Assembly (NCBI GenBank): GCA_038330175.1
Contig: JBBQNS010000005.1
Span: forward strand, 20 to 64,019
Direction: 5' to 3'
Length of the DNA stretch: 64,000 nucleotides
DNA from: Kiritimatiellia bacterium
GTDB lineage: Bacteria > Verrucomicrobiota > Kiritimatiellia > CAIKKV01 > CAITUY01
The translations under genes and the position numbers were made by a program. This document shows positions 1 through 64,000 of the stretch, one piece after another. A model generated the notes under the pieces. It saw only the letters and a list, made by a program, of their open reading frames with translations, had not been told where the DNA came from and did no database searches. The number at the start of each line of letters is the position of its first letter. Positions within the stretch are counted from its first letter, which is position 1.

Positions 1-133
1 AACAGGCAAGGTCTGCCCCACAAGCCGTTTTGACGAACCACCCCTTGAAATTAAAGGGTGAAACAGAGGTCACCATCATGAAAAAAGACGATTTCACCCC
101 CGAACGGGTAAAGACGGGTTAGAGAGATTAGGC

Positions 134-1576
134 TCAGATTTCGTGATGTCTTGACTCAAGATAGGCGACGATCCCGGCTGCGGCTTGCTGGCCATCGCGC
201 ATCGCTCGGATCACCAGCGAGGCGCCTTGCGTCATATCGCCTGCAACAAAAATCCCGGGAATATTGGTCATGTTCTGCTGATCACGCCAGATCGCCCCAT
301 TAGGCTCTGTCTTGATGGCAAGTCCTTCGACAATCTTATTGCGGCCAGGCCCTGAAAAGCCCATGGCCAAAAGAATCAGATCCGCCTCAATGACAAATTC
401 GGCACCGGGTTTTTCGACCAAATTCAGGCGGACACCCCCGACCGGGGTTACCCAGTCCACCTCGATGGCGCGCACGGACTGCACGGCGCCAGCCTTACCC
501 ATAAACTCTTTGGTTGCCACGCTCCAGCGCCGGGTACAGCCTTCCTTATGACTGCTCGACGTTCGCAACTGTAGCGGCCACAGCGGCCACGGAGTGCTCG
601 TTGACCGGGTCGGCGGTGGCTGCGGTAAAATTTCAATCTGGGTAACCGATTTGGCATGCTGCCGAATCGAGGTCCCTACACAGTCGGCCCCGGTATCCCC
701 GCCCCCAATGACCAGCACGTTACGACCGGTTGCCAGAATGTCCGTGCCGGGCTCAACCTCTTCTCCACCCAGCCTCTTATTTTGTTGCACCAGGAAGTCC
801 ATGGCAAAGTGAATCCCTTTAAGCTCACGCCCTGGCGCCTTGATGTCACGGGCTCCATGGGCCCCACCGGAAAGACAGATGGCATCAAACCGATGTTTCA
901 GATAGCGATAAGAGACATCATCCCCCACCAACACATTGTTTTCAAAGACGACGCCTTCGTCTTCCATCAACTTGACCCGACGATCGACAACCCACTTCGG
1001 CAACTTGAATTCCGGAATGCCATAGCGCAGAATCCCGCCCGGCTTAGCATCTGAATCGTAGACCACCACACCATACCCGGCATGATTCAGCGTATCAGCA
1101 ATCGTCAGTCCCGCAGGGCCAGAGCCCAAAACCGCGATCCGTTCTTTTTTGCGGACCGCCGGGGGGGTGGGCTTCATATAGCCCAGCTCAAAGCCTTTTT
1201 CGATGATGTTAAGCTCAATCTGGCGGATGGCCACCGGTTCCTTATTAATCCCCAGAACGCAGGCCCCTTCGCAGGGCGCCGGGCAAATACGCCCGGTGAA
1301 TTCAGGAAAATTGTCCTTCGACAAAAGAATATCCAAGGCCTCTTTCCATCGGCCTTGATACGCCAGGTCGTTGAATTCCGGGATCACATTCTCAACGGGA
1401 CACCCACACCCATGACAGAAGGGCGTGCCGCAGTCCATGCACCGTGCAGCCTGCTCTTTGATCTCCGCATCTGAAAGCCGGAGTTCCACCGGATTGAAAT
1501 CCTTGACCCGCTCGTCAATCGGACGATAGCCAGGATCGTGACGCTCAAATTCCATAAATCCAGTTAGTTTACCCAT
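134..1576 (-). CDS. gltD: glutamate synthase (NADPH) small (beta) subunit
   Basis: 480-aa ORF; N-terminal Cys-rich Fe-S motifs (CMDCGTPFCHxGCP), two Rossmann GxGxxG motifs (VLGSGPAG, VIGGGDTGAD); stop overlaps gltB start region by 8 bp. Confidence 0.92.
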   Translation of the reverse strand: MGKLTGFMEFERHDPGYRPIDERVKDFNPVELRLSDAEIKEQAARCMDCGTPFCHGCGCPVENVIPEFNDLAYQGRWKEALDILLSKDNFPEFTGRICPAPCEGACVLGINKEPVAIRQIELNIIEKGFELGYMKPTPPAVRKKERIAVLGSGPAGLTIADTLNHAGYGVVVYDSDAKPGGILRYGIPEFKLPKWVVDRRVKLMEDEGVVFENNVLVGDDVSYRYLKHRFDAICLSGGAHGARDIKAPGRELKGIHFAMDFLVQQNKRLGGEEVEPGTDILATGRNVLVIGGGDTGADCVGTSIRQHAKSVTQIEILPQPPPTRSTSTPWPLWPLQLRTSSSHKEGCTRRWSVATKEFMGKAGAVQSVRAIEVDWVTPVGGVRLNLVEKPGAEFVIEADLILLAMGFSGPGRNKIVEGLAIKTEPNGAIWRDQQNMTNIPGIFVAGDMTQGASLVIRAMRDGQQAAAGIVAYLESRHHEI

Positions 1577-4500
1577 GGATCACCTCAGCTCTTTCGGTAG
1601 CTTCGTCTTCTTTCATCATCTGGCCCATCACACGGCGATATTCCATCGGAAAAACCTTGATGAAATAAGACAGCTGATCGTCCCAATTATCCAAAATGTA
1701 CTTTGCCTTACGGCTCCCTGTATAGCGCACATGCTTCTCAAGCAAGCCTTTCAGTTCCACTTGATCCGCCACATTCAACACCAGCTCCAAATCGACCATA
1801 TCCAGATTGCACCGCGCATCAAAATTTCGGTTTTCATCATAAACATAAGCTAGGCCGCCACTCATGCCGGCGCCGAAATTAACTCCCGTCGGGCCCAGCA
1901 CCACCACGCGGCCGCCGGTCATATATTCACAGCCATGGTCGCCTATGCCTTCCACCACGGCGGTGGCACCACTGTTACGAATGGCAAAACGCTCACCCAC
2001 GGTTCCGTTGAGATAGACCTCACCGCAAGTCGCCCCATATAGCAACACATTCCCCGCAATGATGTTAGACTCCGGTGCGTAGGTCGCCCCCGTGAATGGT
2101 TTGACAATGATTTTGCCGCCAGACAATCCTTTACCTAGGAAGTCATTGGACTCCCCTTCCAGCACCAGGGTCATTCCCTTAGCGCACCAAGCGCCAAAAC
2201 TCTGGCCTGCGGATCCCTTGAATGTCATGGTAATAGTGTCATCTGGCAACCCAGCATGCCCGTATTTCTTGGCCACGAGGCCCGCAATCATCGTCCCCAC
2301 CGTCCGATTCACATTCCGAATAGGCGCCTCGAGCGACACCGGCTTACCGGTCTCGATGGTGGCCTTGACCTTGGGAATCAATTTGAGATCCAGCGCACTG
2401 GCCAACTCGTGGTCTTGTTTGCTGACACAACGAACCGGCGTGTTCGAGGGCGGGCGATACAAAATTTTTGAGAAATCAAGCCCCTTCGCCTTCCAGAAGG
2501 TAATAGCCTGGTTCATTTCCAGACAATCCGAGCGACCGATCATTTCGTCGATCGTGCGGAAGCCCAGTTGCGCCATGATTTCGCGTACCTCACCGGCGAT
2601 AAAGGTAAAGAAGTTGACCAGATGATCGGGACTACCGGTGAACAGCTTCCGCAAAACCGGATCCTGGGTTGCGACCCCCACCGGGCAGGTATTGCTGTGG
2701 CATTTCCGCATCATCACGCACCCGAGTACGACCAAGGCGGTGGTGGCAAACCCATATTCTTCCGCGCCCAACAAGGCGGCCACGACAACATCGCGGCCGG
2801 TCTTGATCTGGCCATCGGTCTGCAAGCGAACCTGACCGCGCAGATTATTCAACACGAGGGTCTGTTGGGTCTCGGCTAGCCCTAATTCCCAAGGCGCGCC
2901 CGCGTGTTTGATTGAAGACAACGGAGAGGCGCCAGTTCCTCCATCATGACCACTGATCAACACGACGTCGGCATGGGCTTTCACCGCGCCGGCGGCAATC
3001 GTTCCCACACCGAGTTCCGAGACCAGCTTGACTGATATCCGCGCTTCCGGATTGATATTCTTCAGGTCATAGATCAACTGCTTGATATCTTCGATCGAAT
3101 AAATGTCGTGATGCGGAGGCGGGGAGATCAAGGTAACGCCGGGAGTCGAGTGACGCACCTTGGCAATTTCCTCATTCACCTTATAACCGGGCAACTGCCC
3201 TCCCTCCCCTGGTTTGGCGCCCTGGGCGATTTTGATCTGGAGCTCACGGCAGTTCACGCAAAATTCAGCCGTCACCCCGAAACGCCCGCTCGCGATCTGC
3301 TTGATCGCACTGCACCGGCTATCGCCATTGGGCAACGGTTTATAGCGTGCGGGATCTTCGCCGCCCTCACCGCTATTACTCATGCCGCCCAAGCGGTTCA
3401 TCGCAATGGCCATTGACTCATGCGCTTCGCGGCTGATGGAGCCAAACGACATGGCGCCGGTCATAAACCGTTTAATGATCCCACCTATCGGCTCCACTTC
3501 ATCCAAAGGCACCGGAGCACCGGGCTTGAACGTGAACATGCCTCGCAACGTAAACTGCTTCTCTGCTTGGTCATTAATCAGCCGGGCATAGTCCCGATAC
3601 TTCTTCACATCATTAGTACGCGTGGCGTGCTGGAGATTCGCAATCGCCTCGGGGGACCAGAGATGCCGTTCGCCATCCTTCCGGAAGCGATACTGTCCCC
3701 CTGCTGTCAGGAACGAGGACTCCGACGCCGTATCGGAAAAAGCCTCCTGATAACGCGCATTGGCCTCGAGCGCGATTTCAGGCAAACCGATGCCGCCCAC
3801 CCGAGAGGCCGTTCCCGTGAAGAAGCGCTCAATAACATCCTGATTGATGCCGACGGCTTCAAAGACCTGCGCACTCCGATAGCTCCGCAAGGTTGAAATA
3901 CCCATCTTCGACATGGTTTTGCGAAGGCCCTCACACAGCGAAGCGACATAATTCTCCATCGCCTTGGCGGGCCCGATGTCCGCGCTCAGCTCCTTCTTGA
4001 TCGCCAAATCGGCAATCATCTCAAAAGCCAGATAAGGATTGATGGTGGTGGCGCCATAACCGAGCAGCAACGCCATGTGCATGACTTCACGGGCTTCACC
4101 GGTCTCCACAATCAGGCCCACCCCGGTCCGGCTTCCTCGCCGCACCAGATGCCGGTTGACCGCCGCCACCGCCATTAAAACGGGAATCGGCGTCAGCTCG
4201 GCAGCCAGATCTCGATCGCTTAAAATCAGAAGGTTTTTACCTTCGTTAATGGAGGCATCCGCTGCCGCACACAATTGCTCCAAGGCCGAGTTCAGATCCT
4301 GCCCGGAGCCACCCGCCCGGAACCCGATGGGCAGCGTGGATGCACTGAAATCCTTGAGCCCGAGGCCTCTGATTTGCTCCAGATCTTCATTGGACAAGAA
4401 GGGATGCCGTAGTTTCAAGAGCCGCGCATACTGAGGGGTTTCCAAGAGGATGTTGGACGGGTTCCCGATAAACGTCATCAACGACATCACCAGTTCTTCA

Positions 4501-6158
4501 CGGATCGGATCAATCGGCGGATTGGTGATCTGTGCAAATAACTGTTTGAAATAAGAGAACAAAAGTTGGGGCTTCTCGGAAAAGACGGCCAGTGGCGTAT
4601 CCGTTCCCATGGACCCCACGGCCTCATGTGCCTTGGACGCCATGGCCTCCAGCAAAATCTGGACATCTTCACGAGTATAGCCGAACAGACGCTGTCGCTG
4701 GAGCAAGGTCTCCGTTTTGGGAGTGATGGGCGCCATGGCCTCAAACAAGCCCTGTACTGAGATCTTATTTTCCTCCACCCAACGCCGATAGGGCTGACGG
4801 CGGGACATCTGGCTCTTAAGTTCCTTATCCTTGATAACCCGCTTATGCTCCAGATCAACCATCAGGATCTGGCCAGGGCGCAAGGCCCCCTTCTCCAGCA
4901 CGCGCTCCGCCGGGATATCAAGCACCCCAGCCTCTGAGGCCATCACAATAAACTTATCTTTCGTGATCGTATATCGGGCGGGGCGCAGGCCGTTACGGTC
5001 GAGCAACGTCCCCACCACGGACCCATTCGTGAACGCCACCGTAGCCGGTCCATCCCACGGCTCCATCAAGCCGGCATGGTATTCGAAAAAGCCTTTTTGA
5101 TCAGGGCCAATCGGGTACTTCGCCCCCCACGCTTCAGGGATAAGCATCATCATCGAATGCGGGAGCGAGCGCCCCCCCGCCACCAGAAGTTCCAAGGCAT
5201 TATCTAAACAAGCAGAATCACTGCCACCGGGATCAATAATAGGGAGCAGTTTGCGGATATCCTCACCGAACAGAGGTGAAGCCAAGCCATTCTCACGAGA
5301 CGCCATCTGATTGATGTTCCCGCGTAACGTATTGATTTCGCCATTGTGCGCCAGAAAGCGGAATGGCTGGGACAACTCCCATGACGGAAATGTATTCGTG
5401 CTATACCGCTGGTGGATCACCGCCACAGCGCTCTCCATATCCGGATCGTTTAAATCCTTATAGAACCCGGAGACTTGGCCCCCCATTAATAAGCCTTTGT
5501 AAACAATCGTTCGGGAGGAAAAGCTCGGGACATAAAACCGCTCATCGGGTCCGATGACTTCCGCTACACGGCGCTGGCACTGTTTGCGCACGATATAAAG
5601 TTTGCGATCAAGCGACGGGCCTGACCCTTTTGCCCCACCGACAAAAACCTGCATGACAAAAGGCTGGGCGGCACGAGCCTGATCACCGAGGATGCTGCCA
5701 TCCGTCGGGACCTCACGCCAGCCAATGAATTCCAAGCCCTCTTCCTGAATCACCTTTTTGATTACCGCGAGACATTCGGCACGGCCTTTCGCTTGGGGCA
5801 CAAACAGCATGCCTACCCCATAGGCGCCCGCAGGGGGTAATGTGAATTTAAGGCGAGTGGCCTCCTTGCGAAAAAACTTATCGGAGATCTGCAACAACAC
5901 GCCAGCCCCATCACCGGTGCTCAAGTCGCCACCGACGGCGCCGCGATGCAAAAGATTTTTCAAGACCTCAATGCTATCGGACACAATACGATGCGATTGA
6001 ACGCCGTCAATATTGGCTAAAAAACCTACGCCGCAATTATCATGTTCATTTTCAGGGTCATACAACCCCTGTGGTGCGGGCATTCCATTCATCGCGTGCT
6101 CCTCATTTTTCTCGGAAATGTGACCAAAACCCCGCCCGGGTGTAACCCGGAGGGACAT
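1569..6158 (-). CDS. gltB: glutamate synthase large (alpha) subunit
   Basis: 1529-aa ORF with amidotransferase Cys1 motif (DNCGVGF), FMN/TIM-barrel and C-terminal GXGXG domain signatures; alternative start at ~6092 (MNGMPAP) possible. Confidence 0.93.
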   Translation of the reverse strand: MSLRVTPGRGFGHISEKNEEHAMNGMPAPQGLYDPENEHDNCGVGFLANIDGVQSHRIVSDSIEVLKNLLHRGAVGGDLSTGDGAGVLLQISDKFFRKEATRLKFTLPPAGAYGVGMLFVPQAKGRAECLAVIKKVIQEEGLEFIGWREVPTDGSILGDQARAAQPFVMQVFVGGAKGSGPSLDRKLYIVRKQCQRRVAEVIGPDERFYVPSFSSRTIVYKGLLMGGQVSGFYKDLNDPDMESAVAVIHQRYSTNTFPSWELSQPFRFLAHNGEINTLRGNINQMASRENGLASPLFGEDIRKLLPIIDPGGSDSACLDNALELLVAGGRSLPHSMMMLIPEAWGAKYPIGPDQKGFFEYHAGLMEPWDGPATVAFTNGSVVGTLLDRNGLRPARYTITKDKFIVMASEAGVLDIPAERVLEKGALRPGQILMVDLEHKRVIKDKELKSQMSRRQPYRRWVEENKISVQGLFEAMAPITPKTETLLQRQRLFGYTREDVQILLEAMASKAHEAVGSMGTDTPLAVFSEKPQLLFSYFKQLFAQITNPPIDPIREELVMSLMTFIGNPSNILLETPQYARLLKLRHPFLSNEDLEQIRGLGLKDFSASTLPIGFRAGGSGQDLNSALEQLCAAADASINEGKNLLILSDRDLAAELTPIPVLMAVAAVNRHLVRRGSRTGVGLIVETGEAREVMHMALLLGYGATTINPYLAFEMIADLAIKKELSADIGPAKAMENYVASLCEGLRKTMSKMGISTLRSYRSAQVFEAVGINQDVIERFFTGTASRVGGIGLPEIALEANARYQEAFSDTASESSFLTAGGQYRFRKDGERHLWSPEAIANLQHATRTNDVKKYRDYARLINDQAEKQFTLRGMFTFKPGAPVPLDEVEPIGGIIKRFMTGAMSFGSISREAHESMAIAMNRLGGMSNSGEGGEDPARYKPLPNGDSRCSAIKQIASGRFGVTAEFCVNCRELQIKIAQGAKPGEGGQLPGYKVNEEIAKVRHSTPGVTLISPPPHHDIYSIEDIKQLIYDLKNINPEARISVKLVSELGVGTIAAGAVKAHADVVLISGHDGGTGASPLSSIKHAGAPWELGLAETQQTLVLNNLRGQVRLQTDGQIKTGRDVVVAALLGAEEYGFATTALVVLGCVMMRKCHSNTCPVGVATQDPVLRKLFTGSPDHLVNFFTFIAGEVREIMAQLGFRTIDEMIGRSDCLEMNQAITFWKAKGLDFSKILYRPPSNTPVRCVSKQDHELASALDLKLIPKVKATIETGKPVSLEAPIRNVNRTVGTMIAGLVAKKYGHAGLPDDTITMTFKGSAGQSFGAWCAKGMTLVLEGESNDFLGKGLSGGKIIVKPFTGATYAPESNIIAGNVLLYGATCGEVYLNGTVGERFAIRNSGATAVVEGIGDHGCEYMTGGRVVVLGPTGVNFGAGMSGGLAYVYDENRNFDARCNLDMVDLELVLNVADQVELKGLLEKHVRYTGSRKAKYILDNWDDQLSYFIKVFPMEYRRVMGQMMKEDEATERAEVIHG

Positions 6159-6185
6159 TGCTTACACCGATCTTCAAAAATCAAA

Positions 6186-8333
6186 TCAACGGTAGAATAA
6201 CATGTCAGCATAAGTCGGCAGCGGCCAGTATTCCGCATCAACCACCGGCTCAATGCCATCCGACACCTTACGCAAGGCGACCATGGCAGGAACAACGAGA
6301 TCCCGAAAAGCCACCGCTTCCTTACCTACCGACGGCTCATTTGAAGCTATGGCCGTAACCTCCGCCAATACCTCAATCGCGAGGCTCATATCCGAAGCGG
6401 CATCGTTAACCTGCTGCAACAGTTTTGACTGAGCCACTGCGCCGACGCCGGCCGCTTCCACCGCGTTGACCCCATGCGCCAGATCCGTTGCATAACTGAT
6501 CAACGATGGCAGAATCTCGCGCCGTGCCATGTACAGCATGGTCTTGGACTCAATATTGATGGTCTTGATGTAGTGCTCCAAAAGGATTTCATGACGTGCA
6601 TAAATTTCCTCTTTGGGAAGCGTGCCGTGCTTCATGAGCACCTTGGCATTATCCTTATCCATCATGGTGTTAATGCCGTCTACACAGTTGGAGATATTGT
6701 GCAGCCCCCGCTTTTTGGCTTCGGCCACCCACTCTTGCGTGTAATTGTCGCCATTGAAAATAATCGCCTCATGTTCCTTGGCGATTTTCTGCAACAATTT
6801 CTGAACGCTCACATTGAGGTTCTTAGCGCCCTGTAACTCATCGGCTATCTCCGACAAAATTTCCGCGACAATCGTGTTCAACACGAAATTCGGACCGCTC
6901 AAGGACTGAGAAGAACCCGGCATGCGAAACTCGAACTTATTACCCGTGAAGGCAAACGGTGATGTCCGGTTACGATCAGTCGTGTCCATCGGAATGGTCG
7001 GCAGCGTCGTCACCCCCAACTGCAGACGGCCCGCTTGCTTTGAGCTGCTGGCGCCCCCCTTCTTAATCTGCTGGAAGACGTCCGTCAACTGGTCACCCAG
7101 GAAAATCGAGACAATCGCTGGCGGCGCCTCGTTGGCACCCAGCCGATGGTCGTTGCCGGGCGTAGCCACCGTGGCGCGCAGCAAGTCGGCATACTTATGC
7201 ACCGCGCGGATCACGGCGAACAGAAATACCAAGAATTGCATATTATCATGCGGCGTGTTCCCGGGGTTCAGCAAATTAATCCCGTCATCCGTGCAAAGCG
7301 CCCAGTTGTTGTGCTTACCGGACCCATTGACGCCGGCAAAGGGTTTTTCGTGCAAGATGCATACAAAATTATGTTTACGTGCAATCCGTTGCATCATTTC
7401 CATCGCCAACTGGTTGTGATCAACCCCGATGTTCACCGTGGCATAGACGGGAGCCAACTCGTGCTGGGCGGGCGCCACTTCGTTGTGCTGGGTCTTGGCC
7501 GAAACGCCCAACTTCCAAAGTTCTTCATTGAGGTCCGACATGAAAGACGCCACGCGCTCATGGATCGAACCAAAATACTGGTCTTCCATTTCCTGCCCTT
7601 TGGGCGGTGGAGCTCCGAACAAGGTTCGGCCTGCATATCGCAGATCCGCCCTTTTTTCGACAAATTGACGATCAATCAGGAAATATTCCTGTTCTCCGCC
7701 AAGTGTGGTGATGACGCGTTTGCTGGTCTCATTCCCCAAAGCCTTCAATACCCGCATGCCTTGCTTATTTATCGCCTGCATCGAACGCAAAAGCGGGGTC
7801 TTCTTATCCAATGCCTCGCCGGTATAAGCCGCAAAAGAGGTAGGGATGAACAATGTGGTATTCGAGCCATCGGTCTTGAGGAAGACCGGCGAAGTGCAAT
7901 CCCAAACAGTATAACCGCGCGCTTCAAAGGTTGCACGAATGCCGCCCGAGGGAAACGAGGACGCGTCCGGCTCCCCCTGCGTCAATTCCTTGCCACTAAA
8001 TTCCATCATGATCCGGCCATCCGCCGTCGGCGAAATAAAAGCGTCATGTTTTTCTGCCGTGATACCCGTCATGGGCTGAAACCAATGGCAATAATGCGTG
8101 GCTCCGTTCTCGATAGCCCAGTCTTTCATCGCATTTGCGACGATATCGGCAATCGAGGCATCCAGCTCCTTGCCCTCATCAATCGTAGCGCGCAATTTTT
8201 TGTAAATATTCTTCGGAAGACGCGCACGCATGACCACATCACTAAAGACATTCGATCCGAACATTTCCGGCAAAGATTGTTTTTTACCCGCTTCTGAACA
8301 ACCATTCATGATAGGCTCCTTTTTAAGAATCAC
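6186..8333 (-). CDS. glnN: glutamine synthetase type III
   Basis: 715-aa ORF, length and sequence typical of GSIII (GlnN); 27 bp upstream of gltB, same strand. Confidence 0.88.
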
Positions 8334-8362
8334 ATACAGACCAAAACATTCATGACTTATTT

Positions 8363-8378
8363 AGCAGATACTATGCCA
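8363..8378 (-). promoter_or_regulatory. candidate sigma-54 (-24/-12) promoter for glnN: TGGCAT-N5-CTGCT
   Basis: minus-strand reading TGGCATAGTATCTGCT has GG and GC at canonical 10-bp spacing of TGGCAC-N5-TTGCW; ~45 bp upstream of glnN ATG. Confidence 0.4.
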
Positions 8379-8649
8379 AAAATAGCGAATAGAATCACAA
8401 CTACTTAAAATCCAAGCACTAGCAACACAAAATAATTTACCGTTACCCCACTAATCCCTGCTAAAAATACAAGTTTGTAACAACCCGCCCTAAGTTAATG
8501 CAAATTTGTAGCATTCGCAGTAATTGATTTACCTTAATCGGGCACATGAAGCTCGCCTTAACCACTGATAAACAGACAAGTATTTAACAGAAGTCCGCCA
8601 GAGCCGCAAAGGTTTTGGGGGAGAGGCTTTCTTAAAAAGCACATTTTTC

Positions 8650-8890
8650 GCCAATCTAGCCGTACCCCAAACGCACCGAATCCTCGCCTAAGTAATCTAA
8701 GATCTCCAAAACACACTGTATCCACGTGGCTCAGCAAGCTTCGCCCTCCAGAAGAATCATCACCTCATTGTAGATCATGTCTTCTGGAGGGCGAAGCTTG
8801 CTGAGCCGCGTGAATACAGGGTGTATTGGGGATCTCAGCGGGATATTCAGATTGCTTAGGCGAGGATTGGGAAAACGCTTGAATCCATTG
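8650..8890. repeat. large imperfect palindrome / MITE-like element (arms ~105 bp, central perfect 26-bp stem 8729-8754 / 8781-8806)
   Basis: reverse complement of 8781-8890 aligns base-for-base with 8650-8754 (perfect core GCTCAGCAAGCTTCGCCCTCCAGAAG; flanks match incl. CTTAGGCGAGGATT); lies in divergent glnN/SDR intergenic region. Confidence 0.6.
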
Positions 8891-8963
8891 CATTGCTCCG
8901 CCTGTTTGTGTTAGGTTCCGCCACCATGAATTCCACTCCTATTCTAAAAGAACAGGTTCTTTA

Positions 8964-10490
8964 ATGTCTGATCCCTCGATGGAAGAACTGAAAGCAGCAA
9001 CGGAGCTTCTGAAGCAGGTCGCCGGAAACAGGGCTTTATTGGCCGGACTTTCCTGCGAAGAGCGCAAGCATCTAATTTCTGCCGCTGGTGATGTTTATTG
9101 CCCGGATATGTTCGAACGCAGGCGTCTGGTGCGCGCCACCGAGCGGCGCCGTAAAGCGGAAATGATTGCTCGTGACCAAGCCAAGCTGAGCTCTACCGGT
9201 ATTCGCAAACTGCGCGAAAAACCTGTCTTCACCACGCCGAACATTCTGCCTCCGTCTAATTTTGAGCAAAAAGACGTGGTTGACGATCCAGATTTCCGCG
9301 AAGTAGTGGAGCCGCGTAACTGCTATACCTGCAAACAGAACTACACGACCATTCACCATTTTTACGACCATCTTTGCCCCGCCTGCGCTACCTTGAATTT
9401 CCACAAGCGCACCGAATCGGCCAACTTGACCGGACGGGTAGCACTCCTGACCGGTGGTCGCGTTAAAATCGGCTATCAGGCCGGCATCAAATTATTACGA
9501 GCTGGCGCTCATTTGATCGTCTGCACCCGTTTCCCCCGCGATTCCGCCACCCGTTATGCGGCTGAACCCGATTTTGGTGACTGGGGCCATCGGCTGGAAA
9601 TCTTTGGCTTGGATTTTCGCCACACGCCCAGCGTCGAAGCGTTTTGCCGCCACTTGTTGGCCACTCGCGAGCGACTGGACTTCATTATCAATAATGCCTG
9701 TCAGACCGTACGGCGTCCCCCCGATTTCTATCAACACATGATGGCCGGTGAAACCGCCTCAATCCATGATATGCCTGAGGCAACACGTCGTCTGCTGGGC
9801 GCCTATGAAGGCCTGCGCGGCTACCACCTGTTGCCCGAAGGAGATGCCGTGGTGGCCCAGAAGCGGATGTCAGAAGTCGTCGGAATAACCCATGCCGCCA
9901 CCTTGTCGCAAATTCCCATGCTACCGGATGAGTTGGCGGCGCAAAAGTCACTCTTCCCGGAAGGTCGTCTGGATCAGGATCTTCAACAGGTCGATCTGCG
10001 TACCACCAATTCCTGGCGCATGCTCATGGCGGACGTTCCCGCTGTGGAATTATTGGAAGTACACCTCGTCAATGCCGTTGCACCCTTTCTACTGAATGCG
10101 CGACTCAAGCCGTTGATGCTTCGCACCCCCGAACGAGACAAACACATCGTCAACGTTTCGGCTATGGAGGGCCAATTCTACCGGAAACTCAAAACGACGC
10201 GTCATCCCCACACGAATATGGCCAAAGCGGCGTTAAACATGATGACCCGCACCTCCGCTACAGACTATTTCAATGATGGTATCCATATGAACTGCGTGGA
10301 CACCGGCTGGGTGACTGACGAGGATCCCATTGAACTCGCTGAAATGAAAACCAAGATGCACCGCTTCCACCCTCCATTGGATATCGTCGATGGAGCCGCC
10401 CGGATTGTGGATCCTATTATTGACGGCTTTAACACCGGCACGCATGTCTGGGGTAAATTTCTCAAGGATTACAAGCCGACGGACTGGTGA
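8964..10490 (+). CDS. SDR-family NAD(P)-dependent oxidoreductase with N-terminal extension containing CxxC..CxxC zinc-ribbon-like motif
   Basis: 508-aa ORF; Rossmann TGGxxxIG motif ([14 protein letters not shown]) and SDR-like core; CYTCK...CPAC upstream. Confidence 0.6.
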
Positions 10491-10521
10491 GAGGGCCTAG
10501 CTGATAGGCTGTAGATCATCC

Positions 10522-10625
10522 CCGGCGGAGACCGCCGGCTCCAAAGATTGAACGCGGGGGCTATCCTCACGTAACGCTTGATTGCTAACGCAAATTTTAT
10601 TCTGGAGCCGGCGGTCTCCGCCGGT
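10522..10625. terminator. pair of GC-rich hairpins forming 22-bp long-range inverted repeat (bidirectional terminator-like) between convergent genes
   Basis: CCGGCGGAGACCGCCGGCTCCA at 10522-10545 and its reverse complement at ~10602-10625; each arm itself a 7-bp-stem hairpin; located between convergent SDR and Gfo genes. Confidence 0.45.
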
Positions 10626-10890
10626 AAGCCCCCACACAGGCGCTGTTTCGAGCTGAATTTTATTTACCCAGATTCCTGGAATACCGTTGCGGGATTTTCA
10701 GCTGAGGTACTCCGCAGATGAGAATCCCGCAACATGAATTGATTCCTTTAAGTCTGAATTTCTTTCATTTCTTTAATCAGTGGTGAACTCCCTCTTGATT
10801 TTAGTTTTACCCTTTCCCGGTCAAAAAAAGGCAGCGGGGAGAAGGCCGAAGCCAACTCCCCACTGCCTCAGGGTTCAAGCCAAAGTCAAA

Positions 10891-12000
10891 TCAAACGATT
10901 TTAACTTCCTTACCAGCGGCGGCTGAACGATATATGCCATCGAGGATTTTTTGTATGGCCAGACCGTCTTCACCCGGGGCTTCGAGCGCTGAGCCTTTGA
11001 GACAGCCATCCACAAAGTTCTGCAACTTGCTGGCGAACATAGAATCAAAGTCACCCGAGGGGAGCCAATGCGGGGTCATATTGACCATTGTACCAGCCTT
11101 GTCAGTGAACACCGCAGCAGGGTCCCAGTTACAACTGCCCTTATCCCCGATCATATTGAAATTCCAGACATCCTTTTCAATATGCCCGCAGAAGCTCGAC
11201 TCGATGTGGAGAACGGCACCATTCTCGAAGCGGATATGACCAATGGCCAGATCTTCGACCGTATAGGTTTTGTAATCCCAGTTCGGCCAACTGCAAACGG
11301 TATTGCTCTTCTTATTCCCCATATAGGTCCAGACGTTGCCGGTGGCCGCGACCGGACGCGGCCGCCCCATGGCGTAATGCGCCATCTCGATAATGTGCAC
11401 ACCGATGTCGATCATCGGCCCGCCGCCCTGCAGGGCTTTTTGGCCAAACACTCCCCAGTTGGGGATACCGCGACGCCGCAATGCCTGGCACTTCACGAAC
11501 ATAATATTACCGAATTGCCCTTCTTCGCGGAACCGCTTGATCATCTGGGTAACAGGGTGATAGCGATATTGGAATCCGATCACTAGCACCTTGTGGGCCT
11601 TCTTGGCGGCCGCAATCATCGCCGTACATTCCGCTGGGGTCATGGCCATGGGCTTTTCGGTGATGACGTGGCAGCCCGCCTTGGAGGCATCTATCGCCGC
11701 CGCCGCGTGCACGCCATTGGGCGTACAGACGTCCACGGCATCGGGCTTGATTTCCTTTAGCATAACCTTCCAGTCTTTGTAGACTTTCTTGATGCCATAC
11801 TTTTCCTGCATCAAAGCCAAACGCTCGGGCTTGATATCCACGCCGGCCACAACTTCGACTTCCGGCATTTTTGCGAATGTCCTCAGATGGAGTTCGGAAA
11901 TACCGCCACAGCCGATGAGGGCCACTTTTAACTTCTTGCCTTTGTACTCAACCTTCTGTTCCCCGCCCAACGATTCATTCGAGACTGCACTGTTTGCCAT
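10891..12000 (-). CDS. Gfo/Idh/MocA family oxidoreductase
   Basis: 369-aa ORF; N-terminal Rossmann (VALIGCGGISELH), EKP motif (ITEKPMA) typical of family. Confidence 0.8.
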   Translation of the reverse strand: MANSAVSNESLGGEQKVEYKGKKLKVALIGCGGISELHLRTFAKMPEVEVVAGVDIKPERLALMQEKYGIKKVYKDWKVMLKEIKPDAVDVCTPNGVHAAAAIDASKAGCHVITEKPMAMTPAECTAMIAAAKKAHKVLVIGFQYRYHPVTQMIKRFREEGQFGNIMFVKCQALRRRGIPNWGVFGQKALQGGGPMIDIGVHIIEMAHYAMGRPRPVAATGNVWTYMGNKKSNTVCSWPNWDYKTYTVEDLAIGHIRFENGAVLHIESSFCGHIEKDVWNFNMIGDKGSCNWDPAAVFTDKAGTMVNMTPHWLPSGDFDSMFASKLQNFVDGCLKGSALEAPGEDGLAIQKILDGIYRSAAAGKEVKIV

Positions 12001-12075
12001 AAGAAAAACTCCTTTAGTTTAAATTTTAAAGTATCAAATATCAGGTCATTTAACAGATATTGTCAATACAAGGTT

Positions 12076-15000
12076 TTATTTGAGTTCCGCATGATAGGCC
12101 TGGATAGACTTCACCATGCCAACGTCCTTGCGGGCGGCCGCAATACCCAGCGCCGAGGCGTGAGCCGCCGCGAGGGTGGTCATATAGGGAATCTTATACT
12201 TGAGCGCGGCCTTACGAATGGAAGCATCATCCGTAATCGCGTCGCGCCGCGCGCTAGGGGTATTGATCACGATTTGAACCTGCTTGTTCACAATGTGATC
12301 GAGCACATTGGGGCGGGTTTCACCAATCTTGCCGACGACTTCGGCCTTTACCCCGTGCTTGGCAAGGTGCTCAGCCGTTCCGCGGGTCGCGTAGAGCTTG
12401 AAGCCAAGGTCTGCAAATTCCTTACAGGCCTTGGCGGCCTGCTCGGGCTTGTCAGAGAGGCTAACCAGCGCGGCACCTTCGCAGGGAAGCTTTGCGTTGG
12501 CCGCCTCCTGGGCCTTGTAGAATGCCGTTCCAAAGCTCTTGCCCATACCGAGCACTTCGCCCGTCGAACGCATTTCAGGGCCGAGGACCGGATCTACGTT
12601 TGGAAACTTGTCGAAGGGGAAGACGGCTTCTTTGGCCCCATAATAGGGAATCTTTTTATGAACGAGTCCACAGTCGCTCATCTTCTGCCCCATCATAAGG
12701 CGCGTCGCCGCATTGGCCATGGAGATGGCACAGACCTTCGAGACGAGCGGAACCGTACGTGAGGCACGCGGATTGGCTTCGAGCACATAGACCTTGTCAT
12801 CTTCAATAGCGTACTGCATGTTCATCAAGCCGCAGACCTTGAGTTCCTTGGCGATCTTCTGCGTGTACTCTTCGATCGTCGCCAGATTCTTCTTCGAGAT
12901 GTTAACCGGAGGTAGGACGCAAGCGGAGTCGCCGGAGTGGACCCCCGCGAGCTCGATATGCTCCATCACCGCAGGAATGAAGACCTCCTTGCCATCAGAA
13001 ACAGCATCCGCCTCGCATTCGAGCGCCTCGCGCAGGAACCGGTCGAGGAGCAAGGGACGATCGGGCGTGACGCCGACGGCCCTTGCCACATATTCGCAGA
13101 GTTGTTTCTCGTCATAGATGACCTCCATGCCGCGCCCGCCGAGCACGAAGGAGGGGCGGATCATCAGCGGGTATTTGATGCGGTTGGCAATCTCGACGGC
13201 CTGTTCAAGAGTGGTGGCCATGCCGGATTCCGGCATCGGGATATTCAAGCGCTCCATCATGTGACGAAAGAGGTCGCGATCTTCCGCGATATCAATGGAG
13301 TCAATGGAGGTGCCAAGGATGTTCACGCCCGCTTCAGCGAGTTCACGTGCGATATTGAGAGGGGTCTGTCCACCAAATTGAACGATGACTCCCAGCGGCT
13401 TTTCCTTGCGATAGATCTGGAGCACATCTTCAACAGTAAGCGGCTCGAAGTAGAGACGATCCGACGTGTCATAGTCCGTGGAGACGGTTTCCGGGTTGCA
13501 ATTGATCATCACGGTCTCGTAACCCATTTCGCGTAGGGCAAAAGTCGCATGGACGCAACAGTAGTCAAATTCAATGCCCTGGCCAATGCGGTTTGGCCCG
13601 CCGCCCAGGATCAACACCTTCTTGGGGTTCTGCGTGATCTTAAGTGAATCCGGGGCGTTGTATGACGAATAATAGTAGGCCTTGTTTTCGACGCCGCTGA
13701 CCGGCACGGCATGCCAGCCTTCGACCACGCCCAATTTCTCGCGCTGTTCGCGTACCGTCTTTTCCTTGACGCATAGGAGCTTGGCAAGATACTTGTCCGA
13801 GAAACCATCCTTTTTGGCCTCGACCAGCAGGTCGTCCGGCGGCAGCCTTCCTTTGAAGGTGAGGAGCTTCTCTTCGAGTTCGACCAGCTCGCGCATTTGC
13901 TGCACAAAGTAGGCTTTTACATAGCTGGCACTGAAGACTTGCTCATCCGTTGCGCCCTTGCGCAACGCTTCGTACATGATGAAGTGCGTCTCGCTGCAGG
14001 GAGTGCGCAACATTTCGAGCAATTCCGCCAGACTTTTGCTGTTGAAATCCTTTGCAAAGCCAAGGCCGTGACGGCCGCATTCAAGCCCACGAATCGCCTT
14101 CTGGAAAGTTTCTTTATAGGTCTTGCCAATCGACATGACTTCGCCGACGGCCTTCATCTGCGTGCCGATTTTGTCTTCGACACCGCGAAACTTTTCAAAG
14201 GCCCAGCGGGCGAATTTCAGTACGACATAATCACCAGACGGCGTGTACTTCTCAAGTGTTCCATCGCGCCAGTAGGGAATTTCATCCATGGTGATACCAC
14301 TGGCGAGCTGGGCGGAGACGAGGGCGATCGGAAAGCCGGTCGCCTTGGAGGCCAAAGCCGAAGAACGCGAGGTACGCGGATTGATCTCGATAATAACGAC
14401 GCGGCCGGTCTCGGGGTTGTGCGCGAACTGGACGTTCGTGCCACCGATGACGCCAATGGTTTCGATGATTTTGAATGCCATCTTTTCCATGCGCTTCATC
14501 AGCTCTTTATCAATGGTCAGCATGGGAGCCGAGCAGAAGGAATCGCCCGTATGAACCCCGACGGGGTCGATGTTTTCGATGGTGCACACGCATATGAGCT
14601 GGTTCTTGCTATCGCGTACCACCTCGTATTCGAGCTCTTCCCAACCGAGGATAGACTCTTCGACTAAAATCTGATGGGTCGGCGAAAGGTCAAGCCCGCC
14701 CGCAGCGATGGCGCGAAGCTCTTCCATGTTATACGCAAAACCACCGCCAGCGCCGCCCATGGTGTAGGCCGGGCGAATGACCAGCGGAAAACCGACTTCG
14801 ACCGCGATGGCTTCAGATTGCTCCAACGTATTAGCAATGCCCGACTTGGGGGTATCGATGCCGATATCCTGCATCATCTGCTTAAAGATCTGGCGGTCTT
14901 CACCACGTTCGATAGCGCCGAGATTCACGCCAATAACCTGCACGCCGTATTTCTCCAGGATACCGGCCTTGCTCAGGGCAATGGCCATGTTGAGGCCGGT

Positions 15001-15276
15001 CTGTCCGCCAAGGTTAGGGAGAAGCGCATCCGGCCGCTCTGCGGCGATGATCTGCTCAAGGCGTTCAATGTTCAGCGGTTCAATATAGGTGGCGTCGGCC
15101 ATGACAGGGTCGGTCATGATGGTCGCTGGGTTTGAATTGACGAGGACAATTTTGTATCCCAGTTTTCGCAGGGCTTTACACGCCTGTGTACCGGAATAGT
15201 CAAACTCACATGCCTGGCCGATCACAATAGGACCTGACCCGATGATTAACACTTTCTGAATATCTGTACGTTGCAT
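12076..15276 (-). CDS. carB: carbamoyl-phosphate synthase large subunit
   Basis: 1066-aa ORF with two ATP-grasp halves and C-terminal MGS-like domain; highly conserved CarB sequence (IIGSGPIVIGQACEFDYSG...). Confidence 0.95.
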   Translation of the reverse strand: MQRTDIQKVLIIGSGPIVIGQACEFDYSGTQACKALRKLGYKIVLVNSNPATIMTDPVMADATYIEPLNIERLEQIIAAERPDALLPNLGGQTGLNMAIALSKAGILEKYGVQVIGVNLGAIERGEDRQIFKQMMQDIGIDTPKSGIANTLEQSEAIAVEVGFPLVIRPAYTMGGAGGGFAYNMEELRAIAAGGLDLSPTHQILVEESILGWEELEYEVVRDSKNQLICVCTIENIDPVGVHTGDSFCSAPMLTIDKELMKRMEKMAFKIIETIGVIGGTNVQFAHNPETGRVVIIEINPRTSRSSALASKATGFPIALVSAQLASGITMDEIPYWRDGTLEKYTPSGDYVVLKFARWAFEKFRGVEDKIGTQMKAVGEVMSIGKTYKETFQKAIRGLECGRHGLGFAKDFNSKSLAELLEMLRTPCSETHFIMYEALRKGATDEQVFSASYVKAYFVQQMRELVELEEKLLTFKGRLPPDDLLVEAKKDGFSDKYLAKLLCVKEKTVREQREKLGVVEGWHAVPVSGVENKAYYYSSYNAPDSLKITQNPKKVLILGGGPNRIGQGIEFDYCCVHATFALREMGYETVMINCNPETVSTDYDTSDRLYFEPLTVEDVLQIYRKEKPLGVIVQFGGQTPLNIARELAEAGVNILGTSIDSIDIAEDRDLFRHMMERLNIPMPESGMATTLEQAVEIANRIKYPLMIRPSFVLGGRGMEVIYDEKQLCEYVARAVGVTPDRPLLLDRFLREALECEADAVSDGKEVFIPAVMEHIELAGVHSGDSACVLPPVNISKKNLATIEEYTQKIAKELKVCGLMNMQYAIEDDKVYVLEANPRASRTVPLVSKVCAISMANAATRLMMGQKMSDCGLVHKKIPYYGAKEAVFPFDKFPNVDPVLGPEMRSTGEVLGMGKSFGTAFYKAQEAANAKLPCEGAALVSLSDKPEQAAKACKEFADLGFKLYATRGTAEHLAKHGVKAEVVGKIGETRPNVLDHIVNKQVQIVINTPSARRDAITDDASIRKAALKYKIPYMTTLAAAHASALGIAAARKDVGMVKSIQAYHAELK

Positions 15277-15331
15277 TTTTTTCTGATCTTTCGCTTGATA
15301 CTTACTTAAAAATTGAAACTAATTGAGCGTT

Positions 15332-15533
15332 AACAAATAACATTAGCGTCCCACAGGACGCAGGTTAATAGGCTGCAGGTAGACTATTAGGAAATGCGAG
15401 AAGTCTCATCTGCTTGATGTCTAGGTCGTTTACGGTTTTTCCAATCATCGTTTCTTGACTTTCGCCTAAGAGCCTACAGCCTAAAATGCTAGCCGCCTTG
15501 GCGTCCTGTGGGACGCCAGTGAACAAATAACAT
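15332..15533. mobile_element. putative MITE (~170 bp) with 16-bp terminal inverted repeats GCGTCCCACAGGACGC and 12-bp flanking direct repeats AACAAATAACAT
   Basis: DR at 15332-15343 and 15522-15533; TIR-L 15346-15361, TIR-R 15501-15516 (exact reverse complement); internal sub-terminal inverted similarity (GGCTGCAGG.../...CCTACAGCC); no ORF. Confidence 0.45.
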
Positions 15534-15548
15534 AAACAAGCCCATAGT

Positions 15549-15625
15549 CACCCACCCCTAACCCCTCCAAGGAGGGGATCTCAATCGGGCTCCCCTCCTT
15601 GGAGGGGCAGGGGTGGGGTCTTGTG
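15549..15625. repeat. REP-like palindromic element, family A (CACCCCTAACCCCTCCAAGGAGGGG...CCCCTCCTTGGAGGGGCAGGGGTGG)
   Basis: ~75-bp near-perfect palindrome; second full copy at 58604-58674 and half copy at 47761-47790. Confidence 0.7.
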
Positions 15626-15885
15626 CACGGTGAAAGATAATTCCATAGGGCGGATTTGAAGGCAAGGCTGAAGGCAAACGATCCAGCAATTGTCATTATG
15701 GCCTTGTCCGGTCAATTTTTCTCGGCGCGGATCGTGTAAACGTTCCGGAAATGCCCGGAATCGTCACCGATTCCGCTCCAAAAAAGTCATACTGACAATT
15801 GCTGCATACGATCTCTACAGGGGGGAGTGCATATCACCCGAGAAAACCTTTTCTTTTCATCGATTATATTTCGCACAGGCCTCTT

Positions 15886-16668
15886 CTATAACGCATGAAT
15901 AAAATCCTTGAACTGCAAAATGCGGTCGCTGTTGCTCCGATTAAATAGCAAATGCTCAAAATCTTTTTTCTTTTTCGGGAGGTTGACGGATTCTAGTTTC
16001 GTGTTGATCGCTGCTTTCAGTACCCGCAGATTGCTGATTCCGCATTTTGTAGTGAGGAATCCATAATCTGGCTTTGCCTGTCCCAGTAGAAAAAGAGCAT
16101 CGTAAAAATCGCGCCCTTTCGCCCTGCTCAAAAGTGCGGAAAGCTTCATCGCGCACAGCACGGCGTCCGTCGGCACGGGGAAGGAGAAGACAAGACCGCA
16201 TCCCTTGATCAATGCCAGATCCTTGGCATACGCCATTCCCTGATCCTGCGCCTCAAGCTTGACCATGAACCGCTCGTCCTTGTGGCCTGACAAACCAAGC
16301 TCAAATAAAAGCTCGGGGAAAATGAGGCTCTTGCGGAAGGCTGTCAGTCGGCTGCTCTCCTGCGCCTTCAGAACGGCGTTGAAGCCGCTACGGACAAGAA
16401 AAGACGACACCTCCTGTGACATCTGATCAAAGTCTTCAGTGGAAAAATCTTTGCAGTCAAAATCCAAGTCCTCGGAAAATCGGTCAATACCCTTGACTAA
16501 CCGCAGGTTCGTTCCACCGATAAACACAAGGCGCCGGATATAAGAAGTCGTGGACAAGAAATCAAGAATCAGCAACTGAATATATTCCTTCAGGATATAC
16601 TTTTGAAAACGTGCATCACCCGAAAGGGCTTGCGGATAGAACGATGTGATTGCAGAGAGTGGCATCAT
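15886..16668 (-). CDS. abiEii: nucleotidyltransferase toxin, AbiEii/AbiGii family (type IV TA / abortive infection)
   Basis: 260-aa ORF with AbiEii-like N-terminal NTase region (RLVFIGGTNLRL...DLDFD); 4-bp overlap with upstream antitoxin gene. Confidence 0.7.
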   Translation of the reverse strand: MMPLSAITSFYPQALSGDARFQKYILKEYIQLLILDFLSTTSYIRRLVFIGGTNLRLVKGIDRFSEDLDFDCKDFSTEDFDQMSQEVSSFLVRSGFNAVLKAQESSRLTAFRKSLIFPELLFELGLSGHKDERFMVKLEAQDQGMAYAKDLALIKGCGLVFSFPVPTDAVLCAMKLSALLSRAKGRDFYDALFLLGQAKPDYGFLTTKCGISNLRVLKAAINTKLESVNLPKKKKDFEHLLFNRSNSDRILQFKDFIHAL

Positions 16669-17300
16669 AACCGATAGACCTTTTTCAGCAGACGAACCCT
16701 TTGTTCAAGGGCATGCGAGTTAAACTTTTCAAGAAACGCCTCCAGGCGGTCAAGGCGGAGGTCGCTATGCAGGAGCTCGTCGTCTAGTCGCAACTGTTCA
16801 ATCTCCGCCTCTGTATCATAGAAAGGATAGAGGTAAAGGAGATCCAGAACAGCCTTCTCGCGCGTTGCGAAAGAGAGCGAACGCCCGTCCATGACCTGGC
16901 GCGGCTCATACCCGAACATTAGCCCGGGCTTCACGCTCTTGTACGAGAAATCCCCAAAGGCGTTTGTGAAGCTCGCCGTCTTGAGCGACGTCACGCTCGT
17001 GATCTGCACGACGGCTTCAGGGATGAGCCCGTAAAACGACAGCGCGGTATGCAAGCTGATATAGGACGGACTGTACATCTTTCCTGCGAAATAAGAGGCT
17101 GCGTCTGGCACCGCCTTGTACTCCGGAAACGTGTAAACTCCCTGACGTAGCCGAATAAGATAGCCCTTCCGTGTCCAGCGAACCATATTGTTGCGGTCAA
17201 ACTCGGGCTGCCATGCATACACCTGATGGATGTTGAAGCAGGCAAGGTTAAACATCTTCGCTCTAAAGGTCGTCCAGTTCATAATATTTCTAAAACGCAT
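16665..17300 (-). CDS. abiEi: AbiEi-family antitoxin / transcriptional regulator
   Basis: 211-aa ORF immediately upstream of and overlapping abiEii; AbiEi-like N-terminal wHTH region; probable true start MNWTTF at 17282. Confidence 0.65.
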   Translation of the reverse strand: MRFRNIMNWTTFRAKMFNLACFNIHQVYAWQPEFDRNNMVRWTRKGYLIRLRQGVYTFPEYKAVPDAASYFAGKMYSPSYISLHTALSFYGLIPEAVVQITSVTSLKTASFTNAFGDFSYKSVKPGLMFGYEPRQVMDGRSLSFATREKAVLDLLYLYPFYDTEAEIEQLRLDDELLHSDLRLDRLEAFLEKFNSHALEQRVRLLKKVYRL

Positions 17301-17377
17301 TAAATATGATGCATCTCAGAAATAAAAACAATCTTTGTTTTTTAGCTTTGCCGCTTATTGAAGCAGGACAACGCGCC

Positions 17378-17818
17378 TCACTGGGCCGACAAGGCGCTAT
17401 TCACGGCGGAAACCAAGGTGGCGGCATCCGTCACCCCGGAAAACTTCCTTAAAGGCTTTCCATTCTTGAAGATAATCAGTGCGGGAATGCTTTGGATGTT
17501 CAATTCACTCGCCACGTCACGGGCGGTCGCCACATTCAGCCTCGCCACGATCGCCTGAGTGTGGAGTTGATTCGCCACTGCCTCAACGATCGGTTCCTGG
17601 ATCTTGCAATCTCCGCACCAGGGAGCCCAGAAATCCACCAGAATCACTCCTTGCGCAATCTGCGAGTTGAACCCGGCGTCGTCCATAATCAGGACTCTTG
17701 AAGGCATAGCGTCATTTTCATCGGACACGATTTCCTTTTTTCCGCATCCTGTCAAAAGGGAGACGCAAAATAACACGATTACCCCCTTTGCAAAGGGTCG
17801 CTTGATGCCCTTATACAT
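17378..17818 (-). CDS. thioredoxin-family lipoprotein
   Basis: lipobox LLTGC; thioredoxin active-site variant WAPWCGDCK; start MYKGIKR at 17818 (longer ORF to 17938 lacks support). Confidence 0.75.
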   Translation of the reverse strand: MYKGIKRPFAKGVIVLFCVSLLTGCGKKEIVSDENDAMPSRVLIMDDAGFNSQIAQGVILVDFWAPWCGDCKIQEPIVEAVANQLHTQAIVARLNVATARDVASELNIQSIPALIIFKNGKPLRKFSGVTDAATLVSAVNSALSAQ

Positions 17819-18359
17819 GGGAAGCCTCCTGCGCAGGGTTGCGTAGCTGCGCCGCGAATGTATCGAACTCGGCGGCAATGTCATGGGAGAGAATCGTCGC
17901 AACCTTCGAGGCCGATATCTCCTTGCCTTGAACATCAACCCGAACCTGAAGCGACCGGTTGAGCGCCTCGATCTCTGATTGCATCCGGCGGATTTTCAAG
18001 TGCGTGGCAACACGCGCCTCAACCTCTTCAAACTGAAACGGCTTGGTCACATAGTCTACCCCGCCCGCTGAAAACGCTCTGACTTTGTCCGAAACCTCGA
18101 TATTGGCGCTGATAAAAATCACGGGGATTTCCGCGAGCAGAGGGTCCGCCTTAAGTTCCGCACACACCGCATAGCCGTCCATCTCCGGCATGTTGGTATC
18201 CAGCAGAATAAGATCCGGCAGTTCACAGCGAGCCGCAGCAAGGGCCGTCTTCCCATCCGCCACGGGGCGGACTCGATGTCCCCTTTTATTGAGCATCTCG
18301 GCGAGCAGGTGGAGGTTGGCAGGATTATCATCGACAATCATAATGTCCGCATTTATCAT
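17811..18359 (-). CDS. response-regulator receiver domain protein, truncated paralogue of REC-HD-GYP gene (no output domain)
   Basis: 182 aa; REC domain ~80% identical to 53091-54173 and 54170-55288 products; C-terminal tail aligns with REC/HD-GYP linker then stops; 3' end overlaps thioredoxin start by 8 bp. Confidence 0.8.
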   Translation of the reverse strand: MINADIMIVDDNPANLHLLAEMLNKRGHRVRPVADGKTALAAARCELPDLILLDTNMPEMDGYAVCAELKADPLLAEIPVIFISANIEVSDKVRAFSAGGVDYVTKPFQFEEVEARVATHLKIRRMQSEIEALNRSLQVRVDVQGKEISASKVATILSHDIAAEFDTFAAQLRNPAQEASHV

Positions 18360-18510
18360 GACTCATGATCGCTCATTCTAGGGCATCTGCCAATCGGGGG
18401 AAGGAGCATAAATGCCTGCGAAGTACCTTAGAAGCCTGCCGAACACAGGCTGTCCGGCAAGGTCATTTACCGGGTAAAACAGGAGTTTACCTTATAGTCG
18501 CTTGAGATTT
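18340..18510. repeat. duplicated junction segment (kinase 3' end - conserved leader - RR 5' end); second copy at 27200-27620
   Basis: near-identical blocks: CTGCCAATCGGGGGA(A/T)GGAGCATAAATGCCTGCGAA (18389-18420 vs 27293-27324), AGGAGTTTACC..ATAG.CG.TTGAG (18481-18506 vs 27591-27616), GGTGGAGGTTGGCAG (18309-18322 vs 27209-27223). Confidence 0.75.
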
Positions 18511-19733
18511 ATGATTTCGTTGATCAGTTTCAGCAGATGCCCTCCCGCCTGGAGAATCTGGCCGATACTTTCCTTCTGCTCAGGTGTCGGCGCCGGAGAA
18601 ACGGTCTCCAACAACTGAGCGAAACCAAGGATGGCATCGAGCGGGGAACGAAGCTCATGGCTTATTTTGGACAGAAAATCCGAGGTGGCCCGATTGGCGC
18701 TCTCCGCCTCTTCCTTGGCGTTTTCCAACTCGACATTCTTCTCTTGCAGTACCTGGTCCAGGCGTTTGGACTCCGTGATGTCACGCGCGGCGGCAAACAC
18801 ACCCTGTAATCTTCGATCCCGATCATAGAAGGTCGTCGCATTGTAGGACACCACGGTCTCCTTACCGTCCCTGTTTCGCGCGGTGAGTTCGTAATTGGTG
18901 AGTTTCCCTCCGGCCAGAACCTGCTTGATACTCGCCTCGGCGCGTTCCGGATCGGTAAAATAGTTCTTGAACGGCGCGCCGATCAACTCGTCACGCGTAC
19001 ATCCGGTAAGCGCCTCCATCTGCTTGTTGATATCGGTGATGATGCCCCTCGGATCGGTGGTCATAATCGCGTCAATATTGGATTCAAAAAGGGAGCGCGT
19101 ATAGAATTGCTGGTCGCGGAGACGCTGATCGAGCCTCATCTTCTCCTCTTCGACCAACTTGCGTGCGGCAAGAACGTGAGCGAGCTCCACGTTCTGACTG
19201 ACGGCATTCTCGTAGGTCGAGAGGAGCAGATCGAGGATATGGAGCCGGTCGGCGGTAACCAAGAACTGTTTTCCGGCGAAACAGATGTTGATTCCCATTT
19301 CGCTGGCGGGATCCTTGCGCATCTCCTGGTTTGCGATCACGTTCTGCACCCGCGCCAGAAGGGCATGGCCTTCGTAAGGCTTGCAGATGAAGTTGTTCGC
19401 CCCTGATTCGAGCCCGCGGATCACATCCTGCGGGTCGGAGAGCGAGGTGAGTAGAATCACCGGCAGGTGGCAAAACTGCGGGTCGGCGCGTAACGCCTTG
19501 CAGAGCGCATAGCCGTCCATCTCGGGCATTACGATGTCCGAAATGACCACATCGACTGCGCTCGCCTTGGCGGCCGCGAGCCCCTCCTTGCCGTTGGTCG
19601 CGGTGACGACCGAGTAGCCCGCCTCCTCGAGGAGAAACCGTAACTGCTCGCGTTGCGTTGGGCTGTCCTCGACGATCATGATCCTCACCGGTTGCGGTGT
19701 CGGGTTCGGGTTCGTATTCATGTGATTTTCCAT
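18492..19733 (-). CDS. REC-PAS-HisKA protein lacking HATPase_c domain (truncated kinase paralogue)
   Basis: 413 aa; N-terminal REC (VRIMIVEDS...D), PAS and H-box ISHELRSPL; residues ~200-413 are ~88% identical to residues ~475-690 of hybrid kinase 55285-58467; ORF stops (LKLINEIINLKRL*) exactly where paralogue continues into ATPase domain (LKLINEILDLAKIESGKL). Confidence 0.85.
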   Translation of the reverse strand: MENHMNTNPNPTPQPVRIMIVEDSPTQREQLRFLLEEAGYSVVTATNGKEGLAAAKASAVDVVISDIVMPEMDGYALCKALRADPQFCHLPVILLTSLSDPQDVIRGLESGANNFICKPYEGHALLARVQNVIANQEMRKDPASEMGINICFAGKQFLVTADRLHILDLLLSTYENAVSQNVELAHVLAARKLVEEEKMRLDQRLRDQQFYTRSLFESNIDAIMTTDPRGIITDINKQMEALTGCTRDELIGAPFKNYFTDPERAEASIKQVLAGGKLTNYELTARNRDGKETVVSYNATTFYDRDRRLQGVFAAARDITESKRLDQVLQEKNVELENAKEEAESANRATSDFLSKISHELRSPLDAILGFAQLLETVSPAPTPEQKESIGQILQAGGHLLKLINEIINLKRL

Positions 19734-19745
19734 ATCCTTTCGCTA

Positions 19746-20792
19746 CTAACGTTCATGCTGCACCGCAGCAATCAGAAGGTCGGTTATTTTCTGCGGCGGT
19801 AACACGAAACGGGCTGCACCCAGCCGGATCGCTTCGGCCGGCATGCCGAAAACCACGCAGCTTGCTTCGTCCTGGGCGACGGTGAGCGCACCCTGGTCGG
19901 CCAAGAGTTTGAGTTCCTCGGCGCCGTCCCGCCCCATGCCGGTCAGCAGCACACCGATTGCCCGGCGGCCAAACCGTTCTGCCACCGACCGGAACAAGAC
20001 TGCGACGGATGGCCGCAACCCGTATAGTGGCGCGTCCCAGGTCGCTTGCAGCTCGCCCGCCAGGCCGACCCGCAAGTGGTGGTCGTCGGGAGCAACGTAG
20101 ACGTGACCGGGAAGCGGCATCTCCCCACCACGCGCAACATGCACCGGCAAACTGGAGGCGGTGGCGAGCCATGCAGCAAAACCGCCTGTGAAACCCGGGG
20201 AAATGTGCTGGACGACAAGAATCGGAGCCGGGAAGGTGCACGGCAGGCCGGACAATATCTGAAAGATAACCGGCGGGCCACCCGTGGAGGCGCCGATGGC
20301 AACAACGGCGGTATCATGGCGAATGAAGTCGGGTAACAAGGGCGCGACAACAACCGGTGCCGCACCGGGGGTTCGATTCCAGCGCCGCACCACCTTGACC
20401 TCGGACATCAACTTGACCGTTTTAATCAACTCGGCGGTTTGAACTTCGGCAGCAGGATCGCCAAAACCCATGGGCTTCTTCAGCACGGCGAGAGCGCCGG
20501 CCTCCAGAGTGCGCATGGCCGTATGACTGTCGCCAAAACTCGGGCTACCCGTGCAGATGACGATGGGCACCGGATGGGTCGCCATGATCTGACGCGTCGC
20601 CTCGAAGCCGTCCATCTTCGGCATGTGGATGTCCATGAGGATGAGGTTGGGCTGGCACTGTTGCAGGTACGCCACAGCCTCCTCGCCGGTCGAAGCGGTG
20701 GCCATGACCCGTATATCTGGATCGCAGCTGAGGACATAAACCAAGTAATCCAACACCACGCGGGAATCCTCAACTATCAGCACGTCAATCAT
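19746..20792 (-). CDS. cheB: chemotaxis response regulator protein-glutamate methylesterase
   Basis: 348 aa; N-terminal REC, C-terminal CheB methylesterase (GASTGGP, catalytic region); 4-bp overlap with cheA. Confidence 0.9.
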   Translation of the reverse strand: MIDVLIVEDSRVVLDYLVYVLSCDPDIRVMATASTGEEAVAYLQQCQPNLILMDIHMPKMDGFEATRQIMATHPVPIVICTGSPSFGDSHTAMRTLEAGALAVLKKPMGFGDPAAEVQTAELIKTVKLMSEVKVVRRWNRTPGAAPVVVAPLLPDFIRHDTAVVAIGASTGGPPVIFQILSGLPCTFPAPILVVQHISPGFTGGFAAWLATASSLPVHVARGGEMPLPGHVYVAPDDHHLRVGLAGELQATWDAPLYGLRPSVAVLFRSVAERFGRRAIGVLLTGMGRDGAEELKLLADQGALTVAQDEASCVVFGMPAEAIRLGAARFVLPPQKITDLLIAAVQHER

Positions 20793-23014
20793 AGCAGCCT
20801 CCGGATGATTTCAATGAGGTTGCTCTGGTCAAAATCGCTTTTGACAATATAGGCGTTGGCTCCGACCTCGATGCCATATTCGCGGTCTTTCTGTGAGCCG
20901 AGCGCCGTTACCAGCAACACTGGCAACTCGCTAAGTTTTTTGTCGGCGCGGATCCTGGCGGTAAGCTCGAACCCGTTCAGGCGCGGCATGTCCACATCCG
21001 AGACCAGAAGGTCGAACGGCTCGGTCTTGAGTCTGGTCAGGGCGTCCATCCCATCCACGGTGGCCACCACCTCGTACCCGGCACCCTCGAGAATGGTCTT
21101 AACCAAGGTCCGGGCGGTGATGGAGTCCTCGGCGATCAGCAGCCGCCCTTTGCGTTTCTCCGCAGAACCATTTACCGAGCCCACCGGCCCCGGAACACCG
21201 GCCGTGGTGGCCGATTCCACCAGATCAAGGGCATCGAGGATGGGAATGACGGCGCCACTGCCCGTGATGGCGGCGGCGGCGACGTTGCGAACCTGCGCGA
21301 GTTGCCGACCGAGGCTTTTGACCATCACCTCCTGCTCTCCCAGCACGTCGTCAACGAGAAAGGCAACCTGTCGGTCTGCAGCGCGGATCACCACCACCGG
21401 ACGGGCCGCTCCGTTGGAACGTCCGTCCGGCCCGGAGAGCGCAAGAATGTCCCTTAGGCATACGAGCGACACGGCGACACCACCTAACGCGATGGTCTGG
21501 CGGCTCTCGACCGTCTTGATTTCGTCGGCTTTGACGCGCGCCACGCGAACCACGCTGGCGGTCGGAATGGCAAAACGTTTGCCCGCCACGGCCACAAACA
21601 CTCCACGGAAGGTCGCCAGCGACAACGGCACGAGAAGCCGAAATACCGTTCCGGCGCCGGGTGTCGAGGTTACCGAAACCGTACCACCGAGTTTCTCGAC
21701 CTTCTCGCGCACGATGGCCAGGCCCAATCCCCGACCGGAGAGATCAGTGATGATCGGGCTCGTAGAAAGGCCGGAGTTAAACACGAGTCCGGTTACCTCG
21801 GCATCGGTCAGGTGGACGGCTTCATCGGTCGAGACAAACCCGAGTCGAACGGCGGCCTTCCTGACCCTCGCGGACTCGATCCCGACACCGTCGTCACCTA
21901 CCGTGATCTCGACCCGGTTCCCGGGGACTGTCGTCACCGTGAACGTGACCACCCCGCGACTGGGCTTGCCATGCACCTGGCGTCCTTCCGGCTTTTCGAG
22001 GCCGTGATCGACCGCGTTGCGCAGCAGGTGGATGAGTGGATCCTTGAGTTCATCGAGGACACGCCGGTCGATCTCGATGTCTTCCCCGTGAATGATGAGG
22101 TCGGCCTCTTTGTTTTGCTCCCGCGCCAGATCGCGCACCAGCTTGGGAAAGGCAGAGAGAAGGTATGAGCAGGGAAGGAGCAACACCTTCTTCATATCCT
22201 CAAGAAGGCTGTCCGCGATGGCACCAAGCGCGCGGGCATCCTGATGCGCGGACCGGGCCAGGGTGCGGAGCGAGTTCTCGAGTGCCCTCGTGTAGAGCAA
22301 CTCGGACTCGATCAGTTCGCTTCCGGTGGGCGCGCCTTTCTGGATGCGGCGCTGCCTTGCGGCCAACCGAACGCGACCCTGGTTCCAGTGGCTGACACTG
22401 GCCGCGAGGTCGCGAATCTCGGTGGCGTGTCCACTCGCAGTAATCCTGGCGCCCACCAGTTCTTCGGCTTCGCGCAGAATGGCGCCGAGTTTCTGGGTGG
22501 AGACACGGACGGTCTCCAGCGTAGCCGCAGGCGTCGCCGCTTCACTGGCGACACGGAATTGAGGCACACTTGTTTCCGCCGGAGATTCCGGTTTCTTGGC
22601 TGGGGTGATCCGAACGATTCTACGGAGCGACTGAAGCGTCTGGTTTTCCTTCCCTTGGGCTTCCGGAGATGACGTTTCACCTGGCTTCGCACACAGCACT
22701 GCCAGCACATCGAGCGCAGGATGGATGACGTCGAGTAGCGTCGTGGATAGCGCGAGTTCTTCACGCTTCATGGCCGCAAAGATGCTCTCGAGTTCCATGC
22801 AGAACGCCTCCACGCCGGGGAGACTCACTGAGCGCGCCGCGCCCTTAAGCGAATGGGCCTCCCGGAAGATGCGCTCGACGATGGGCACGCGCTCTACGTC
22901 GCTGGCACGTTCGACAGCCACGAGCCCCGCAGCGATGGCCGCGATGTGTTCAGCCGCTTCGCCTTGGAAGATCTCACGCAATCGCGCCAGGAATTGTTCT
23001 TTCTTTAGGTCCAT
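20789..23014 (-). CDS. cheA: hybrid CheA histidine kinase with C-terminal receiver domain (WspE-like)
   Basis: 741 aa; N-terminal HPt (HSLKGAARS), HATPase_c, CheW-like domain, C-terminal REC (LLIAEDS...D). Confidence 0.9.
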   Translation of the reverse strand: MDLKKEQFLARLREIFQGEAAEHIAAIAAGLVAVERASDVERVPIVERIFREAHSLKGAARSVSLPGVEAFCMELESIFAAMKREELALSTTLLDVIHPALDVLAVLCAKPGETSSPEAQGKENQTLQSLRRIVRITPAKKPESPAETSVPQFRVASEAATPAATLETVRVSTQKLGAILREAEELVGARITASGHATEIRDLAASVSHWNQGRVRLAARQRRIQKGAPTGSELIESELLYTRALENSLRTLARSAHQDARALGAIADSLLEDMKKVLLLPCSYLLSAFPKLVRDLAREQNKEADLIIHGEDIEIDRRVLDELKDPLIHLLRNAVDHGLEKPEGRQVHGKPSRGVVTFTVTTVPGNRVEITVGDDGVGIESARVRKAAVRLGFVSTDEAVHLTDAEVTGLVFNSGLSTSPIITDLSGRGLGLAIVREKVEKLGGTVSVTSTPGAGTVFRLLVPLSLATFRGVFVAVAGKRFAIPTASVVRVARVKADEIKTVESRQTIALGGVAVSLVCLRDILALSGPDGRSNGAARPVVVIRAADRQVAFLVDDVLGEQEVMVKSLGRQLAQVRNVAAAAITGSGAVIPILDALDLVESATTAGVPGPVGSVNGSAEKRKGRLLIAEDSITARTLVKTILEGAGYEVVATVDGMDALTRLKTEPFDLLVSDVDMPRLNGFELTARIRADKKLSELPVLLVTALGSQKDREYGIEVGANAYIVKSDFDQSNLIEIIRRLL

Positions 23015-23039
23015 GTGACTCTCCGGTGCGCTCCGTGCG

Positions 23040-24656
23040 TCACCCCTCCACCTTCTGCCGCTCGACTAACACCTTCAGCTTCCCGCCTAGCTCTTTGAGG
23101 TTCCGCGCCGACGTTTCGAGTTGCTGGGTTCCTGCCATATTCTGGGTGGTCGCTTGCCGGATGTTGGCTATGGCCGAGGCGATCTGATCCATGCCGACGA
23201 GTTGCTGCTGACTGGACGCGGCGATCTGGATGGCGGCCTGCGCGGCCTCGCCGACGCTGCCCGTGAGCACGCGGATCGACTCGCCCGCTTCGGTGGCCTG
23301 TTTAACCCCGGCCGCCACCGCCTTGGTCCCTTGTTCGGTGGCCATGACTGCGGCGCTGGTGGCCTTCTGCACCTCCATCAGGATGGTGCGTACTTGGGTT
23401 GTAGCCTGCCGCGATTGCTCAGCCAGACTCTTGACTTCCTGCGCCACCACTGCGAAACCCTTGCCAAACTCGCCCGCGCGGGTCGCCTCAATGGCCGCGT
23501 TGACCGCCAGCAGGTTCGACTGCTCGGCGAGGTCGTTGACCGTCGCGATGATCTCGCCGATGGTCTGGCCCTGCTCACTCAGCCGCACGACGCTTTCGGC
23601 GATTTCCTCCATCTGCTCACGAATGAGGTTCATGCCTTCGAGCGTCTCGGTAACGGCTTTGCGGCCGGTTTCGGACACAGCCGCGACCTTCTGAGCACTC
23701 TCCTGAACATTCTTTGCCTTCTGGTTGGACAAATGGGCGGTCTGCTTCACCTCTTCGGCGGTGGTACTGGTCTCGCTAACGGCGGTGGCAGTCTCGGCCG
23801 CACCTGCGGCAACTTGGGAAACGGTAGCGAGAATCTCCGCCGAGGACGAGGCGAGAACACCGGCTCCTTGGCGAAGTTCAAGATTCATATCGCGCAGGTT
23901 CTCGATCATGATCCGCAGCGCCCGCTGCAGCGCGCCGACTTCGTCCGACCGGTCGTCGGATTCAACCCGAACGGTCAGGTCGCCTGCGGCGACCCGCTCA
24001 GCCACACCGGTGATCGCGCCGATAGGCTTTGCAATGGAGCGCGTCAGTACCACCCCCCCACCCACCAATGTTACGATCGAAAGCAAGGTTCCCAGCACGA
24101 TGAGCAGTTTCAAATACTTCACACTGGATGCGGACTCGTTTTGGCGCTTGTCCAGGAGCTTCTGCTCGTCGACCTGCATCTGACTGACCGCAGCACGGAT
24201 CTCGCCCATAACGCTCTTTCCCCTGCCGGAACGAATGATCTCCAAAGCGGCCTGGAGGTCTTTTGTTCGCCTGATCTCGATCCCCTCGTCGAGAATCTTG
24301 AACCTGGCTGCCACCAACGGCTCGATGGAATTAAGGCGATTTTGCTGCACAGGGTTGTCGGCGGTCAAGTCCCTGACGCTGACAAAGGATTTTCTGAAAT
24401 CCTCCTTCCCCTTGAGATACGGCTCGAGATACAAGTCGTCACCGGTGATGATGAATCCACGGTTACCTGTCTCGGCGTTCAGGAGATCGATAATGACACC
24501 GTCGAGCGCGTGGATCACCGCGTGCGTACGCATCCCCCAATTATTATCTTCGGTATTGGTTTGAAACCCCTTGTACGTGCAGACAGCCACAATGGCGAAT
24601 GTCACAACGGCGACCGCAAGTGCGGTAACGATCTTGGTTCCGATTTTCCAGCGCAT
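23040..24656 (-). CDS. methyl-accepting chemotaxis protein (two TM, periplasmic sensor, HAMP)
   Basis: 538 aa; TM1 near N-terminus, TM2 ~res 185-205, HAMP then MCP signalling domain with conserved hairpin region ([38 protein letters not shown]). Confidence 0.9.
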
Positions 24657-24684
24657 GAGCCTTCTCCTTTTTGATTTTATCCGT

Positions 24685-25290
24685 TCACTGAGTTACCTGT
24701 TTGTTGCCCTTGAGGCCGGTGTCGTTGAGCAAGCGACCCCCGTCGAGTATGGCCAGCCTCTGGCCGGTGATACCCTTAAGAAACTTTTCGCGAATTCCGG
24801 TGAGCGTGGGCAATCCCACCTGCAACGTCGCCGCCGTCACTGAACGCACGCCTTCAATGGAGTCCGCGAGCAGACCCAGTTCGTCTTCGCCACGGCTGAG
24901 AACAATAACCCGGTTGAGTTCGGTGAGGCCTCTGACCGGCAGTTCGAAAAACTGGCGTAGGTCGACAATCGCCAGGATCTGGCCGTGTAGGTTCATGACA
25001 CCGGCGATAAAGGGCGGGGTGCAGGGCACGGCCGTAAGGTCTCGTAGCTGGCAGACTTCGCGGACATACCGGCTCTCGACGCCGTAGGTTTCGTCGGCCA
25101 GCGAAAAGGCCAGGATATCCAAACGCGCGGTGTCGTCCGGCTTCGACGGCGGCTTGGCCGCCGCTCGCGCCCGGGCCTCGAGAATGCGTTTCGCTGCCTC
25201 CGGACCGCAGCCGATGTTCCCCGCCATCGCGCTCGTGGCGGACGCCAATCGGCGATGGATGGCGTCCCAGTCTATGACGCGTGGCTGCAT
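24685..25290 (-). CDS. cheW: CheW-like coupling protein
   Basis: 201 aa with CheW domain; within che operon. Confidence 0.75.
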
Positions 25291-26699
25291 TATTGTACTC
25301 CTATGTAATCACTCATTGCGCGGACAGACTCTAAGAGCCGGCCACAGGTCATGCCGTCGGATTCGGGCAGAACCTCGTTCTGGCTCCGGGCCGCGAGGAG
25401 TTGAAGGGCAACGGCGAGGTGGCGCTTGGATTCTTTTTGTTTGCCGAGCCGATGGTAGAGCGCGCCCAACGCATGGTGGGCAAGGATAAAGTCCTGGTCG
25501 AGGTAGAGGACTTTGCCGAATGCTTCAACGGCGTCCTGAAGCCGACCGAGTTCGTGGAAGATTGTCGCGCGCAGGAAGTGGGCGGCGGGTTTGGTAGGCT
25601 CGGCCTTGGCGGCCCGCTCACACCACGTGAGCGCCTCGTCGAGTCTGCCCTGATTGGCGCAGAGGCGTGCCAGCACCAGAGGGTCTTCACGGGTTGACCC
25701 GGTGCCTGGCATGATCAGCGCGATGGGCGGAGTCGGCGTGATCGGCACAACCGGCACAGGCATCGCTGGCGCGACGAAATCGGCGGGCGCGGGCTCCGGG
25801 AAAGCGGGTGCGGGGGAGGCAAGTCCCGGCCAGGATTCGCCTCGGCTCGGTCGTGTTCCCTTGCGGCAGACAATGACGCCATCGATATTCTCCACGGCAA
25901 ACATCGGGAACAGAGAAGCACTGGCTTCGGCGGGATTGACAATCAGACAGCCACCGTCAACGAGAGAACGGTGCAGCGCCGCCACGACTCGCCGCTGGTG
26001 GTCGGGAGTGAAGTACATGATGACGTTTCGGCAGAAGATCACGTCCATGGCATTGGTATGGTTGTGGAGCGACGGGTAAGCGTCTTCGGCCAGGTTGAGG
26101 AAGGTGAAGTGGATTAGCTTTTTGAGGCCCGGCTCGATCATGTACTTCTTGTCCGGTGCGGGAGAGAAGAACCTGTCGCGCAGTCCTGCTTCGGTGCCTC
26201 GGAACGACCATTCGGAGTAGACGCCCGCCTCGGCCTTGGCGAGGAACTTGGGATTGATGTCAGTTGCCAGGATCGAAACGTTCCAATCGCGCAGGTTGGG
26301 AATGATGCGCGTACAGCTCATCGCGAGTGAGTACGCCTCCTCTCCGGTGCAGCACCCGGCGCTCCACAAACGCAGGGTCCGGCCCATGTCGGTGCGTTTC
26401 GCCACGAGCGGGGGCAGGATCTCCCGCTCAAGCAGCTCGAAGCTCTCCGGGTTCCGGAAGAAGTAGGTCTCGCCGATGGTCAGGTGACTGGCGAGCGTCT
26501 CAATTTGCCGGACGGTGAGTTCTCGGGTCGTGAGCCAGCGTGCGCAGTCGTCGAAAGACTCGAAGCCGAGTTCCGGGCCGGCCGTCTTGATGCCGCACGC
26601 CAAGTCGGGCCAGCGCTCTTCGGGGAAATGCAAGCCCATCCGCTCGGCGATGAAGCCGCTCACCTTGCTGAGGACCGCTCTTTCGCTTACGGGTGGCAT
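25290..26699 (-). CDS. cheR: chemotaxis protein methyltransferase CheR with C-terminal TPR repeats (WspC-like)
   Basis: 469 aa; CheR SAM-binding motifs (LRLWSAGCCTGEEAYSLAM), Pro-rich linker, C-terminal TPR. Confidence 0.88.
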   Translation of the reverse strand: MPPVSERAVLSKVSGFIAERMGLHFPEERWPDLACGIKTAGPELGFESFDDCARWLTTRELTVRQIETLASHLTIGETYFFRNPESFELLEREILPPLVAKRTDMGRTLRLWSAGCCTGEEAYSLAMSCTRIIPNLRDWNVSILATDINPKFLAKAEAGVYSEWSFRGTEAGLRDRFFSPAPDKKYMIEPGLKKLIHFTFLNLAEDAYPSLHNHTNAMDVIFCRNVIMYFTPDHQRRVVAALHRSLVDGGCLIVNPAEASASLFPMFAVENIDGVIVCRKGTRPSRGESWPGLASPAPAFPEPAPADFVAPAMPVPVVPITPTPPIALIMPGTGSTREDPLVLARLCANQGRLDEALTWCERAAKAEPTKPAAHFLRATIFHELGRLQDAVEAFGKVLYLDQDFILAHHALGALYHRLGKQKESKRHLAVALQLLAARSQNEVLPESDGMTCGRLLESVRAMSDYIGVQ

Positions 26700-26702
26700 G
26701 GG

Positions 26703-27170
26703 TCAGCCGACTCCTTTCTCGGGTTCGCCGGCAGGGGAGCTCAAGGCGCGATCAATCGCCGTCTCCTCTTCGACGGAGAGCAGGCGATTGAGGTCGTGGA
26801 TCAGAACAAGTCCATCTTCGAGCTTGATCGCACCGGCAACGAACTCAAGCCGTGGCAGGATCTCACCCGCAGGAATGGTGTTCTCGTCCGTGGTCTCGAC
26901 CACCCCTTTCGTTTCATCAACCAACAGAGAGACGGTTCGCTTCCCGGTCGTGGCAACCATAAGATGATCGGACAAACGAATATCACGCGGCGGGTGGTTG
27001 AACCGTCCCCGCAGGTTGATGACGGGAATGACCTCGCCGCCGAGATCGATGATGCCCATGACGAGCGGGGGCGCCTTGGGAAGCGGCGTAATGGCAACGA
27101 CCCGAATGACGCGCCGCACGCAGGCGAGATCCAGCGCGTAACGCTGGTCGTCCAGAGAGAAGACCGCCAT
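26703..27170 (-). CDS. cheW: CheW-like coupling protein (first gene of che operon)
   Basis: CheW domain begins MAVFSLDDQRYALDL; the longer ORF to 27206 (MAEMISMKTKRHM...) is encoded by a remnant of a response-regulator 5' end. Confidence 0.75.
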   Translation of the reverse strand: MAVFSLDDQRYALDLACVRRVIRVVAITPLPKAPPLVMGIIDLGGEVIPVINLRGRFNHPPRDIRLSDHLMVATTGKRTVSLLVDETKGVVETTDENTIPAGEILPRLEFVAGAIKLEDGLVLIHDLNRLLSVEEETAIDRALSSPAGEPEKGVG

Positions 27171-27199
27171 ATGTCGTTTTGTTTTCATTGAGATCATCT

Positions 27200-27620
27200 C
27201 GGCCAACAGGTGGAGGTTGGCAGTGCAGGGTTATCAGTAATTATCAGGATATCCGCATCTATTCTTGTTTAGTCTTCCTCTTTCCAGAGCCTCTGCCAAT
27301 CGGGGGATGGAGCATAAATGCCTGCGAATTTCCTTAGTCCCTTACGACCTGAATCAATCGAATTATGGTCATGATTTGGGCAAGAAGAGAATTTGAACAG
27401 CCTCCTTCGCCAGTAGGTTACGGCGAGCCGAGGAAGCTCAGTAGAGTAGAGAAGGGGAAATAATTGCGCCTGCGGTGTACTCGCCGCTGGCGCCTTTGCG
27501 TGCTTCGTGTGCTTCTGTTAAATTTCTTCTTCTTAGTTCCGGCTACGCTGGATTAGGAATGCCGCGTAAGGTTATTCGACGTTGAAAATAGGAGTTTACC
27601 CCATAGCCGTTTGAGTTCCT
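27200..27620. repeat. second copy of kinase-3'/leader/RR-5' junction, interrupted by a partial family-B MITE (27440-27525)
   Basis: see 18340-18510; RR start remnant DNPA-LPTSTCWPR (frameshifted) at 27207-27262; kinase C-terminus remnant ...LKRLW with stop codon mutated (TAA->TGG). Confidence 0.7.
27440..27525. repeat. partial, inverted copy of MITE-like repeat family B
   Basis: reverse complement (GAAGCACGCAAAGGCGCCAGCGGCGAGTACACCGCAGGCGCAATTATTT) matches 51711-51770 almost exactly; one terminus only, with 7-bp internal duplication. Confidence 0.6.
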
Positions 27621-27661
27621 TCGTGCAACACTGTACCCAGGAACAATAAGGAGATCTTGAT

Positions 27662-28000
27662 ATGAACATGAATGGTATGAAGGTTTTAGGTGTGGTTGTA
27701 GTCGTTGGTGCTGTGATGGCCGTAGGATGTGGTAAGCGTTCAGAGTCCACGCCGGGAACGGCTGAAAAAGCCGCGGCTGCCGCTCAGAGCGCCGCCGAAA
27801 AGGCCAGGGAAGCCATGAATAACGCGGCGGAGCGAACTGGTGAAGCGGCGAAAACCGCTATCGAAAAATCCGATGAAGCGCTGAAGAGTGCTGCGGATGC
27901 AACGCAAAGCGTGACCAGTCAGGCAGTCATCAGGACGGGCGAAGCCATGGAAAAGGCGGGCGAGGCCATGGAAGATACCGGCAAGAAAATGCAGGAATAG
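27662..28000 (+). CDS. hypothetical alpha-helical lipoprotein (Ala/Glu/Lys-rich repeats)
   Basis: signal peptide + lipobox MAVGCG; low-complexity helical repeats. Confidence 0.55.
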   Translation: MNMNGMKVLGVVVVVGAVMAVGCGKRSESTPGTAEKAAAAAQSAAEKAREAMNNAAERTGEAAKTAIEKSDEALKSAADATQSVTSQAVIRTGEAMEKAGEAMEDTGKKMQE

Positions 28001-28922
28001 GCCCGTTCACATTTGCTCCTCCCCTATCCTTTTGTGGGAGGGGCGCCTGCTCTTGCATGCATCTCTGCGCGGATGCAAGTGTCTTCCGCTCACACAAAAC
28101 GTGCGTAAACTCTGCGCCGAAGAGCACAAGAAGCATTGAGTAGTAGACCCATACTAGGAAGACCACCAGTGATGCCGCTGCCCCATAGGCTGAACCCACT
28201 GCACTGTTGCCCAGATAAATGCCGATACCCCACTTGCCAACTGTAAGGAGCGCAACGGTGGCAAACCCGCCGATCCAGGCGCAGTTCGCATCGACCTTCG
28301 TATCAGGCAGATACCGAAAAATCAGCGAAAAAAGCAAACCGAGCAAGGCAGTACTGAACACCATGTTCGCCAAAGAGGAGATAATCCCGAGTCCCGGCCA
28401 GATTTCTGCCAAGTAGTGTTGGAACCCCGCAAGTAAAGCGCTGGCGATGAGGGAGACCACCAGAAGAAACCCCAGAATCAGAATCAGTGCCAAAGACAAA
28501 CCCCGAGAAATCAGGAGATTTTTCAAGGTGCCTCCCTTGCGGGAGGCTGAGGTAACCCCCCATATTTTATCGAGGGCTGACTGGAGCTCAACAAAAACAG
28601 CGGTTGCACCCACGAGCAACATTACTAAGGATATAATCACGGCCCACACCGATTTTCCGGTGGTAAATTGGGTGCTCTCAAGGGCCTGCTGGACCACTTG
28701 AGCACCGTCTCCCCCAGTCAAACCCCGCACCTGCGCAACGAGCTGATTACGAGCGAGTGAGTCTTCATAAAACAGCCCAGCCACCGAAGTGGCGATCAGA
28801 AGCAAGGGCGAGAGAGAGAGCATGGCGAAAAAAGCCAAGGCCGCGCTTAATCGTGGCGCCTTGTTCTCCAACCAATTGCTACCTGTCTGCTTAAGAATAA
28901 GCCAGGCCGTCTTTAGGCTCAT
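27930..28922 (-). CDS. YihY/BrkB family inner membrane protein
   Basis: 330 aa from MSLKTAW; multi-TM YihY-like sequence (formerly ribonuclease BN annotation family); ORF extends further 5' to 28982 without support; 3' end overlaps convergent lipoprotein gene. Confidence 0.7.
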   Translation of the reverse strand: MSLKTAWLILKQTGSNWLENKAPRLSAALAFFAMLSLSPLLLIATSVAGLFYEDSLARNQLVAQVRGLTGGDGAQVVQQALESTQFTTGKSVWAVIISLVMLLVGATAVFVELQSALDKIWGVTSASRKGGTLKNLLISRGLSLALILILGFLLVVSLIASALLAGFQHYLAEIWPGLGIISSLANMVFSTALLGLLFSLIFRYLPDTKVDANCAWIGGFATVALLTVGKWGIGIYLGNSAVGSAYGAAASLVVFLVWVYYSMLLVLFGAEFTHVLCERKTLASAQRCMQEQAPLPQKDRGGANVNGPIPAFSCRYLPWPRPPFPWLRPS

Positions 28923-29087
28923 GTGCCGCCTTTCAGGAAGAAAAGAATCAGCAATACCGGAATCGGTAGGCCTGACAGCCATACCAACCTCCAGCCAACT
29001 TTCCCTGGTGCTTTTGTACTCATAGAGCTGATTCTTTCACAAGCAAACCCTTGTTTTAGTTTATCGTTATAGAATACCGCAACCCCT

Positions 29088-31130
29088 TCAAGGCAGAATA
29101 CGCACTTTTGCTTCACGATCCCACTGGCGCGTCTTGGCCGCGGCGATAAAGCCACGCGTATCCTCAACATCGACGACGCCACCATCGGATTCGACGCCGG
29201 CGGCACTCAGCAGCATCCGACCACCGTTATCGACGGCCATGGCCTTTAAGTGCGCAAAAGCATCGCTGACAAAATCCAGCGCCGCGCTTTCGCCTGTCAG
29301 TAGCGTGGCCGTTTCGTCCGACAAAACAACCGCTACCGCGTCAAACAACAGGGAAGGCAATCCGGAGATGATACCATCCGCAGCCAGCTTGGAGCCGTCG
29401 CTGAGTGTCGCACCGCCAACCTTGGGAGCCACGATCTTGAAAGCCGCGCCAGCGCCTTTAATCGCTTTTTGAATTTTTTTAATAGCCACCGCATCGGAGC
29501 CGTCACCAATGAGGATCGCCAACGTACGCCCTTCCAAAGTATCCTTCATCTTTCCAATTAATTGCAAAGCGGGCGACAGCTCCATATTGGTCACAGGTGC
29601 CGCTGTCTGAGGTGCCTCTGGCAAAGTTTCCATGCCTAATTGATTAGCCACGCGCTGCGCCAGATCCGCATCGATATGCCGCAGGTGTCCGACCATCGCC
29701 TCACGAACGTGCGGGTGATCGCACTTGGAGAACTCAAACACCATTGCCGCAGCGATATGCGTCTGTTCGTGCGGAGTTTGGCTGCGATAAAACTGACGAG
29801 CTTGGCTATAGTGATCGGCAAAACTTTCTGGCCGTGGGCGCCCCTTCGTTCCGCTCTCCGGGACAGTTGCACTGCGAAAACCACCTTTACCCACCTCACG
29901 TGGCGAAACAGCCGACAGCGAATTAGGTTCATAGGCGACTCGCCCCGTCTGTGGGGACATCTGCATATGGCCGTCGCGTTGATGGCTGCTAAACGGACAC
30001 TTGGGGGCGTTGATGGGAAGCTGGTGGAAATTTGGCGACCCCAGCCGCGACAATTGGGTATCCAGATATGAGAACAGACGCCCTTGCAATAGCGGGTCAT
30101 TTGAAAAATCAATCCCTGGAATAATATTGCCTGGGCAGAAGGCCACTTGTTCCGTGTCGGCAAAGAAGTTCTCCGGCCAGCGATTCAGCACCATCCGGCC
30201 TATTACCTTGAGGGGGACCAGTTCTTCAGGAATAAGCTTCGTCGGATCCAGATGGTCGATGGGGAACGCTTCGGCTTCTTTTTCGGTAAATAACTGTACT
30301 GCCAGCTCCCACTCAGGAAAATTCCCGGTCTTAATCGCCTCAAACATATCACGACGGTGGTAATCCGGATCGGCTCCCGATATTTTTACGGTCTCGTCCC
30401 AGATGGTAGACTGCAAGCCCAACTTGGGCCGCCAGTGGAACTTAACAAAGGTCGCATCACCGTCGGCGTTGATCAGTCGAAAGCTATGAATACCAAAGCC
30501 TTCAACCATCCGCAGCGATCGGGGCAGGGTCCGATCCGACATAATCCACATGACCATATGCATGGATTCGGGCGTCAGCGAGATATAGTCCCAGAAGGTA
30601 TCGTGGGCGGTAGCGGATTGGGGGAACGCCCGATCGGGCTCCATCTTGACGGCATGGACTAGGTCAGGGAATTTCATCGCATCCTGAATAAAGAACACCG
30701 GGATATTGTTGCCGACTAAATCCCAGTTGCCTTCTTTCGTGTAAAATTTAATGGCAAACCCACGGACATCCCGTGGCGTATCAATTGAACCAGCCCCGCC
30801 GGCGACGGTCGATATCCGTATAAAAATGGGCGTTTCTTCACCCACTTCAGTCAGAATTTTTGCGGTGGTATATCTTTTCAGCGAACTAGTGAGTTCAAAA
30901 AAACCATGTGCCCCTGTGCCGCGGGCGTGGACGACGCGTTCTGGAATGCGCTCATGGTCAAAGTGCATAATCTTTTCGCGCATAATGAAATCTTCGAGTA
31001 AGGCCGACCCGCGAGGATGGGCTTTGAGTGTGTTTTGGTCGTCAGCCAATTGCACGCCTTGATTGGTGGTCATCGGCGGGTGCTTGCCACCAGCGACTTG
31101 GTGGGTTTCACCCGTCGCAGACAAGGGCAT
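29088..31130 (-). CDS. katE: large-subunit (HPII-type) catalase, paralogue 1
   Basis: 680 aa; catalase core ([15 protein letters not shown], heme-binding region) plus C-terminal flavodoxin/DJ-1-like domain; ~80% identical to 41665-43821 product. Confidence 0.93.
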   Translation of the reverse strand: MPLSATGETHQVAGGKHPPMTTNQGVQLADDQNTLKAHPRGSALLEDFIMREKIMHFDHERIPERVVHARGTGAHGFFELTSSLKRYTTAKILTEVGEETPIFIRISTVAGGAGSIDTPRDVRGFAIKFYTKEGNWDLVGNNIPVFFIQDAMKFPDLVHAVKMEPDRAFPQSATAHDTFWDYISLTPESMHMVMWIMSDRTLPRSLRMVEGFGIHSFRLINADGDATFVKFHWRPKLGLQSTIWDETVKISGADPDYHRRDMFEAIKTGNFPEWELAVQLFTEKEAEAFPIDHLDPTKLIPEELVPLKVIGRMVLNRWPENFFADTEQVAFCPGNIIPGIDFSNDPLLQGRLFSYLDTQLSRLGSPNFHQLPINAPKCPFSSHQRDGHMQMSPQTGRVAYEPNSLSAVSPREVGKGGFRSATVPESGTKGRPRPESFADHYSQARQFYRSQTPHEQTHIAAAMVFEFSKCDHPHVREAMVGHLRHIDADLAQRVANQLGMETLPEAPQTAAPVTNMELSPALQLIGKMKDTLEGRTLAILIGDGSDAVAIKKIQKAIKGAGAAFKIVAPKVGGATLSDGSKLAADGIISGLPSLLFDAVAVVLSDETATLLTGESAALDFVSDAFAHLKAMAVDNGGRMLLSAAGVESDGGVVDVEDTRGFIAAAKTRQWDREAKVRILP

Positions 31131-31359
31131 GTCAGAAAAGGTATTCGGTTCCGCACTCGGTTTGGTCGTAGTATTTTTTACGTGTGTTTTTCTTCGAGGC
31201 CATTTTTAATCTCCTTATTTTAGTATACAAAGTTTTTTAGAAATGGCTTTTCGGGCCCGGTCGCTGGCTTTCATACATGAATGCCAACAACCGGGTATAG
31301 TCATCTGTGTCCCAAAAAAGCACTGTTTAAAGTCGCACCTAACAGAATCCCTCTCCCTA

Positions 31360-31854
31360 TTACCGGAAGTAGTACCGTACACCTACCGCCGCATTCATAT
31401 CAAAATCCGTATCAGGCGCAACATCAAGCACCGGTACGATCTCCAGAAAGACATCCATCGGCGTATGCGCAAATATATACGAGATGCCTAGAGGTATCCG
31501 TATCCCAACAAGCGCATCATCATTGTTCCGACCGTGCCCATCGTTTTCGTCCTTTAACTTTACTCGCGCTCCAATACCTGCATACAGGGGGAAGCGACCC
31601 TCGAAGTCCGGGGTACGTAAGATCTGGTCATTGTGCACCAGGTAGTCCACATGAAACTGCACTGAGTCGTTCTCGGAAAACGACCATCCTATACCGACAT
31701 CGATCGCATCACGTGCTGATATCCATTTCTTGATGCTAACACCGGTGGGTTCTCCCACCATGACACCTACACCCAGCCCGGGGTCCGCAGCGTTACTTGC
31801 CGTGGCGACACCTACAACCAATACGCTCATCACTAATAACCACTTCTTCATCAT
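31360..31854 (-). CDS. small outer-membrane beta-barrel protein (hypothetical)
   Basis: signal peptide; alternating amphipathic strands; C-terminal aromatic YYFR-type terminus typical of OMPs. Confidence 0.5.
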   Translation of the reverse strand: MMKKWLLVMSVLVVGVATASNAADPGLGVGVMVGEPTGVSIKKWISARDAIDVGIGWSFSENDSVQFHVDYLVHNDQILRTPDFEGRFPLYAGIGARVKLKDENDGHGRNNDDALVGIRIPLGISYIFAHTPMDVFLEIVPVLDVAPDTDFDMNAAVGVRYYFR

Positions 31855-32208
31855 TATTCTCCTTTGTTTTTTTCTCTATTGCGGTCCCAGAGTCGCATAC
31901 GTGAATCGACACGACTATCGGGAAAAGGCAAATAGATTAGTTCGAAAAACCTTAAAATAAATTCAGTTTTAAAAAGCATTTTCAAGAATGAGCCCACACG
32001 AGATCGTACTCTATGCGCACTAAATCCGAACGTTGAATTGAGTTCTTGCTACAACCCGTTCGGACATGAAACTCAGGCAAGTCGATTTTCGGGAGCAGTC
32101 AAGTGGAGTCCCCTAAAACACCAATGGAGGGCCGATGCACGACCCTCCATTGGCACATTGCGTATTGCAATGATCGATTTTCAGGCTCGATACCACCAGC
32201 TCGAAAAA

Positions 32209-32739
32209 CTATTTATCTTCCGGTGGAGTCGTTTCACCTGTGCTGGAAATATCTTCAGCACCCGCCGCCTTAAAGATTTCTTTCGCCCGCTTGATCTCGT
32301 TTGAGTCCTCGGTATGAACAGAAATCAGAACGTTGCCGCTCTTGACTTTTCCTTCGTAACGCTTGGCTTCGTACTCGGGAATACCGAGTCCAATCAGCGC
32401 GCCGGTAATGCCCCCAACAGCACCGCCCAAGGCGGCACCACCGAGCGCGGCCATGATCGGACCAGCTGCAATAAAGGGACCTACTCCAGGGATAGCCAGC
32501 GCGCCGATCCCGGCGAGCCACCCAAGTGCGCCACCGAGCACGCCACCCGTGACACCACCCGTGGTTGCGCCTTCCGGAGCCTTCGTGTGTTGTTCATGAG
32601 CGAAGTCCTTAGTACCACTCTTGTCCGCCAATAACACGGAGATGTCATTATTGGAAAAATTGGCGGCCTTCAGTTGATCCACAATACGGATAGCTTGGGG
32701 CTGACTTTTTGCGATACAGAGTACAGATGTTTTTGACAT
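32209..32739 (-). CDS. general-stress-type protein with glycine-zipper membrane segment (YflT/DUF1269-like)
   Basis: 176 aa; Gly-zipper (GGVTGGVLGGALGWLAGIGALAIPGVGPF...) between soluble domains. Confidence 0.45.
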   Translation of the reverse strand: MSKTSVLCIAKSQPQAIRIVDQLKAANFSNNDISVLLADKSGTKDFAHEQHTKAPEGATTGGVTGGVLGGALGWLAGIGALAIPGVGPFIAAGPIMAALGGAALGGAVGGITGALIGLGIPEYEAKRYEGKVKSGNVLISVHTEDSNEIKRAKEIFKAAGAEDISSTGETTPPEDK

Positions 32740-32768
32740 GATGATTTGTTCCTTTTTTGTTTTTTTGT

Positions 32769-33230
32769 TTACTGGTTAGCTTTTACTTCGAGCTGGTCGT
32801 CCACGTTGCCGTCACCGGCAACGCTGTTGGCAAGTGCCGCGATGCTGGTTTTTTCCTCAACCGTGTTGACAGGTCCACGTAACGTGACCTTACCGTCGAC
32901 CGTGATGATTTTGATGTTCTTCGCAGTGATCGAGTAATCGGTCGGCCCACTCACGAGCGATTTTCGTACTCTCTGAGTGATGTCCCGATCCACCTCGGAA
33001 TTGCCCTGGTCGCCGGGAGTAAGAGTCGCGTCGTTACGATCGCGTACGTTCACCCGACTGTTGTTTGCGTCTACCGGCGCTGTGGTAGTAACCCGATCGG
33101 AATCCGGTACACCATTCACGGAAGATTTGTTCTTCTCGTTGCAGCCTACCAATAACACGAACATAGGCATCGCTAAACCTAATGTCATTGCGACGCGTTG
33201 TTGTTTAAATTTACGTGTAATGTTTTTCAA
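32769..33230 (-). CDS. BON-domain lipoprotein (OsmY-like)
   Basis: lipobox LLVGC; C-terminal BON domain (ITAKNIKIITVDGKVTLRGPVNTVEEK). Confidence 0.65.
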   Translation of the reverse strand: MKNITRKFKQQRVAMTLGLAMPMFVLLVGCNEKNKSSVNGVPDSDRVTTTAPVDANNSRVNVRDRNDATLTPGDQGNSEVDRDITQRVRKSLVSGPTDYSITAKNIKIITVDGKVTLRGPVNTVEEKTSIAALANSVAGDGNVDDQLEVKANQ

Positions 33231-33454
33231 AGCAATTTTCCTCGTGTGGGTTTTTATGCATATGGATTTTAGGGTTCAGCCGTGCTGCACACTCGTGCAA
33301 CCCTGCTTAGAGCCCAGTGTCGTAATGTGTAGTGGTCTCGTCGCGGCGGCCAACGCCGCGTTTTTTCGTTTACGCCTCCTTTGTTTATCAGCTACTAAAG
33401 TGACCCGCCTGAACAAAGTCATTAAATCCAAGCGGGTCTCGATGTGACACTTGT

Positions 33455-33530
33455 TTAACGCACAAAAAGTGCGATCAAGATAACGATCGGAATCGGTATG
33501 CCGAGCAAAAGGAGTAAAATTGAACGCATG
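33455..33530 (-). CDS. unannotated 24-aa hydrophobic peptide (MRSILLLLLGIPIPIVILIALFVR)
   Basis: below ORF-track cutoff; GGAGG Shine-Dalgarno 6 nt upstream of ATG; single TM helix. Confidence 0.35.
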
Positions 33531-33547
33531 GTAAGCCTCCGTAATCG

Positions 33548-34435
33548 CTATATAAGTTTCACATGATCCCGTTGCCTGCCCCCGATGATCGCGGCGTAAC
33601 TCGCGCTAAAGGCGCCGCACAAAAGAGCCACGAAAATCCACAATAGTGAATGTGCCGTGGCCTTCCGGGCGGTGTCAGCCGCTTGTCTGGCAGCGTCAAT
33701 GACGTCGGAAACCCGTTTCTCGGCGTCGAGAGTGTTGATCCCCGTTCTCGTCGCCACTAGCTGGGACAGATACTTTTCGTCCGCTACCGAAACCCCTTCC
33801 GCTCGAAGCGTATGGGTGAAAATGCGATCGAACTCGGTACGTTCCGAAGCAGCGATCCTATTCGAACTTGGCTGCTCCGAACGTAACAGCGTGTCGACAA
33901 AATACCCGATGTTACCAGCGGATCCTCCCTCTTGAGCGGCGGTATTCATCGCCACCGTAGCCGCACTAGCCACTCCACCCACCATCGAGGTGGCTGCAGA
34001 CGCCAGAAAATAAACGGTGATGACGAGTCCTACCGACCAAACCAAAAGCCCGTGTGCGGTATCCCGGAAATAAACCTCATCCGTGTGAATACCGGCCCAT
34101 TTCACGCGCAATCGGCCCGCCATATACCCACCCATCGCCGATGCAATAATTTGCATGGCGATCAGCCAGATGATGGCTCCCTTGCCAATCGTCGAAGCGG
34201 AAGCACCCACATTCGACCACGGCGAAACGGAGGATAGACCTAGTCCGGCACCGAGTGCCAAAAGGATCAGTGACAACGCAGCGGCTACAAACGCGCCACC
34301 CATCACCGCACTCCAAGAGACACCCGATGAACAACTTTCGTTTTTTACCGAAGTATCACCCAAACTGCGATGAGGCTCATGGGCCAAAGAGATATTATTT
34401 TCCATAATGTTACTCCTTAAACGCGTTTGCAACAC
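33548..34435 (-). CDS. hypothetical integral membrane protein
   Basis: 295 aa; several TM helices; no recognisable motif. Confidence 0.5.
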   Translation of the reverse strand: MLQTRLRSNIMENNISLAHEPHRSLGDTSVKNESCSSGVSWSAVMGGAFVAAALSLILLALGAGLGLSSVSPWSNVGASASTIGKGAIIWLIAMQIIASAMGGYMAGRLRVKWAGIHTDEVYFRDTAHGLLVWSVGLVITVYFLASAATSMVGGVASAATVAMNTAAQEGGSAGNIGYFVDTLLRSEQPSSNRIAASERTEFDRIFTHTLRAEGVSVADEKYLSQLVATRTGINTLDAEKRVSDVIDAARQAADTARKATAHSLLWIFVALLCGAFSASYAAIIGGRQRDHVKLI

Positions 34436-34440
34436 CTACG

Positions 34441-34590
34441 TTATTTCGCTGCGTCTTGGACTTTTTCTCCCACGACCTGGACGTCCTTGCCCGCGCCCTT
34501 CATCGTGTTACATCCCGTGATGGAGAACAGAGTCCCAATAACGACCACTGCGACCGACACTGATTTCATCATTGTAATAACCTTTTTCAT
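34441..34590 (-). CDS. entericidin (EcnA/EcnB) family small lipoprotein
   Basis: 49 aa, below ORF-track cutoff; signal peptide + lipobox ITGCNTMKGAGKDVQVVGEKVQDAAK matching entericidin pattern. Confidence 0.6.
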   Translation of the reverse strand: MKKVITMMKSVSVAVVVIGTLFSITGCNTMKGAGKDVQVVGEKVQDAAK

Positions 34591-34656
34591 ACCAACCCTC
34601 TTTTCTTTTTTGTTTTTTCGTTTCCTGTTTTTACCCTGTTATCGCCGTGCCACGTC

Positions 34657-34764
34657 TTAACGACGCAACAATAGAACGATAACGACTATAAGAATCACGA
34701 GACCAAGCGAACCGCCACCTATCCACATAACATTGCCTAATATAGGCGAAAATAAAGTTGTCAT
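34657..34764 (-). CDS. unannotated 35-aa small membrane protein (MTTLFSPILGNVMWIGGGSLGLVILIVVIVLLLRR; YtjA/DUF1328-like?)
   Basis: AAGGAGG Shine-Dalgarno 8 nt upstream; single TM. Confidence 0.4.
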   Translation of the reverse strand: MTTLFSPILGNVMWIGGGSLGLVILIVVIVLLLRR

Positions 34765-34953
34765 TTCTTCTCCTCCTTCTTTTAATAATCAAATTACAGC
34801 GAAAGCGATACAACCGCTATCGGGCATCTTCTTACTTAACACTTCTAATTTCCTTATCACTGACAGGCGAAACACTGCCTGGATTTATCCTTAGCGCAGG
34901 TACGCTGATAGCGCGGTCATATAGGAGCGAGCGCGGATTCAGCCATCAGTGCG

Positions 34954-35292
34954 TTACTTGCGACGCAATGCCAGTTGGCGGATGAGAGCACCTACACCGA
35001 GCGCGATGGCGATGGCGTGGTAGGGGTGCTCGTGCACGATTTTGTTGGTCAACTTCGCCCCCTCTCCCGCCTTGTCTTCGACGCGGCCGAGCAGTGACTT
35101 GCCGCTATCGAGCGCTTTCGAAAGCCGCGTTCGGGCTTCCTTGGCGGTTGACTTGGTTGCGTGGGCGGTTGCGTCGAGCAGGGCGCGGCCCGCCTCAGCA
35201 AGCTTCTCATTCACATTGGATTCCGGTTTTCGTTTGGGCGTATTCGCCGCATTGACTCTTTTGTCTGTGCTTTGCTTGACTGTTGTTTTCAT
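34954..35292 (-). CDS. DUF883 (ElaB/YqjD) family membrane-anchored stress protein
   Basis: 112 aa; C-terminal HEHPYHAIAIALGVGALIRQLALRRK signature. Confidence 0.7.
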   Translation of the reverse strand: MKTTVKQSTDKRVNAANTPKRKPESNVNEKLAEAGRALLDATAHATKSTAKEARTRLSKALDSGKSLLGRVEDKAGEGAKLTNKIVHEHPYHAIAIALGVGALIRQLALRRK

Positions 35293-35470
35293 GATTTCAA
35301 TTCTCCATTTCCATTATTTGAAACATCTCATTTGAGTCTCTTGCAAAACCTCAAGAGAAGATGGTCGTGACGGAGCACGACCCTCCAAAAGATGCAGAAA
35401 ACGACCTGTCTTGCAATATGGAGGGACGACCTCCGTGTCGTCCACAGGGTTTTGCAAGAGCCTCTGATGC

Positions 35471-35659
35471 TTACGTATTGATACTTTCATGCCTGCACAC
35501 CAGCCCCTTCGCGGCCAGGCACCGCTTCTCCTGCTCGAGGAAAAGCTCGAACATACGCTTGGCGGCATCGGAACGTGCAGTTGCGGCCATGTGCTGCGCA
35601 TACGCAAGAAAGGGAAAATCGCTCATCGTCAGTTCTTTGCTCTGAGGCATCATGGACAT
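35471..35659 (-). CDS. hypothetical 62-aa protein
   Basis: ORF only; no motif. Confidence 0.25.
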   Translation of the reverse strand: MSMMPQSKELTMSDFPFLAYAQHMAATARSDAAKRMFELFLEQEKRCLAAKGLVCRHESINT

Positions 35660-36012
35660 CTTCGTCTCCTAGTTGATGAAACACCTGACACTCAGATTCG
35701 ATGCCGACTCACATTGATGAATGTCAGGAATAACCTACAAAAACGAGTGACTCTTTCCTATCGGGCTAAGGATCACTCTGCGGTTCGAAAAACCTTAGAG
35801 TTCCATGCAAGTTGGTGTCGCCTAATGTATATGTTCAGGTATACCCGCATGGAAACAACAAAATCAGAGCTGCCAGCGCAGACCACCGCTCCAATTGAAT
35901 TGGGAATGACATTGGTCGATCAGGGAAAAATCCTTGCGGCAGCAGGTAGCGAAGGCCGAAAACACCCTGGTTCCTGGGTGTCAGGCTGCGAACGCCAAGT
36001 AACCCTCTGGTT

Positions 36013-37086
36013 TTAGATCGGCTCGTAAAAATCAATTAGAGCGGCGAACGCGGAAAAACCAGCACCAAAGGCGAGGAGCATGCCGGTCTGGCCCGGTTGG
36101 GGTCGGCCCTTGTCCAGAATGTCCCGCAATACGAATAAGACCGAGGGAGATGACATGTTGCCAAAATTTTCGAACACACCGTAAGAAAACCGCAGTTTCG
36201 GCTTATCAAGATCCAATTGCTTGCCGACTTGTTCCAGCACGGCAGTGCCCCCTGGATGGACCGCCCACCAGTCGATGTCCTTCCGGGTTAGGCCATGCCG
36301 GGCCAGAAGCCGGGAGCCGACCTCGGCCGCAGTGCGCGCGCCGATGACGGGCACCCGCTTGTTCAAACAATTCCGCAGGCGCCCGCCTTCCGTGTGGTAA
36401 CGCAGGTCTTCCCGATACTGAGGATAGAGGCCGGACTCGAAGTCCACGATCCGCGCCAAGCCTTTTTGTGGGCGGTCTTCCTTGTACAGATCGAGAACGG
36501 CTGCCGCGGCGCCATCGCCGAAAATGGAATTACTCACCACCAGCCCGGGATCCGAACCGTGGAAAATGGTGGCCGAACAGATTTCCACCGCAAGGCTCAG
36601 CACCGGACCCTCTCCGCGCCGGGCCAGCATGCTGGCGGCGGCTTCGAGATTTGGAATGGCCGCCCCGCATCCCATCCCCATCAAGTCCAGGAAACGGATC
36701 GATGGGTTCAAGTGCAGGTCTTCGGCAACATACGAGGACAGGCCCGGGCACAAATAGCCGGTGCAGGTGTTGACGACCAGCCCCCGGATGTCTTCTGCGC
36801 GCACATGGGCATCCGCCATCGCCCGGCGCGCGGCCTCGACCGCCGTCGCACGCCCGAATTTCACAAAGCGCGCCAGCAGCCGGTCGGGATTGGTTTCGAG
36901 GGCATCCGTTTTGGCATCCATTCCCAGATAGCGGCCCTTGATCTTCCCGTCCAGAAGGATCCGGCGATACAATTCCTCTTCGGCCGCCGTCAAGGGCAGG
37001 TTTGCGGAAAGGAATTCGAAGGCTTCCTTCTGGGTGACATAGAACGGGGGTGTAGCGGTGCCTAGTCCTTTAATGATGATCGTCAT
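36013..37086 (-). CDS. type III polyketide synthase (chalcone/stilbene synthase family)
   Basis: 357 aa from MTIIIKG; catalytic Cys (MGMGCGAA), His (VHPGG) and Asn (FGNMSS) all present; start ATGA-overlaps methyltransferase stop. Confidence 0.85.
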   Translation of the reverse strand: MTIIIKGLGTATPPFYVTQKEAFEFLSANLPLTAAEEELYRRILLDGKIKGRYLGMDAKTDALETNPDRLLARFVKFGRATAVEAARRAMADAHVRAEDIRGLVVNTCTGYLCPGLSSYVAEDLHLNPSIRFLDLMGMGCGAAIPNLEAAASMLARRGEGPVLSLAVEICSATIFHGSDPGLVVSNSIFGDGAAAAVLDLYKEDRPQKGLARIVDFESGLYPQYREDLRYHTEGGRLRNCLNKRVPVIGARTAAEVGSRLLARHGLTRKDIDWWAVHPGGTAVLEQVGKQLDLDKPKLRFSYGVFENFGNMSSPSVLFVLRDILDKGRPQPGQTGMLLAFGAGFSAFAALIDFYEPI

Positions 37087-37799
37087 GAGTGACCTCCATG
37101 GATGTAGCGGACAACAACGGAAATTCGGAACCACCGGGCGGGCTCGACGGAAACGGAGACGTTGTCGAGCCGACCCAGTCCGGCGCGCAGTTCATGGACC
37201 TTGAAGCCGCGCCGGATCGAGAGCAGGGCATCGTGGCGCAGGCCGGAAGGGGTGCCCGCCAGCAACAGCCGGACGCCCAGACTCGCCAGTGCCGAGCGCC
37301 GTAGGTCGTTGATCAAGACGGCTTCGCGCACGAAGCCGCGTAGCTTTTGCACCAGATCGAGGATCTGCTCCTGAGTGAAATGGTGGAAGCACATCGACGC
37401 AATGGCGTAGTCATACGGTTCGGCCGGCTGGTGGGCGAAGACATCCTCGTGCAGCAGGCGCACTGCGGGATCGCCCGCCTGTTCCAGCTTCGCCCGCGCA
37501 ATGCGGGCCGCAGGGCCGGCCATTTCCAGGCAGGTGAAGTCCAGCGGCAGGGCGTGCGCCTGTCCCCAGAGGCTGAGCGCCAGCGGGATGTCGCAACTTC
37601 CGGATCCGATGTCGAGGATGCGGAGCGGCGAACCGGGCGTGCGCCTTGCAGCTTCGGCGGCCAGAAACCGGCGAACCACCCGGATGCCGCCGAAGTTCCG
37701 GTTGATCGTTTCCATGAATCGATAGCTCATGGCGGCCAGTTCCGGATCGCAATCCGGCCGGTCCAGAAATTCCTCTCCCTTGGCGCGTTCGTTAAACAT
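37083..37799 (-). CDS. class I SAM-dependent methyltransferase
   Basis: 238 aa; motif I ILDIGSGSCDIP; overlaps U32 gene by 8 bp and PKS by 4 bp. Confidence 0.75.
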   Translation of the reverse strand: MFNERAKGEEFLDRPDCDPELAAMSYRFMETINRNFGGIRVVRRFLAAEAARRTPGSPLRILDIGSGSCDIPLALSLWGQAHALPLDFTCLEMAGPAARIARAKLEQAGDPAVRLLHEDVFAHQPAEPYDYAIASMCFHHFTQEQILDLVQKLRGFVREAVLINDLRRSALASLGVRLLLAGTPSGLRHDALLSIRRGFKVHELRAGLGRLDNVSVSVEPARWFRISVVVRYIHGGHS

Positions 37800-39003
37800 T
37801 CCAGAGTGCTCCCGTGGCCATGCCGCTTTCCACCTCGGCGTATTGTTGCAGCAGCGCGTCGCGATAATCCGGTGCCACCGAGACGGCCTGCGCCGCGATC
37901 CGTTCGCAATAGCCGCAGTCCTTGCAGGCCAGGGTGGAGCAATCGCGGTCGCGAAAACCCTCCAGGAACCCTGCGGGGATTTTTCGCGAATCCACGCGGA
38001 TCGGACATTCCGCTTGCGAGGAGAGCATGCCCTGCCGTGACGCCAGATCGAAGATCGGCTTCAATTTGAGGGGACTGACCTGCCACGGCTTCAGGAAATG
38101 GCGCGCCAGCCAGAACCGCTCCTTCCGGGCCGGTTCCTTGAAGCCGTACGAGAGGAACAGTTCGGCGAGATTCCCGTCGAACTGCCGCTCGCTATACGCC
38201 TTGACCCGCCGCAGCAGTTCCGCCGAGGGAATGCCGCGCTCCAGCAGTTTGAAGGTCGTGTATCCCATGGCTTCATAGAACCCCAGATCCTCCGGCCGGA
38301 TCCAGGCGGCCTTGATGAACAGCGACGGATCCGCCAGGCGCTTACGCGAACAATGCAGAAAGCAATAGTCGATGAACAGGGCACCGGAGCCGCCCGATGC
38401 ATGGGCGAAGCCGTTCTGATGGTACACTTGGATCGGACAGTTCGGCAGGCAGACGTGGTTCGCAATTAACTGCAATTCGCAATGGACCGCTTGACGGATG
38501 GCGGCCAACCGGCGGAAATCCCGGTTGATGGAGAAACTCTCCAAAGTGATGGCGTCCGCCCCGAGGTCCTCCCAGAATCGGGCGCGCCGAGGGGTGTCGA
38601 CTTGCGCATAGATGCCGACCTTCACCTTGAATCCGGGAAAGCGGCGCTTGACCATTTCCAGCAGAAAAGGCGTGGAAACGGTGATGCGCCGCACACCCAG
38701 GTCGCCCAGTTTTGCCAGCAGGGAGGTCGCCTTCTTCTGCCAGGCCCGTGTCCATTCACGATTGTCGAAGCAGGAGCCGTTCAGCAGATAATTGAAGGCG
38801 ATGCCGTGGCGGTCGAGCGTTTGGATATAGTTCCGCAGTTCATGTTTGGAGAGGGGCGTAGCCAGGTAACGGGGCCGCCCGCCGCTGATGCCATCGGCGG
38901 GGAACTTGCCATACACCTCGTCGACCGGATAGACGCCAATCTGCGGAATCAAATCCGCGTCATAATTTGCTGCCAGCGAAAATTTGGTGCTTGGGGTGCT
39001 CAT
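37792..39003 (-). CDS. peptidase-U32-family protein (UbiU/UbiV/RlhA-like putative O2-independent hydroxylase)
   Basis: 403 aa; matches U32 core pattern: E-x-E/Q..C..C (CELQLIANHVCLPNC), second Cys pair (IDYCFLHC) and following ...DL...EAMGYTTFKL barrel strand; no N-terminal CxxxCxxC radical-SAM motif. Confidence 0.55.
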   Translation of the reverse strand: MSTPSTKFSLAANYDADLIPQIGVYPVDEVYGKFPADGISGGRPRYLATPLSKHELRNYIQTLDRHGIAFNYLLNGSCFDNREWTRAWQKKATSLLAKLGDLGVRRITVSTPFLLEMVKRRFPGFKVKVGIYAQVDTPRRARFWEDLGADAITLESFSINRDFRRLAAIRQAVHCELQLIANHVCLPNCPIQVYHQNGFAHASGGSGALFIDYCFLHCSRKRLADPSLFIKAAWIRPEDLGFYEAMGYTTFKLLERGIPSAELLRRVKAYSERQFDGNLAELFLSYGFKEPARKERFWLARHFLKPWQVSPLKLKPIFDLASRQGMLSSQAECPIRVDSRKIPAGFLEGFRDRDCSTLACKDCGYCERIAAQAVSVAPDYRDALLQQYAEVESGMATGALWNV

Positions 39004-39046
39004 TCTGAATTCTGACTTCTGGATTCTGGATTTATATCCAGTGCAT

Positions 39047-39685
39047 TCAAGGCGCCAAGCGTTCGATGGCGAGTAAGATGAAGCCCAGCAGGGGCACGAA
39101 TATTAGTAAAAAAACGGTGAGCCGCATGCCGAGCAGATCCGGCAGCATGATTTTGCCTCGATTGCCGATTTTCTGTAGGGTCGCGCCCAGATAGTCCGAC
39201 GTCTCGGCGAAGAGATAACTTCCTGCCATCAGGCCCACGATGCCGAAGATCGCATCGTAATTACCCTGACCCAGCGCCGCTGCACCCGTGCCGGGGCAAT
39301 ACCCCAGTAGGCCAAGTCCGACGCCAAAAATCAGTCCCCCCACGATATTGGAGACATAGCAGGTCGGCTTTACATGAAGTTTAACAAGCCCCATCGCGCG
39401 CATAGAGAAAATGCCAAACATCCCCACCGCAATCGCGGTAAGCATGACCTTGATCACCGTGAAGTCAGTCAGTAAGAACTGGCCCATCAACACTTCGTAC
39501 TTGCCCACGCCACCTTTCTGCAACAGGAAGCCAAACACGATACCGAACGTGAGGCCGAGAACGAGCTGGCGTGCGGAATCCGGCTTGTCCGGAGTGTCTT
39601 TTTCATCTTTCCCGTTATCCCGCGCCGGTAAGACGAGAACCGGCGGAACCGGGCTGTCGATTGGCTTGCCTGAATTAATGTTCAT
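39047..39685 (-). CDS. YeeE/YedE-family sulfur-compound transporter, half-protein B
   Basis: 212 aa multi-TM; conserved LGYCPGTGAAALGQG motif. Confidence 0.7.
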   Translation of the reverse strand: MNINSGKPIDSPVPPVLVLPARDNGKDEKDTPDKPDSARQLVLGLTFGIVFGFLLQKGGVGKYEVLMGQFLLTDFTVIKVMLTAIAVGMFGIFSMRAMGLVKLHVKPTCYVSNIVGGLIFGVGLGLLGYCPGTGAAALGQGNYDAIFGIVGLMAGSYLFAETSDYLGATLQKIGNRGKIMLPDLLGMRLTVFLLIFVPLLGFILLAIERLAP

Positions 39686-39694
39686 CGTGTGTCC

Positions 39695-40210
39695 TTAGAG
39701 GCGAAACAACAACATTGACGTGGAGACGGCGCCGATAAAAAAGCAGGCCAGCGCGATCCACGAGCTCACCGAAAGCTGAAGCGCGCCGCTGATTCCGTGG
39801 CCGCTGGTGCAACCGCCCGCGAGCCGGGCGCCATAGGCCATGATGGCGCCGCCGCCGAGCGCGACTCCCGCGCGCAACACAACAGCCGAGCCGAACCGCT
39901 CCTGCCAGAGGGCGGGAACCCACGTGGCGGTGATCTCCCCCCCGGTATAAGCCGCAATGAAGGCTCCCAGCATAATGCCGAACATTAGCATCACCTCCCA
40001 TTCGATCTTCGGCTTCTTCTCCTGATAGTACTTCAGCGTCTCGGTATGACCCTTGGAGAATAGGTTGCCGACGAGGCCCGCAAGGCGCGCGTAAGCCGTT
40101 GATACACCGAGCGGCTTATCCGAAAAGTAAAACGTCGCCATCGAAAGCACGCCGATCAGTGCCCCCACCAGATACGGCGACCATGCACCGCCTTCGTAGT
40201 CCATATTCAC
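39695..40210 (-). CDS. YeeE/YedE-family sulfur-compound transporter, half-protein A
   Basis: 171 aa multi-TM; conserved LAGGCTSGHGISG motif. Confidence 0.75.
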   Translation of the reverse strand: MNMDYEGGAWSPYLVGALIGVLSMATFYFSDKPLGVSTAYARLAGLVGNLFSKGHTETLKYYQEKKPKIEWEVMLMFGIMLGAFIAAYTGGEITATWVPALWQERFGSAVVLRAGVALGGGAIMAYGARLAGGCTSGHGISGALQLSVSSWIALACFFIGAVSTSMLLFRL

Positions 40211-40211
40211 C

Positions 40212-41624
40212 TCACTCCTTTTTTTTCGCTACAGCAGATTTCTCAAGCGGCAGCCCCAATTGTTCCCAGGCAGTGATGCCACCGAGCATGTTGTGAAGGC
40301 GTGAAAAACCGTGGCGCCTGAGAATGCTCACGGCGAGCCCTGAGCGGTGACCGACACTGCAGTGCACCACGATTTCGCTGTCCTTCGGCAACTGGGGTAA
40401 GTTCTCCTCCAAGTAGCCCACGAACTGGTGGATCGCTCCCGGAATATGCTTTTCGTTCCACTCATATTCGTCCCGCACGTCGAGCACGTGCACACGTCCC
40501 TCCTGCATCCAGTTTGCCGTCTCGAGAGCGCTCGTCGTCGTTATCGTTTCGATCGGCAACCCCTGCTCGTACCAGGTTTCGATGCCGCTGGTGAGCACCC
40601 CTTCCACCGAATCGATGCCGATACGCGCGAGCGACTTGAGGGCTTTCTCCGTATGCTCAGGGCTGTCGACGACGAGAAAGATCCGAGACTTCTCGGTGGC
40701 AACCCATCCGCCAAACGCAGGCATGCCAGCGAGCCAAATGTTGTAGGAAGCGGGGATATGCGCCCCAGCAAATGCCTCCGGATCCCGGGTGTCGATCACC
40801 ACCCCCTCTTTCATGCGCTTCTGAAACTCCTTGGGCTGAAGTACGTGAAAGGTCGGAGGCCACTTGAGCGGCCTGCCAGAGAGCAGGTTGACTTTTTCCA
40901 TATCGGAGAAGTATGGGGGGCGCGCCATTTTTTCTGCGAGCTTGTGCTTAACGAATCCATGGCGGCTTTTCTTGAAGACGGGATTGGTTCCCTTTTCGAT
41001 CCCCAGTGTCGAATCATCGCGGTCCGAAATGTTGCCGCCGCACGCCGAGCCCGCACCGTGAGCTGGGAAGAGTAGCGTCTGGTCGCCGAGCGGTCCGATC
41101 TGGCGATGAACTGCGTCATATAGGATGCCGGCGTTCTCGCCGGTCTTTTCCGGGTCAGTAAGATCCGTGCGGCCGGTATCTCCTACGAACAGCGTATCGC
41201 CGGTCAAGGCGCCCCAGCACTTTTCTCCGGCATCCTTTACGTAAACGGCATAAGTCACGCCTTCTGGCGTGTGCCCGGGTGTCTCGAGCGCTACGAAACG
41301 AGTCGTTCCCACTTTAAGTTCTTCACCGTCTTTGAGCTTCACGTCCGTCTTGCCGAACAGTTCGTGGCAACCGCTGACGATCTGCGCGCCCGTCATCTGC
41401 GCGATCGAGCTTGAGCCGAACTCGAAATCCTCCTGTCGATGGGTCTCAAGGACGTAGATGATGGATAAATCGTTCTCGCGTGCAAGGCGTAAATAGTCGT
41501 CGACGTCACGCCGCGGATCGACGACCACCGCGAGCCCTTCGCCGCAACCGATGACGTATGAGTTGTGTGCGAGCCCCAACGTTTTCAAACGCTGAAAAAA
41601 CATAATGCGTTCTTCTCCAAACAA
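40212..41624 (-). CDS. MBL-fold protein fused to tandem rhodanese domains (CstB/persulfide-dioxygenase-sulfurtransferase-like)
   Basis: 470 aa; MBL motifs (GHTPEG, FPAHG, GDTLFVGD) but motif 2 reads THRQEDF rather than HxHxDH; C-terminal rhodanese with active-site CSVGHRSG preceded by Cys-less rhodanese. Confidence 0.65.
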   Translation of the reverse strand: MFGEERIMFFQRLKTLGLAHNSYVIGCGEGLAVVVDPRRDVDDYLRLARENDLSIIYVLETHRQEDFEFGSSSIAQMTGAQIVSGCHELFGKTDVKLKDGEELKVGTTRFVALETPGHTPEGVTYAVYVKDAGEKCWGALTGDTLFVGDTGRTDLTDPEKTGENAGILYDAVHRQIGPLGDQTLLFPAHGAGSACGGNISDRDDSTLGIEKGTNPVFKKSRHGFVKHKLAEKMARPPYFSDMEKVNLLSGRPLKWPPTFHVLQPKEFQKRMKEGVVIDTRDPEAFAGAHIPASYNIWLAGMPAFGGWVATEKSRIFLVVDSPEHTEKALKSLARIGIDSVEGVLTSGIETWYEQGLPIETITTTSALETANWMQEGRVHVLDVRDEYEWNEKHIPGAIHQFVGYLEENLPQLPKDSEIVVHCSVGHRSGLAVSILRRHGFSRLHNMLGGITAWEQLGLPLEKSAVAKKKE

Positions 41625-41664
41625 ATAAGTGTTAAGCCATCAGAATATTCATTACCGCTCTCCT

Positions 41665-43821
41665 TTAGGCGAGTGTTCGTACGGACTTCTCGCGATCCCA
41701 TTGCCGCGTCGTTGCAGCAGCGATAAATGCGACTTTGTTATTGGCATCTATGACGCCCGCGTCCTGTTCAACATTTGCTATTTTCAAAAGCGCGTGGCCG
41801 CCTTTGTCGACGGCGATTGCCTTAAGATGGCCGAAGGCATCGCGCACGAAATCGATTGCGGCGCTTTCCACCGATAGGGCCTTGGCACCCTCTTCAGAGA
41901 GAATAACGGCCACTGCGTCGAACAGGACCGAAGGCGTTCCCGCCAATTGTCCATCCGCCGGCAGCATCGAGCCATCGGCGAGTTTCGCGCCGCCGACCTT
42001 GGGCGCGACGATCTTCACGGCCGCCCCCGCGTCGGTCGCAGCCTTCTTGATCTTCTTGATGACCGTGCCATCTGAACCATCTGCGATTAGGATGGCGATG
42101 GCGCGCCCCTCAAGGGTGTTCTTCATTTTGCCGATGATCTGCAATGCAGGTGATGGCGCCATTTTCTTCACAGGCGCAGCGGCCGCCGGGGCATCGGGCA
42201 TCTTGTCGAACGTAAGGCCCGCCGCAACCCGCTTCGCCAAGTCCTCCTCTATGTGTCGCAGGTGTCCCACCATCGCCTCACGCACGTGGATGTGCTCAAC
42301 CTTGGAAAGCTCAAACACCAACGCCGAGGCGATGTGCGCCTGCTCATACGCAGTTTGGCTGAGATAAAACTGCCGCGCCTGACTGTAGTGGTCGGCGAAG
42401 CTGTCGGCACGGATGCGGCCCTTCTCGCCGGTGTCCACTACGGAAGCGCTATGGAAACTCTTCACCGGCGTTTCGCGCGGTGAGTTGCCGGATAAGGAGT
42501 TAGGCTCATAGGCAACACGGCCCGTCGGCTGTCCCATCTGCATGTGTCCGTCACGTTGCTGGTTACCGAACGGGCACTTGGGTGCGTTGATCGGGATCTG
42601 ATGGAAGTTGGCTGAACCCAGGCGCGACAACTGCGTGTCGAGGTAGGAGAACAATCGACCCTGTAATAGTGGATCATTTGAGAAATCGATGCCTGGCACC
42701 ACGTTGGCAGGGCAAAAGGCAACCTGTTCGGTTTCGGCGAAGAAATTGGCCGGCCAGCGATCCAGCACCATGCGGCCGATCACTTTTAATGGCACCAACT
42801 CTTCGGGAATCAGCTTGGTAGCGTCCAGATGATCGAAGGGGAATCTGTCGGCCTCCTCCTGCGTGAAGAGCTGAACCGCGAATTCCCACTCGGGAAATTT
42901 GCCCGCCGCGATGGACTCGAACATGTCGCGGCGGTGGTAGTCCGGGTCCGCGCCGGCAATCTTGACGGTCTCATCCCAGATGGTGGACTGCAAGCCGAGC
43001 TTGGGACGCCAATGAAATTTGACGAAAGTGGACTTACCTGCCGCATTGATCAGCCGAAAACTATGCACGCCAAAGCCTTCGATCATCCGCAACGAACGCG
43101 GCAGTGTGCGATCAGACATGATCCACATCACCATGTGCATAGCTTCAGGCGTAAGCGAAATGAAATCCCAGAACGTGGAGTGCGCGGTTGCCGATTGCGG
43201 AAAACCGCGGTCGGGTTCCATCTTGACGGCATGGATGAGGTCGGGAAACTTGATGGCATCCTGGATGAAGAATACCGGGATGTTGTTGCCGACCAGGTCC
43301 CAGTTGCCTTCCTTGGTGTAGAACTTGATGGCAAAACCGCGTACGTCACGAGGGGTATCCACCGAACCGGCGCCGCCTGCGACGGTCGATATGCGAGTAA
43401 ACACGGGGGTCTTCTCACCGACCTCGGTGAGTATCCTGGCGGTAGTGTATTGTTGCAACGAGGAAGTCAGCTCGAAGAAGCCATGCACGCCTGTCGCGCG
43501 CGCATGGACAATACGCTCCGGAATGCGTTCGTGATCGAAATGGGTGATCTTTTCGCGAAGGACGAAGTCCTCCAAGAGGGTCGGGCCGCGCGTATTGGCC
43601 CGTAGCGAGTTTTGATTGTCGGAAACGGGGAGGCCTTGATTGGTTGTCAGCACAGGGTGATCCGCGCCGGCGACCTGGTGCCGTTCCCCTCCACTTCCCA
43701 AGTGGCCTTCTTCGAGCGCAGCGGCAAAACCAACTTTCTTCTTATTGGTCTCTGTGCTGTTGCGGGCTTTTTTTTTCGTTTTCATGATACTACTTCCCTC
43801 CTGAAGTCGATCATCTCTCAT
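41665..43821 (-). CDS. katE: large-subunit (HPII-type) catalase, paralogue 2
   Basis: 718 aa; K-rich N-terminal extension; ~80% identical to katE paralogue 1. Confidence 0.93.
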
Positions 43822-43841
43822 AGGGTATAACCGCTTATCGA

Positions 43842-44402
43842 TTAGAACCGCCAGTTGACCAGAACCATAGCAGGAGCCAGTTCATTTGGCAGACCAGTGA
43901 ACCAACTTGTGTTCTCACGGATAACATTAACGAGCCCGATCTGTCCGCCGCCAGGCACTGAATCTGCGATGTTCACTAGACCAAACTGCAAGCCTGTCAG
44001 GCGACCCGCGTAGTTCACGGCACCGAGTTGCAACCCCTCCATGGAGCCGCCGGTGTAGTTTACGGCGCTGAGAAGGACTCCGACGAGGGGACCGCCCTGC
44101 CAGCCCACGAAGTCGCCCTTCGTGTAGTTGACGAACGACCACTGCAGGCCCTTGTAGTTTTCGGCATAATTCAGTAGTCCGATGCTCAGTCCGGCGCTCT
44201 GTCCCGTAGATCCATTGACCAAGCCCACAGCCAACGCTGTTTGCGGATTTTCACCCCAGATGCTGAGACTCACCCCGTTGATCCTCTCGGTTCTGTCAAA
44301 TACAGCGATATCCGGAGTCAAACTGAGTTGCACCGGCTTGGGACCGGCCATGACTTCAGTCGCTGCCACAATCATCGCTATCCATACGAATGTTGTTTTC
44401 AT
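43842..44402 (-). CDS. secreted repeat protein (GLQxGxVNYA repeats), hypothetical
   Basis: signal peptide; 5-6 degenerate ~20-aa repeats. Confidence 0.45.
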
Positions 44403-44522
44403 GACTTCAACTCTCCTTTTCTATTAGTTACGGTTTTATCACTCACTACCCGGCACTGTAGAGTAGACCGGACATGGGTGGCCATCAGGCACCGGATGAT
44501 ATATGTATTCGAATTACCTTAC

Positions 44523-44684
44523 TCAAGATCGCTCTTTCTTTCCCGGCTTTCTGGGCTGTGCTGTTTTTTTCTTTTTGAACGTCTCAGAGTCTCGGCCCTG
44601 TTTGTTTGCTGTTGCATAGAACACCTGCTTCCCTTTCTTGGCCCCGTACTCTTTCTGGAATTTTTTGATAATCGCTTCCGGCAT
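44523..44684 (-). CDS. small basic hypothetical protein
   Basis: 53 aa from MPEAIIKKFQKEYG; Lys-rich. Confidence 0.35.
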   Translation of the reverse strand: MPEAIIKKFQKEYGAKKGKQVFYATANKQGRDSETFKKKKTAQPRKPGKKERS

Positions 44685-44881
44685 GTCACCCTCCTTCTTG
44701 ATCGAATTAATCCTCACCACCATCTTGCCCGCGGGCTTCCCGACAGTCTATTCCTAATGACCGTTGAAATCACCTAGGGTTTATAGACCTCTAATGTAAG
44801 TGGTTTGCCTATTCCGCTCATGGGTCATAGCGTCTATTATGGTGATGACTGGAAGTATACAGAGCAGCAATACGAAAGGTT

Positions 44882-45199
44882 ATGAAGATGGCTATAAAAA
44901 CGTATTTGGCCGTTGGGCTCGGAGTAGTAGTGGGATCCATAGGTACGATCTACGCAGATGAAAATAAGGCGGTTACGAACCTCGTCATTCGTCCTGCGGT
45001 TACAAATCTCATCATCCTTCACGAGGGCACGAACTCCGCCACGTTGACCGAGAAAGAAAAAAAGCGGTTGTCGAAAGACCCAGACGTCGATGCAGATAGG
45101 CAACAGTACAACGATAAAGGTCGGCAGAGGAAGATAATCAAAGAAGAGGCGGAACGAAGAGAACGCGACAAGGCTCCGTTAAGGAGTCCTTCGCCGTAA
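44882..45199 (+). CDS. hypothetical secreted protein
   Basis: signal peptide; charged C-terminus. Confidence 0.4.
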   Translation: MKMAIKTYLAVGLGVVVGSIGTIYADENKAVTNLVIRPAVTNLIILHEGTNSATLTEKEKKRLSKDPDVDADRQQYNDKGRQRKIIKEEAERRERDKAPLRSPSP

Positions 45200-45240
45200 A
45201 CGAATCGCTGAACCCCGAACAAGACTGCCATGGGGCGAAA

Positions 45241-45753
45241 ATGGAGAAAATGATGAAAATAACGGCCATAGTGATTTTAGGTGCACTGTTCGTAAGCAAC
45301 GCCTTGGCAAGAATCGGCGAAACATCGAATGAGGCTACGGAGCGGTACGGCCACTCTAACGAATCCTTCGCTGGCACCTATTCGAATACAATTGTCCGAC
45401 TCTACAATAAGGCAGGAATCAAGGTTGAGGCCCTATTCTTCATGGACCATGCGGGGAAGAGCGTCATCGGACAGATTAAATACTCGCTTCCCGAGGAGTT
45501 GAGCCAGAGCAACCTCGTTGCCAAGGCGGTGTTCCTGCAATTGCTTGAAGACAATGCAGGGGGGCAGCATTGGGAAATGCAAAACAACTTGCCAACAACG
45601 CAAAATTTCCAACGGGAAGGTGCGTTCGCAACCATGACGGCAACCCTGTTGACGGTAACCCTCGGCGAATATGGAGTCTTCCTTGATGCCGAAAAGGCTC
45701 ATCTTGCAGGGAAGCAGTCTGGCCGAATAGATAAGCAGTTGAAGGACTTCTGA
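45241..45753 (+). CDS. hypothetical secreted protein
   Basis: signal peptide (ITAIVILGALFVSNALA). Confidence 0.45.
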   Translation: MEKMMKITAIVILGALFVSNALARIGETSNEATERYGHSNESFAGTYSNTIVRLYNKAGIKVEALFFMDHAGKSVIGQIKYSLPEELSQSNLVAKAVFLQLLEDNAGGQHWEMQNNLPTTQNFQREGAFATMTATLLTVTLGEYGVFLDAEKAHLAGKQSGRIDKQLKDF

Positions 45754-45772
45754 CAAATTCCAGGGAGCAATC

Positions 45773-46177
45773 ATGAGAATATTACTTGTGGAAAACTATC
45801 TCCCCATACGCGAACATGTGAAGATCATGATCAATGAAACGAAGGATCTGCACGTTATCGCGGAGGTCGGATCGGGAGAGGAAGCCATCGAAATGGTAAA
45901 GCGACTCAAACCCGACGTTGTGATCATGGACATCATGTTATCTGGAATGACCGGCATTCTCACCATTCGTCGCATTCTATCAGAACACCCGTCGACCAGG
46001 ATTCTCGCCCTGTCCGGCTTTTCAGCCTCCACCCTCGCCCAATCGGTTTTCGATGCCGGAGGACATGGCTATGTATGCAAGAACCGCGCTTCTGAGGAAC
46101 TGATCGCAGCCATACGGAAGGTGGGCAACGGAGAGTCTTACATTAGCAATACGGCGCATGAAACCAGAAGCGGCTAG
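45773..46177 (+). CDS. NarL/FixJ-type receiver domain without DNA-binding domain (likely 3'-truncated response regulator)
   Basis: 134 aa REC (D-box LLVENY, DIMLSGM); stops where LuxR-type HTH would begin; followed 48 bp later by a dehydrogenase gene fragment. Confidence 0.6.
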
Positions 46178-46224
46178 CGGTAAATGAACGCGATGAACTG
46201 GGCAGCGATCTGGTACCCGATTAC

Positions 46225-46671
46225 ATGACGGCAGTTCGCGACGGCGCTTTCTACGGTTGGCCTTACAGTTACTTCGGGGCTCACATCGACACACGCATCA
46301 AACCGCAGAACCCCGAACTGGTGGCAAAGGACATTGTGCCAGATTACGCATTGGGGTCGCATACCGCCTCACTGGGACTCGCCTCCTCGCAAGGCACGAC
46401 CTTGCCTGCCCGTTTCGAGCGCGGAATGTTTGTCGGACAGCACGGCTCTTGGAATCGCAAGCCGCGCAGCGGCTATCGAGTGGTGTTTGTGCCGTTCACG
46501 GACGGCGTTCCGTCAGGCAGCTCGGTTGACGTCCTGACAGGTTTCGTCAAGGAGAATGGCCACGCGATGGGACGGCCTGTGGGTGTTGCCATCGACAAAC
46601 GGGGTGCACTGCTGGTGGCTGACGATGTTGGCAACACCATTTGGCGGGTCACGGCGAAACTTTCGTTATGA
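46225..46671 (+). pseudogene. C-terminal fragment (~150 aa) of PQQ-dependent soluble sugar (glucose/sorbosone) dehydrogenase
   Basis: C-terminal beta-propeller blades with [27 protein letters not shown] signature; N-terminal ~250 aa absent. Confidence 0.6.
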
Positions 46672-46791
46672 GGTGCAGCGATAGACGCCATAAAACTTAA
46701 GGCTTTTAGATCTGAAAAATAAGGGTGTTCCCGATACCACGGATCCAGCACATCGCCTATCGTGTCGTCATTATAAAGAAGGAGATAAACG

Positions 46792-47385
46792 ATGAAAACA
46801 TATCTAGGCGAACTACCCTATGCGCAGGCTGCTCTAGAACCCTATATCACCTCTAAGACGATGAGCTTCCACTACGGAAAACATCACCAAGCTTATGTGG
46901 ACAACCTGAACAAGCTCGTCGCCAATACGCCTTTGGCGGATCAATCGCTTGAAAAGATCATTTCCGATACAGCGGGCGCGGCGGACAAGGCGGCGGTTTT
47001 CAACAACGCGGCCCAAGTGTGGAACCACACCTTCTTCTGGCAAAGCATGAAGGCGGGAGGAGGAGTCGAGCCGACGGGAAAATTGATGGAGCGGATCAAG
47101 AAATCCTTCGGTAGTTACGCGGAGTTCAAGAGCGCCTTCGTGGCAGCAGGGCTCGCGCAATTCGGTAGTGGCTGGGTGTGGTTGGTACAGGAAGGTGAGA
47201 CCGTGAAGATCATCAAGACGGCGAACGCGGACACGCCCGTGGCACACGGGCAAACCGCACTCCTGACGTGCGACGTATGGGAACACGCCTACTATCTTGA
47301 CTACCAGAACCGGCGGAAGGATTTCCTAGAAACGTTCCTTGAGCATCTGGCGAACTGGGATTTTGCAGTATCGCAGATGAAGTGA
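46792..47385 (+). CDS. sod: Fe/Mn-family superoxide dismutase
   Basis: 197 aa; HYGKHH, DVWEHAYYLDYQN metal-ligand motifs. Confidence 0.92.
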   Translation: MKTYLGELPYAQAALEPYITSKTMSFHYGKHHQAYVDNLNKLVANTPLADQSLEKIISDTAGAADKAAVFNNAAQVWNHTFFWQSMKAGGGVEPTGKLMERIKKSFGSYAEFKSAFVAAGLAQFGSGWVWLVQEGETVKIIKTANADTPVAHGQTALLTCDVWEHAYYLDYQNRRKDFLETFLEHLANWDFAVSQMK

Positions 47386-47453
47386 ATAGCGGCTGAAGTC
47401 TCGAAAACTGGCATTAACTCTGATAAGAAACACTAAACTGAAAGGCGATGCGG

Positions 47454-47591
47454 ATGAAAAGCAGTAAAGAAATGATCGATGCGTTAAATGGATTGCTCGC
47501 GGATGAACTGACGGCAATCAACCAGTATGTTGTGCACGGCGAGATGGCGGAGAACTGGGGTTACAGCAAGCTCAAGAAGACCGTGGTGTAG
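47454..47591 (+). pseudogene. bfr: N-terminal 45-aa fragment of bacterioferritin
   Basis: MKSSKEMIDALNGLLADELTAINQYVVHGEMAENWGYSKL matches Bfr helix A then terminates; not in ORF track. Confidence 0.55.
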
Positions 47592-47760
47592 AGTCCTTAT
47601 GCGCAAGGAGCGTCCGCCCGTCATTCTGGTGGTCCACGCACTGTCGGCGGCGACGGCCTTGGTGGTGCTCATCGTTCCTGCAGTCACGGGCACGGGTATA
47701 TAAGGAGATGGCGTGTTCCGAGCGGAGCGGGCTGTCTCCAGAACCACCTCTATGAATTGA

Positions 47761-47790
47761 TCCCCTCCTCGGAGGGGTTAGGGGTGGGTT
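47761..47790. repeat. half copy of REP-like palindrome family A
   Basis: TCCCCTCCTCGGAGGGGTTAGGGGTGGGTT. Confidence 0.55.
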
Positions 47791-47994
47791 CTACCTCTAC
47801 ATTGGCCGAGACTTGTGCGCTATAATCATCCATGTTGACAAGGTTTAGCAACGATTCTGCAACACGAGTGTAGTCGCTGATTGAGCGTAGCTAAGGTCTT
47901 TCTTTCCAACGGCGAGACGCCGTTGCCACTTTCCTCAGACTTCCTGATCCCGGTGGGACTGGCATTAACCCAGCACCTATAAATGGCCTAGTCT

Positions 47995-48068
47995 TGTTAT
48001 AACAGTATTTATGAGGCTTTATCTCATGCTGATGCGCGTAATGGATGGTTTATCATCTTATAACAGTA
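47995..48068. promoter_or_regulatory. two palindromic TTATAACAGTA sites (TGTTATAACA / CTTATAACAG) 62 bp apart in AT-rich region upstream of hipB - candidate HipB operators/promoter
   Basis: perfect 10-bp palindrome TGTTATAACA at 47995-48004; second site 48057-48068; ~100-165 bp upstream of hipB ATG. Confidence 0.4.
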
Positions 48069-48160
48069 ATATACTTACTTTTCTCTTGTTGAAAAGAAGA
48101 TGTTGCACCATATTAGTGCCATAAAAGTACAAATTATCATTTTAAAGTGGGGAAATCTGA

Positions 48161-48424
48161 ATGAATACGGTCCTAAAAATGGGTGCGAGTGTTCGGTTTC
48201 ACCGCCGAAAGGCGGGACTATCGCAGGCTCAACTGGCCCGACTGGCAGGGGTGGGGAAGGCCTCTGTTTTTGATGTTGAAAAAGGCAAGGAAACCGTTCA
48301 GATGGATACTATTCTGAAAATATTTTCCGTTTTGAATATGGAACTGGTGGTGAAAAGTCCTCTCGTAGTTGAGATGCTGAAAGCGAGTAGCGCACAGGCT
48401 TCAGGCGAAGAGGGGTCGAAATGA
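48161..48424 (+). CDS. hipB: XRE-family HTH transcriptional regulator HipB
   Basis: 87 aa; HTH LSQAQLARLAGVGKASVFDVEKG; 4-bp overlap with hipS. Confidence 0.8.
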   Translation: MNTVLKMGASVRFHRRKAGLSQAQLARLAGVGKASVFDVEKGKETVQMDTILKIFSVLNMELVVKSPLVVEMLKASSAQASGEEGSK

Positions 48425-48735
48425 AGAAAGCGAACGTTTTTGTAAACGGTCATTTGGCGGGTTGCCTTGAAGAATGGGAGCCGGGTCACCACTACAAATT
48501 CCGCTACCAAACCGACTATGAGGGCCCCCCCGTTTCCCTTACGATGCCCACTTCGGAATCTGAATATACCTACAACCGTTTCCCGCCTTTTTTCGACGGC
48601 GTACTTCCTGAAGGCATCATGCTGGAGGGGTTGCTCAAGCAGAATAAAATAGACCGGTTGGATTACTTCAGCCAACTGATGACGGTGGGGAACGATCTGG
48701 TTGGGTCGGTCACCGTGAAAGCGGTGGAATCATGA
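48421..48735 (+). CDS. hipS: HipS (HipA N-terminal subdomain-like antitoxin of tripartite HipBST)
   Basis: 104 aa resembling HipA_N coupling domain; stand-alone ORF overlapping hipT. Confidence 0.7.
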   Translation: MKKANVFVNGHLAGCLEEWEPGHHYKFRYQTDYEGPPVSLTMPTSESEYTYNRFPPFFDGVLPEGIMLEGLLKQNKIDRLDYFSQLMTVGNDLVGSVTVKAVES

Positions 48736-49679
48736 ACCGCTGCCCGATCACTTATGAAACCTGCGGAACCGATCGCTACTCACTGGCCGGTCTGCGCCGG
48801 CTGGCGCCGGGCCTGACCCGACTCCATGACTTCCCTTACAGCGCGGAAACCCAGCGGCGTGAAGCCACCCTCCGCGCCTCCAAGATGTCAATCCAGGGCA
48901 TACAGCCGAAGTTGAGCGTGACCCTGCGTATCAAGGCGGGCACATTCGAAATCGTGGATCGTGGCGGACGTTATATTATTAAGCCCCAACACGAACTTTA
49001 TCCTGAATTACCTGAAAACGAGGCTGTCACCCTGGGCATGGCAGGCCTGGTTGGTATCGAGGTTCCCGTGCAAGGCTTACTTTACTGTCAGGATGGATCC
49101 CGCTCATTTTTCATTCGGCGGTTTGACCGAACGGGACACGGCCAGAAGCTGGCCACTGAGGATTTCGCCCAATTGAGTGGGTTTAGCCGGGATACGAAAT
49201 ACAACTCCAGCATGGAACAGGTAGTGGAGGTCATCAACCGGTATTGTACGTTTCCCCTGCTTGAAAAGGTGAAGCTCCTGAAGCGGTGCCTTTTCAACTT
49301 TCTGGTTGGCAACGAGGATATGCACCTGAAGAATTTTTCCCTCATCACACGGGATGGCAAAGTTGAACTCTCGCCTGCCTATGATTTCCTAAGCACCACT
49401 GTGGCCTTCATGGCCATCGGTAAGAAAGCGGGAGATATGGAAGAGATCGCCCTGTCGATCAAGGGCCGGAAGAAAAAAATGAGTCAAACCCTGTGGCTTG
49501 ATTACTTCGCTGGAGAGCGCTTGGGCCTCAATCAAAATAGTGTGGTGGATTGCCTCCATGAATTGGCTACGGCCTTGCCGGGCTGCCGACAACTGCTGGA
49601 CATATGCTTCCTGTCGGACGCCCAGAAGCGACTCTACCATGACCTATTGGCTCAACGCGGCCAATTACTAGGTCTGTGA
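48732..49679 (+). CDS. hipT: HipT (HipA-like Ser/Thr kinase toxin lacking N-subdomain)
   Basis: 315 aa; HipA_C kinase core (catalytic ...VGNEDMHLKNFSL...). Confidence 0.8.
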   Translation: MNRCPITYETCGTDRYSLAGLRRLAPGLTRLHDFPYSAETQRREATLRASKMSIQGIQPKLSVTLRIKAGTFEIVDRGGRYIIKPQHELYPELPENEAVTLGMAGLVGIEVPVQGLLYCQDGSRSFFIRRFDRTGHGQKLATEDFAQLSGFSRDTKYNSSMEQVVEVINRYCTFPLLEKVKLLKRCLFNFLVGNEDMHLKNFSLITRDGKVELSPAYDFLSTTVAFMAIGKKAGDMEEIALSIKGRKKKMSQTLWLDYFAGERLGLNQNSVVDCLHELATALPGCRQLLDICFLSDAQKRLYHDLLAQRGQLLGL

Positions 49680-50057
49680 TCAGTGAAAGGCCCGCGTATA
49701 CGTACACGTACGGGCCTTCCTTAGGAGGTCGCGCGCCTGCCATGAGCTCTGTCGAATGGCTATGAGCGCGACATTCACTTCGCCTGCATGGCGCCAATGG
49801 CGGGTTCAACAGGCTCACCGCAGGCGGGCTCGTAGCGCCCGCCCTCCTACAACGCATCGCGTTGTCATATATAGCCTGGTTCCCTACAGCCCCTCCCACA
49901 AAACACCATTTCTGGGCGAAGCGGGGTATGGCGTTATTTTGGCCAATTACAGAATGATGACATTGTCATCCCATAGACAGCGTTTGATGCTTGTAAAAGC
50001 CTGTATTTGCTGATGTTTTAAACTCGTTTGCGAGATTGTGATTGCTGGAATTTACTT

Positions 50058-50083
50058 CGTAATCATAATCATAATCGTAATCC
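50058..50083. repeat. hexanucleotide microsatellite (A/G)TAATC x4
   Basis: GTAATCATAATCATAATCGTAATC in 630-bp non-coding stretch. Confidence 0.5.
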
Positions 50084-50309
50084 ATTCTGGGGCAGTAGAT
50101 TACGATTAGACTGCAAGCTACCGTCAACGCACTGGATTGGCGGCAAGCGCGTGACGACGTCCGTCGTTTCATCAAGCCGGCGGAATTGCCGTCTCTTGAC
50201 CTCTGGTCGCAAGACTATTTCCTGGCTCAATGCCGAAAGATAATCCCATAGAGGGGTGGCAGGAAAGAGATGCTCCCTAAAAGTGTCTTTAATAGTCGCC
50301 CCTACGCTA

Positions 50310-51665
50310 CTAGGATCCAAATAGGGCGGCGACGGCCTCTGGCGCATGAGTCTCAACCATTTTCCGCGTGATGGCATTTTTTTGGGCAATTTCAGAATAG
50401 AGTAGCGCGCTCGGCCGCGGAACGCGTTCCAGCGCCGGGTCGTCGTGCCGAACCGCAATCAGCCCGAACCGCTTGGAAAAGCCTTCGCGCCATTCAAAAT
50501 TATCGACGAACGACCAGTGATAATATCCGACGACCGGTATGCCTTCACGAATCGCCCGGTGCACTTGTACCAGATGCTCGATGATATATCGTGGCCGCTG
50601 CGAATCAGTGTCGTCTGCGATCCCATTTTCTGTGATGAGGATGGGCTTACCAAAGCGCTCCCATACGGCGCGAATAGTGCGGTAGAGACCCTCAGGGTAA
50701 ATCTGCCAGCCCATCTGCGTCATTTCAACTCCTGGGGGTGCTTTCATATCATCGATGCGGTATTGGTCGCGATAGGTTCGATCATACTTCAGCGACACTC
50801 GCATGTAGTAATTGATGCCGCAATAATCATAGGAACCTCGAATGCCGTCAATGGCCGGCCCGCCATGGATCCAGTGCGGCCGACCGGTCTGAATCGTGTG
50901 GTCCCATCCCAGTGTCGAGGCGCGGCGAGACATGAATGCAGCGAAACGCTCATACCAGCCGGCAAGGCCAGGTGAACGCCAGGGTTCAATCAGCGGGTAG
51001 GCCATGGCGACGCCGACTTTGGTGGACGTGCCATCAGGGGCGAATGGACAACCCTGATGGATGAGACGGTAGGCTCCTGCGTGCGCCCGAAGGTAGGCGC
51101 GCGTCACGGCGCGGTAGGCCCTGAACGAATGGCGCTGCGGAGGAAACCGACCCAGGAAATTGCCCAATATAGCGGGCGCCATGGGTTCATTAAGCGTCAC
51201 CCAGTAATCGGGAAAAGCGCCCAGTTCATCTACCACAAACTTCACGTACCGGAGGAAGCGCTCTACGGTGTCGGGATTCAGCCAGTCATCCCGGTCGGCG
51301 ACCCATTGCGGAAGGACCCAGTGGTGCAGGGTGAGGCAGATCTTGAGGCCATGATTGCGCTGCGATTGGAGAATGCGTCGATATTGCTCAATCGCATCGC
51401 GAGAGAAACAATCCTTTTGCGGTTCGACGCGGGCCCACTCGATGCCGAGGCGAAATCCCTTGTAGCCCAGTTTCGCCATGAGCGCGTGATCCTCCTCGTG
51501 GCGATTCCAGTAATCCATCGCACGCCCGGATACCGTGCCGTCTGCAACAAAGCCCTTCTTCTCCCACGACCACCAATCGGAGTACTCATTGCCCCCCTCC
51601 ACCTGGTGCCCAGAGGACGAGGTTCCCCAAATAAAACTGTCCGGAAATATTAGCTTGTCTGTCAT
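50310..51665 (-). CDS. GH1 beta-glucosidase
   Basis: 451 aa; N-terminal FIWGTSSSGHQVEG, catalytic nucleophile motif ITENG, acid/base TLNEP. Confidence 0.92.
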   Translation of the reverse strand: MTDKLIFPDSFIWGTSSSGHQVEGGNEYSDWWSWEKKGFVADGTVSGRAMDYWNRHEEDHALMAKLGYKGFRLGIEWARVEPQKDCFSRDAIEQYRRILQSQRNHGLKICLTLHHWVLPQWVADRDDWLNPDTVERFLRYVKFVVDELGAFPDYWVTLNEPMAPAILGNFLGRFPPQRHSFRAYRAVTRAYLRAHAGAYRLIHQGCPFAPDGTSTKVGVAMAYPLIEPWRSPGLAGWYERFAAFMSRRASTLGWDHTIQTGRPHWIHGGPAIDGIRGSYDYCGINYYMRVSLKYDRTYRDQYRIDDMKAPPGVEMTQMGWQIYPEGLYRTIRAVWERFGKPILITENGIADDTDSQRPRYIIEHLVQVHRAIREGIPVVGYYHWSFVDNFEWREGFSKRFGLIAVRHDDPALERVPRPSALLYSEIAQKNAITRKMVETHAPEAVAALFGS

Positions 51666-51683
51666 AATGGCTCAATCCGGCAT

Positions 51684-51843
51684 AGCCGAAACCAAAACGA
51701 AGATTTTTGAACAGAAGCACGCAAAGGCCCCAGCGGCGAGTACGCCGTAGCCGTAATTATTTTTGGAATTCAAACACCTGGCATTTTTGCCGAAGGCGTA
51801 AACACTCCATCCTTAGCGGCCTTCGCGTGCTTCTGTTCAAAAC
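51684..51843. repeat. MITE-like repeat family B, full copy (terminal inverted repeats TTTTGAACAGAAGCACGCAAAGG / CCTTCGCGTGCTTCTGTTCAAAA)
   Basis: TIRs at 51705-51727 and 51819-51841; additional copies at 62435-62573 and partial at 27440-27525; all in 5' leaders of minus-strand genes. Confidence 0.65.
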
Positions 51844-51876
51844 TCTTTTCTTGTCCTAATCATGAACATATTTCGA

Positions 51877-53088
51877 TTAATTCAATTCTTTCTCGTCTCG
51901 CACTAACCCTTCGGCGCTGATCTGGTCTTGAGCGGGGTCATGAGCTTTCTGGTCAAATATCGGGCTGGCTTTGAGCAGGGTCTCCAAAATCGTATAGGCC
52001 GCCCGTGGTCGCGCCAGTTGCCGCATACGTTCCTTCATCGTTGCGAGACGCTGCGGCTCGCGCAACAGCACGTCCACCTTGTAGGGCAGTGTGATGACAT
52101 CCGTCGGAGTCACAGCCACGCCCTGCTCAAGGAGGCTGGACGCGTTAATCGCCTCCTGCCCGGGTATGGGATCCAGAAGAACCATCGGCAGGGCACTCGC
52201 CAGGGCTTCTGACAGCGTAAGCCCCCCGGGTTTACCGATCAATATGTCCGAAAGCGCCATCCACTCGTGCATGTTTTCCACATAACCCAAAGCCCGGAAT
52301 TTCAGATGCGATGGCGCCGTTTCCGTAACGCGTTTGACCTCGCGCAGGAGATCGTCGTTCCTTCCACATATCGTGAAGATTTGCGCCGGGGACTGAAGAT
52401 GCATGAGCGCCCGAACGCCTTCAAGACTTGATTCCATGCCGAAGGTTCCCGCGGAAAGCAGAACAACGGGTAAGGCGGGGTCCACCTCGAGTTTCAGCCG
52501 CAGGGCATCCAGATCCATGGGCTGCGAAAACACAGGGTGAATGGGAATTCCTGAAAGCGTGATCCGGTCCTCAGGAAGGCCAAGCTGGTTCAAATAGTAA
52601 GCCGCTTCCTCTGTAGCGACAAAATAGCGCTCAAAATGATGGCACAACCAAAGTGCGTGAACGTGCATATCGGTCACGACAACAGCATGCTTCGTGGAAA
52701 GAAGCTTTTTCCCCAGCATGTAGGAAACCATGTCGGAGGGCAGGAAGTGCGTGCAAATAGTGATGTCTGGTTTTTCGGCACGCAGGAAGTCCAGGAGCGG
52801 TCGCATCTGCAAGCGCTCTGCGGCAACACGAAACTTTTCGCCCTTCCAGGGTGTATCGCTCTTCTCGTACCACCACCCCCATAGCGAGGGCGTCTTGCTG
52901 ACCATTTGCTCGTAGAGCTCCGCATACAAGGCCCTAAATACGGACGTCGTGAATTTCAACACGTCAATATGTTTCACCGAGGCAACGCCGGGCAGTCCCG
53001 CGCAGGCGGCCTCCAGCGCTGCCGCCGCTCGCGTATGTCCGCTGCCGGAACTCGCTGACAAGATCACGATCCTGGAATCTGTATGCAT
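51877..53088 (-). CDS. GT28-family glycosyltransferase (MGDG-synthase/UgtP-like diacylglycerol glycosyltransferase)
   Basis: 403 aa; N-terminal ILSASSGSGHTRAA and C-terminal GKPGGLTLSEA motifs of MGDG synthase family; start overlaps REC-HD-GYP stop. Confidence 0.75.
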   Translation of the reverse strand: MHTDSRIVILSASSGSGHTRAAAALEAACAGLPGVASVKHIDVLKFTTSVFRALYAELYEQMVSKTPSLWGWWYEKSDTPWKGEKFRVAAERLQMRPLLDFLRAEKPDITICTHFLPSDMVSYMLGKKLLSTKHAVVVTDMHVHALWLCHHFERYFVATEEAAYYLNQLGLPEDRITLSGIPIHPVFSQPMDLDALRLKLEVDPALPVVLLSAGTFGMESSLEGVRALMHLQSPAQIFTICGRNDDLLREVKRVTETAPSHLKFRALGYVENMHEWMALSDILIGKPGGLTLSEALASALPMVLLDPIPGQEAINASSLLEQGVAVTPTDVITLPYKVDVLLREPQRLATMKERMRQLARPRAAYTILETLLKASPIFDQKAHDPAQDQISAEGLVRDEKELN

Positions 53089-53090
53089 AT

Positions 53091-54173
53091 CTACTGAAGG
53101 TCCGTGAAGATTGCCTCAAACTCAGTAGCCATATTTTTGAAAGCGGCAAGCACCCGCGCGTCGAAATGGTTGGGGTTGCTCCGCCCGTCCCCGCCGACGA
53201 GAATCGCGTAGGTCTTTGCGGCATCAAATGCCGGCTTGTAAGGGCGCTTGTTCCGCAGGGCATCATACTGGTCGGCCAAAGTCATGATCCGCGCGGTTAA
53301 CGGAATGGACTCTCCTGAAAGTCCCCCGGGATAACCACTTCCATCCCAGCGCTCGTGGTGAGATTGGGCAACTTCCATACCCATTCGAACGAAGCCATTG
53401 TTCGGATAGCTCGCCAGAACCGCCGCGAGGGTCTTGGCTCCCAGTGTCGTATGGGTTTTCATAATGTCCAATTCCTCGGCTGTGAGCGCCCCAGGCTTTA
53501 GTAAAATCCTGTCGGGAATACCCACCTTGCCGATATCGTGCAGGGCACTGGCCTGGTAGATGTTCTCGATAAAAGTATCGTTTATAAGCGTGCCGAACAC
53601 GCCATCTTCAGCCAGACGGGTTGCTAGGGCCCGGCAGTACCGCTGAACCCGGAGAATGTGGTTGCCGGTATCTTCGTCGCGGGATTCTGCCAACTTGGCA
53701 AAGGCGACGATCGTTGCAATTTGCGAGTCCGAGATCTCCTTAACTTGCGCTTGAACCCGATCCTTAAGAGAGAGGTTGAGCGCCCCGATCTCAACCTGCA
53801 GCCGCCTTATTTTAAGGTGAGTCTCAACTCGCGCCTCCACCTCTTCAAACTGAAATGGTTTGGTTACATAATCCACGCCGCCCATGGAAAAGGCCTTAAC
53901 TTTGTCCAATACCTCTGTATTGGCACTGATAAAAATCACGGGAATTTCAGCAAGCCGGGGATCCGCCTTGAGCTCCGTACAGACGGCATAGCCATCCATC
54001 ACCGGCATGTTGATGTCGAGAAGAATGAGGTCAGGCGGCGCGAGTCGCGCCGCCTGCAGGGCCAGCTTACCGCTGGGGACCGGACGTACTTTGTGCCCAT
54101 GTTTCTTGAGCAACCCAGCCAACAGTTGAAGGTTGGCAGGCGTATCATCAACGATGAGGATGTCAGCATTCAT
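53091..54173 (-). CDS. response regulator with HD-GYP c-di-GMP phosphodiesterase domain
   Basis: 360 aa; REC + HD (HDIGK) + HHERWDGSGYP. Confidence 0.88.
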   Translation of the reverse strand: MNADILIVDDTPANLQLLAGLLKKHGHKVRPVPSGKLALQAARLAPPDLILLDINMPVMDGYAVCTELKADPRLAEIPVIFISANTEVLDKVKAFSMGGVDYVTKPFQFEEVEARVETHLKIRRLQVEIGALNLSLKDRVQAQVKEISDSQIATIVAFAKLAESRDEDTGNHILRVQRYCRALATRLAEDGVFGTLINDTFIENIYQASALHDIGKVGIPDRILLKPGALTAEELDIMKTHTTLGAKTLAAVLASYPNNGFVRMGMEVAQSHHERWDGSGYPGGLSGESIPLTARIMTLADQYDALRNKRPYKPAFDAAKTYAILVGGDGRSNPNHFDARVLAAFKNMATEFEAIFTDLQ

Positions 54174-55288
54174 CTGAGGGGTAATGTGAACCAGAAGGTG
54201 CTCCCTTTGCCAACTTCACTGTTGACGCCGATCTGCCCGGAGTGGGCCTCAACGGCCAGTTTGCAAAAGGTCAGGCCGAGCCCACAGGAGTGCTTGGCCC
54301 CGCCCTGGTCTCCCGCAACCTGGCCAAACTTCTCAAATATTTTCTGATGGTCTTCAGGAGCAATACCGCGTCCGGTGTCCGTTACCTCCACCCGCACCGC
54401 TTCTCCCGACCCGGTAACGCTCACGACGACCTCGGATCCTCCGGGCGCATACTTGACTGCGTTATTGATTAAATTCACCAGGACACGGTGAAGCAGTCCC
54501 TTATCCGCCGTAACAGAAACGGGTGCGCCTTGCACCTGAATGAGAATTTTCCGGAAGTCGGCCAGCGGCGCAATATCCGCCGCCGCTTCTCCCGCCATGG
54601 CGAGCAGATCGCAGGGCTCGCAAGTGACCGGCATCTGCCCGGCTTCGAGGCGACTGACATCAAGTAAGGCGTTGCACATATCGGTCAATTCCTTCGCCGA
54701 CACCTGCCCTAGCTTCCAAAATCGGACCGTATCCTCATCTTTCCCTTCCAGTAAGGGCCGCAGCAGATCCAAACAGCAGGCAACCGCCATCAACGGAGAG
54801 CGCATGTCGTGGACAATCATATGGGTGAGATTATCGCGCAGTATCGCCAGTTTACTCAAGCTTTCGAGGTTCTCCTTCAATAGCCGTTTCTGGCGACACA
54901 GCTCCAGATGGGTACACACGCGCGCTTCAACCTCCTCAAACTGAAACGGCTTGGTCACATAGTCAACTCCGCCGGCGGAAAAGGCCTTAACTTTGTCCAA
55001 TACCTCCGTATTGGCGCTGATGAAGATGACGGGGATTTCAGCAAGCCGTGGGTCGGCTTTAAGCTCTGCACACACCGCATACCCATCCATCTCCGGCATG
55101 TTGATGTCGAGCAGGATAAGATCCGGCGGTTGGCGCCGTGCCGCCTGCAGGGCCAGTTTACCACTCGGAACCGGTCTCACTTTGTGTCCCCGCTTCTTGA
55201 GAAGCCCGGCCAACAACTGGAGATTAGCTGGCGTATCATCGACTACGAGAATATCCGCCGTTTCAGAATGCTCTGTGTTGTCACTCAT
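54170..55288 (-). CDS. REC-HisKA-HATPase_c hybrid histidine kinase (receiver N-terminal)
   Basis: 372 aa; REC ~93% identical to REC of 53091-54173; H-box HDMRSPL; N/G1/G2 boxes. Confidence 0.88.
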   Translation of the reverse strand: MSDNTEHSETADILVVDDTPANLQLLAGLLKKRGHKVRPVPSGKLALQAARRQPPDLILLDINMPEMDGYAVCAELKADPRLAEIPVIFISANTEVLDKVKAFSAGGVDYVTKPFQFEEVEARVCTHLELCRQKRLLKENLESLSKLAILRDNLTHMIVHDMRSPLMAVACCLDLLRPLLEGKDEDTVRFWKLGQVSAKELTDMCNALLDVSRLEAGQMPVTCEPCDLLAMAGEAAADIAPLADFRKILIQVQGAPVSVTADKGLLHRVLVNLINNAVKYAPGGSEVVVSVTGSGEAVRVEVTDTGRGIAPEDHQKIFEKFGQVAGDQGGAKHSCGLGLTFCKLAVEAHSGQIGVNSEVGKGSTFWFTLPLR

Positions 55289-58200
55289 GGCACATTTCCT
55301 GACTGACCCAGTAAATCAAGCAATTTCTGATAGTCAAAGTTTGAGGCCAATACACGCAATCCATTCGCAACTTCATGATCGCCGTGATCCACCTGGTTCA
55401 GCAACTCCATGATCCTGTCCAGGTCCGCGGCCAGGGTCGCCTCGCGAAGTTTTTCAACTAAAGCCCCAGGAAGAACTGCCAGAGCCTCCTGATTCAGGTG
55501 GCCATTGTCGAGAGACAGCTCCAGCGCCATGTTCAGTGTGTCCATAAACTCATCGACCTTGATGGGCTTGGTCAGATAACCGAAGAACCCTGCACTCAGG
55601 CCTTTCTGGATGTCGTGCGGCATGGCATTAGCGCTTAGGGCGATGACGGGAATATTCGCCGTGGCCGGATCCGTTAGAAGGATTTTCAGGGCCTCGATGC
55701 CACTGATGTCGGGTAGATTGATGTCCATCAGGATCACATCCGGCAGGTTCTTTTGCGCCAGCTTGACCCCGAGAATCCCGTTCACGGCCGTGAGCATTTT
55801 TATATCAGGTCGGCGTTCAATGAGCTGCTCGACCAGCTTCATATTGGCCGGATTATCCTCCACATAAAGCAGGCTGCGTATTTTTGTGCCCTTAGGGACT
55901 CGCGTCGGCACCGGGGCACTGGGTTTGCCGCTTGCAACCGCAAATTGTGATCGAGCAGCGACCATCAATTCACACCAGAATTCGCTCCCCTTGCCTACCG
56001 TGCTTTCCACGCCGACAACGCCCCCCATCAACTCGATCAGTTGCTTCGCCACCACCAGGCCAATACCGGTCCCTTCCTCGCCGCTGGACTCCTGGCCCAG
56101 TCGGTTGAACGGCTGGAACAAGAGCGCCAGCTTTTCCGGAGGCAATCCGAGACCCGTATCCTTGATGCTAATGCGGATACGCCCCGGGCTGTTCGCCACA
56201 CACATCACCTCGACGCTCCCATGGGGACGATTGTATTTGATCGCGTTGGACAGAAAGTTGATCAAAATCTGTTTCAGGCGGGTTCGGTCTGCATGAACAT
56301 AGAAGGGAACGTCAAACTGAGGAAAGATCATTTGGAGGCCTCGTTTTTGCGCCTGCCCTTCGACCATATTTTTACATTCGCTCATGATTTCCTCTAACGA
56401 AACCGACTCCAACGACATGGAGAGCTTTCCAGATTCAATCTTCGCGAGATCCAGAATCTCGTTGATCAGTTTCAATAGATGCCATCCAGCCTGGAGGATC
56501 TGATCGATACTTTCCTTCTGGTTCGGCGTCGGTGCCTGGGAGGCGGTCCCCATCAACTGCGCGAAACCGAGGATTGCATTCAGTGGGGAGCGAAGCTCAT
56601 GGCTCATGCTCGACAGGAAATCCGACTTCGCCCGGTTGGCGCGCTCCGCCTCGACCATAGCGGCCTGCAATTGGACATTCCTCTCCTGCAGCACCTGATC
56701 CAGCCGCTTGCGCTCCGTGACGTCGCGCGCCGCCGCGAAGACCCCCTGGAGTCTCCGGTCCCGGTCATAGAAGGTCGTTGCGTTGTAGGAGACCACGGTC
56801 TCCTTGCCATCGCGGCTTCGCGCCGTCAGCTCGTAGTTGGTGAGCTTTCCTTCGGCCAACACCTGCTTGATGCTCGCCTCCGCCTGTTCCGGATCGGTAA
56901 ACGTATTCTTGAAAGGTGCGCCAATCAGTTCATCGCGTGTGCACCCGGAGAGCGCCTCCATCTGCTTGTTGACGTCCGTAATGATGCCCTGAGGATCGGT
57001 GGTCATGATGGCGTCGATATTGGACTCAAAAAGAGAGCGGGTATAGAACTGTTGCTCCCGCAGCCGCTGATCGAGTTTCATCCGCTCTTCCTCGATTTGT
57101 TTACGCGCCGTGTTATCGGTACCAATCAGCAGATAACCAATGATCAGGCTCTGCGCATCGCGCAACGCCGTGACGGACACCACAGCGGGAAACCGGCTCC
57201 CGTCCTTGCGGATATAGGTCAGCTCGTAGATGTCCTCGATCCCGCGTGAGGCCTTAAACACGAGGGCTTCAAAACCGGGTGTAATCGGCGTTCCGAGCTC
57301 GACGCTCAATGTCTTGGCGCGCGCAATCACTTCCTTTGGATCGGAAATGTCGGCGGGTGTGATCTTATTCATCACCTCGGCCGCCGTGTAGCCCAGCATG
57401 CGCTCGGCGCCAACGTTAAAGATCTGGATTACGCCCTTCGCGTCCGTCGCAATACTCGAGAAGTTCGCGCTGTTGAAAATCGCGCTTTGCAACGCCCCGG
57501 CTCTCAAAAGCGCCTCCTCCGCCTGCTTGCGTGCGGTGTTGTCGGTACCGATCAGCAGATAGCCGATGATGACCTCCTTCGCGTCGCGCAGGGCTGTGAC
57601 GGACACCACCGCCGGGAAGCGGCTACCGTCCTTGCGGATGTAGGTCAGCTCGTAGATATCCTCGATGCCGCGCGAGGCCTTGAACACCAGGGCCTCGAAG
57701 CCGGGCGTAATCGGGGTGGCGAGTTCGACGGAAAGGGCCTTGGCGCGTGCAATTACTTCCTGCGGATCGGAAATGTCGGCCGGCGTGATCTTGTTCATCA
57801 CTTCGGCGGCGGTGTAGCCGAGCATGCGCTCGGCGCCAACGTTGAAGATCTGGATGACGCCCTTCGCGTCCGTGGCGATGCTCGAGAAGTTGGTGCTATT
57901 GAAAATAGCGCTCTGCAGGGCGCCTGCCCTACGCAGAGCCTCTTCCGCCTGCTTGCGCGCGGTGTTGTCGGTACCGATTAGCAGATAGCCGATGATGACG
58001 TTCTGCTCGTCGCGCAGCGCCGTAACCGACACTACCGCCGGCAAGCGGAGGCCATCCTTGCGGATGTAGGTCAGCTCGTAAATGTCCTCGATCCCGCGCG
58101 AGGCCTTGTAGACCAGAGACTCGAACCCCGGCGCAATCGGGGTCGCGAACTCGATACTCAATGTCTTACCGCGCGCGATCACTTCCAGCGGATCAGAAGC

Positions 58201-58467
58201 GTCGGCCGGAGTCATTTTGCCAAGTACGTCGGAGACCGCGTAGCCCAGCATGCGTTCGGCACCGACATTGAAGAGTTGAATGATCCCCTTCGCATCCGTG
58301 GCGATGCTCGAGAAAGTGGCGCTGTTGACAATCGCGCGTTGCAGATCCTTCGATGTAATCAAGGCCTCTTGTCGGAGGCCTTCCGTGACGACATCCGTTT
58401 TTACTGCATTCCTTGCGGAATCGACTGATTTGTGTGTGATCTTCGGCATGCTTTTATTTTCCAGCAT
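55285..58467 (-). CDS. cytoplasmic multi-PAS hybrid sensor histidine kinase (4xPAS-HisKA-HATPase_c-REC-C-terminal extension)
   Basis: 1060 aa; three near-identical tandem ~141-aa PAS repeats, fourth PAS, H-box SHELRSPL, ATPase, REC, ~90-aa C-terminal tail without HPt HxxKG motif. Confidence 0.9.
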   Translation of the reverse strand: MLENKSMPKITHKSVDSARNAVKTDVVTEGLRQEALITSKDLQRAIVNSATFSSIATDAKGIIQLFNVGAERMLGYAVSDVLGKMTPADASDPLEVIARGKTLSIEFATPIAPGFESLVYKASRGIEDIYELTYIRKDGLRLPAVVSVTALRDEQNVIIGYLLIGTDNTARKQAEEALRRAGALQSAIFNSTNFSSIATDAKGVIQIFNVGAERMLGYTAAEVMNKITPADISDPQEVIARAKALSVELATPITPGFEALVFKASRGIEDIYELTYIRKDGSRFPAVVSVTALRDAKEVIIGYLLIGTDNTARKQAEEALLRAGALQSAIFNSANFSSIATDAKGVIQIFNVGAERMLGYTAAEVMNKITPADISDPKEVIARAKTLSVELGTPITPGFEALVFKASRGIEDIYELTYIRKDGSRFPAVVSVTALRDAQSLIIGYLLIGTDNTARKQIEEERMKLDQRLREQQFYTRSLFESNIDAIMTTDPQGIITDVNKQMEALSGCTRDELIGAPFKNTFTDPEQAEASIKQVLAEGKLTNYELTARSRDGKETVVSYNATTFYDRDRRLQGVFAAARDVTERKRLDQVLQERNVQLQAAMVEAERANRAKSDFLSSMSHELRSPLNAILGFAQLMGTASQAPTPNQKESIDQILQAGWHLLKLINEILDLAKIESGKLSMSLESVSLEEIMSECKNMVEGQAQKRGLQMIFPQFDVPFYVHADRTRLKQILINFLSNAIKYNRPHGSVEVMCVANSPGRIRISIKDTGLGLPPEKLALLFQPFNRLGQESSGEEGTGIGLVVAKQLIELMGGVVGVESTVGKGSEFWCELMVAARSQFAVASGKPSAPVPTRVPKGTKIRSLLYVEDNPANMKLVEQLIERRPDIKMLTAVNGILGVKLAQKNLPDVILMDINLPDISGIEALKILLTDPATANIPVIALSANAMPHDIQKGLSAGFFGYLTKPIKVDEFMDTLNMALELSLDNGHLNQEALAVLPGALVEKLREATLAADLDRIMELLNQVDHGDHEVANGLRVLASNFDYQKLLDLLGQSGNVP
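57105..58370. repeat. 3 x 423-bp tandem direct repeat inside hybrid kinase gene (PAS-domain triplication)
   Basis: unit starts GCGYGYGGTGTTRTCGGTACCRATYAGCAGATARCC at ~57106, 57529, 57952; units 2 and 3 nearly identical at DNA level. Confidence 0.8.
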
Positions 58468-58603
58468 CTGGTCTTGTCCGCCTATCAGGGCAAAGCTGAT
58501 AAAGCCCAGCGAAATACCTTACGGGCGCTACTGCGAGAGGGAATCCAGAATTCAGAATCCAGGAGTCAGAATATTGGATTTTACTGTCATGCGGTAAACA
58601 AGA

Positions 58604-58674
58604 ACCCACCCCTAACCCCTCCAGGGAGGGGATCTTCATCTGGCTCCCCTCCCTGGAGGGGTTAGGGGTGGGTG
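58604..58674. repeat. REP-like palindromic element family A, full copy
   Basis: ACCCACCCCTAACCCCTCCAGGGAGGGGATCTTCATCTGGCTCCCCTCCCTGGAGGGGTTAGGGGTGGGTG. Confidence 0.7.
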
Positions 58675-58731
58675 ATCTATAGGTTTGTTCGAAAACGCGC
58701 ATTAAGAACTAAACCATGCGCCCCTAGCCCG

Positions 58732-61700
58732 TCAGGGTTTTGCGATTGGCAGCGTAATCACGGCCGTTGTCCCCTTGCCAGGTGCTGATTCAATCGACAG
58801 GCGTCCGCCCAGGCTTTCGAGTCGCTGGCGGATGGCGAACAAACCAAAACCGCCCTGACGCACTTCGTGCCGCGCCAATTGCCCGGTTTCAATTCCTCGG
58901 CCATCATCCTGCACCCTTATCTGAACCCCTGTTTCCGTGTTGGAAACGACCACGCTAATGACACACGGCCCGGCATGTTTCAGAGCGTTCATAATCAGCT
59001 CCCGGGCTGACTGGAAAAGCAAGCCGCGGATCGTTTCATCCAGAACCGCAGTTAGTCCGCCATCTTCGACATTGACCCTGATGCCATGCTTCTGCTGGAT
59101 GGTGTCCGCCAGGTCCTTGAACGCCGGAATGAGGCCCACTTCGTAAAGCAGAGGCGGGGTGAGTTCGGACATCACGTTCCGGCATTCGCTGATGGCATCG
59201 TCTACCAGCTTCTTAGTCTCCTTCAGATTGTCCGCTTCCTGATTAGTCCTGCCTTCCGCCATAGCCTTCTGTGTGGCCGCCAGTCTCATGCTGGAAAGAG
59301 ACAGGTTCTGGATGATGGTGTCATGAATGTAGCGGGAGATCTGCCAGCGCGCTTTTTCTTCGGACACTGCCAATCGCTCGGCAAGGGCACGCAGGCGTAC
59401 CTGATACTGAACGGCTTCATCTTCCATCTCCTTGCGCTGGGTAATATCGGTACCCACGCAAAATATCTCCCTAACCTTGCCGTGCTGATCACGCACCGCG
59501 CGATTGGACCAATGCACCCAGACCCGCTTCCCGCTCTTGCCGACATTCTCATTTTCGTTGACCGCATGCCGGTCGGGATCCTCTGTGATCGACAGTATCA
59601 TGGCCCGCTGATCACGCCCGGCCGAATCTTTTTCCGGGACAATCGTGCCCACTACATTCCGGCCCAGCACTTCCTCCTGCGTATACCCAAAGAGTTTCTG
59701 TGCGTACTCATTAAAAAACAGGATGGTATGTTCAGGCGTAACCCGCATGATGATGCTGTTTGCATTCTCCACCAGTTCACGGTATTTGCGCGCGCTTTCT
59801 ATAAGGGCTTGCTGGTTCGATTTCAGCTGGGTCACATCCGTAAACGTCACCACGATGCCATCCGCCTGCTGGGCCTGGGTTCGATGCGGCACCAGACGGA
59901 CCAGATAGGACGAGCCGTCCGCATGCCGTACTTCACGCTCCACTGCGGAAGCCGTTTTGGCGACCGCCCGGACATCCGCCATCAGGTCATAGCCAACCAA
60001 CTGCATTGAAAAGTCAGTGAGCGGCCGCCCCACATCAGAAGACAGAATCTTGAAAATCCGGTTCGCGGCGGGTGTAAACAGCCTGATCCCCAGCTCATTG
60101 TCCAAGAAAATGGTCGCCACCTCGGTGGACTCGAGGAACTTGGCGATATCACTATTGGCCACTACCAATTGCTCAACCTTTGCCTGCAACTGGCTGTTGA
60201 CGGTGGTTAACTCCTCGTTCACGGATTGCAGTTCTTCCTTCGACGTCTCCAGTTCCTCGTTGGACGATTGGAGTTCCTCGTTCGTCGAAATCACTTCCTC
60301 ATTCGAAATCCGGAGATCCTCATTGGAAGCCTGCAGATCCTGGATGGTCGATTGTAGGTCCTGTTCGGTGACCCGTAACGCCTCCTCGAGCTGGCGGATG
60401 ATCGTTTCATTCCCGGCCGCCGCCGGCGGACCGGGTTCCGCCGCTGCGAGATGGGCGACATCCTCAAAAATAACCGCCAGGATCGGCTCCTTTTCCGGTC
60501 GCAGCATCAGCGGGGCGATCGTGATGCGGGCCAGCGGCGAGCCTTCCTCGCGAGTGATGGGCACAGAACTCAGGATGGCTGACCGACCGGTTGAGAGCGC
60601 CTCGTGCATCGCCGTCCGCAGTCGCGCTGAAAGCCCCTGCTTGGCGATATCGAGCAGGTTCAGATTGGGCTCGGCCACCGGCATATCCAGGTACTTGCCA
60701 GTCTGACCATGAAACTGGAGCACCTGCCCTTTCCGGTCAACGAGCACGACGCTGGCGGCAAAGTGCTGCAAGACCACTTGCCTGATCACATCCCCAAGAT
60801 TGGCCGCCGCGGGTTTCTTGGGAGGATCCACGGGGCGAGGCGGCATCATTCTCCTGCCCGGCAGAACGGCACCAGAAACAATCGGGCGGGCCGGTGTGAG
60901 ACGGCGGAATAGCCGCGCTTTCTTGGAGACCAGGGTGAAAAGATCCTCACGGTCGGCCGCCGACTCCGCCTTGCCCAGAAAAAGATAACCACTGGGATTC
61001 AGGGCGAAATTGAACAAGGGAATCACCTTCGCCTGCGCCTCGGTGTCCAGATAGATCAACAGGTTACGGCAACAGATGATATCCATTTTGGAAAACGGGG
61101 GATCGGAGATCAGGTTATGTGAGGCAAAAACCACGGCACCGCGGAGCGGCTCACGAATCTGAAACCCCTGTACCTTCGCGAGGAAGAACTTCGCCAGTCG
61201 CCCGGGCTCCACGTCGGCAGCAATGCTCGCCGGGTAGAGTCCCTGACGCGCCAGTTGCAACGCATCCTCATCAATATCGGTGGCAAAGACATTCACGATA
61301 CGGTTGACATGCGCCGCCTCCATCTCCTCCATAAGCAACATCGCCACGGAATAGGCTTCTTCACCTGACGCACAACCCGCCACCCAGACCCGTAGCAAAT
61401 CCCCCTCCTTGCTCGCCTGAATCAACGGGACAATAGCCTTTTGACGGAACTCCTCGAAGGCTTCCGTATCCCGGAAGAAGGCGGTGACATTAATGAGCAG
61501 GTCCTTCTGCAACTGGTTGACCTCATCAGGCTCCTGGTTAAGGAGTTGACTATACCCGGCCAACTCCGACAGGTGGTGCAAGCCCATCCGGCGCTGGATC
61601 CGCCTCAGAATGGTACTCTTTTTATAACATCGGAAATCACAACCCGTCCGGGTCGCCACAAGTGCCAGGATGTCTTGAATCCCGTCAGGGTTTCCCGGGT

Positions 61701-62358
61701 CATCGAGAACTTCGACAGGCTCGCTGCCCTGGAGGTAAGGCTGCTTCAAATACGTTAAAAGGGCTTCCGGCATCCGATCCGGCGGAAGAATATAATCGAC
61801 CTGGCCCGTGGACACGGCGTTACGCGGCATATCACCAAATTGCGCTGTCTCAGAATCCTGAGTTATGGTCAACCCGCCACCCCCCCGAACCGCGCGTACC
61901 CCGAGCGTTCCATCGGAACCCGTCCCCGAGAACAAAATGGCAATCGCGCACTCCTGCCGGTCCTCCGCCAGCGAGCGCAGGAAGAAATCAATGGGCATTC
62001 TGATACCGTGCTCAATGACGGGTTTGGCCAGAAACAGAATTCCGTTACTGATCCGCAGGTACTGGTTTGGCGGAATGACGTAAACATGGTTTGGCTCGAC
62101 CTGAGTGCCATCCGCGACCTGGACTACCTTCATACTGGTGCAACGGGCCAGAATATCCGCCAACAGACTCTCGTGGGCTGGCGCCAAGTGCTGGATAACC
62201 ACAAACGCCGCACCACTATCGGCAGGCATCGCTGAGAGAAAACTTCGAAACGGTTCAAGGGCGCCAGCGGATCCCCCAAGGCAGGCCACAGGTATTCCGG
62301 CGGAGGACTTGCAGGTTTTATCAGGGCGCTTTTTCTTCATAACTTGTTTATCCATCAT
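58732..62358 (-). CDS. CheB-CheR fusion protein with coiled-coil, PAS and HisKA_3/HATPase_c kinase domains
   Basis: 1208 aa; CheB methylesterase N-terminus, CheR SAM motif (LRVWVAGCASGEEAYSVAMLL), long coiled-coil, PAS, H-box region HDTIIQNLS, ATPase. Confidence 0.88.
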   Translation of the reverse strand: MMDKQVMKKKRPDKTCKSSAGIPVACLGGSAGALEPFRSFLSAMPADSGAAFVVIQHLAPAHESLLADILARCTSMKVVQVADGTQVEPNHVYVIPPNQYLRISNGILFLAKPVIEHGIRMPIDFFLRSLAEDRQECAIAILFSGTGSDGTLGVRAVRGGGGLTITQDSETAQFGDMPRNAVSTGQVDYILPPDRMPEALLTYLKQPYLQGSEPVEVLDDPGNPDGIQDILALVATRTGCDFRCYKKSTILRRIQRRMGLHHLSELAGYSQLLNQEPDEVNQLQKDLLINVTAFFRDTEAFEEFRQKAIVPLIQASKEGDLLRVWVAGCASGEEAYSVAMLLMEEMEAAHVNRIVNVFATDIDEDALQLARQGLYPASIAADVEPGRLAKFFLAKVQGFQIREPLRGAVVFASHNLISDPPFSKMDIICCRNLLIYLDTEAQAKVIPLFNFALNPSGYLFLGKAESAADREDLFTLVSKKARLFRRLTPARPIVSGAVLPGRRMMPPRPVDPPKKPAAANLGDVIRQVVLQHFAASVVLVDRKGQVLQFHGQTGKYLDMPVAEPNLNLLDIAKQGLSARLRTAMHEALSTGRSAILSSVPITREEGSPLARITIAPLMLRPEKEPILAVIFEDVAHLAAAEPGPPAAAGNETIIRQLEEALRVTEQDLQSTIQDLQASNEDLRISNEEVISTNEELQSSNEELETSKEELQSVNEELTTVNSQLQAKVEQLVVANSDIAKFLESTEVATIFLDNELGIRLFTPAANRIFKILSSDVGRPLTDFSMQLVGYDLMADVRAVAKTASAVEREVRHADGSSYLVRLVPHRTQAQQADGIVVTFTDVTQLKSNQQALIESARKYRELVENANSIIMRVTPEHTILFFNEYAQKLFGYTQEEVLGRNVVGTIVPEKDSAGRDQRAMILSITEDPDRHAVNENENVGKSGKRVWVHWSNRAVRDQHGKVREIFCVGTDITQRKEMEDEAVQYQVRLRALAERLAVSEEKARWQISRYIHDTIIQNLSLSSMRLAATQKAMAEGRTNQEADNLKETKKLVDDAISECRNVMSELTPPLLYEVGLIPAFKDLADTIQQKHGIRVNVEDGGLTAVLDETIRGLLFQSARELIMNALKHAGPCVISVVVSNTETGVQIRVQDDGRGIETGQLARHEVRQGGFGLFAIRQRLESLGGRLSIESAPGKGTTAVITLPIAKP

Positions 62359-62434
62359 GGGGATCCAGTTGCATGAGAGTTATACGCTTGGAAGGACAGA
62401 ACGACAAGCAGTCCCTATAGACCTAACCCGACTG

Positions 62435-62573
62435 AGCCGAAACTAAGATGAAGATTTTTGAACAACCATTAAGCCCCGGTCGGTTACAGAAGCACGCAAA
62501 GAATGCTGTGCTTACCGCCTTCGGCGGAAAAACAATTTCTCACCTTCGCGTCCTTTGCGTGCTTCTGTTCAAA
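62435..62573. repeat. MITE-like repeat family B, copy with 20-bp insertion in left terminus
   Basis: AGCCGAAACTAAGATGAAGATTTTTGAACAA[..20 bp..]ACAGAAGCACGCAAAG ... CCTTTGCGTGCTTCTGTTCAAA. Confidence 0.6.
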
Positions 62574-62686
62574 TTGCGTTTATTCGCGCAGTGGGATTAG
62601 TTAACCGTAAGCAAACGGCAACCGGAAATGAAACCCACCAAAAGCACGCCCAAAATGATGCGATAGATATTCATATTAGTTCTCCC

Positions 62687-62902
62687 TCAGTCTTGTTTTT
62701 TGCCTACCAATACCAAAACGATGCCGCCGACCAGCATGAGCGCTCCGGCAACAGGCGGGATAAAGTGACTCCTTGTCGTCTCGACATGGACTCCAAGAAG
62801 ATCTATCGGCTGTCCCGGAGTCTTGAAAGACAAACCCGAGTAGGCCAAAACCACAATACCCAGCGTTATCAGAATCACCGCCAACAGTTTATTTCCACTC
62901 AT
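62687..62902 (-). CDS. small two-TM membrane protein (hypothetical; DUF3185-like?)
   Basis: 71 aa, two hydrophobic helices. Confidence 0.45.
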   Translation of the reverse strand: MSGNKLLAVILITLGIVVLAYSGLSFKTPGQPIDLLGVHVETTRSHFIPPVAGALMLVGGIVLVLVGKKQD

Positions 62903-63155
62903 ATAACCTTCTTTATTAATGATTTTTTACGTTCTTACAAGGAAATTCTAGCCAGAACGGTGCCCTAATTGGAATCGGCAGAACCCTTATATTGCGGGTG
63001 GATAAACCTTAGAGGAGTCAGGTGTAGTCGCCTGTGTCCTCACAGGCGTGGCGGAAAGAGCGCGGCTGGGGACAGCCGCTACTACACAAAGAGGGCGCGA
63101 AACACGTGTAGGGCTAACGATCGCTGCTGCTGCGCACGTTATACCGAAGTTCGCC

Positions 63156-63539
63156 TTAGCTCCTGGGCCGCTTGTCAATTAGCGCCGTATAATGAGCCGC
63201 ACCGCTGGCCTGCATCCAGTTTTTCTCGGAGGTGAGAATGCGTATGATGCACAATCCGGCAATCATATAGAGCAATCCCAAGACCATCAGAACAATGGCG
63301 TTGGTGGGCGCAGGCAATAACGCATATAACCCGACATGAAATAGAACGAAGCCAACCCCTGCCAGGGTCAGGCTCACTGTCCGAGCGAGGCTCATCAGGT
63401 AGAGTTGACGTGCCGTTCGCACAGCCCGCAGATACCAGATGGCCCCTCGAATCTTGGCAAGGTCGAGCGCGCCTCCCTGCACATTTCTCAATAGTGAGGC
63501 CAAGGTGCCGCTAAGCACATTTCTGAAAAATGTCTTCAT
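63156..63539 (-). CDS. YqjE/DUF1469-like inner membrane protein (phage-holin-superfamily fold, not prophage)
   Basis: 127 aa, two TM; immediately downstream of DUF883 gene as in E. coli yqjD-yqjE. Confidence 0.4.
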   Translation of the reverse strand: MKTFFRNVLSGTLASLLRNVQGGALDLAKIRGAIWYLRAVRTARQLYLMSLARTVSLTLAGVGFVLFHVGLYALLPAPTNAIVLMVLGLLYMIAGLCIIRILTSEKNWMQASGAAHYTALIDKRPRS

Positions 63540-63551
63540 GAGGTGTTCGCT

Positions 63552-63899
63552 TTACTTTTTTCGGCCCAGGATATACCCGACGAGAAGCGCCGCCACTGCC
63601 GCGCCACCAATATAGGGCCACGGGTTGGTATGCACGTGCTCATCCACTGCCGTACCGGCTTTCTTCATTTTCGCCATCGTCACATCCTTGGCGTGCAAGA
63701 TCCCCTCGATAGCCCGCTTCTCGTTGGTGGCCAGCGACTCCATTACCGAACTTCCCGTTTCTTCGAGCGCGTCTTTTAGATGGACATACTTGTTCGATAT
63801 CAAATCCTTGATTCCGTCCTTCTTTTCCCGCGCTGCTTCTTCGAGCAACTTCAAGGCTTCTTCAATCTTCTCAGTACTAGTATGAGTTGAGTTCATCAT
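63552..63899 (-). CDS. DUF883 (ElaB/YqjD) family membrane-anchored stress protein
   Basis: 115 aa; C-terminal NPWPYIGGAAVAALLVGYILGRKK signature. Confidence 0.7.
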   Translation of the reverse strand: MMNSTHTSTEKIEEALKLLEEAAREKKDGIKDLISNKYVHLKDALEETGSSVMESLATNEKRAIEGILHAKDVTMAKMKKAGTAVDEHVHTNPWPYIGGAAVAALLVGYILGRKK

Positions 63900-64000
63900 G
63901 ACTCCTTTTTTTCGTTTACATCGTCCAGCACGTCACTTTGCCAGCCGCTTCTAATCGGACATTGTTTAGTTCAAAACGATGTATCCTCCACGTAATAAAC

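Follow-up and report, generated by a model that had tools for sequence, protein, structure and literature searches.

The chemosensory operon and its surroundings

The window analysed here comprises the whole 64-kb stretch of a metagenome-assembled contig from an uncultured Kiritimatiellota organism. On its minus strand, six consecutive genes (27206-19746) follow one another in the order cheW, cheR-TPR, cheW, CHASE3-MCP, cheA-REC and cheB (Pfam). Behind cheB lie two short output genes: (i) a 413-aa REC-PAS-HisKA gene; and (ii) a 182-aa REC gene, whose stop overlaps the start of a lipoprotein-thioredoxin gene (ATGTATAA, ATG 17816). A paralogous signalling locus is found at 53-58 kb (Table 1). 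All six che genes are full-length when set against all their orthologues, and CheA-REC has full-length matches in metagenome-assembled genomes of many phyla (59-71% identity). The mechanical start of the first cheW reading frame (TTG 27206; 27206-26703) falls within a receiver gene remnant, and the true start is likely ATG 27188 or 27170.

Table 1. Genes, protein modules and repeats of the operon and of the paralogous locus (positions in the window).
Feature	Position	Strand	Remarks
cheW (first)	26703..27188	-	Pfam CheW 1.3e-29; orthologues 56-74% identical
cheR fused to TPR	25290..26699	-	Pfam CheR 1e-48; TPR_1/2/11 at aa 341-419
cheW (second)	24685..25290	-	Pfam CheW 6e-27
Chemoreceptor, CHASE3-HAMP-MCPsignal	23040..24656	-	Pfam
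cheA-REC hybrid kinase, Hpt-HATPase-CheW-REC	20789..23014	-	Pfam
cheB (REC-methylesterase)	19746..20792	-	Pfam; NCBIfam PRK12555, 342.9 bits (cut-off 342)
413-aa gene, residues 1-189: REC + ~55-aa extension (E22-D23, D66)	19167..19733	-	Orthologous to cheB-adjacent gene of relatives
413-aa gene, residues 190-410: PAS + DHp (HisKA, H359)	18507..19166	-	No CA domain
182-aa REC (D10-D11, D54, S84, K106) + coiled-coil linker + 18 unrelated residues	17811..18359	-	Pfam REC 6-117 only
Leader copy A, left part, upstream of che operon	27562..27615	-	Homologous to 18454-18506
MITE-like element (~210 nt) within leader copy A	27350..27554		Absent from copy B
Leader copy A, right part: 45-nt core + decayed REC 5' remnant	27183..27337	-	Abuts first cheW; matches 18284-18431
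Leader copy B: end of 413-aa gene + spacer before 182-aa gene	18360..18506	-	45-nt core at 18431-18387
Third, weaker 45-nt leader core	58477..58521	-	10 nt upstream of 1060-aa kinase start; scored against shuffles
REC-HD-GYP, 360 aa, intact	53091..54173	-	Pfam REC + HD_5; HD212, HHE272, GYP280 present
REC-HisKA-HATPase, 372 aa	54170..55288	-	Pfam
PASx4-HisKA-HATPase-REC hybrid kinase, 1060 aa	55285..58467	-	Pfam

The cluster brings together MCP, CheA, CheW, CheR and CheB, contains the CheR-TPR fusion used to recognise ACF clusters (PMC3447774) and has a multidomain response regulator, the REC-PAS-HisKA protein, right after cheB. By this cluster content and domain architecture (the NCBIfam matches are generic, to CheA, CheB, CheW and CheR only), the operon is assigned to the ACF-class chemosensory type and represents a variant within a system type already known. 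An earlier note on this DNA had proposed a Wsp/ACF-class architecture. Its coordinates and domain calls for the operon and both terminal genes all hold in Pfam, and the ACF type is upheld by CheR-TPR, two CheW, CheA-REC, CheB and the multidomain regulator; Wsp proper is not, since the gene order differs, the MCP carries CHASE3 and no GGDEF is present.

The two shortened output genes

The 413-aa reading frame (19733-18492, minus strand) encodes REC (18-130), PAS (213-324) and HisKA (351-413) domains. HATPase_c is absent from it (Pfam), and it stops at position 63 of the 66-position HisKA profile (3-63 matched). It lacks the ATP-binding CA domain of a HisKA kinase, its end being a rearrangement junction. 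Homology and composition both change at residue ~189, where GC3 falls from a che-gene-like 0.79 (residues 1-189) to a host-like 0.67 (residues 190-410). The first 189 residues are 65-73% identical to the post-cheB gene of relatives, with a match that always stops at aa 184-187, and are conserved to the same degree as CheA and CheB. This REC+extension module occurs in 134 of 162 fetched loci, with cheB directly upstream in 97 of the 111 that have a complete 3' end. The PAS-HisKA module is instead 79-83% identical to hybrid kinases of many phyla, and aa 190-413 match aa 454-677 of the 1060-aa kinase (83% identity, E 1e-129; DNA 18514-19153 vs 56456-57095, 80% match). Homology and composition together mark the 413-aa protein as chimeric, with its own REC+extension module followed by a host-type PAS-HisKA module. 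P0041, a foreign protein, is nearer to the 1060-aa kinase (88%) than the 413-aa protein is (83%), so that the module need not descend specifically from the 1060-aa gene. The earlier claim that the 413-aa gene is a paralogue of the 53-58 kb locus stands for the C-terminal 224 aa, but not for residues 1-189, which are orthologous to the cheB-adjacent module.

In the 182-aa protein, no HD-GYP domain with its HD, HHE and GYP motifs was found (Pfam), while its receiver and linker are homologous to those of REC-HD-GYP proteins. Residues 2-164 align with residues 1-163 of the 360-aa protein (74% identity, E 9e-82), DNA 17893-18357 matches 53710-54174 (74%), and HD-GYP homology stops at 17893. The linker is the HD-GYP-specific coiled coil, reaching the exact expected start of the catalytic domain, and REC-HD-GYP proteins or fragments account for all of the nearest relatives in the database. 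With the che-linked HD-GYPs of relatives, the 182-aa protein shares 43-49% identity and the 360-aa protein 49-57%; the 372-aa protein has a receiver with 83% identity to the one in the 360-aa protein and 75% to the 182-aa protein. The 182-aa gene has a weak ribosome-binding site and start context, and a weak sigma-70-like site (TTGGCA-17-GATCAT, 18393-18365) lies upstream of it.

Thus, both terminal genes are truncated as previously described, the shorter being a truncated paralogue, over 163 aa, of the REC-HD-GYP gene; a search for a cryptic ATPase or HD-GYP domain found none, and both reading frames simply end. Both paralogue pairs are old (dS 1.25-1.36; for the PAS-DHp pair, dS 1.36 and omega 0.074), which rules out recent copying of the 53-58 kb genes.

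Leader repeat and rearrangement junctions

Sequence comparison delimits a direct repeat of ~230 nt, consisting of a leader and the first ~22 REC codons, that flanks the che operon. The left part of copy A aligns with its counterpart in copy B with a local score of 49 vs 19±3.3 in 500 shuffles (maximum 33; z about 9), and GGTAAACTCCTRTTTT, a 16-mer shared exactly by the two copies, has no occurrences besides those at 27585-27600 and 18476-18491. The right part is 81.6% identical to copy B, with 9 gap columns; its frameshifted REC remnant (~22 first codons) reads ADILIITDNPA..ANLHLLAEMI, in frame with the first cheW. The element that interrupts copy A matches 51674-51884 in the opposite orientation at 77-85% identity; that copy has internal inverted repeats of 93%, and a partial copy lies at 62435-62575. 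At the 3' end of the 413-aa gene, kinase homology stops at ~18507 and leader homology begins at 18506, and copy B accounts for the stop and for the three codons before it (K-R-L). The third core scores 42 vs 17.3±2.8, with 0 of 1000 shuffles as high, and is the best non-self match of the core across the whole window.

A 64-kb contig from an uncultured organism, on which paralogous signalling genes occur together, could in principle be a chimera of assembly or binning that joins paralogous loci. This explanation is highly improbable: at 74-80% DNA identity between the paralogues and ~82% between the flanking repeats, the sequences are too diverged to fool an assembler, and junctions with diverged copies elsewhere, a MITE insertion and in-frame fusions speak for a real evolutionary history.

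Relatives and the ancestral output

In relatives from many phyla, cheB is followed by a full-length REC-ext-(GAF/PAS)-HisKA-HATPase-REC kinase of 690-1290 aa. A full REC-HD-GYP gene adjoins the operon in 11 of 16 close loci: (i) downstream in L004, L009, L012, L013, L019, L021, L037 and L084; (ii) upstream in L003 and L002; and (iii) convergent in L010. From the full kinase together with the adjacent REC-HD-GYP, we infer that the ancestral output was two-tier, with a hybrid kinase between CheA and HD-GYP, followed by c-di-GMP hydrolysis. The proposal of c-di-GMP hydrolysis as the output is therefore borne out for the ancestral state, but the pathway would have run through the hybrid kinase. 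Other relatives have REC-ext-(PAS)-GGDEF after cheB (L072, L129, L130). No sister genome was found to carry the locus.

The short genes could also have been short from the beginning, as an adaptor made of REC, PAS and DHp and a CheY-like REC standing alone, whose likeness to the 53-58 kb locus would reflect common domain ancestry only. Indeed, complete kinase-less REC-ext-PAS genes hold the post-cheB slot in L010 and L027, stand-alone REC-ext genes follow cheB in other lineages (L036 completes this kinase-less or stand-alone set), and CA-less forms derived from this PAS-HisKA module are found repeatedly in Polyangiales. Nevertheless, the junction analysis largely refutes this view, which we consider very unlikely: the 413-aa gene ends within the junction on leader-derived codons, the 182-aa protein keeps an HD-GYP-specific linker up to the expected catalytic start and has only REC-HD-GYP proteins among its closest relatives, and a degraded second copy of the 5' end of its gene stands before the first cheW. 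The relatives carry full-length genes, and not short ones as a conserved ancestral state.

Retention or decay of the short reading frames

The paralogue pairs (dS 1.25-1.36) are more diverged than the leader repeat copies (only ~18%); hence, the duplication came first and the rearrangement later. Over the 63 nt that both copies of the REC 5' end share, the live copy shows three synonymous changes, one conservative change and no indels, whereas the dead copy has three replacement changes and two frameshifting indels. With a neutral clock based on these 63 nt, and assuming an HD-GYP deletion of the same age as the repeat, the chance of staying open would be 0.0001-0.04 for the 413-codon frame and 0.02-0.28 for the 182-codon frame, and below ~1% for both jointly. 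The short frames have remained open, whereas the repeat copy fell into decay; they are therefore probably not dead relics but genes kept for phospho-acceptor or relay proteins.

The contrary explanation is that the rearrangement killed the output and that the frames are open for lack of time, the che core using other response regulators or being itself on the way to loss. Several features fit this: the 182-aa receiver has gathered 26 assignable changes against 6 in its intact paralogue, a rate ~4 times as high, and its linker has an omega of 0.38; six lineage-specific DHp substitutions (K350T, M357I, N366D, W398G, L408I, D409N), grouped near H359 and the former DHp/CA interface, affect invariant or near-invariant positions (five at least 99% conserved elsewhere, one 93%); the 18-residue tail of the 182-aa protein is unrelated sequence; its start-site context is weak; and no relative among the loci compared has the same truncated pair. 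Against it stand the uninterrupted frames of 413 and 182 codons, set beside two frameshifts in 63 nt of the same-age remnant, and the low joint probability of neutral survival. Furthermore, all phospho-transfer residues are kept (D66, H359 and E22-D23 in the 413-aa protein; D54 and K106 in the 182-aa receiver), the N-terminal module matches CheA and CheB in conservation, the che genes are full-length, and of the five amino-acid changes that the 182-aa branch shows in its first 22 codons, four are older than the rearrangement. We regard decay as possible, though somewhat doubtful. The acceleration of the 182-aa gene, its linker omega and the six DHp substitutions are also compatible with relaxed constraint.

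Comparison with known systems

The Wsp system of Pseudomonas (WspA-F, WspR) has the order MCP-CheW-CheR-CheW-CheA-CheB-output, a 4HB-type receptor and a terminal REC-GGDEF. The operon resembles it in two CheW-like proteins, CheR-TPR, CheA-REC, CheB and, at the end of the pathway, a c-di-GMP enzyme, but its MCP is fourth and not first and carries CHASE3 instead of the 4HB type, neither terminal frame contains GGDEF (Pfam), WspR is not among the top structural-sequence matches of the 413-aa REC module, and its ancestral output would be HD-GYP hydrolysis via an intermediate hybrid kinase, not direct phosphorylation of the enzyme.

Like the ACF clusters of the Wuichet and Zhulin classification, the operon combines MCP, two CheW, CheR-TPR, CheA, CheB and a multidomain regulator (PMC3447774). 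In clusters with CheR-TPR, ~40% have REC-kinase (HisKA-HATPase) regulators and others GGDEF or 'metal-dependent phosphatase' (HD) ones (PMC3447774), and the relatives of the operon show the same output spectrum on one conserved REC+extension module. Here, in contrast, the regulator has neither an ATPase nor a C-terminal REC, and the catalytic domain of the second-tier HD-GYP enzyme is missing, a loss of output domains attributable to a rearrangement that can be traced in the DNA.

In the Che3 cascade of Rhodospirillum centenum, CheA3 phosphorylates the receiver of CheS3 (REC-PAS-kinase) and so controls its kinase output; CheS3, whose ATPase domain is functional, phosphorylates CheY3 (PMC3868531). 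The operon shares with it a CheA-REC hybrid, a REC-PAS-histidine-kinase output and a REC protein as final acceptor. The HisKA-HATPase core of such a kinase is present in the relatives, but here H359 is found without HATPase_c; the 413-aa protein would be incapable of autophosphorylation, and the 182-aa REC is single-domain through truncation only.

Spo0B and ChpT are DHp-fold phosphotransferases that keep a degenerate CA-like domain. CheA3 and CheA4 of Rhodobacter sphaeroides form a split kinase pair (PMC6829392). All of these have a His dimerisation module without an ATPase of its own, phosphorylated in trans or shuttling phosphate, and the 413-aa protein may play such a role as a trans-phosphorylated or shuttling CA-less module; it stops at DHp, unlike Spo0B and ChpT, and the likeness is an analogy of mechanism only.

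Proposed history and function

Our preferred reading, with a probability of about one half, is that of an acquired ACF operon with rearranged outputs, both of whose short proteins would still be produced and under selection. The operon would have been acquired horizontally and kept its core intact, while its output was remodelled: the kinase gene became a chimera of REC+extension (aa 1-189) and a host-type PAS-DHp, which was cut at codon 410 and fused there to a leader copy, and the HD-GYP gene was cut after its coiled-coil linker. The order of these events is one among several possible histories. The simplest would be a tandem duplication of the segment between the leader and kinase codon 410, in an ancestor with the HD-GYP gene before cheW as in L003, followed by two deletions.

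An unlikely elaboration would make the 413-aa protein an ATPase-less kinase stump that wires the chemosensory array into a separate two-component relay, controlling c-di-GMP hydrolysis remotely. CheA would phosphorylate the REC+extension module and PAS-DHp (H359), whose nearest relative in the genome is the DHp of the 1060-aa kinase, would then act in one of two ways: (i) by heterodimerising with the 1060-aa kinase and being trans-phosphorylated, like split CheA3/CheA4; or (ii) by shuttling or removing the phosphate of the 372-aa, 360-aa and 182-aa proteins, whose receivers are almost identical. All three units would be co-regulated by the 45-nt leader core that they share upstream.

In the preferred reading of retained short proteins, to whose production and selection we attach moderate confidence, the 413-aa protein would take phosphate from CheA on D66 and work through PAS-DHp as a phosphatase, a His-phosphotransfer node or a partner of the 1060-aa kinase. 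The 182-aa REC would serve as a single-domain acceptor or sink, and c-di-GMP hydrolysis would fall to the intact 360-aa paralogue.

The chemosensory operon and its terminal genes

Gene calls in the window were obtained from an ORF listing and Pfam scans, and they bear out the order cheW-cheR/TPR-cheW-MCP-cheA/REC-cheB proposed in an earlier note made from the sequence alone (see table). Every gene of the finding is carried by the minus strand, and an NCBIfam search gave only generic names for the che genes. After cheB come two short genes. The first encodes a 413-aa protein, whose ORF terminates at position 63 of the 66 of the HisKA profile with no HATPase_c domain in the Pfam scan, which confirms the REC-PAS-HisKA protein without ATPase, ending at the DHp/CA boundary, that had been described. 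The second encodes a 182-aa receiver. No cryptic ATPase or HD-GYP domain was found in either short ORF, and their length leaves no room for one. The stop codon of the 182-aa REC gene shares bases with the start codon of a thioredoxin gene (ATGTATAA), and an AbiEi/AbiEii-type toxin-antitoxin pair adjoins this lipoprotein thioredoxin (lipobox LLTGC).

Coordinates of the features discussed (window positions)
Feature	Position	Strand	Basis or details
cheW (first; cheW1)	27206-26703	minus	Pfam
cheR with C-terminal TPR	26699-25290	minus	Pfam
cheW (second)	25290-24685	minus	Pfam
CHASE3-HAMP chemoreceptor	24656-23040	minus	Pfam
cheA with C-terminal REC	23014-20789	minus	Pfam
cheB	20792-19746	minus	Pfam
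413-aa protein	19733-18492	minus	Pfam; REC 18-130, PAS 213-324, HisKA 351-413
Extension motif of the 413-aa protein	19167-19340		
182-aa protein	18359-17811	minus	Pfam; REC only (6-117)
Lipoprotein thioredoxin	17378-17816		
AbiEi/AbiEii-type pair	15886-17300		
1060-aa PASx4-HisKA-HATPase-REC kinase	58467-55285	minus	Pfam
Tandem PAS repeats of the 1060-aa kinase	57084-58235		
372-aa REC-HisKA-HATPase	55288-54170	minus	Pfam
360-aa REC-HD-GYP	54173-53091	minus	Pfam; HD212, HHE272, GYP280 present
1208-aa CheB-CheR-PAS-HisKA_3-HATPase fusion	58732-62358		
MITE-like element, ~210 nt, intergenic	27350-27554, 51674-51884, 62435-62575		sequence copies
45-nt leader core	27293-27337, 18387-18431, 58477-58521		before cheW1, the 182-aa gene and the 1060-aa kinase
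REP-like element	15550-15619, 58604-58673		
Large-subunit catalases	29088-31130, 41665-43821		

The che operon overall is a GC-rich island within a Kiritimatiellota chromosome (19000-27200: GC 0.60-0.62, GC3 0.71-0.79; flanks: GC 0.50-0.57, GC3 0.58-0.68). The CarB of the window is 76-83% identical to that of named Kiritimatiellia, and the relatives' contigs at 89-94% CarB identity have only carB in common with the window, without synteny around it. The compositional island and this absence of synteny fit the idea that the 15-28 kb region was acquired horizontally. Elsewhere in the window, large-subunit catalases are encoded by two paralogous genes (680 and 718 aa; 73-76% DNA identity) that lie 12.6 kb apart.

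Relatives of the operon

CheA-REC, used as query against species-representative genomes, gave 254 relatives, the best only 59-71% identical, from Spirochaetota, Deltaproteobacteria, Holophagales, Aminicenantes, Gemmatimonadota, Myxococcota and others. There, the six che genes follow the same order as in the window. The gene after cheB always opens with a REC domain plus an extension of ~55 aa, sharing 65-73% identity with the first 184 residues of the 413-aa protein, and goes on with variable GAF/PAS, HisKA, HATPase and C-terminal REC domains (690-1290 aa in total; ATPase domains were called by Pfam, BLAST detection being too insensitive). A full-length REC-HD-GYP, 49-55% identical to the 360-aa protein of the window, adjoins the operon in 11 of the 16 close loci, though its position varies: (i) directly downstream (L004, L009, L012, L013, L019, L021, L037, L084); (ii) convergent (L010); or (iii) upstream of cheW (L003, L002). 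The short genes are thus not a conserved ancestral state, since both the post-cheB kinase and the HD-GYP protein of the relatives are full-length. These full-length genes indicate that the ancestral pathway was CheA-REC to REC-hybrid kinase to REC-HD-GYP. The c-di-GMP hydrolysis earlier suggested as the output fits this ancestral state, given the relatives' REC-HD-GYP, with the refinement of an intermediate kinase tier.

The REC+extension module itself is widespread. A metagenome scan with residues 1-200 of the 413-aa protein as query gave more than 500 further copies, and the module is present in 134 of the 162 fetched loci, with a complete 3' end in 111 of them and cheB directly upstream in 97 of these 111. 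Its C-terminal partners are (i) a kinase; (ii) PAS-GGDEF or GGDEF (WspR-like: L072, L129, L130); (iii) PAS only (L010, L027); (iv) a Cys-rich domain; or (v) none. More than 130 loci (among L001-L160; e.g., L019:13294-13860, L036:4405-5007), from many bacterial phyla and Methanoperedens archaea, share the conserved extension, with the motif G.x.xF.GK..F.TAD...L.LL.STYE.AV..N.EL; the extension has no Pfam model, and PDB 3gt7 spans only its first ~25 residues. A WspR-like receiver was rejected for the REC module, as the PDB matches are generic (3gt7, PleD, CheY).

In the delta-proteobacterial MAG locus L003 (232-5448), cheW is directly preceded by co-oriented genes for a hybrid kinase, for a REC-kinase sharing 50% identity with the 372-aa protein of the window and for a REC-HD-GYP (52% identity). 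From this arrangement, the two separate loci of the window may derive from one ancestral super-operon.

Chimeric origin of the 413-aa protein

Both terminal genes had been read as truncated paralogues of the 53-58 kb locus, and BLASTP confirmed both resemblances. For the 182-aa receiver the reading stands: its residues 2-164 are 74% identical to residues 1-163 of the 360-aa REC-HD-GYP, and the DNA match is also 74%. The receivers of the 182-, 360- and 372-aa proteins constitute a genome-specific group (74-83% mutual identity versus 43-57% to relatives). A separate family of short REC+coiled-coil proteins was rejected for the 182-aa protein, the short matches being fragments of HD-GYP proteins.

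For the 413-aa protein the reading holds for residues 190-413, which are 83% identical to residues 454-677 of the 1060-aa kinase (DNA match 80%), and fails for residues 1-189, which are the orthologous cheB-adjacent module. Orthologue homology ends at residue ~185-189 and PAS-HisKA homology begins at residue 190. The first part has a GC of 0.594 and a GC3 of 0.79 (che genes: GC3 0.71-0.76), and the second a GC of 0.541 and a GC3 of 0.67, values close to those of the host background and of the locus at 53-58 kb. The 413-aa protein is chimeric, and its end is a junction too. The match to the 1060-aa kinase ends with ...LINEIINL (about 18507). The sequence beyond, starting at 18506 and taking in the K-R-L of the last three codons as well as the stop, is homologous to a stretch ahead of the che operon (27615-27562; local score 49 vs 19±3.3, maximum 33, in shuffles). 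The end of the ORF at the DHp/CA boundary is, in consequence, the position of a breakpoint.

The PAS-HisKA segment may descend specifically from the 1060-aa kinase gene, as its sequence pairs with that kinase in a neighbour-joining tree (nearest-neighbour bootstrap only 0.39). The 1060-aa kinase is nearer to P0041, a foreign protein (88%), than to the 413-aa protein (83%), with which it shares only 3 rare states, and the module is ~80% conserved across phyla. Six departures of the 413-aa protein fall at DHp positions 93-100% conserved in the family (K350T, M357I, N366D, W398G, L408I, D409N). CA-less derivatives of the module occur elsewhere (P0014, P0023, P0026, P0037, P0093, P0020-P0022; Polyangiales and others), which shows that the domain has been lost repeatedly; in some of them, the phospho-His is changed to N or D, with the same W-to-G change as in the 413-aa protein.

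Regarding the 53-62 kb signalling cluster, it is headed by the CheB-CheR fusion, directly upstream of the 1060-aa kinase. A 426-nt (142-aa) unit, present three times in tandem at 74-81% identity, encodes the N-terminal PAS domains of this kinase, which indicates recent internal PAS amplification.

The repeated leader and a proposed rearrangement history

A direct repeat brackets the operon. The stretch 18506-18284 (copy B), that is, the spacer between the two terminal genes together with ~70 nt at the 5' end of the 182-aa gene, recurs ahead of cheW1 (copy A) as 27615-27562 plus 27337-27183, the latter part with 81.6% identity and 9 gap columns. Copy A is split by a MITE-like element that has internal inverted repeats (93%; 51700-51729 vs 51847-51818) and of which a partial third copy precedes the CheB-CheR-kinase fusion gene. 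The REC remnant of copy A (ADILIITDNPA..ANLHLLAEMI) carries 5-nt and 2-nt insertions and continues in frame into cheW1, so the mechanical TTG start at 27206 falls inside it; the true start is probably ATG 27188 or 27170. A 70-nt G+C-rich palindromic (REP-like) element is also present in two copies (86% identity).

Within the leader, a 45-nt core (consensus TAAGGTAyTTCGC.GG..TTTAT...CCC.GAT.GGC.GA) has a third copy 10 nt upstream of the 1060-aa kinase start, the best non-self match in the window (score 42 vs 17±3 in shuffles, 0/1000 as high). The core could be a shared operator or 5'-UTR element co-regulating the three units. A known RNA element was rejected, with no Rfam match across the window; by eye, the leader lacks sigma-54 -24/-12 spacing and has only a weak sigma-70-like site.

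The four junctions are observed, and from them we infer an order of events. A tandem duplication that began at the leader and ended at kinase codon 410, in an ancestor with a REC-HD-GYP gene ahead of cheW, would be the simplest account because the kinase breakpoint coincides with the left end of the repeat; such a gene order occurs in L003, whose CheA is among the closest (71%). Two deletions would complete the history: (i) in copy 1 of the duplication, from REC codon ~23 to the cheW1 start; and (ii) in copy 2, from the HD-GYP linker (aa 164, 17893) across the second set of che genes, ending ~80 nt before the thioredoxin gene. The same junctions could also have arisen by other routes, such as template switching or Campbell-type integration.

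Age and selection

Both paralogue pairs are old (PAS-HisKA, 413-aa vs 1060-aa: dS 1.36, omega 0.074; REC, 182-aa vs 360-aa: dS 1.25, omega 0.147), and the leader repeat is much younger (~18% divergence). Relative-rate counts gave 26 changes on the 182-aa branch vs 6 on the 360-aa branch (chi-square 12.5), and 12 vs 9 for the PAS-HisKA pair. An exact-sequence look-up for sister genomes with the locus matched only the contig itself, and genome and metagenome scans gave no relative above 73%.

The decayed copy A was used as neutral yardstick over a shared stretch of 63 nt, with the two intact paralogues as outgroups. There, the live REC 5' end shows 3 synonymous changes, 1 conservative change and no indels, and the dead one 3 replacement changes and 2 frameshifts; six changes common to both are older than their split. 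At the copy A rate, a clock of few sites, neutral survival of an intact ORF would be 0.0001-0.04 for 413 codons and 0.02-0.28 for 182 codons. Pure decay is hence disfavoured, though only moderately, with respect to retention under altered constraint.

Proposed mechanism

The che core is intact, and CheA-REC should phosphorylate D66 of the conserved REC+extension module in the 413-aa protein. As this protein has no ATPase, its PAS-DHp (H359) would be unable to autophosphorylate, and it might act as (i) a phosphatase; (ii) a His-phosphotransfer protein; or (iii) a partner of the 1060-aa kinase. As a single-domain protein, the 182-aa REC (D54, S84, K106) would serve as acceptor or sink and compete with the near-identical 360- and 372-aa receivers, and c-di-GMP hydrolysis is predicted for the intact 360-aa paralogue only. 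The kinase-less REC-ext-PAS genes at the same operon position (L010, L027) suggest that such outputs are viable.

Known systems and significance

ACF chemosensory pathways are widespread and few have been worked out; to our knowledge, no member ending in a hybrid kinase and an HD-GYP phosphodiesterase has been studied. By every testable feature the locus fits the ACF class, as had been proposed, but it is not Wsp proper, from which it differs in gene order, its CHASE3 receptor and the lack of GGDEF. The variety of REC+extension outputs agrees with the published picture for CheR-TPR/ACF clusters, whose multidomain regulators are REC-kinases in about 40% of cases (PMC3447774), and with the R. 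centenum Che3 cascade, where a receiver of the REC-PAS-kinase CheS3 is phosphorylated by CheA3 (PMC3868531). The Che3 type is the closest in working to the locus, but the locus is not filed there because it lacks the defining ATPase.

The reading in the earlier note stands in outline, refined by the chimera, the direct repeat, the age of the paralogues and the kinase tier. The comparison with relatives defines a conserved cheB-adjacent REC+extension module with interchangeable outputs, present in many phyla and in Methanoperedens archaea, and the locus offers a rare chance to follow, base by base, how a rearrangement remodelled the output of a signalling pathway. Should the truncated proteins be relics, this is ordinary operon decay; if they are functional, they would be a natural example of a kinase cut down to a stump with phosphotransfer or phosphatase activity, linking a chemosensory array to a paralogous relay.

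Follow-up and report, generated by a model that had tools for sequence, protein, structure and literature searches.

A 413-codon open reading frame (ORF) on the reverse strand of the 64,000-nt stretch of DNA analysed (here, the window) was very probably pieced together by recombination as a three-part mosaic: codons 1-184 from a response regulator gene, codons 189-409 from a PAS-DHp cassette of the kind found in hybrid kinases, and the last four codons plus the stop from a duplicated region, segment S. This judgement covers both the mosaic origin of the ORF and its truncation by recombination rather than by nonsense mutation. The best overall explanation, held with slightly better than even confidence, is that a mosaic gene produced by illegitimate recombination was kept as a kinase-less node of a Che-like pathway. 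The coordinates of the features involved are collected in Table 1.

Table 1. Features of the mosaic gene, its surroundings and its paralogues in the window
Feature	Position (nt)	Strand	Description
Chimeric ORF	18492..19733	-	413 aa; from ORF list, Pfam and AlphaFold2 model
REC of the 413-aa ORF			aa 18-130; phospho-acceptor D66 (Pfam)
β-hairpin and helix extension of the 413-aa ORF			aa 131-184, then coiled-coil linker
PAS of the 413-aa ORF	about 18771-19097	-	aa 213-321 (Pfam)
HisKA/DHp of the 413-aa ORF	18495-18683	-	aa 351-413, H359; then stop
5′ part of the ORF ('REC plus extension' response regulator)	19182..19733	-	codons 1-184; homologues follow cheB in orthologous che clusters
Junction 1	19169..19181	-	aa 185-188 (AHVL); between response regulator and cassette homology
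PAS + HisKA cassette fragment	18514..19168	-	paralogous to 56456-57095 of the 1060-aa kinase gene
Junction 2	18504..18506	-	CTC microhomology; kinase homology ends, segment S begins
Last four codons (K-R-L plus preceding overlap) and stop	TAA stop at 18492-18494	-	segment S sequence
Segment S, left copy	18284..18506	-	ORF tail, 132-nt spacer, first ∼25 codons of the REC182 gene
Segment S, right copy	27183..27615	-	lies immediately 5′ of the first che gene and includes a degenerate piece of the REC gene (∼25 codons from its start)
REC182	17811..18359	-	receiver domain and linker helix; ends where an HD domain would start
che block	19182..27169	-	cheW, cheR, cheW, MCP, cheA-REC, cheB, 5′ part of the chimera; orthologous clusters L001, L002-L004, L007
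1060-aa hybrid kinase, full-length paralogue	55285..58467	-	PAS x4, HisKA, HATPase_c, REC; cassette at 56456-57095
REC-HisKA-HATPase gene	54170-55288		after the 1060-aa kinase gene
REC-HD-GYP gene	53091-54173		after the REC-HisKA-HATPase gene

The ORF is uninterrupted, with neither a frameshift nor an internal stop in 1239 nt. Pfam recognised its HisKA domain with an E value of 2.4e-14 over profile positions 3-63 of 66, the SHELRSPL motif and H359 being present, and detected no HATPase_c in the product, which bears out the initial annotation in placing the truncation at the ATPase boundary. When residues 678-1060 of the paralogous kinase were compared by tblastn with positions 16500-18520, no HATPase_c, REC or HPt remnant was found 3′ of the ORF. 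The predicted product is a REC-PAS-DHp protein with neither an ATP-binding catalytic domain nor a C-terminal receiver and, as it has no ATP-binding catalytic domain, it cannot autophosphorylate; D66, K118 and H359 are all kept. An AlphaFold2 model (mean pLDDT 83.9) was composed of a helix at residues 163-218, the PAS domain at 222-318, and the two DHp helices, α1 at 320-375 and α2 at 384-412. In this model the DHp helical hairpin is complete, and junction 1 lies inside one unbroken helix (163-218). In alignment, the C-terminus coincides with the point at which crystallised stand-alone DHp constructs end, such as that of ERS1 (4MT8, ...LDLSRL), and the truncation point is the natural end of DHp helix α2. 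A search of solved structures rendered 16 matches at E ≤ 1e-3, all to ordinary HisKA kinases, ERS1, RetS and DivL; Spo0B and ChpT were absent from these 16.

Self-BLASTN aligned positions 18514-19153 with 56456-57095, inside the gene for the 1060-aa hybrid kinase, over 640 ungapped nt (80.0% identity, E = 3e-165), the similarity running to four codons before the stop. At the protein level (BLASTP), residues 190-413 matched kinase residues 454-677 with 83-84% identity over 224 aa (E = 1e-129). The PAS-HisKA similarity described in the initial annotation is therefore real, but over the range it gave identity is 84-86% rather than ∼88%, and kinase residue 677, not 690, is the last one matched. 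Both proteins do share ...QILQAG(G/W)HLLKLINEI, after which, as described, the paralogue continues with LDLAKIESGKL into HATPase_c whereas the truncated copy reads INLKRL and stops. The cassette is widespread, being 78-84% identical (aa) over 217-218 residues to more than 60 family members, found in hybrid kinases of many phyla; its GC content in the ORF (0.545; GC3 0.68) resembles that of resident genes.

Homology to every kinase of the cassette family stops at 18504-18513. At this point (junction 2, CTCAAGCGACTATAAGGTAAACTCCT versus CTCAAACGGCTATGGGGTAAACTCCT) there is a 3-nt CTC overlap, and the second copy of segment S starts at the same place; 13 of the 17 bases running from CTC to just before GGTAAACTCCT match that copy. 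It had been proposed that the segment following the stop is duplicated near 27200-27620, and this was indeed the case: AGGAGTTTACC occurs at 18481 and 27590 (three matches at ≤1 mismatch, against 0.54 expected), and 18284-18506 is colinear with 27183-27615 except for an extra ∼230 nt in the right copy (27338-27567), which hold a MITE-like repeat with another copy near 51.7 kb. The two S copies differ at 31 of 177 alignable nt (K = 0.20) and by several indels, while a 37-nt core (18387-18423 in the left copy) is 36/37 identical. The left copy also contains a promoter-like TTGGCA-17-GATCAT, and segment S is the region that precedes the next gene, REC182, together with its putative promoter; a repeat of it stands ahead of the che operon. 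A simple nonsense mutation is ruled out by the absence of homology past the stop and of any ATPase remnant; with the ORF tail and stop lying in S, the recombination junction suggested earlier is upheld. As for the nature of S itself, a known RNA element was considered and rejected, Rfam containing nothing relevant and folding energies being no better than those of shuffled sequences (z = -0.5 and +1.2). A search of metagenome contigs for a 20-nt S core rendered a single chance match within an unrelated coding region.

The ORF contains a further junction, which the initial annotation did not report. Cassette homology (to L005) begins at 19168 and response regulator homology (to L001) extends until 19182, and between the two the GC content steps down from roughly 0.60 to roughly 0.55, with a drop in GC3 as well. 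The N-terminal 184 codons belong to a different gene, that of a che-operon response regulator, and the ORF is therefore a chimera whose 5′ part, as judged by homology and synteny, comes from the response regulator gene of the syntenic che operon. Residues 5-184 are 74-80% identical to P0121, P0122 and P0124. The homologous regulators are 236-295 aa long (236-267 aa in the three whose contigs were read, each after cheB), and synteny of the P0121, P0122 and P0123 type after cheB was seen in L001, L002-L004 and L007. DNA homology to L001, L002 and L007 amounts to 80-84% and ends at 19182/19201. The 5′ part carries the ...FFAGQRFFITADRLQILDLLLSTYENAV... extension typical of the P0121/P0122/P0123 regulators, but their C-terminal coiled-coil tail (...LNEQLE.RVAERTAAL...) is missing: homology ends at codon 184 and the cassette stands in its place. 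Its GC3 is 0.80, and its dN/dS relative to L002 is 0.24, the che genes showing values of 0.21-0.22. When the N-terminal module was used to scan a genome collection, the best matches (65-68% identity) came from Holophagales and Myxococcales MAGs. The chimera itself forms a singleton cluster with one member on one contig, and no protein joining both halves was found among 5.8 billion clusters.

The che block as a whole is 70-84% identical in DNA and 61-74% in protein to the orthologous clusters. Its GC content (0.61) exceeds that of the near flanks (0.51-0.52) and of the window (0.55), while the relatives' contigs have values of 0.68-0.74; this GC-rich block was probably acquired horizontally. 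No che-free version of the locus was seen: P0242 (74% aa identity; contig L095), the closest relative of YihY, whose gene flanks the locus, lies in a region too rearranged to show one. An origin of the present locus (locus B) by deletion within one long L002-like operon (response regulator, CheB/R-PAS, hybrid kinase, REC-HD-GYP) was also considered and rejected: the kinase and HD-GYP genes of L002 lack the cassette and share no more than 29-41% identity with those of the resident kinase locus (locus A). The next gene, REC182, which the earlier description had not linked to locus A either, is likewise an output-less copy of a locus-A gene. Over 163 aa it shares 74% identity with the N-terminal part of the REC-HD-GYP protein, and no HD remnant was found 3′ of it. 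REC182 has 73-79% identity to the receivers of the locus-A regulators, and its dN/dS relative to its paralogues is 0.09-0.15 (dS 1.2-1.5).

Two other origins for the ORF were weighed. The initial annotation held that the module had been copied from the hybrid kinase and truncated. In this view the PAS-HisKA segment of the 1060-aa kinase gene would recently have been duplicated within the genome and pasted in here. The ungapped homology and the nominal rank of the in-window kinase as best protein match (83.9%, 380 bits) are what this would produce, yet foreign homologues are equal in protein (P0041, 83.0%; P0027, 83.4%) and closer in DNA: the P0041 gene of L005 is 82.5% identical (82.6% over the 655 nt of the cassette match) with a dS of 0.75, compared with 79.3% and a dS of 1.35 for the in-window kinase. 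The latter, moreover, has its closer relative in P0041 (88% aa) rather than in the truncated copy, and the two window copies were sisters in just 20 of 200 bootstraps. Since dozens of kinases share the cassette at 78-84% identity and P0041 is closer in DNA, the module is not a recent copy of the in-window kinase, and a recent duplication is very improbable; the likely source is a resident hybrid kinase of the same family, an old paralogue, which contributed its last PAS domain and its DHp. Equally improbable is an assembly artefact, the metagenomic assembly having fused separate genomes or loci within the highly conserved cassette. In favour of one are the singleton contig, the cassette identity of about 80% among many organisms and the GC step at junction 1, but neither junction lies within a shared repeat, junction 1 falling between unrelated sequences and junction 2 on a 3-nt overlap. 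Nor would an assembler invent a GC-rich block set between low-GC flanks with diverged S copies (about 18% mismatches), and the GC content of this block is intermediate between that of the relatives and that of the host, as in a resident insert undergoing amelioration.

For the mosaic gene formed by recombination, selection to keep the 413-aa product is somewhat favoured. On the branch of the truncated cassette, a three-taxon estimate with partly saturated dS gave a dN of 0.054, a dS of 0.49 and an ω of about 0.11. Should junction 2 date from the S duplication, the probability of a neutral 413-codon ORF remaining open is about 0.013, counting substitutions only; this timing assumes that a single event produced both junction 2 and the S duplication, and that S evolved neutrally. 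The gene could instead be a decaying relic, a chance in-frame kinase fragment open only because the event was recent, its product having no role or not being made. This is rather unlikely, although several features would fit it: the singleton architecture, the adjoining REC182 being another output-less fragment, the rearrangement scars around the locus (duplicated S, MITE-like repeat, toxin-antitoxin pair), and the frameshifted or split versions in relatives, which could be plain decay. The cassette keeps 120 of 126 family-conserved positions, SHELRSPL included, but its six deviations, K350T, M357I, N366D and W398G among them, exceed the family median of one, and the involvement of Trp398 and Lys350 is in line with decay; early relaxation of constraint could be the cause. 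N366D lies at His+7, a partner-specificity site. A relic is, however, difficult to reconcile with 1239 nt free of frameshifts and stops while the S copies diverged and gained several indels, or with the low ω and a branch dN below the ∼0.10 expected under neutrality since the S duplication alone. It would also leave to chance that both cuts fall at domain boundaries, that junction 1 preserves one continuous helix, and that D66, K118 and H359 survive. A kinase-less phosphotransfer or phosphatase adaptor has slightly better than even support and is favoured over the relic.

For such an adaptor, the CheA-REC kinase would phosphorylate or otherwise regulate the receiver of the 413-aa protein, as CheA3 does with CheS3, and the dimeric DHp would then act on a cognate receiver, the candidates being REC182 or the receivers of the locus-A regulators. 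The DHp might work as a histidine phosphotransferase, following the logic of Spo0B, ChpT and PhyT, or as a DHp-only phosphatase, following that of EnvZ and NtrB, with the PAS domain modulating its activity; a specific role of either type can be put forward only tentatively. In the Che3 system of Rhodospirillum centenum, CheA3 phosphorylates the receiver of the REC-REC-PAS-kinase CheS3, and it is CheS3, not CheA3, that phosphorylates CheY3 (PMC3868531). CheS3 and the window protein are alike in having their genes in che-like clusters alongside that of a CheA-REC hybrid, in the order of receiver(s), PAS and His-phosphotransfer domain, and in having a small receiver protein nearby. CheS3, however, has two receivers and a complete autophosphorylating core of the HWE class, whereas the DHp of the window protein is of the HisKA class and no catalytic domain follows it; with no detectable orthology, the likeness is one of architecture and context only.

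Degenerate kinases acting as phosphotransferases include PhyT, Spo0B and ChpT, dimeric DHp-type bundles with a phosphorylatable His that shuttle phosphoryl groups from receiver to receiver and are thought to have originated as kinases whose catalytic domain degenerated (PMC5898713). The window protein shows the corresponding prerequisites: the His, a complete predicted hairpin, no ATP-binding domain, and an adjacent receiver gene. Spo0B and ChpT retain a degenerate catalytic-like domain; in the window protein, by contrast, this domain is physically absent, and the protein has a receiver and a PAS domain of its own. According to PMC3510030, which refers to Zhu et al. (2000, PNAS 97:7808), the DHp domains of EnvZ and NtrB are alone sufficient for phosphatase activity, which is weak without the catalytic domain. 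The window protein and the whole cassette family keep an H-E-x-x-S/T/N-type motif (H359-E-L-R-S363), as these DHp phosphatases do; those of EnvZ and NtrB are, however, engineered fragments of reduced activity, whereas the window DHp is a natural fragment fused to REC and PAS domains.

A different mechanism, which appears improbable, is that of a dominant-negative or trans-phosphorylated partner: the DHp would form a heterodimer with the 1060-aa kinase, blocking its autophosphorylation or being phosphorylated by its catalytic domain. The known case is that of RetS, which inhibits GacS by pairing with it DHp to DHp, the heterodimer taking the place of the homodimer interface (PMC8498467). The window has a full-length paralogue whose DHp helices are 84-86% identical, RetS DHp structures (6DK7/6DK8) were among the sequence matches, and the similarity of the locus-A receivers to REC182 agrees with such a connection. 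RetS, however, retains its catalytic domain, unlike the window protein, and heterodimerisation here is conjecture; moreover, a dS of 1.35 marks the two copies as old paralogues, insulation usually evolves between paralogous kinases, and N366D and W398G (the latter in α2) may change the interface. This, too, is a functional reading, with another mechanism; if true, the Che-like pathway would be coupled to the hybrid-kinase/HD-GYP pathway.

If functional, the gene would be a natural, datable example of domain-level recombination rewiring two-component signalling, a foreign chemosensory operon having been connected to a kinase family of the host through fusion of the operon's last response regulator with a PAS-DHp module of that family, with the enzyme part discarded and the phosphotransfer and recognition surface left. 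If not, the locus would be an ordinary rearrangement scar.

Catalytic-domain loss was also found in a distantly related che-cluster lineage ('type II'; CheA, CheB and MCP only 28-43% identical), in which the gene after cheB encodes a REC-PAS-HisKA(cassette)-HATPase-REC protein (e.g. P0077 in L094, 678 aa). The domain was lost by in-frame deletion in P0020-22, in P0014 at the junction of a tandem duplication, located where HisKA ends, and with a stop and a His-to-Asp change in P0026/P0093; comparison of these genes indicates at least three independent losses. The apparent recurrence is subject to ascertainment bias, as the query was REC-PAS-DHp and only proteins retaining those domains rank high, and some truncated homologues may be assembly errors (P0010 is split, P0015 frameshifted). 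Mining of a representative library for further kinase-less cases rendered mostly contig-cut or frameshifted fragments. W398G was considered as a mark of catalytic-domain loss and rejected: it is present in the window protein, P0014 and P0026/93, yet also in the full-length P0052, and the independent events are too few.

If the window protein is functional, the independent losses in this other lineage would suggest a general pattern in which kinases below CheA may not need their own ATPase. A broader proposal, which we regard as speculative and unlikely, is that loss of the ATP-binding domain from a post-cheB REC-PAS-HisKA gene is a recurrent selected transition, reached by deletion, at a tandem-duplication junction, through a stop codon or, here, by de novo fusion, and leading to a kinase-less DHp adaptor; in the window this would wire the acquired Che-like pathway into the resident hybrid-kinase/HD-GYP (c-di-GMP) circuit via an 84%-identical DHp and near-identical receiver partners. 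The type II kinases and their kinase-less derivatives do resemble the window gene in their position after cheB, in the REC-PAS-HisKA order and in using the same cassette (71-78% aa identity), and in several derivatives the catalytic domain was cut at the same boundary. Their clusters differ from that of the window, however, not only in the low identity of the che genes but also in having an N-terminal receiver of another type (about 31% identity). The window cassette is closer to those of PAS-repeat hybrid kinases (80-84%) than to the type II ones, and the window gene reached the REC-PAS-HisKA architecture via a separate fusion.

The last gene of the che operon specifies a protein, here termed the chimera, in which Pfam recognised receiver, PAS and HisKA domains and whose 413 residues gave no match to HATPase_c. 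When the window was compared with itself, positions 18514–19153 aligned without gaps over 640 nt, at 80.0% identity, with positions 56456–57095 in the gene for a 1060-aa hybrid kinase (55285..58467); at the protein level, residues 190–413 of the chimera were 83% identical to residues 454–677 of the kinase. Both proteins contain QILQAG(G/W)HLLKLINEI, after which the kinase continues with LDLAKIESGKL into its ATPase domain, while the chimera reads INLKRL and stops. Pairwise DNA and protein alignment thus agreed, with minor numerical corrections, with the initial annotation, which had seen here a truncated copy of a hybrid-kinase PAS-HisKA module; the similarity is real, although the proposed ~88% identity becomes 84–86% over the range then used.

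Features of the chimera and its surroundings, with base composition
Feature	Position	Strand	Remarks	GC	GC3
Chimera ORF	18492..19733	minus	413 aa
Response_reg	chimera residues 18-130		Pfam
PAS	chimera residues 213-321		Pfam
HisKA	chimera residues 351-413		Pfam; profile positions 3-63 of 66 matched
Chimera 5′ part				0.59	0.80
Chimera cassette part				0.545	0.68
REC182	17811..18359	minus	182 aa; next gene	0.55	0.63
Segment S, left copy	18284-18506
Segment S, right copy	27183-27615
che block	19.2-27.2 kb		GC3 of che genes	0.61	0.69-0.76
Near flanks				0.51-0.52
Whole window				0.55

The DNA homology to the kinase reaches ...AATCTC (18504), and from CTC on the sequence (CTCAAGCGACTATAAGGTAAACTCCTGTTTTAC...) matches a second site in the window, near 27615 (read downwards, CTCAAACGGCTATGGGGTAAACTCCTATTTTCA...). 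This repeated stretch, segment S, takes in the final four codons of the chimera with its stop, the 132-nt spacer that follows, and ~25 codons from the start of the next gene; its right copy, ahead of the che operon, contains an additional ~230 nt (27338–27567), including a repeat with a further copy near 51.7 kb. At this boundary (junction 2), 3 nt belong both to the kinase homology and to S, which is what illegitimate recombination predicts. Since no coding remnant of an ATPase, receiver or HPt domain was found 3′ of the stop, and the kinase homology ends where S begins, the earlier suggestion of a recombination junction is supported; the truncation is, judging from the sequence, a recombination event. 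Between the copies of S, 31 of the 177 alignable positions are mismatched (K = 0.20), and there are several indels. Within S lies a 37-nt core (18387–18423 and 27292–27328, minus strand; TTCGCAGGCATTTATGCTCC[T/A]TCCCCCGATTGGCAGA) that is identical between copies at all positions but one (36/37), with flanks at 78–81% identity. It terminates in TTGGCA, a −35-like hexamer, and may be a promoter/operator common to the che operon and REC182. The right-hand S is broken by one copy of a MITE-like repeat of roughly 215–230 nt, present as two oppositely oriented copies (27338–27567 and about 51640–51860) and bearing a short internal inverted repeat (AAGAAGAGAATT / AAATTTCTTCTT).

The linker-PAS-HisKA stretch of the chimera (the cassette) is widespread. 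More than 60 hybrid kinases of ~700 aa, from sources named as Brocadiaceae, Verrucomicrobiota, Burkholderiales, Gallionella, Desulfobacteria, Methylumidiphilus and others, share 78–84% identity with it, and an exhaustive search rendered 5,824 cluster representatives at E ≤ 1e-30. Such identity across very different phyla, by source attribution (proteins P0027–P0120), is more than a sensor kinase core normally shows, and points to extreme constraint or to frequent horizontal transfer. The proposal that the cassette had been duplicated from this particular hybrid kinase is not supported, and several comparisons speak against a recent duplication. In protein identity to the chimera cassette, the in-window kinase (83.9%), P0027 (83.4%) and P0041 (83.0%) are not distinguishable; P0041 is also the homologue nearest to the in-window kinase (88% identity). 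At the DNA level, the P0041 gene is the nearer of the two (82.5% identity and dS 0.75, versus 79.3% and 1.35 for the in-window kinase), and only 20 of 200 neighbour-joining bootstraps united the window copies as sisters. The two cassettes of the window are thus, at best, old paralogues. The 1060-aa kinase also carries three tandem PAS-coding repeats of ~426 nt each (57098–58344, minus strand; 77–81% nucleotide identity). The 703-aa P0041 has one such PAS, and the triplication would therefore be internal and lineage-specific.

Residues 1–184 of the chimera are unrelated to the hybrid kinase, and comprise the receiver domain and a conserved extension (...FFAGQRFFITADRLQILDLLLSTYENAV...). Together these are 74–80% identical to response regulators of 253–295 aa (P0121, P0122 and P0124). 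In the contigs read for three such regulators (236–267 aa; L001, L002–L004 and L007), the regulator gene lies immediately 3′ of cheB, in a cluster with the gene order seen in the window; the DNA homology to these clusters (70–84%) spans 19182/19201 to 27169 and then ends. The response-regulator homology ends at 19182 and that of the cassette starts at 19168, and junction 1 therefore falls within 19169–19181 (aa 185–188). In an AlphaFold2 model (mean pLDDT 83.9), a single helix (residues 163–218) spans this junction, followed by the PAS domain and by DHp helices 320–375 and 384–412, the latter running as far as the C-terminus. The gene closing the che operon at its 3′-end is thus a mosaic of three parts. 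A step in base composition coincides with junction 1. Contigs with orthologous che clusters have a GC content of 0.68–0.74, and we infer a high-GC lineage as the source of the che block, which would now be ameliorating in a host of ~55% GC; the operon was probably acquired horizontally. The relatives of the block lie on high-GC contigs, whereas for the flanking YihY/BrkB-family gene upstream of the operon (27930–28982, minus strand) the best of the named relatives belong to Kiritimatiellia MAGs (52–58% aa identity), with one further MAG protein at 74% (L095); this is a hint of a host akin to Kiritimatiellia.

The cassette fragment and REC182 would be host-type sequence. Over 163 aa, REC182 shares 74% identity with the N-terminal part of the REC-HD-GYP protein encoded at 53091..54173 in locus A, the region of the hybrid kinase. 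The match covers the receiver and linker helix; the gene stops at the point expected for the start of the HD domain, and no remnant of that domain was found 3′ of it; REC182 is by its sequence an output-less copy, like the neighbouring chimera. Its dS to its paralogues (1.2–1.5) is comparable to the value for the two cassettes (1.35). The P0041 gene has 3′ of it a small receiver gene and a REC-HD-GYP gene. Locus B (the chimera/REC182 region) may reasonably be seen as what erosion has left of a second resident operon of the 'hybrid kinase ... REC-HD-GYP' type, a paralogue of locus A, into which a foreign che block would have been spliced.

In another che-cluster lineage, whose che genes are just 28–43% identical to those of the window, the canonical gene 3′ of cheB specifies a 678-aa REC-PAS-HisKA(cassette)-HATPase-REC protein and is followed by a REC-cyclase gene (L094). 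Among its members retaining the REC-PAS-DHp domains, the only ones the search could find, the catalytic domain was lost independently at least three times. In P0020–22, an in-frame deletion joined HisKA to the C-terminal receiver. In P0014 (Polyangiales MAG GCA_036382515.1, contig L089), HisKA runs at its end into duplicated copies of the cheB 3′-end and of the gene's own 5′-end: positions 3847–4373 and 5880–6406 match at 90%, and the C-terminal peptide is the duplicated CheB C-terminus, followed by a duplicate of the protein's own first receiver. The break is a tandem-duplication junction lying exactly at the HisKA/catalytic-domain boundary. P0026/P0093, on two independent contigs, stop 11 residues past the module and also show a His-to-Asp change in the H box. 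Less certain cases are P0010, in which one ORF ends with the DHp and another encodes HATPase-REC, a split that may be an assembly error, and P0118, in which the terminal receiver was lost instead. The window gene came to the same domain order and operon position through a separate fusion, a hint that a REC-PAS-DHp product encoded 3′ of cheB is tolerated and perhaps favoured; recurrent ATPase loss there, if selected, would raise the significance of the chimera.

The chimera might be a relic under relaxed constraint. It departs from 6 conserved cassette columns (family median, 1), with K350T, M357I, N366D and W398G among the changes, and is a singleton among 5.8 billion protein clusters. However, its frame is open across 1239 nt, D66, K118 and H359 are all present, 120 of the 126 columns conserved at ≥95% in the family are retained, and omega is ∼0.11 on the truncated-copy branch (dN 0.054, dS 0.49; three-taxon Nei-Gojobori) and 0.24 for the 5′ part against L002, similar to cheA, cheB and MCP (0.21–0.22). 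Assuming that junction 2 arose with the S duplication, as the common boundary suggests, ∼0.10 substitutions per neutral site have accumulated in each lineage since, and a neutral 413-codon ORF remained open in ∼1.3% of simulations (substitutions only). We regard the relic as the less likely reading. W398G (codon 18540–18542; DHp helix alpha-2, QAGWHLL to QAGGHLL) also occurs in the kinase-less P0014 and P0026/P0093 and in full-length P0052, and N366D in P0014; the independent events are too few to call this convergence.

The catalytic domain being absent, the chimera is unable to autophosphorylate. Its DHp hairpin is complete, and its C-terminus aligns with the end of the stand-alone DHp constructs that have been crystallised (e.g. 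ERS1 4MT8). The best-supported model, which we favour by a little, is that of a kinase-less node in a Che-like pathway. By analogy with CheA3, which acts on the CheS3 receiver (PMC3868531), the CheA-REC kinase would act on D66, and the DHp would next engage the receiver of REC182 or those of the locus A regulators (73–79% identical). The chimera may be likened either to Spo0B, ChpT and PhyT, degenerate kinases working as phosphotransferases (PMC5898713), or to the isolated DHp domains of EnvZ and NtrB, which are phosphatases (PMC3510030); its DHp could play either role. Heterodimerisation with the full-length paralogue, for which RetS and GacS offer a precedent (PMC8498467), seems improbable. 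The chimera belongs to a known kind, the kinase-derived protein without a catalytic domain, and is itself a new variant.

Just 3′ of locus B, in low-GC DNA (0.47–0.54), lies an AbiEii/AbiEi toxin–antitoxin pair (15886–17300, minus strand). An intergenic family of ~70-nt palindromic repeats, 85–97% identical, occurs at 15550–15617, 47752–47792 and 58604–58673; its Rfam matches were sub-threshold and miRNA-like only, owing to the hairpin shape. Self-comparison also revealed ~200 self-complementary nt at 8676–8871 (76% identity to their own reverse complement), and the window contains a paralogous gene pair of ~1.9 kb (29221–31103 and 41798–43680; 680 and 718 aa) with 71% nucleotide identity.

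Follow-up and report, generated by a model that had tools for sequence, protein, structure and literature searches.

The chemotaxis operon in the window (the whole stretch of DNA that was analysed, 64,000 nucleotides in length) is preceded by an odd-looking leader, which raises the question of what this DNA consists of, how it came to lie there and whether it may control the genes behind it. Pfam assigns the genes of the operon, in order, to cheW, cheR-TPR, a second cheW, a CHASE3 MCP, cheA-REC and cheB. Nearly all genes of the window, which is essentially an entire MAG contig, are located on the minus strand. An earlier sequence-only reading described the leader as a copy of the junction between a kinase 3' end and a response regulator 5' end, transplanted upstream of cheW, and divided it into a kinase remnant (block i), a 26-nt block (ii), a 36-nt block (iii) and a regulator remnant (iv), with a MITE inserted between (ii) and (iii). 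All four blocks and the insertion are present where that reading had placed them, and the DNA duplicates the leader and the 5' end of a regulator gene at 18 kb; the kinase 3' part of the claim did not hold, and neither, probably, did the direction of the transplantation. The coordinates of the features are collected in Table 1.

Table 1. Genes, boxes, predicted promoter elements and repeat discussed in the text (window positions)
Feature	Position	Strand	Basis or remark
cheW, first gene of the cheW-cheR-cheW-mcp-cheA-cheB operon	26703-27188	-	Pfam CheW
REC regulator remnant, about 24 N-terminal codons, frameshifted	27192-27262	-	Alignment to the 18-kb gene
Weak -10 AAGACT before cheW, predicted (box index 60-65)	27271-27276	-	Family position rule
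che-operon box (block iii)	27294-27336	-	Exact pattern match; PWM 31.6 bits; -35 TTGGCA at 27299-27294
MITE-like repeat, about 210 nt, full length, degenerate	27350-27556	.	Alignment with 51674-51884
Divergent box TAAGGTTATTCG-N20-CCCCATAG, then -35 position	27567-27609	+	One mismatch; faces gene 27662-28000
Putative -10 AACACT (box index 60-65)	27627-27632	+	Family position rule
Response regulator (REC), 182 aa	17811-18359	-	Pfam
Regulator-gene box	18388-18430	-	-35 TTGGCA at 18393-18388
Decayed plus-strand box	18458-18506	+	PWM 0.1 bits versus 31.8 at 27 kb; 75% identity to 27568-27615
REC-PAS-HisKA protein	18492-19733	-	Pfam; ends inside HisKA helix 2, without HATPase domain
Box before DUF3996 gene and large catalase gene (29088-31130)	31915-31954	-	Pattern and PWM
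Box downstream of DUF883 gene	34817-34856	-	One mismatch; TGTAAT -10 at family position
Box before small ORF and DUF883 gene (34954-35292)	35758-35797	-	Pattern and PWM
Box before 186-aa gene and second large catalase gene (41665-43821)	44482-44521	-	Pattern and PWM
Box 94 nt before Fe/Mn superoxide dismutase gene	46698-46737	+	PWM; TATCGT at index 60-65
Box before PAS-kinase / REC-kinase / REC-HD-GYP operon	58482-58521	-	Pattern and PWM
Box before 71-aa membrane ORF	62972-63011	-	PWM

Positions 27185-27615 are a copy of 18284-18506 (BLAST E-values of 9e-21 and 4e-5), and a repeat search, MAFFT and blastn concur in pairing 18284-18431 with 27185-27337 and 18459-18506 with 27568-27615. The segments 18319-18431 and 27225-27337 are 75% identical over 113 nt (E-value 8.8e-21), 18459-18506 and 27568-27615 are also 75% identical (E-value 3.7e-5), and 27192-27223 is 91% identical to 18291-18322; between the aligned parts lie 230 nt in the 27-kb copy versus 27 nt in the 18-kb copy. 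In a global alignment, the core block, i.e. the boxes in front of the che operon and the regulator gene, is identical at 40 of 43 positions, versus 36 of 48 (75%) in block (ii), 17 of 28 (61%) in the stretch from the box to the ATG, and 63 of 81 (78%, with indels) over the first 27 regulator codons. Given a flank identity of 74%, such an excess has a probability of about 2e-3 (binomial, calculated by hand), the boundaries of the core block having been taken from the cross-genome box family, independently of the pair compared; gene conversion between the copies could be an alternative source of this identity. Homologous upstream DNA thus precedes non-homologous genes, with junctions at 18506|18507 and near 27190, which is what defines a segmental duplication or promoter reuse. 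The duplication as such is ordinary, with about 9 kb between the copies. The most probable explanation is that a single compact region with divergent promoters is present here twice, once as the leader of the che operon (27190-27615) and once as that of the truncated regulator gene (18360-18506).

The regulator part of the 27-kb copy reads DADILIITDNPA, followed by a 5-nt insertion and NLHLLAEM; a frameshifted remnant of the regulator N-terminus is therefore present exactly as had been proposed. This stub, from 27262 to about 27192, appears to form most of the 5' UTR of cheW. The cheW product is annotated by NCBI as a protein of 161 aa, and its N-terminal KTKRHMAVFSL aligns with ATERPLVVFSL of homologues, because of which the ATG at 27188 is the likely start. 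Thus, MKTKRH, previously regarded as part of a spurious extension (MKTKRHM), is the genuine CheW N-terminus, and residues derived from the regulator ('AEMIS') are found only upstream of this ATG.

At 18 kb, both neighbours of the leader are truncated. The regulator is 74% identical over residues 1-164 to a REC-HD-GYP paralogue (53091-54173); homology is lost at residue 164, the protein being cut before the HD-GYP domain. A gap of 132 nt separates its gene from that of the REC-PAS-HisKA protein, which is a paralogue of a 1060-aa kinase (55285-58467). Both paralogues belong to a locus at 53-58.5 kb where Pfam identifies a 1060-aa PAS kinase, a REC-kinase and the REC-HD-GYP protein. Homology of the truncated kinase to its 56-kb paralogue ends at 18507, where homology to the 27-kb leader begins, with GAG microhomology, and the kinase ORF stops at LKRL-TAA (18492-18494), inside the decayed plus-strand box. 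Since kinase homology stops at 18507 and the ORF reads into box DNA, 'LKRL*' is not kinase sequence. Block (i), which had been described as a kinase C-terminal remnant, is thus part of a second, divergent box, the kinase being truncated at the edge of the duplicate (18506|18507), and block (ii), described as a 26-nt block, is the divergent plus-strand copy of the box (31.8 bits). It was also considered that block (ii) might continue the kinase in decayed form ('L-KRL*GKL' versus 'LAKIESGKL', 15 of 27 nt by hand count), a candidate that was rejected, block (ii) being a good box copy; its resemblance to the kinase is at most junction microhomology.

The extra DNA in the 27-kb copy is a MITE-like repeat. 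In reverse orientation, it can be aligned over its entire length with 51674-51884, and partially with 62422-62584. The insertion is located in the duplicate between (ii) and (iii), as the sequence-only reading had it, although what was taken for a half copy is an element of full length, about 210 nt. Of its two terminal inverted repeats, one shows a 14-nt gap and the second contains an 8-nt duplication; the 51-kb copy carries 30-nt terminal inverted repeats that are 93% complementary. Three copies of about 160-210 nt and a fragment (8582-8612) were found in the window, so the element is short, non-coding, bordered by terminal inverted repeats and present in multiple copies, as MITEs are. Two Logan contigs from the same sample (SRR19962012) end inside the 27-kb repeat, at 27505 and 27506, which is expected for a multi-copy element. 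It was inserted into the spacer that separates the back-to-back boxes and measures 27 nt in the 18-kb copy. The 12 nt and about 11 nt left beside the insertion delimit no clear target-site duplication, matching neither each other nor, cleanly, the 27-nt spacer at 18 kb.

Block (iii) is well preserved in both leaders, but it is not a motif private to them. It is one instance of a box with fixed spacing, TAAGGWWNTTCG-N20-CCYGATDG, of which the 64-kb contig contains 10 copies where 0 are expected. This bipartite pattern was suggested by a weak match before the gene of the 1060-aa kinase (E-value 2e-4) and by weaker ones at 44.5 and 35.8 kb. The pattern TAAGGNNNTTCG-N15-25-CYGAT gave six matches in the window, all with identical spacing and on the minus strand, versus 0.00 expected in shuffled sequence; the match at 31.9 kb is a copy that was not used in building the pattern. 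A tighter 40-nt pattern, allowing up to two mismatches, gave eight matches, one of them on the plus strand at 27567 (block ii), and the pattern-free positions of these eight sites fall at the 96th to 99.9th percentile of window sequence. A position weight matrix (PWM) derived from other genomes recovered ten sites at 20-38 bits, the next best position scoring 2.3, and thereby added two sites, before the superoxide dismutase gene and at 63 kb; the plus-strand box at 27.6 kb ranks 6th of 128,000 window positions, with its unconstrained middle at the 99.9th percentile. Besides the pair at 18 and 27 kb there are eight further copies, none of them within a duplicate of that type, and beyond the box and the -10 the ten copies share nothing, the pair excepted. 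The search for further copies outside larger duplicates, which had been proposed as a check, was thus positive, both in the window and at no fewer than 115 loci in other genomes.

In the window, the box is associated with genes for two catalases, superoxide dismutase, DUF883 and DUF3996 proteins and a lipoprotein-like protein, as well as with the receiver gene and with the PAS-kinase and che operons; each of the large catalase genes is located behind a small upstream gene. The lipoprotein-like protein of 112 aa (27662-28000, plus strand) starts with ATG 27662, which has a good Shine-Dalgarno sequence and lies 52 nt past the plus-strand box. At 18 kb, the two boxes are likewise back to back, one directed toward the receiver gene and the other into the kinase 3' end. 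Divergent box pairs were found in other genomes too.

In a collection with one genome per species, the 40-nt pattern was found at a minimum of 115 loci from many phyla; the number of chance matches expected in the whole collection was estimated at about 50. Among the matches listed, several genomes have 3-9 each, with up to nine in one metagenome-assembled genome (MAG), and the family consensus is TAAGGTtTTTCGAAgcc.aaaaTcAGg.ttTcCCtGATtG. The 19 pattern-free positions are conserved as well, since 78 of the 113 usable sites among these matches exceed the 99th percentile of shuffles in a leave-one-out analysis. It is possible, as part of a joint reading that we hold only tentatively, that the site is nearly unchanged over more than 10 phyla, including Desulfobacterota, Nitrospirota, Planctomycetota, Acidobacteriota, PVC, Riflebacteria and Chrysiogenota. 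A strict pattern of 34 nt, derived from the three copies that are most alike, had no match in the collections of genome or metagenome contigs. In its private form, the block is limited to this lineage, and only the looser bipartite pattern travels. What lies downstream of the box in other phyla is heterogeneous, mostly signalling genes (receiver domains, PAS kinases) with a few ammonium transporters, and has no common physiology; the theme of stress therefore seems to be peculiar to this lineage. Searches for orthologous leaders among relatives gave none, the closest CheW being 78% identical, and contigs with a CarB more than 90% identical showed no synteny, only carB being common (83% nucleotide identity).

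The whole module comprises about 65 bp: a 40-bp box, TAAGGTTTTTCGAA-N8-ATCAGGG-N3-CCCTGATTG, ending in TTG, and then a -10. Among the matches listed, the terminal TTG (box index 37, the last three bases) is present in 65% of sites, and TAnnnT peaks at index 60, with 29% of 113 sites versus 2-3% at other offsets; for nAnnnT the values are 46% at index 60 and about 8% in the background. By eye, six of the seven window copies checked have nAnnnT at this index. The -10 lies 17 bp past the hexamer that starts with the box-terminal TTG, and -35 and -10 hexamers 16-18 bp apart at a fixed distance from the site are characteristic of sigma70-type promoters. The TTG at index 37 and the TAnnnT at index 60 therefore make the box the upstream and -35 part of such a promoter, spanning about -72 to -33. 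The distance from the box to the -35 and -10 is fixed. Before cheW, the predicted -10 is weak (8 of 12 by hand count for AAGACT, under the threshold of 9 of 12) and is not listed by a generic promoter scan; transcription of cheW is predicted to start near 27264. The same scan independently reported TTGGCA-17-GATCAT at 18393-18365. There, the regulator ATG (18359) coincides with box index 71, where transcription is predicted to start, so that this mRNA may be leaderless; a general leaderless rule was rejected, ATG at index 71-72 not being enriched in the family, though it is present at 18359 and 58449.

The box contains a 7-3-7 dyad, ATCAGGG-N3-CCCTGAT, centred near -42. Its pairs are frequent among the 113 sites listed (T-A in 89, C-G in 76, G-C in 85 and 76). 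In the window, the left arm is degenerate at 18, 27, 31, 35 and 44 kb, kept at 58 kb and partly kept in the plus-strand copy at 27 kb; the 58-kb box is the only minus-strand copy with a usable dyad (TATCAG...CTGATA), and most copies keep only TAAGGWWNTTCG and CCYGATDG. The binding of a symmetric dimer is hence uncertain here. The box and the position of its dyad would have the geometry of a class II activator site, suggesting activation rather than repression.

An unlikely explanation of the box might be that its two blocks are themselves the -35 and -10 of an alternative, sigma28-like factor. The sigma28 consensus of Escherichia coli and Bacillus subtilis is TAAA-N15-GCCGATAA, and, in the box, TAAGGTTT resembles the -35 TAAAGTTT and CCCGATAG resembles the -10 GCCGATAA; moreover, a che operon is a typical target, and conservation across phyla would be as for a sigma-factor promoter. 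However, the gap between TAAGGTTT and CCCGATAG is 22 nt instead of 11, invariant in every copy, most targets of the box are neither flagellar nor chemotaxis genes, and a separate TTG-N17-TAnnnT follows at a fixed distance, which a self-sufficient promoter would not need. Sigma54, sigma32, sigmaB and OxyR/LTTR readings of the two blocks were rejected together with that of sigma28 for misfits of spacing or sequence; as to sigma54, the spacing GG-N10-GC (TGGCAC-N5-TTGCW) was absent, by eye, in and after the box of every window copy.

It might also be argued that the leader is a neutral segmental duplication and nothing else, in which the identity of the block arose by chance or recent gene conversion and che is transcribed from elsewhere, e.g. 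from the MITE. The dead DNA carried by the duplicate (the frameshifted regulator codons), the weak -10 before cheW and the limited significance of the excess conservation would fit; but the block coincides with a motif at eight other places in the window and at 115 or more other loci, and the MITE landed between the two boxes, not inside one. We consider this reading improbable.

Similarly small is the chance that the box is part of a mobile promoter-bearing repeat spreading within and between genomes. Many copies per genome, the very distant phyla, nine copies in one MAG that share about 110 nt of flank and a locus with tandem copies are consistent with it, and 'putative mobile promoters' across phyla have already been reported (PMC3575422). 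On the other hand, apart from the 18/27-kb pair, the window copies share only the box and the -10, there are no terminal repeats or target duplications, and conserved and free positions are distributed as in a binding site. Even a box of mobile origin could function as an operator.

That the block encodes an RNA with a defined structure, such as a leader or riboswitch, or else a short conserved peptide is very improbable and largely refuted: its orientation upstream of genes is fixed, AGGAG-N5-ATG on the plus strand of the 18- and 27-kb copies opens an ORF of 18-21 codons (MPAKY...) and the minus strand reads LRYFAGIYAPSPDWQ versus VRYFAGLYQLCPDRR at 58 kb, yet the box lies upstream of the putative -35, the 58-kb copy has no ATG, and the 18- and 58-kb copies differ at 4/4/5 sites in codon positions 1/2/3 (hand count), without any coding signature or codon-position bias, for which reasons both LRYFAGIYAPSPDWQ as a coding remnant or small peptide and the plus-strand sORF were rejected. 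Regarding RNA, no covariation was detected at the one variable dyad pair (A-C in 34 sites; Fisher P 0.26), RNAalifold, run on both strands, gave no consensus fold for the strand that is transcribed and just 6 weak pairs for its complement, and Rfam had no match on the window at the gathering score, nor on 16 related loci at E-values up to 1. The box is, therefore, a DNA site. Of the functions considered by the sequence-only reading, which had left the choice between promoter, operator and RNA element, the last is thereby set aside, and a putative promoter or operator role is supported by the further copies and by the contrast between the block (40/43) and its flanks (61-78%).

A candidate for the protein that binds the box was sought by clustering all ORFs within 3 kb of the 113 sites among the matches listed. 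At 18 of these 113 loci, a REC+GerE protein of 214-242 aa is encoded on the strand of the box, its end lying 5-474 nt upstream, and is often preceded by a HisKA_3+HATPase kinase of about 420 aa; one of the 18 serves as the reference regulator (L005), and those at the remaining 17 loci, from several phyla, are 43-80% identical to it. At two further loci among these matches the box precedes an operon containing a REC+GerE regulator. The box family is thus linked to the regulator gene, at 16% of the listed loci only, and adjacency does not amount to binding. The linked regulator scores below the cut-off of every NCBIfam equivalog family (best, MctR, 193 bits versus 300), and its closest solved structure is NarL. 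Together with the dyad at the class II position, this linkage makes the REC+GerE family the best candidate. The box is most likely bound by a dimer of a conserved response regulator of NarL/LuxR type, predicted to be encoded elsewhere in the genome, no NarL-type regulator gene having been found within the 64-kb window. In the literature that could be searched, neither strand of the box sequence led to a relevant paper, and Rfam gave no match; the box, with its upstream block TAAGGTTTTTCGAA and its spread across phyla, may hence be regarded as a member, apparently undescribed, of a familiar class. The cross-phylum box itself seems undescribed.

Our preferred explanation, which on the sequence evidence we regard as rather likely, is that a duplicated, regulator-dependent promoter module of sigma70 type now drives both cheW and the truncated regulator gene. 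Each copy of the leader would comprise two back-to-back promoter modules of about 65 bp. The minus-strand module (27336-27271) would drive cheW through a 5' UTR made of the dead regulator N-terminus, and the plus-strand module would drive the 112-aa gene at 27662. In this bacterium the box would mark a regulon of oxidative and general-stress genes (two catalases, superoxide dismutase, DUF883, DUF3996) and signalling genes, in which the duplication would have placed the chemotaxis operon. A bolder proposal, which we put forward as a possibility short of a probable one, is that the box serves as the operator for a deeply conserved, as yet undescribed two-component system of the NarL family, which here co-regulates catalases, superoxide dismutase, stress proteins and the chemosensory pathway; the same tentative reading would have the che operon wired in by the 18/27-kb duplication.

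The kinase cut, the regulator cut and the junctions of the leaders fit one tandem duplication and two deletions. First, a segment containing the promoter region, the regulator gene, the che genes and the 5' part of the kinase gene may have been duplicated in tandem, making the 18506/18507 junction. A deletion in the first copy would then have extended from about codon 24 of the regulator to cheW, and one in the second copy from the start of the regulator HD-GYP part, with loss of the duplicated che genes and kinase. The MITE-like repeat would have landed later between the divergent modules, both of which would have stayed intact. This order of events appears the most economical and is one of several histories that fit. 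The direction of the 'transplant' as first proposed is probably wrong: at 27.6 kb, in front of a gene, the plus-strand box has stayed intact, whereas its counterpart at 18.46 kb, which faces nothing, has decayed, suggesting that the 27.6-kb position is older, i.e. that the promoter region is native there and the 18.4-kb copy is secondary.

A promoter-operator module that carries the stub of a former gene in front of a chemotaxis operon would link taxis to a stress regulon, and what looks like an odd scar in the che leader becomes readable as regulatory evolution. The box is sharply defined (40 bp, fixed spacing, fixed distance to the -10) and linked to one particular regulator family, and may thus give access to a regulon of many anaerobic lineages that are uncultured. 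Any genome can be searched for it, and many genes whose function is unknown could thereby be placed in a regulatory context. Existing concepts are not overturned, and the box family is a more interesting product of the analysis than the duplication.

Several known systems may be compared with this locus. NarL sites are 7-2-7 pairs of heptamers, and the GC-rich palindromes of DosR and NreC, or LuxR-type boxes, are centred near -42.5 and overlap the -35. As in NarL/FixJ promoters, the box has, in its family consensus, two 7-bp arms (ATCAGGG-N3-CCCTGAT) at about -42 over the -35, -35 and -10 hexamers of sigma70 type, and, in many genomes, an adjoining REC+GerE regulator and HisKA_3 kinase. Unlike those promoters, it differs in the sequence of the arms and the 3-bp gap and possesses an extra invariant block, TAAGGTTTTTCGAA, at about -72 to -59, without counterpart; in addition, the window boxes mostly lack the left arm, binding being putative. 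With sigma28 (FliA) promoters the box shares two blocks that resemble -35 and -10, although their spacing is one helical turn longer and a separate -35/-10 follows. The MITE-like element resembles the Correia, ERIC and REPIN MITEs in being a non-coding, multi-copy repeat of about 210 nt with terminal inverted repeats in a promoter region, but it gives no sign of supplying a promoter or terminator and is located here in the spacer between divergent promoters. A parallel for the duplicated leader is promoter reuse, or 'putative mobile promoters', described by Nijveen, Matus-Garcia and van Passel in 2012 (PMC3575422): in both cases near-identical upstream regions precede unrelated genes of one genome (here cheW and the REC regulator gene), and a similar motif is common to several phyla. 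In contrast to that model, the copy studied here still contains a piece of the donor gene and borders a block of 9 kb, an arrangement that speaks for duplication and subsequent deletion rather than for a self-mobile unit.

In the window, two large catalases, an Fe/Mn-SOD, two DUF883 (ElaB/YqjD-like) genes, DUF3996, and BON and YflT-like proteins make up a dense grouping of stress genes, or 'stress island'. The box, a 40-bp element of the inferred promoter, precedes several of these genes, which suggests an oxidative/general-stress regulon. An A-rich stretch, AAAAAACAAAAAAGGA, occurs three times in this part of the window, and one copy, at 31.86 kb, directly precedes the DUF3996 start codon; the stretch may act as a shared element of translation initiation or of the UTR.

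Two box-bearing genes carry an ATG at box index 71-72 (counted from the box start), which is the predicted transcription start: the gene of the truncated response regulator (receiver gene) and, at its second in-frame ATG, that of the 1060-aa kinase. Both mRNAs may thus be leaderless, and the kinase may begin with MPKITHKS. An ATG at this index is not a family-wide feature. The kinase also carries a triplicated PAS module. The 3' end of the receiver ORF overlaps a thioredoxin ORF, and the final 18 residues of the receiver protein are unrelated to the REC-HD-GYP paralogue; this 3' end is a deletion junction, at which the HD-GYP output domain was lost.

Several other elements were observed in the window. 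The REP-like palindromes, ACCCACCCCTAACCCCTCCAGGGAGGGGA, are unrelated to the MITE-like family of non-coding repeats, and a terminal-repeat fragment of the latter adjoins a large inverted repeat. The region is flanked by genes of an AbiEii-type toxin and a HipA-like kinase, classed as toxin-antitoxin or defence genes.

Nine boxes were found in the MAG CAYXGW01, labelled Deferribacteres, and one of its loci carries two in tandem. The similarity extends beyond the box in six of the eight inspected, with TCCTTTTCCTTAC upstream and a TATATT region downstream, and it looks as if the whole promoter module was locally amplified in this genome.

Across phyla, the order 'kinase - NarL-type regulator - box - target gene' recurs with the same target, either an ammonium transporter or, some 400 nt after the box, a conserved ORF of about 400 aa, judged by eye to be a putative N-acetylmuramoyl-alanine amidase. 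These recurrent arrangements hint that both are ancestral targets of the system.

Positions of features in the window, and box-bearing loci (L-numbers) in other genomes
Feature	Position or loci	Details
Stress genes	29088-31130, 31360-31854, 32209-33230, 34954-35292, 41665-43821, 46792-47385, 63156-63899	
A-rich stretch	31856-31884, 32741-32785, 34594-34630	minus strand
ATG, receiver gene	18359	
Second in-frame ATG, kinase	58449	
PAS triplication	57084-58235	426-nt unit in three tandem copies of 74-81% identity
Receiver-gene 3' end	17811-17867	
Thioredoxin ORF	17378-17938	
REP-like repeats	15550-15619, 47759-47792, 58604-58673	intergenic; ACCCACCCCTAACCCCTCCAGGGAGGGGA and complement
MITE terminal-repeat fragment	8582-8612	
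Inverted repeat	8697-8838	hairpin-forming; 59-nt arms, 90% complementary; 24-nt loop
AbiEii-type toxin and HipA-like kinase genes	15886-16668 and 48732-49679	
CAYXGW01 boxes	L007, L018, L047, L068, L071, L081, L111	
Tandem boxes	L081, 2935-2974 and upstream	44 nt apart
Box, ammonium transporter	L005, L019, L098, L117	
Box, ~400-aa ORF	L010, L069, L074, L099, L104
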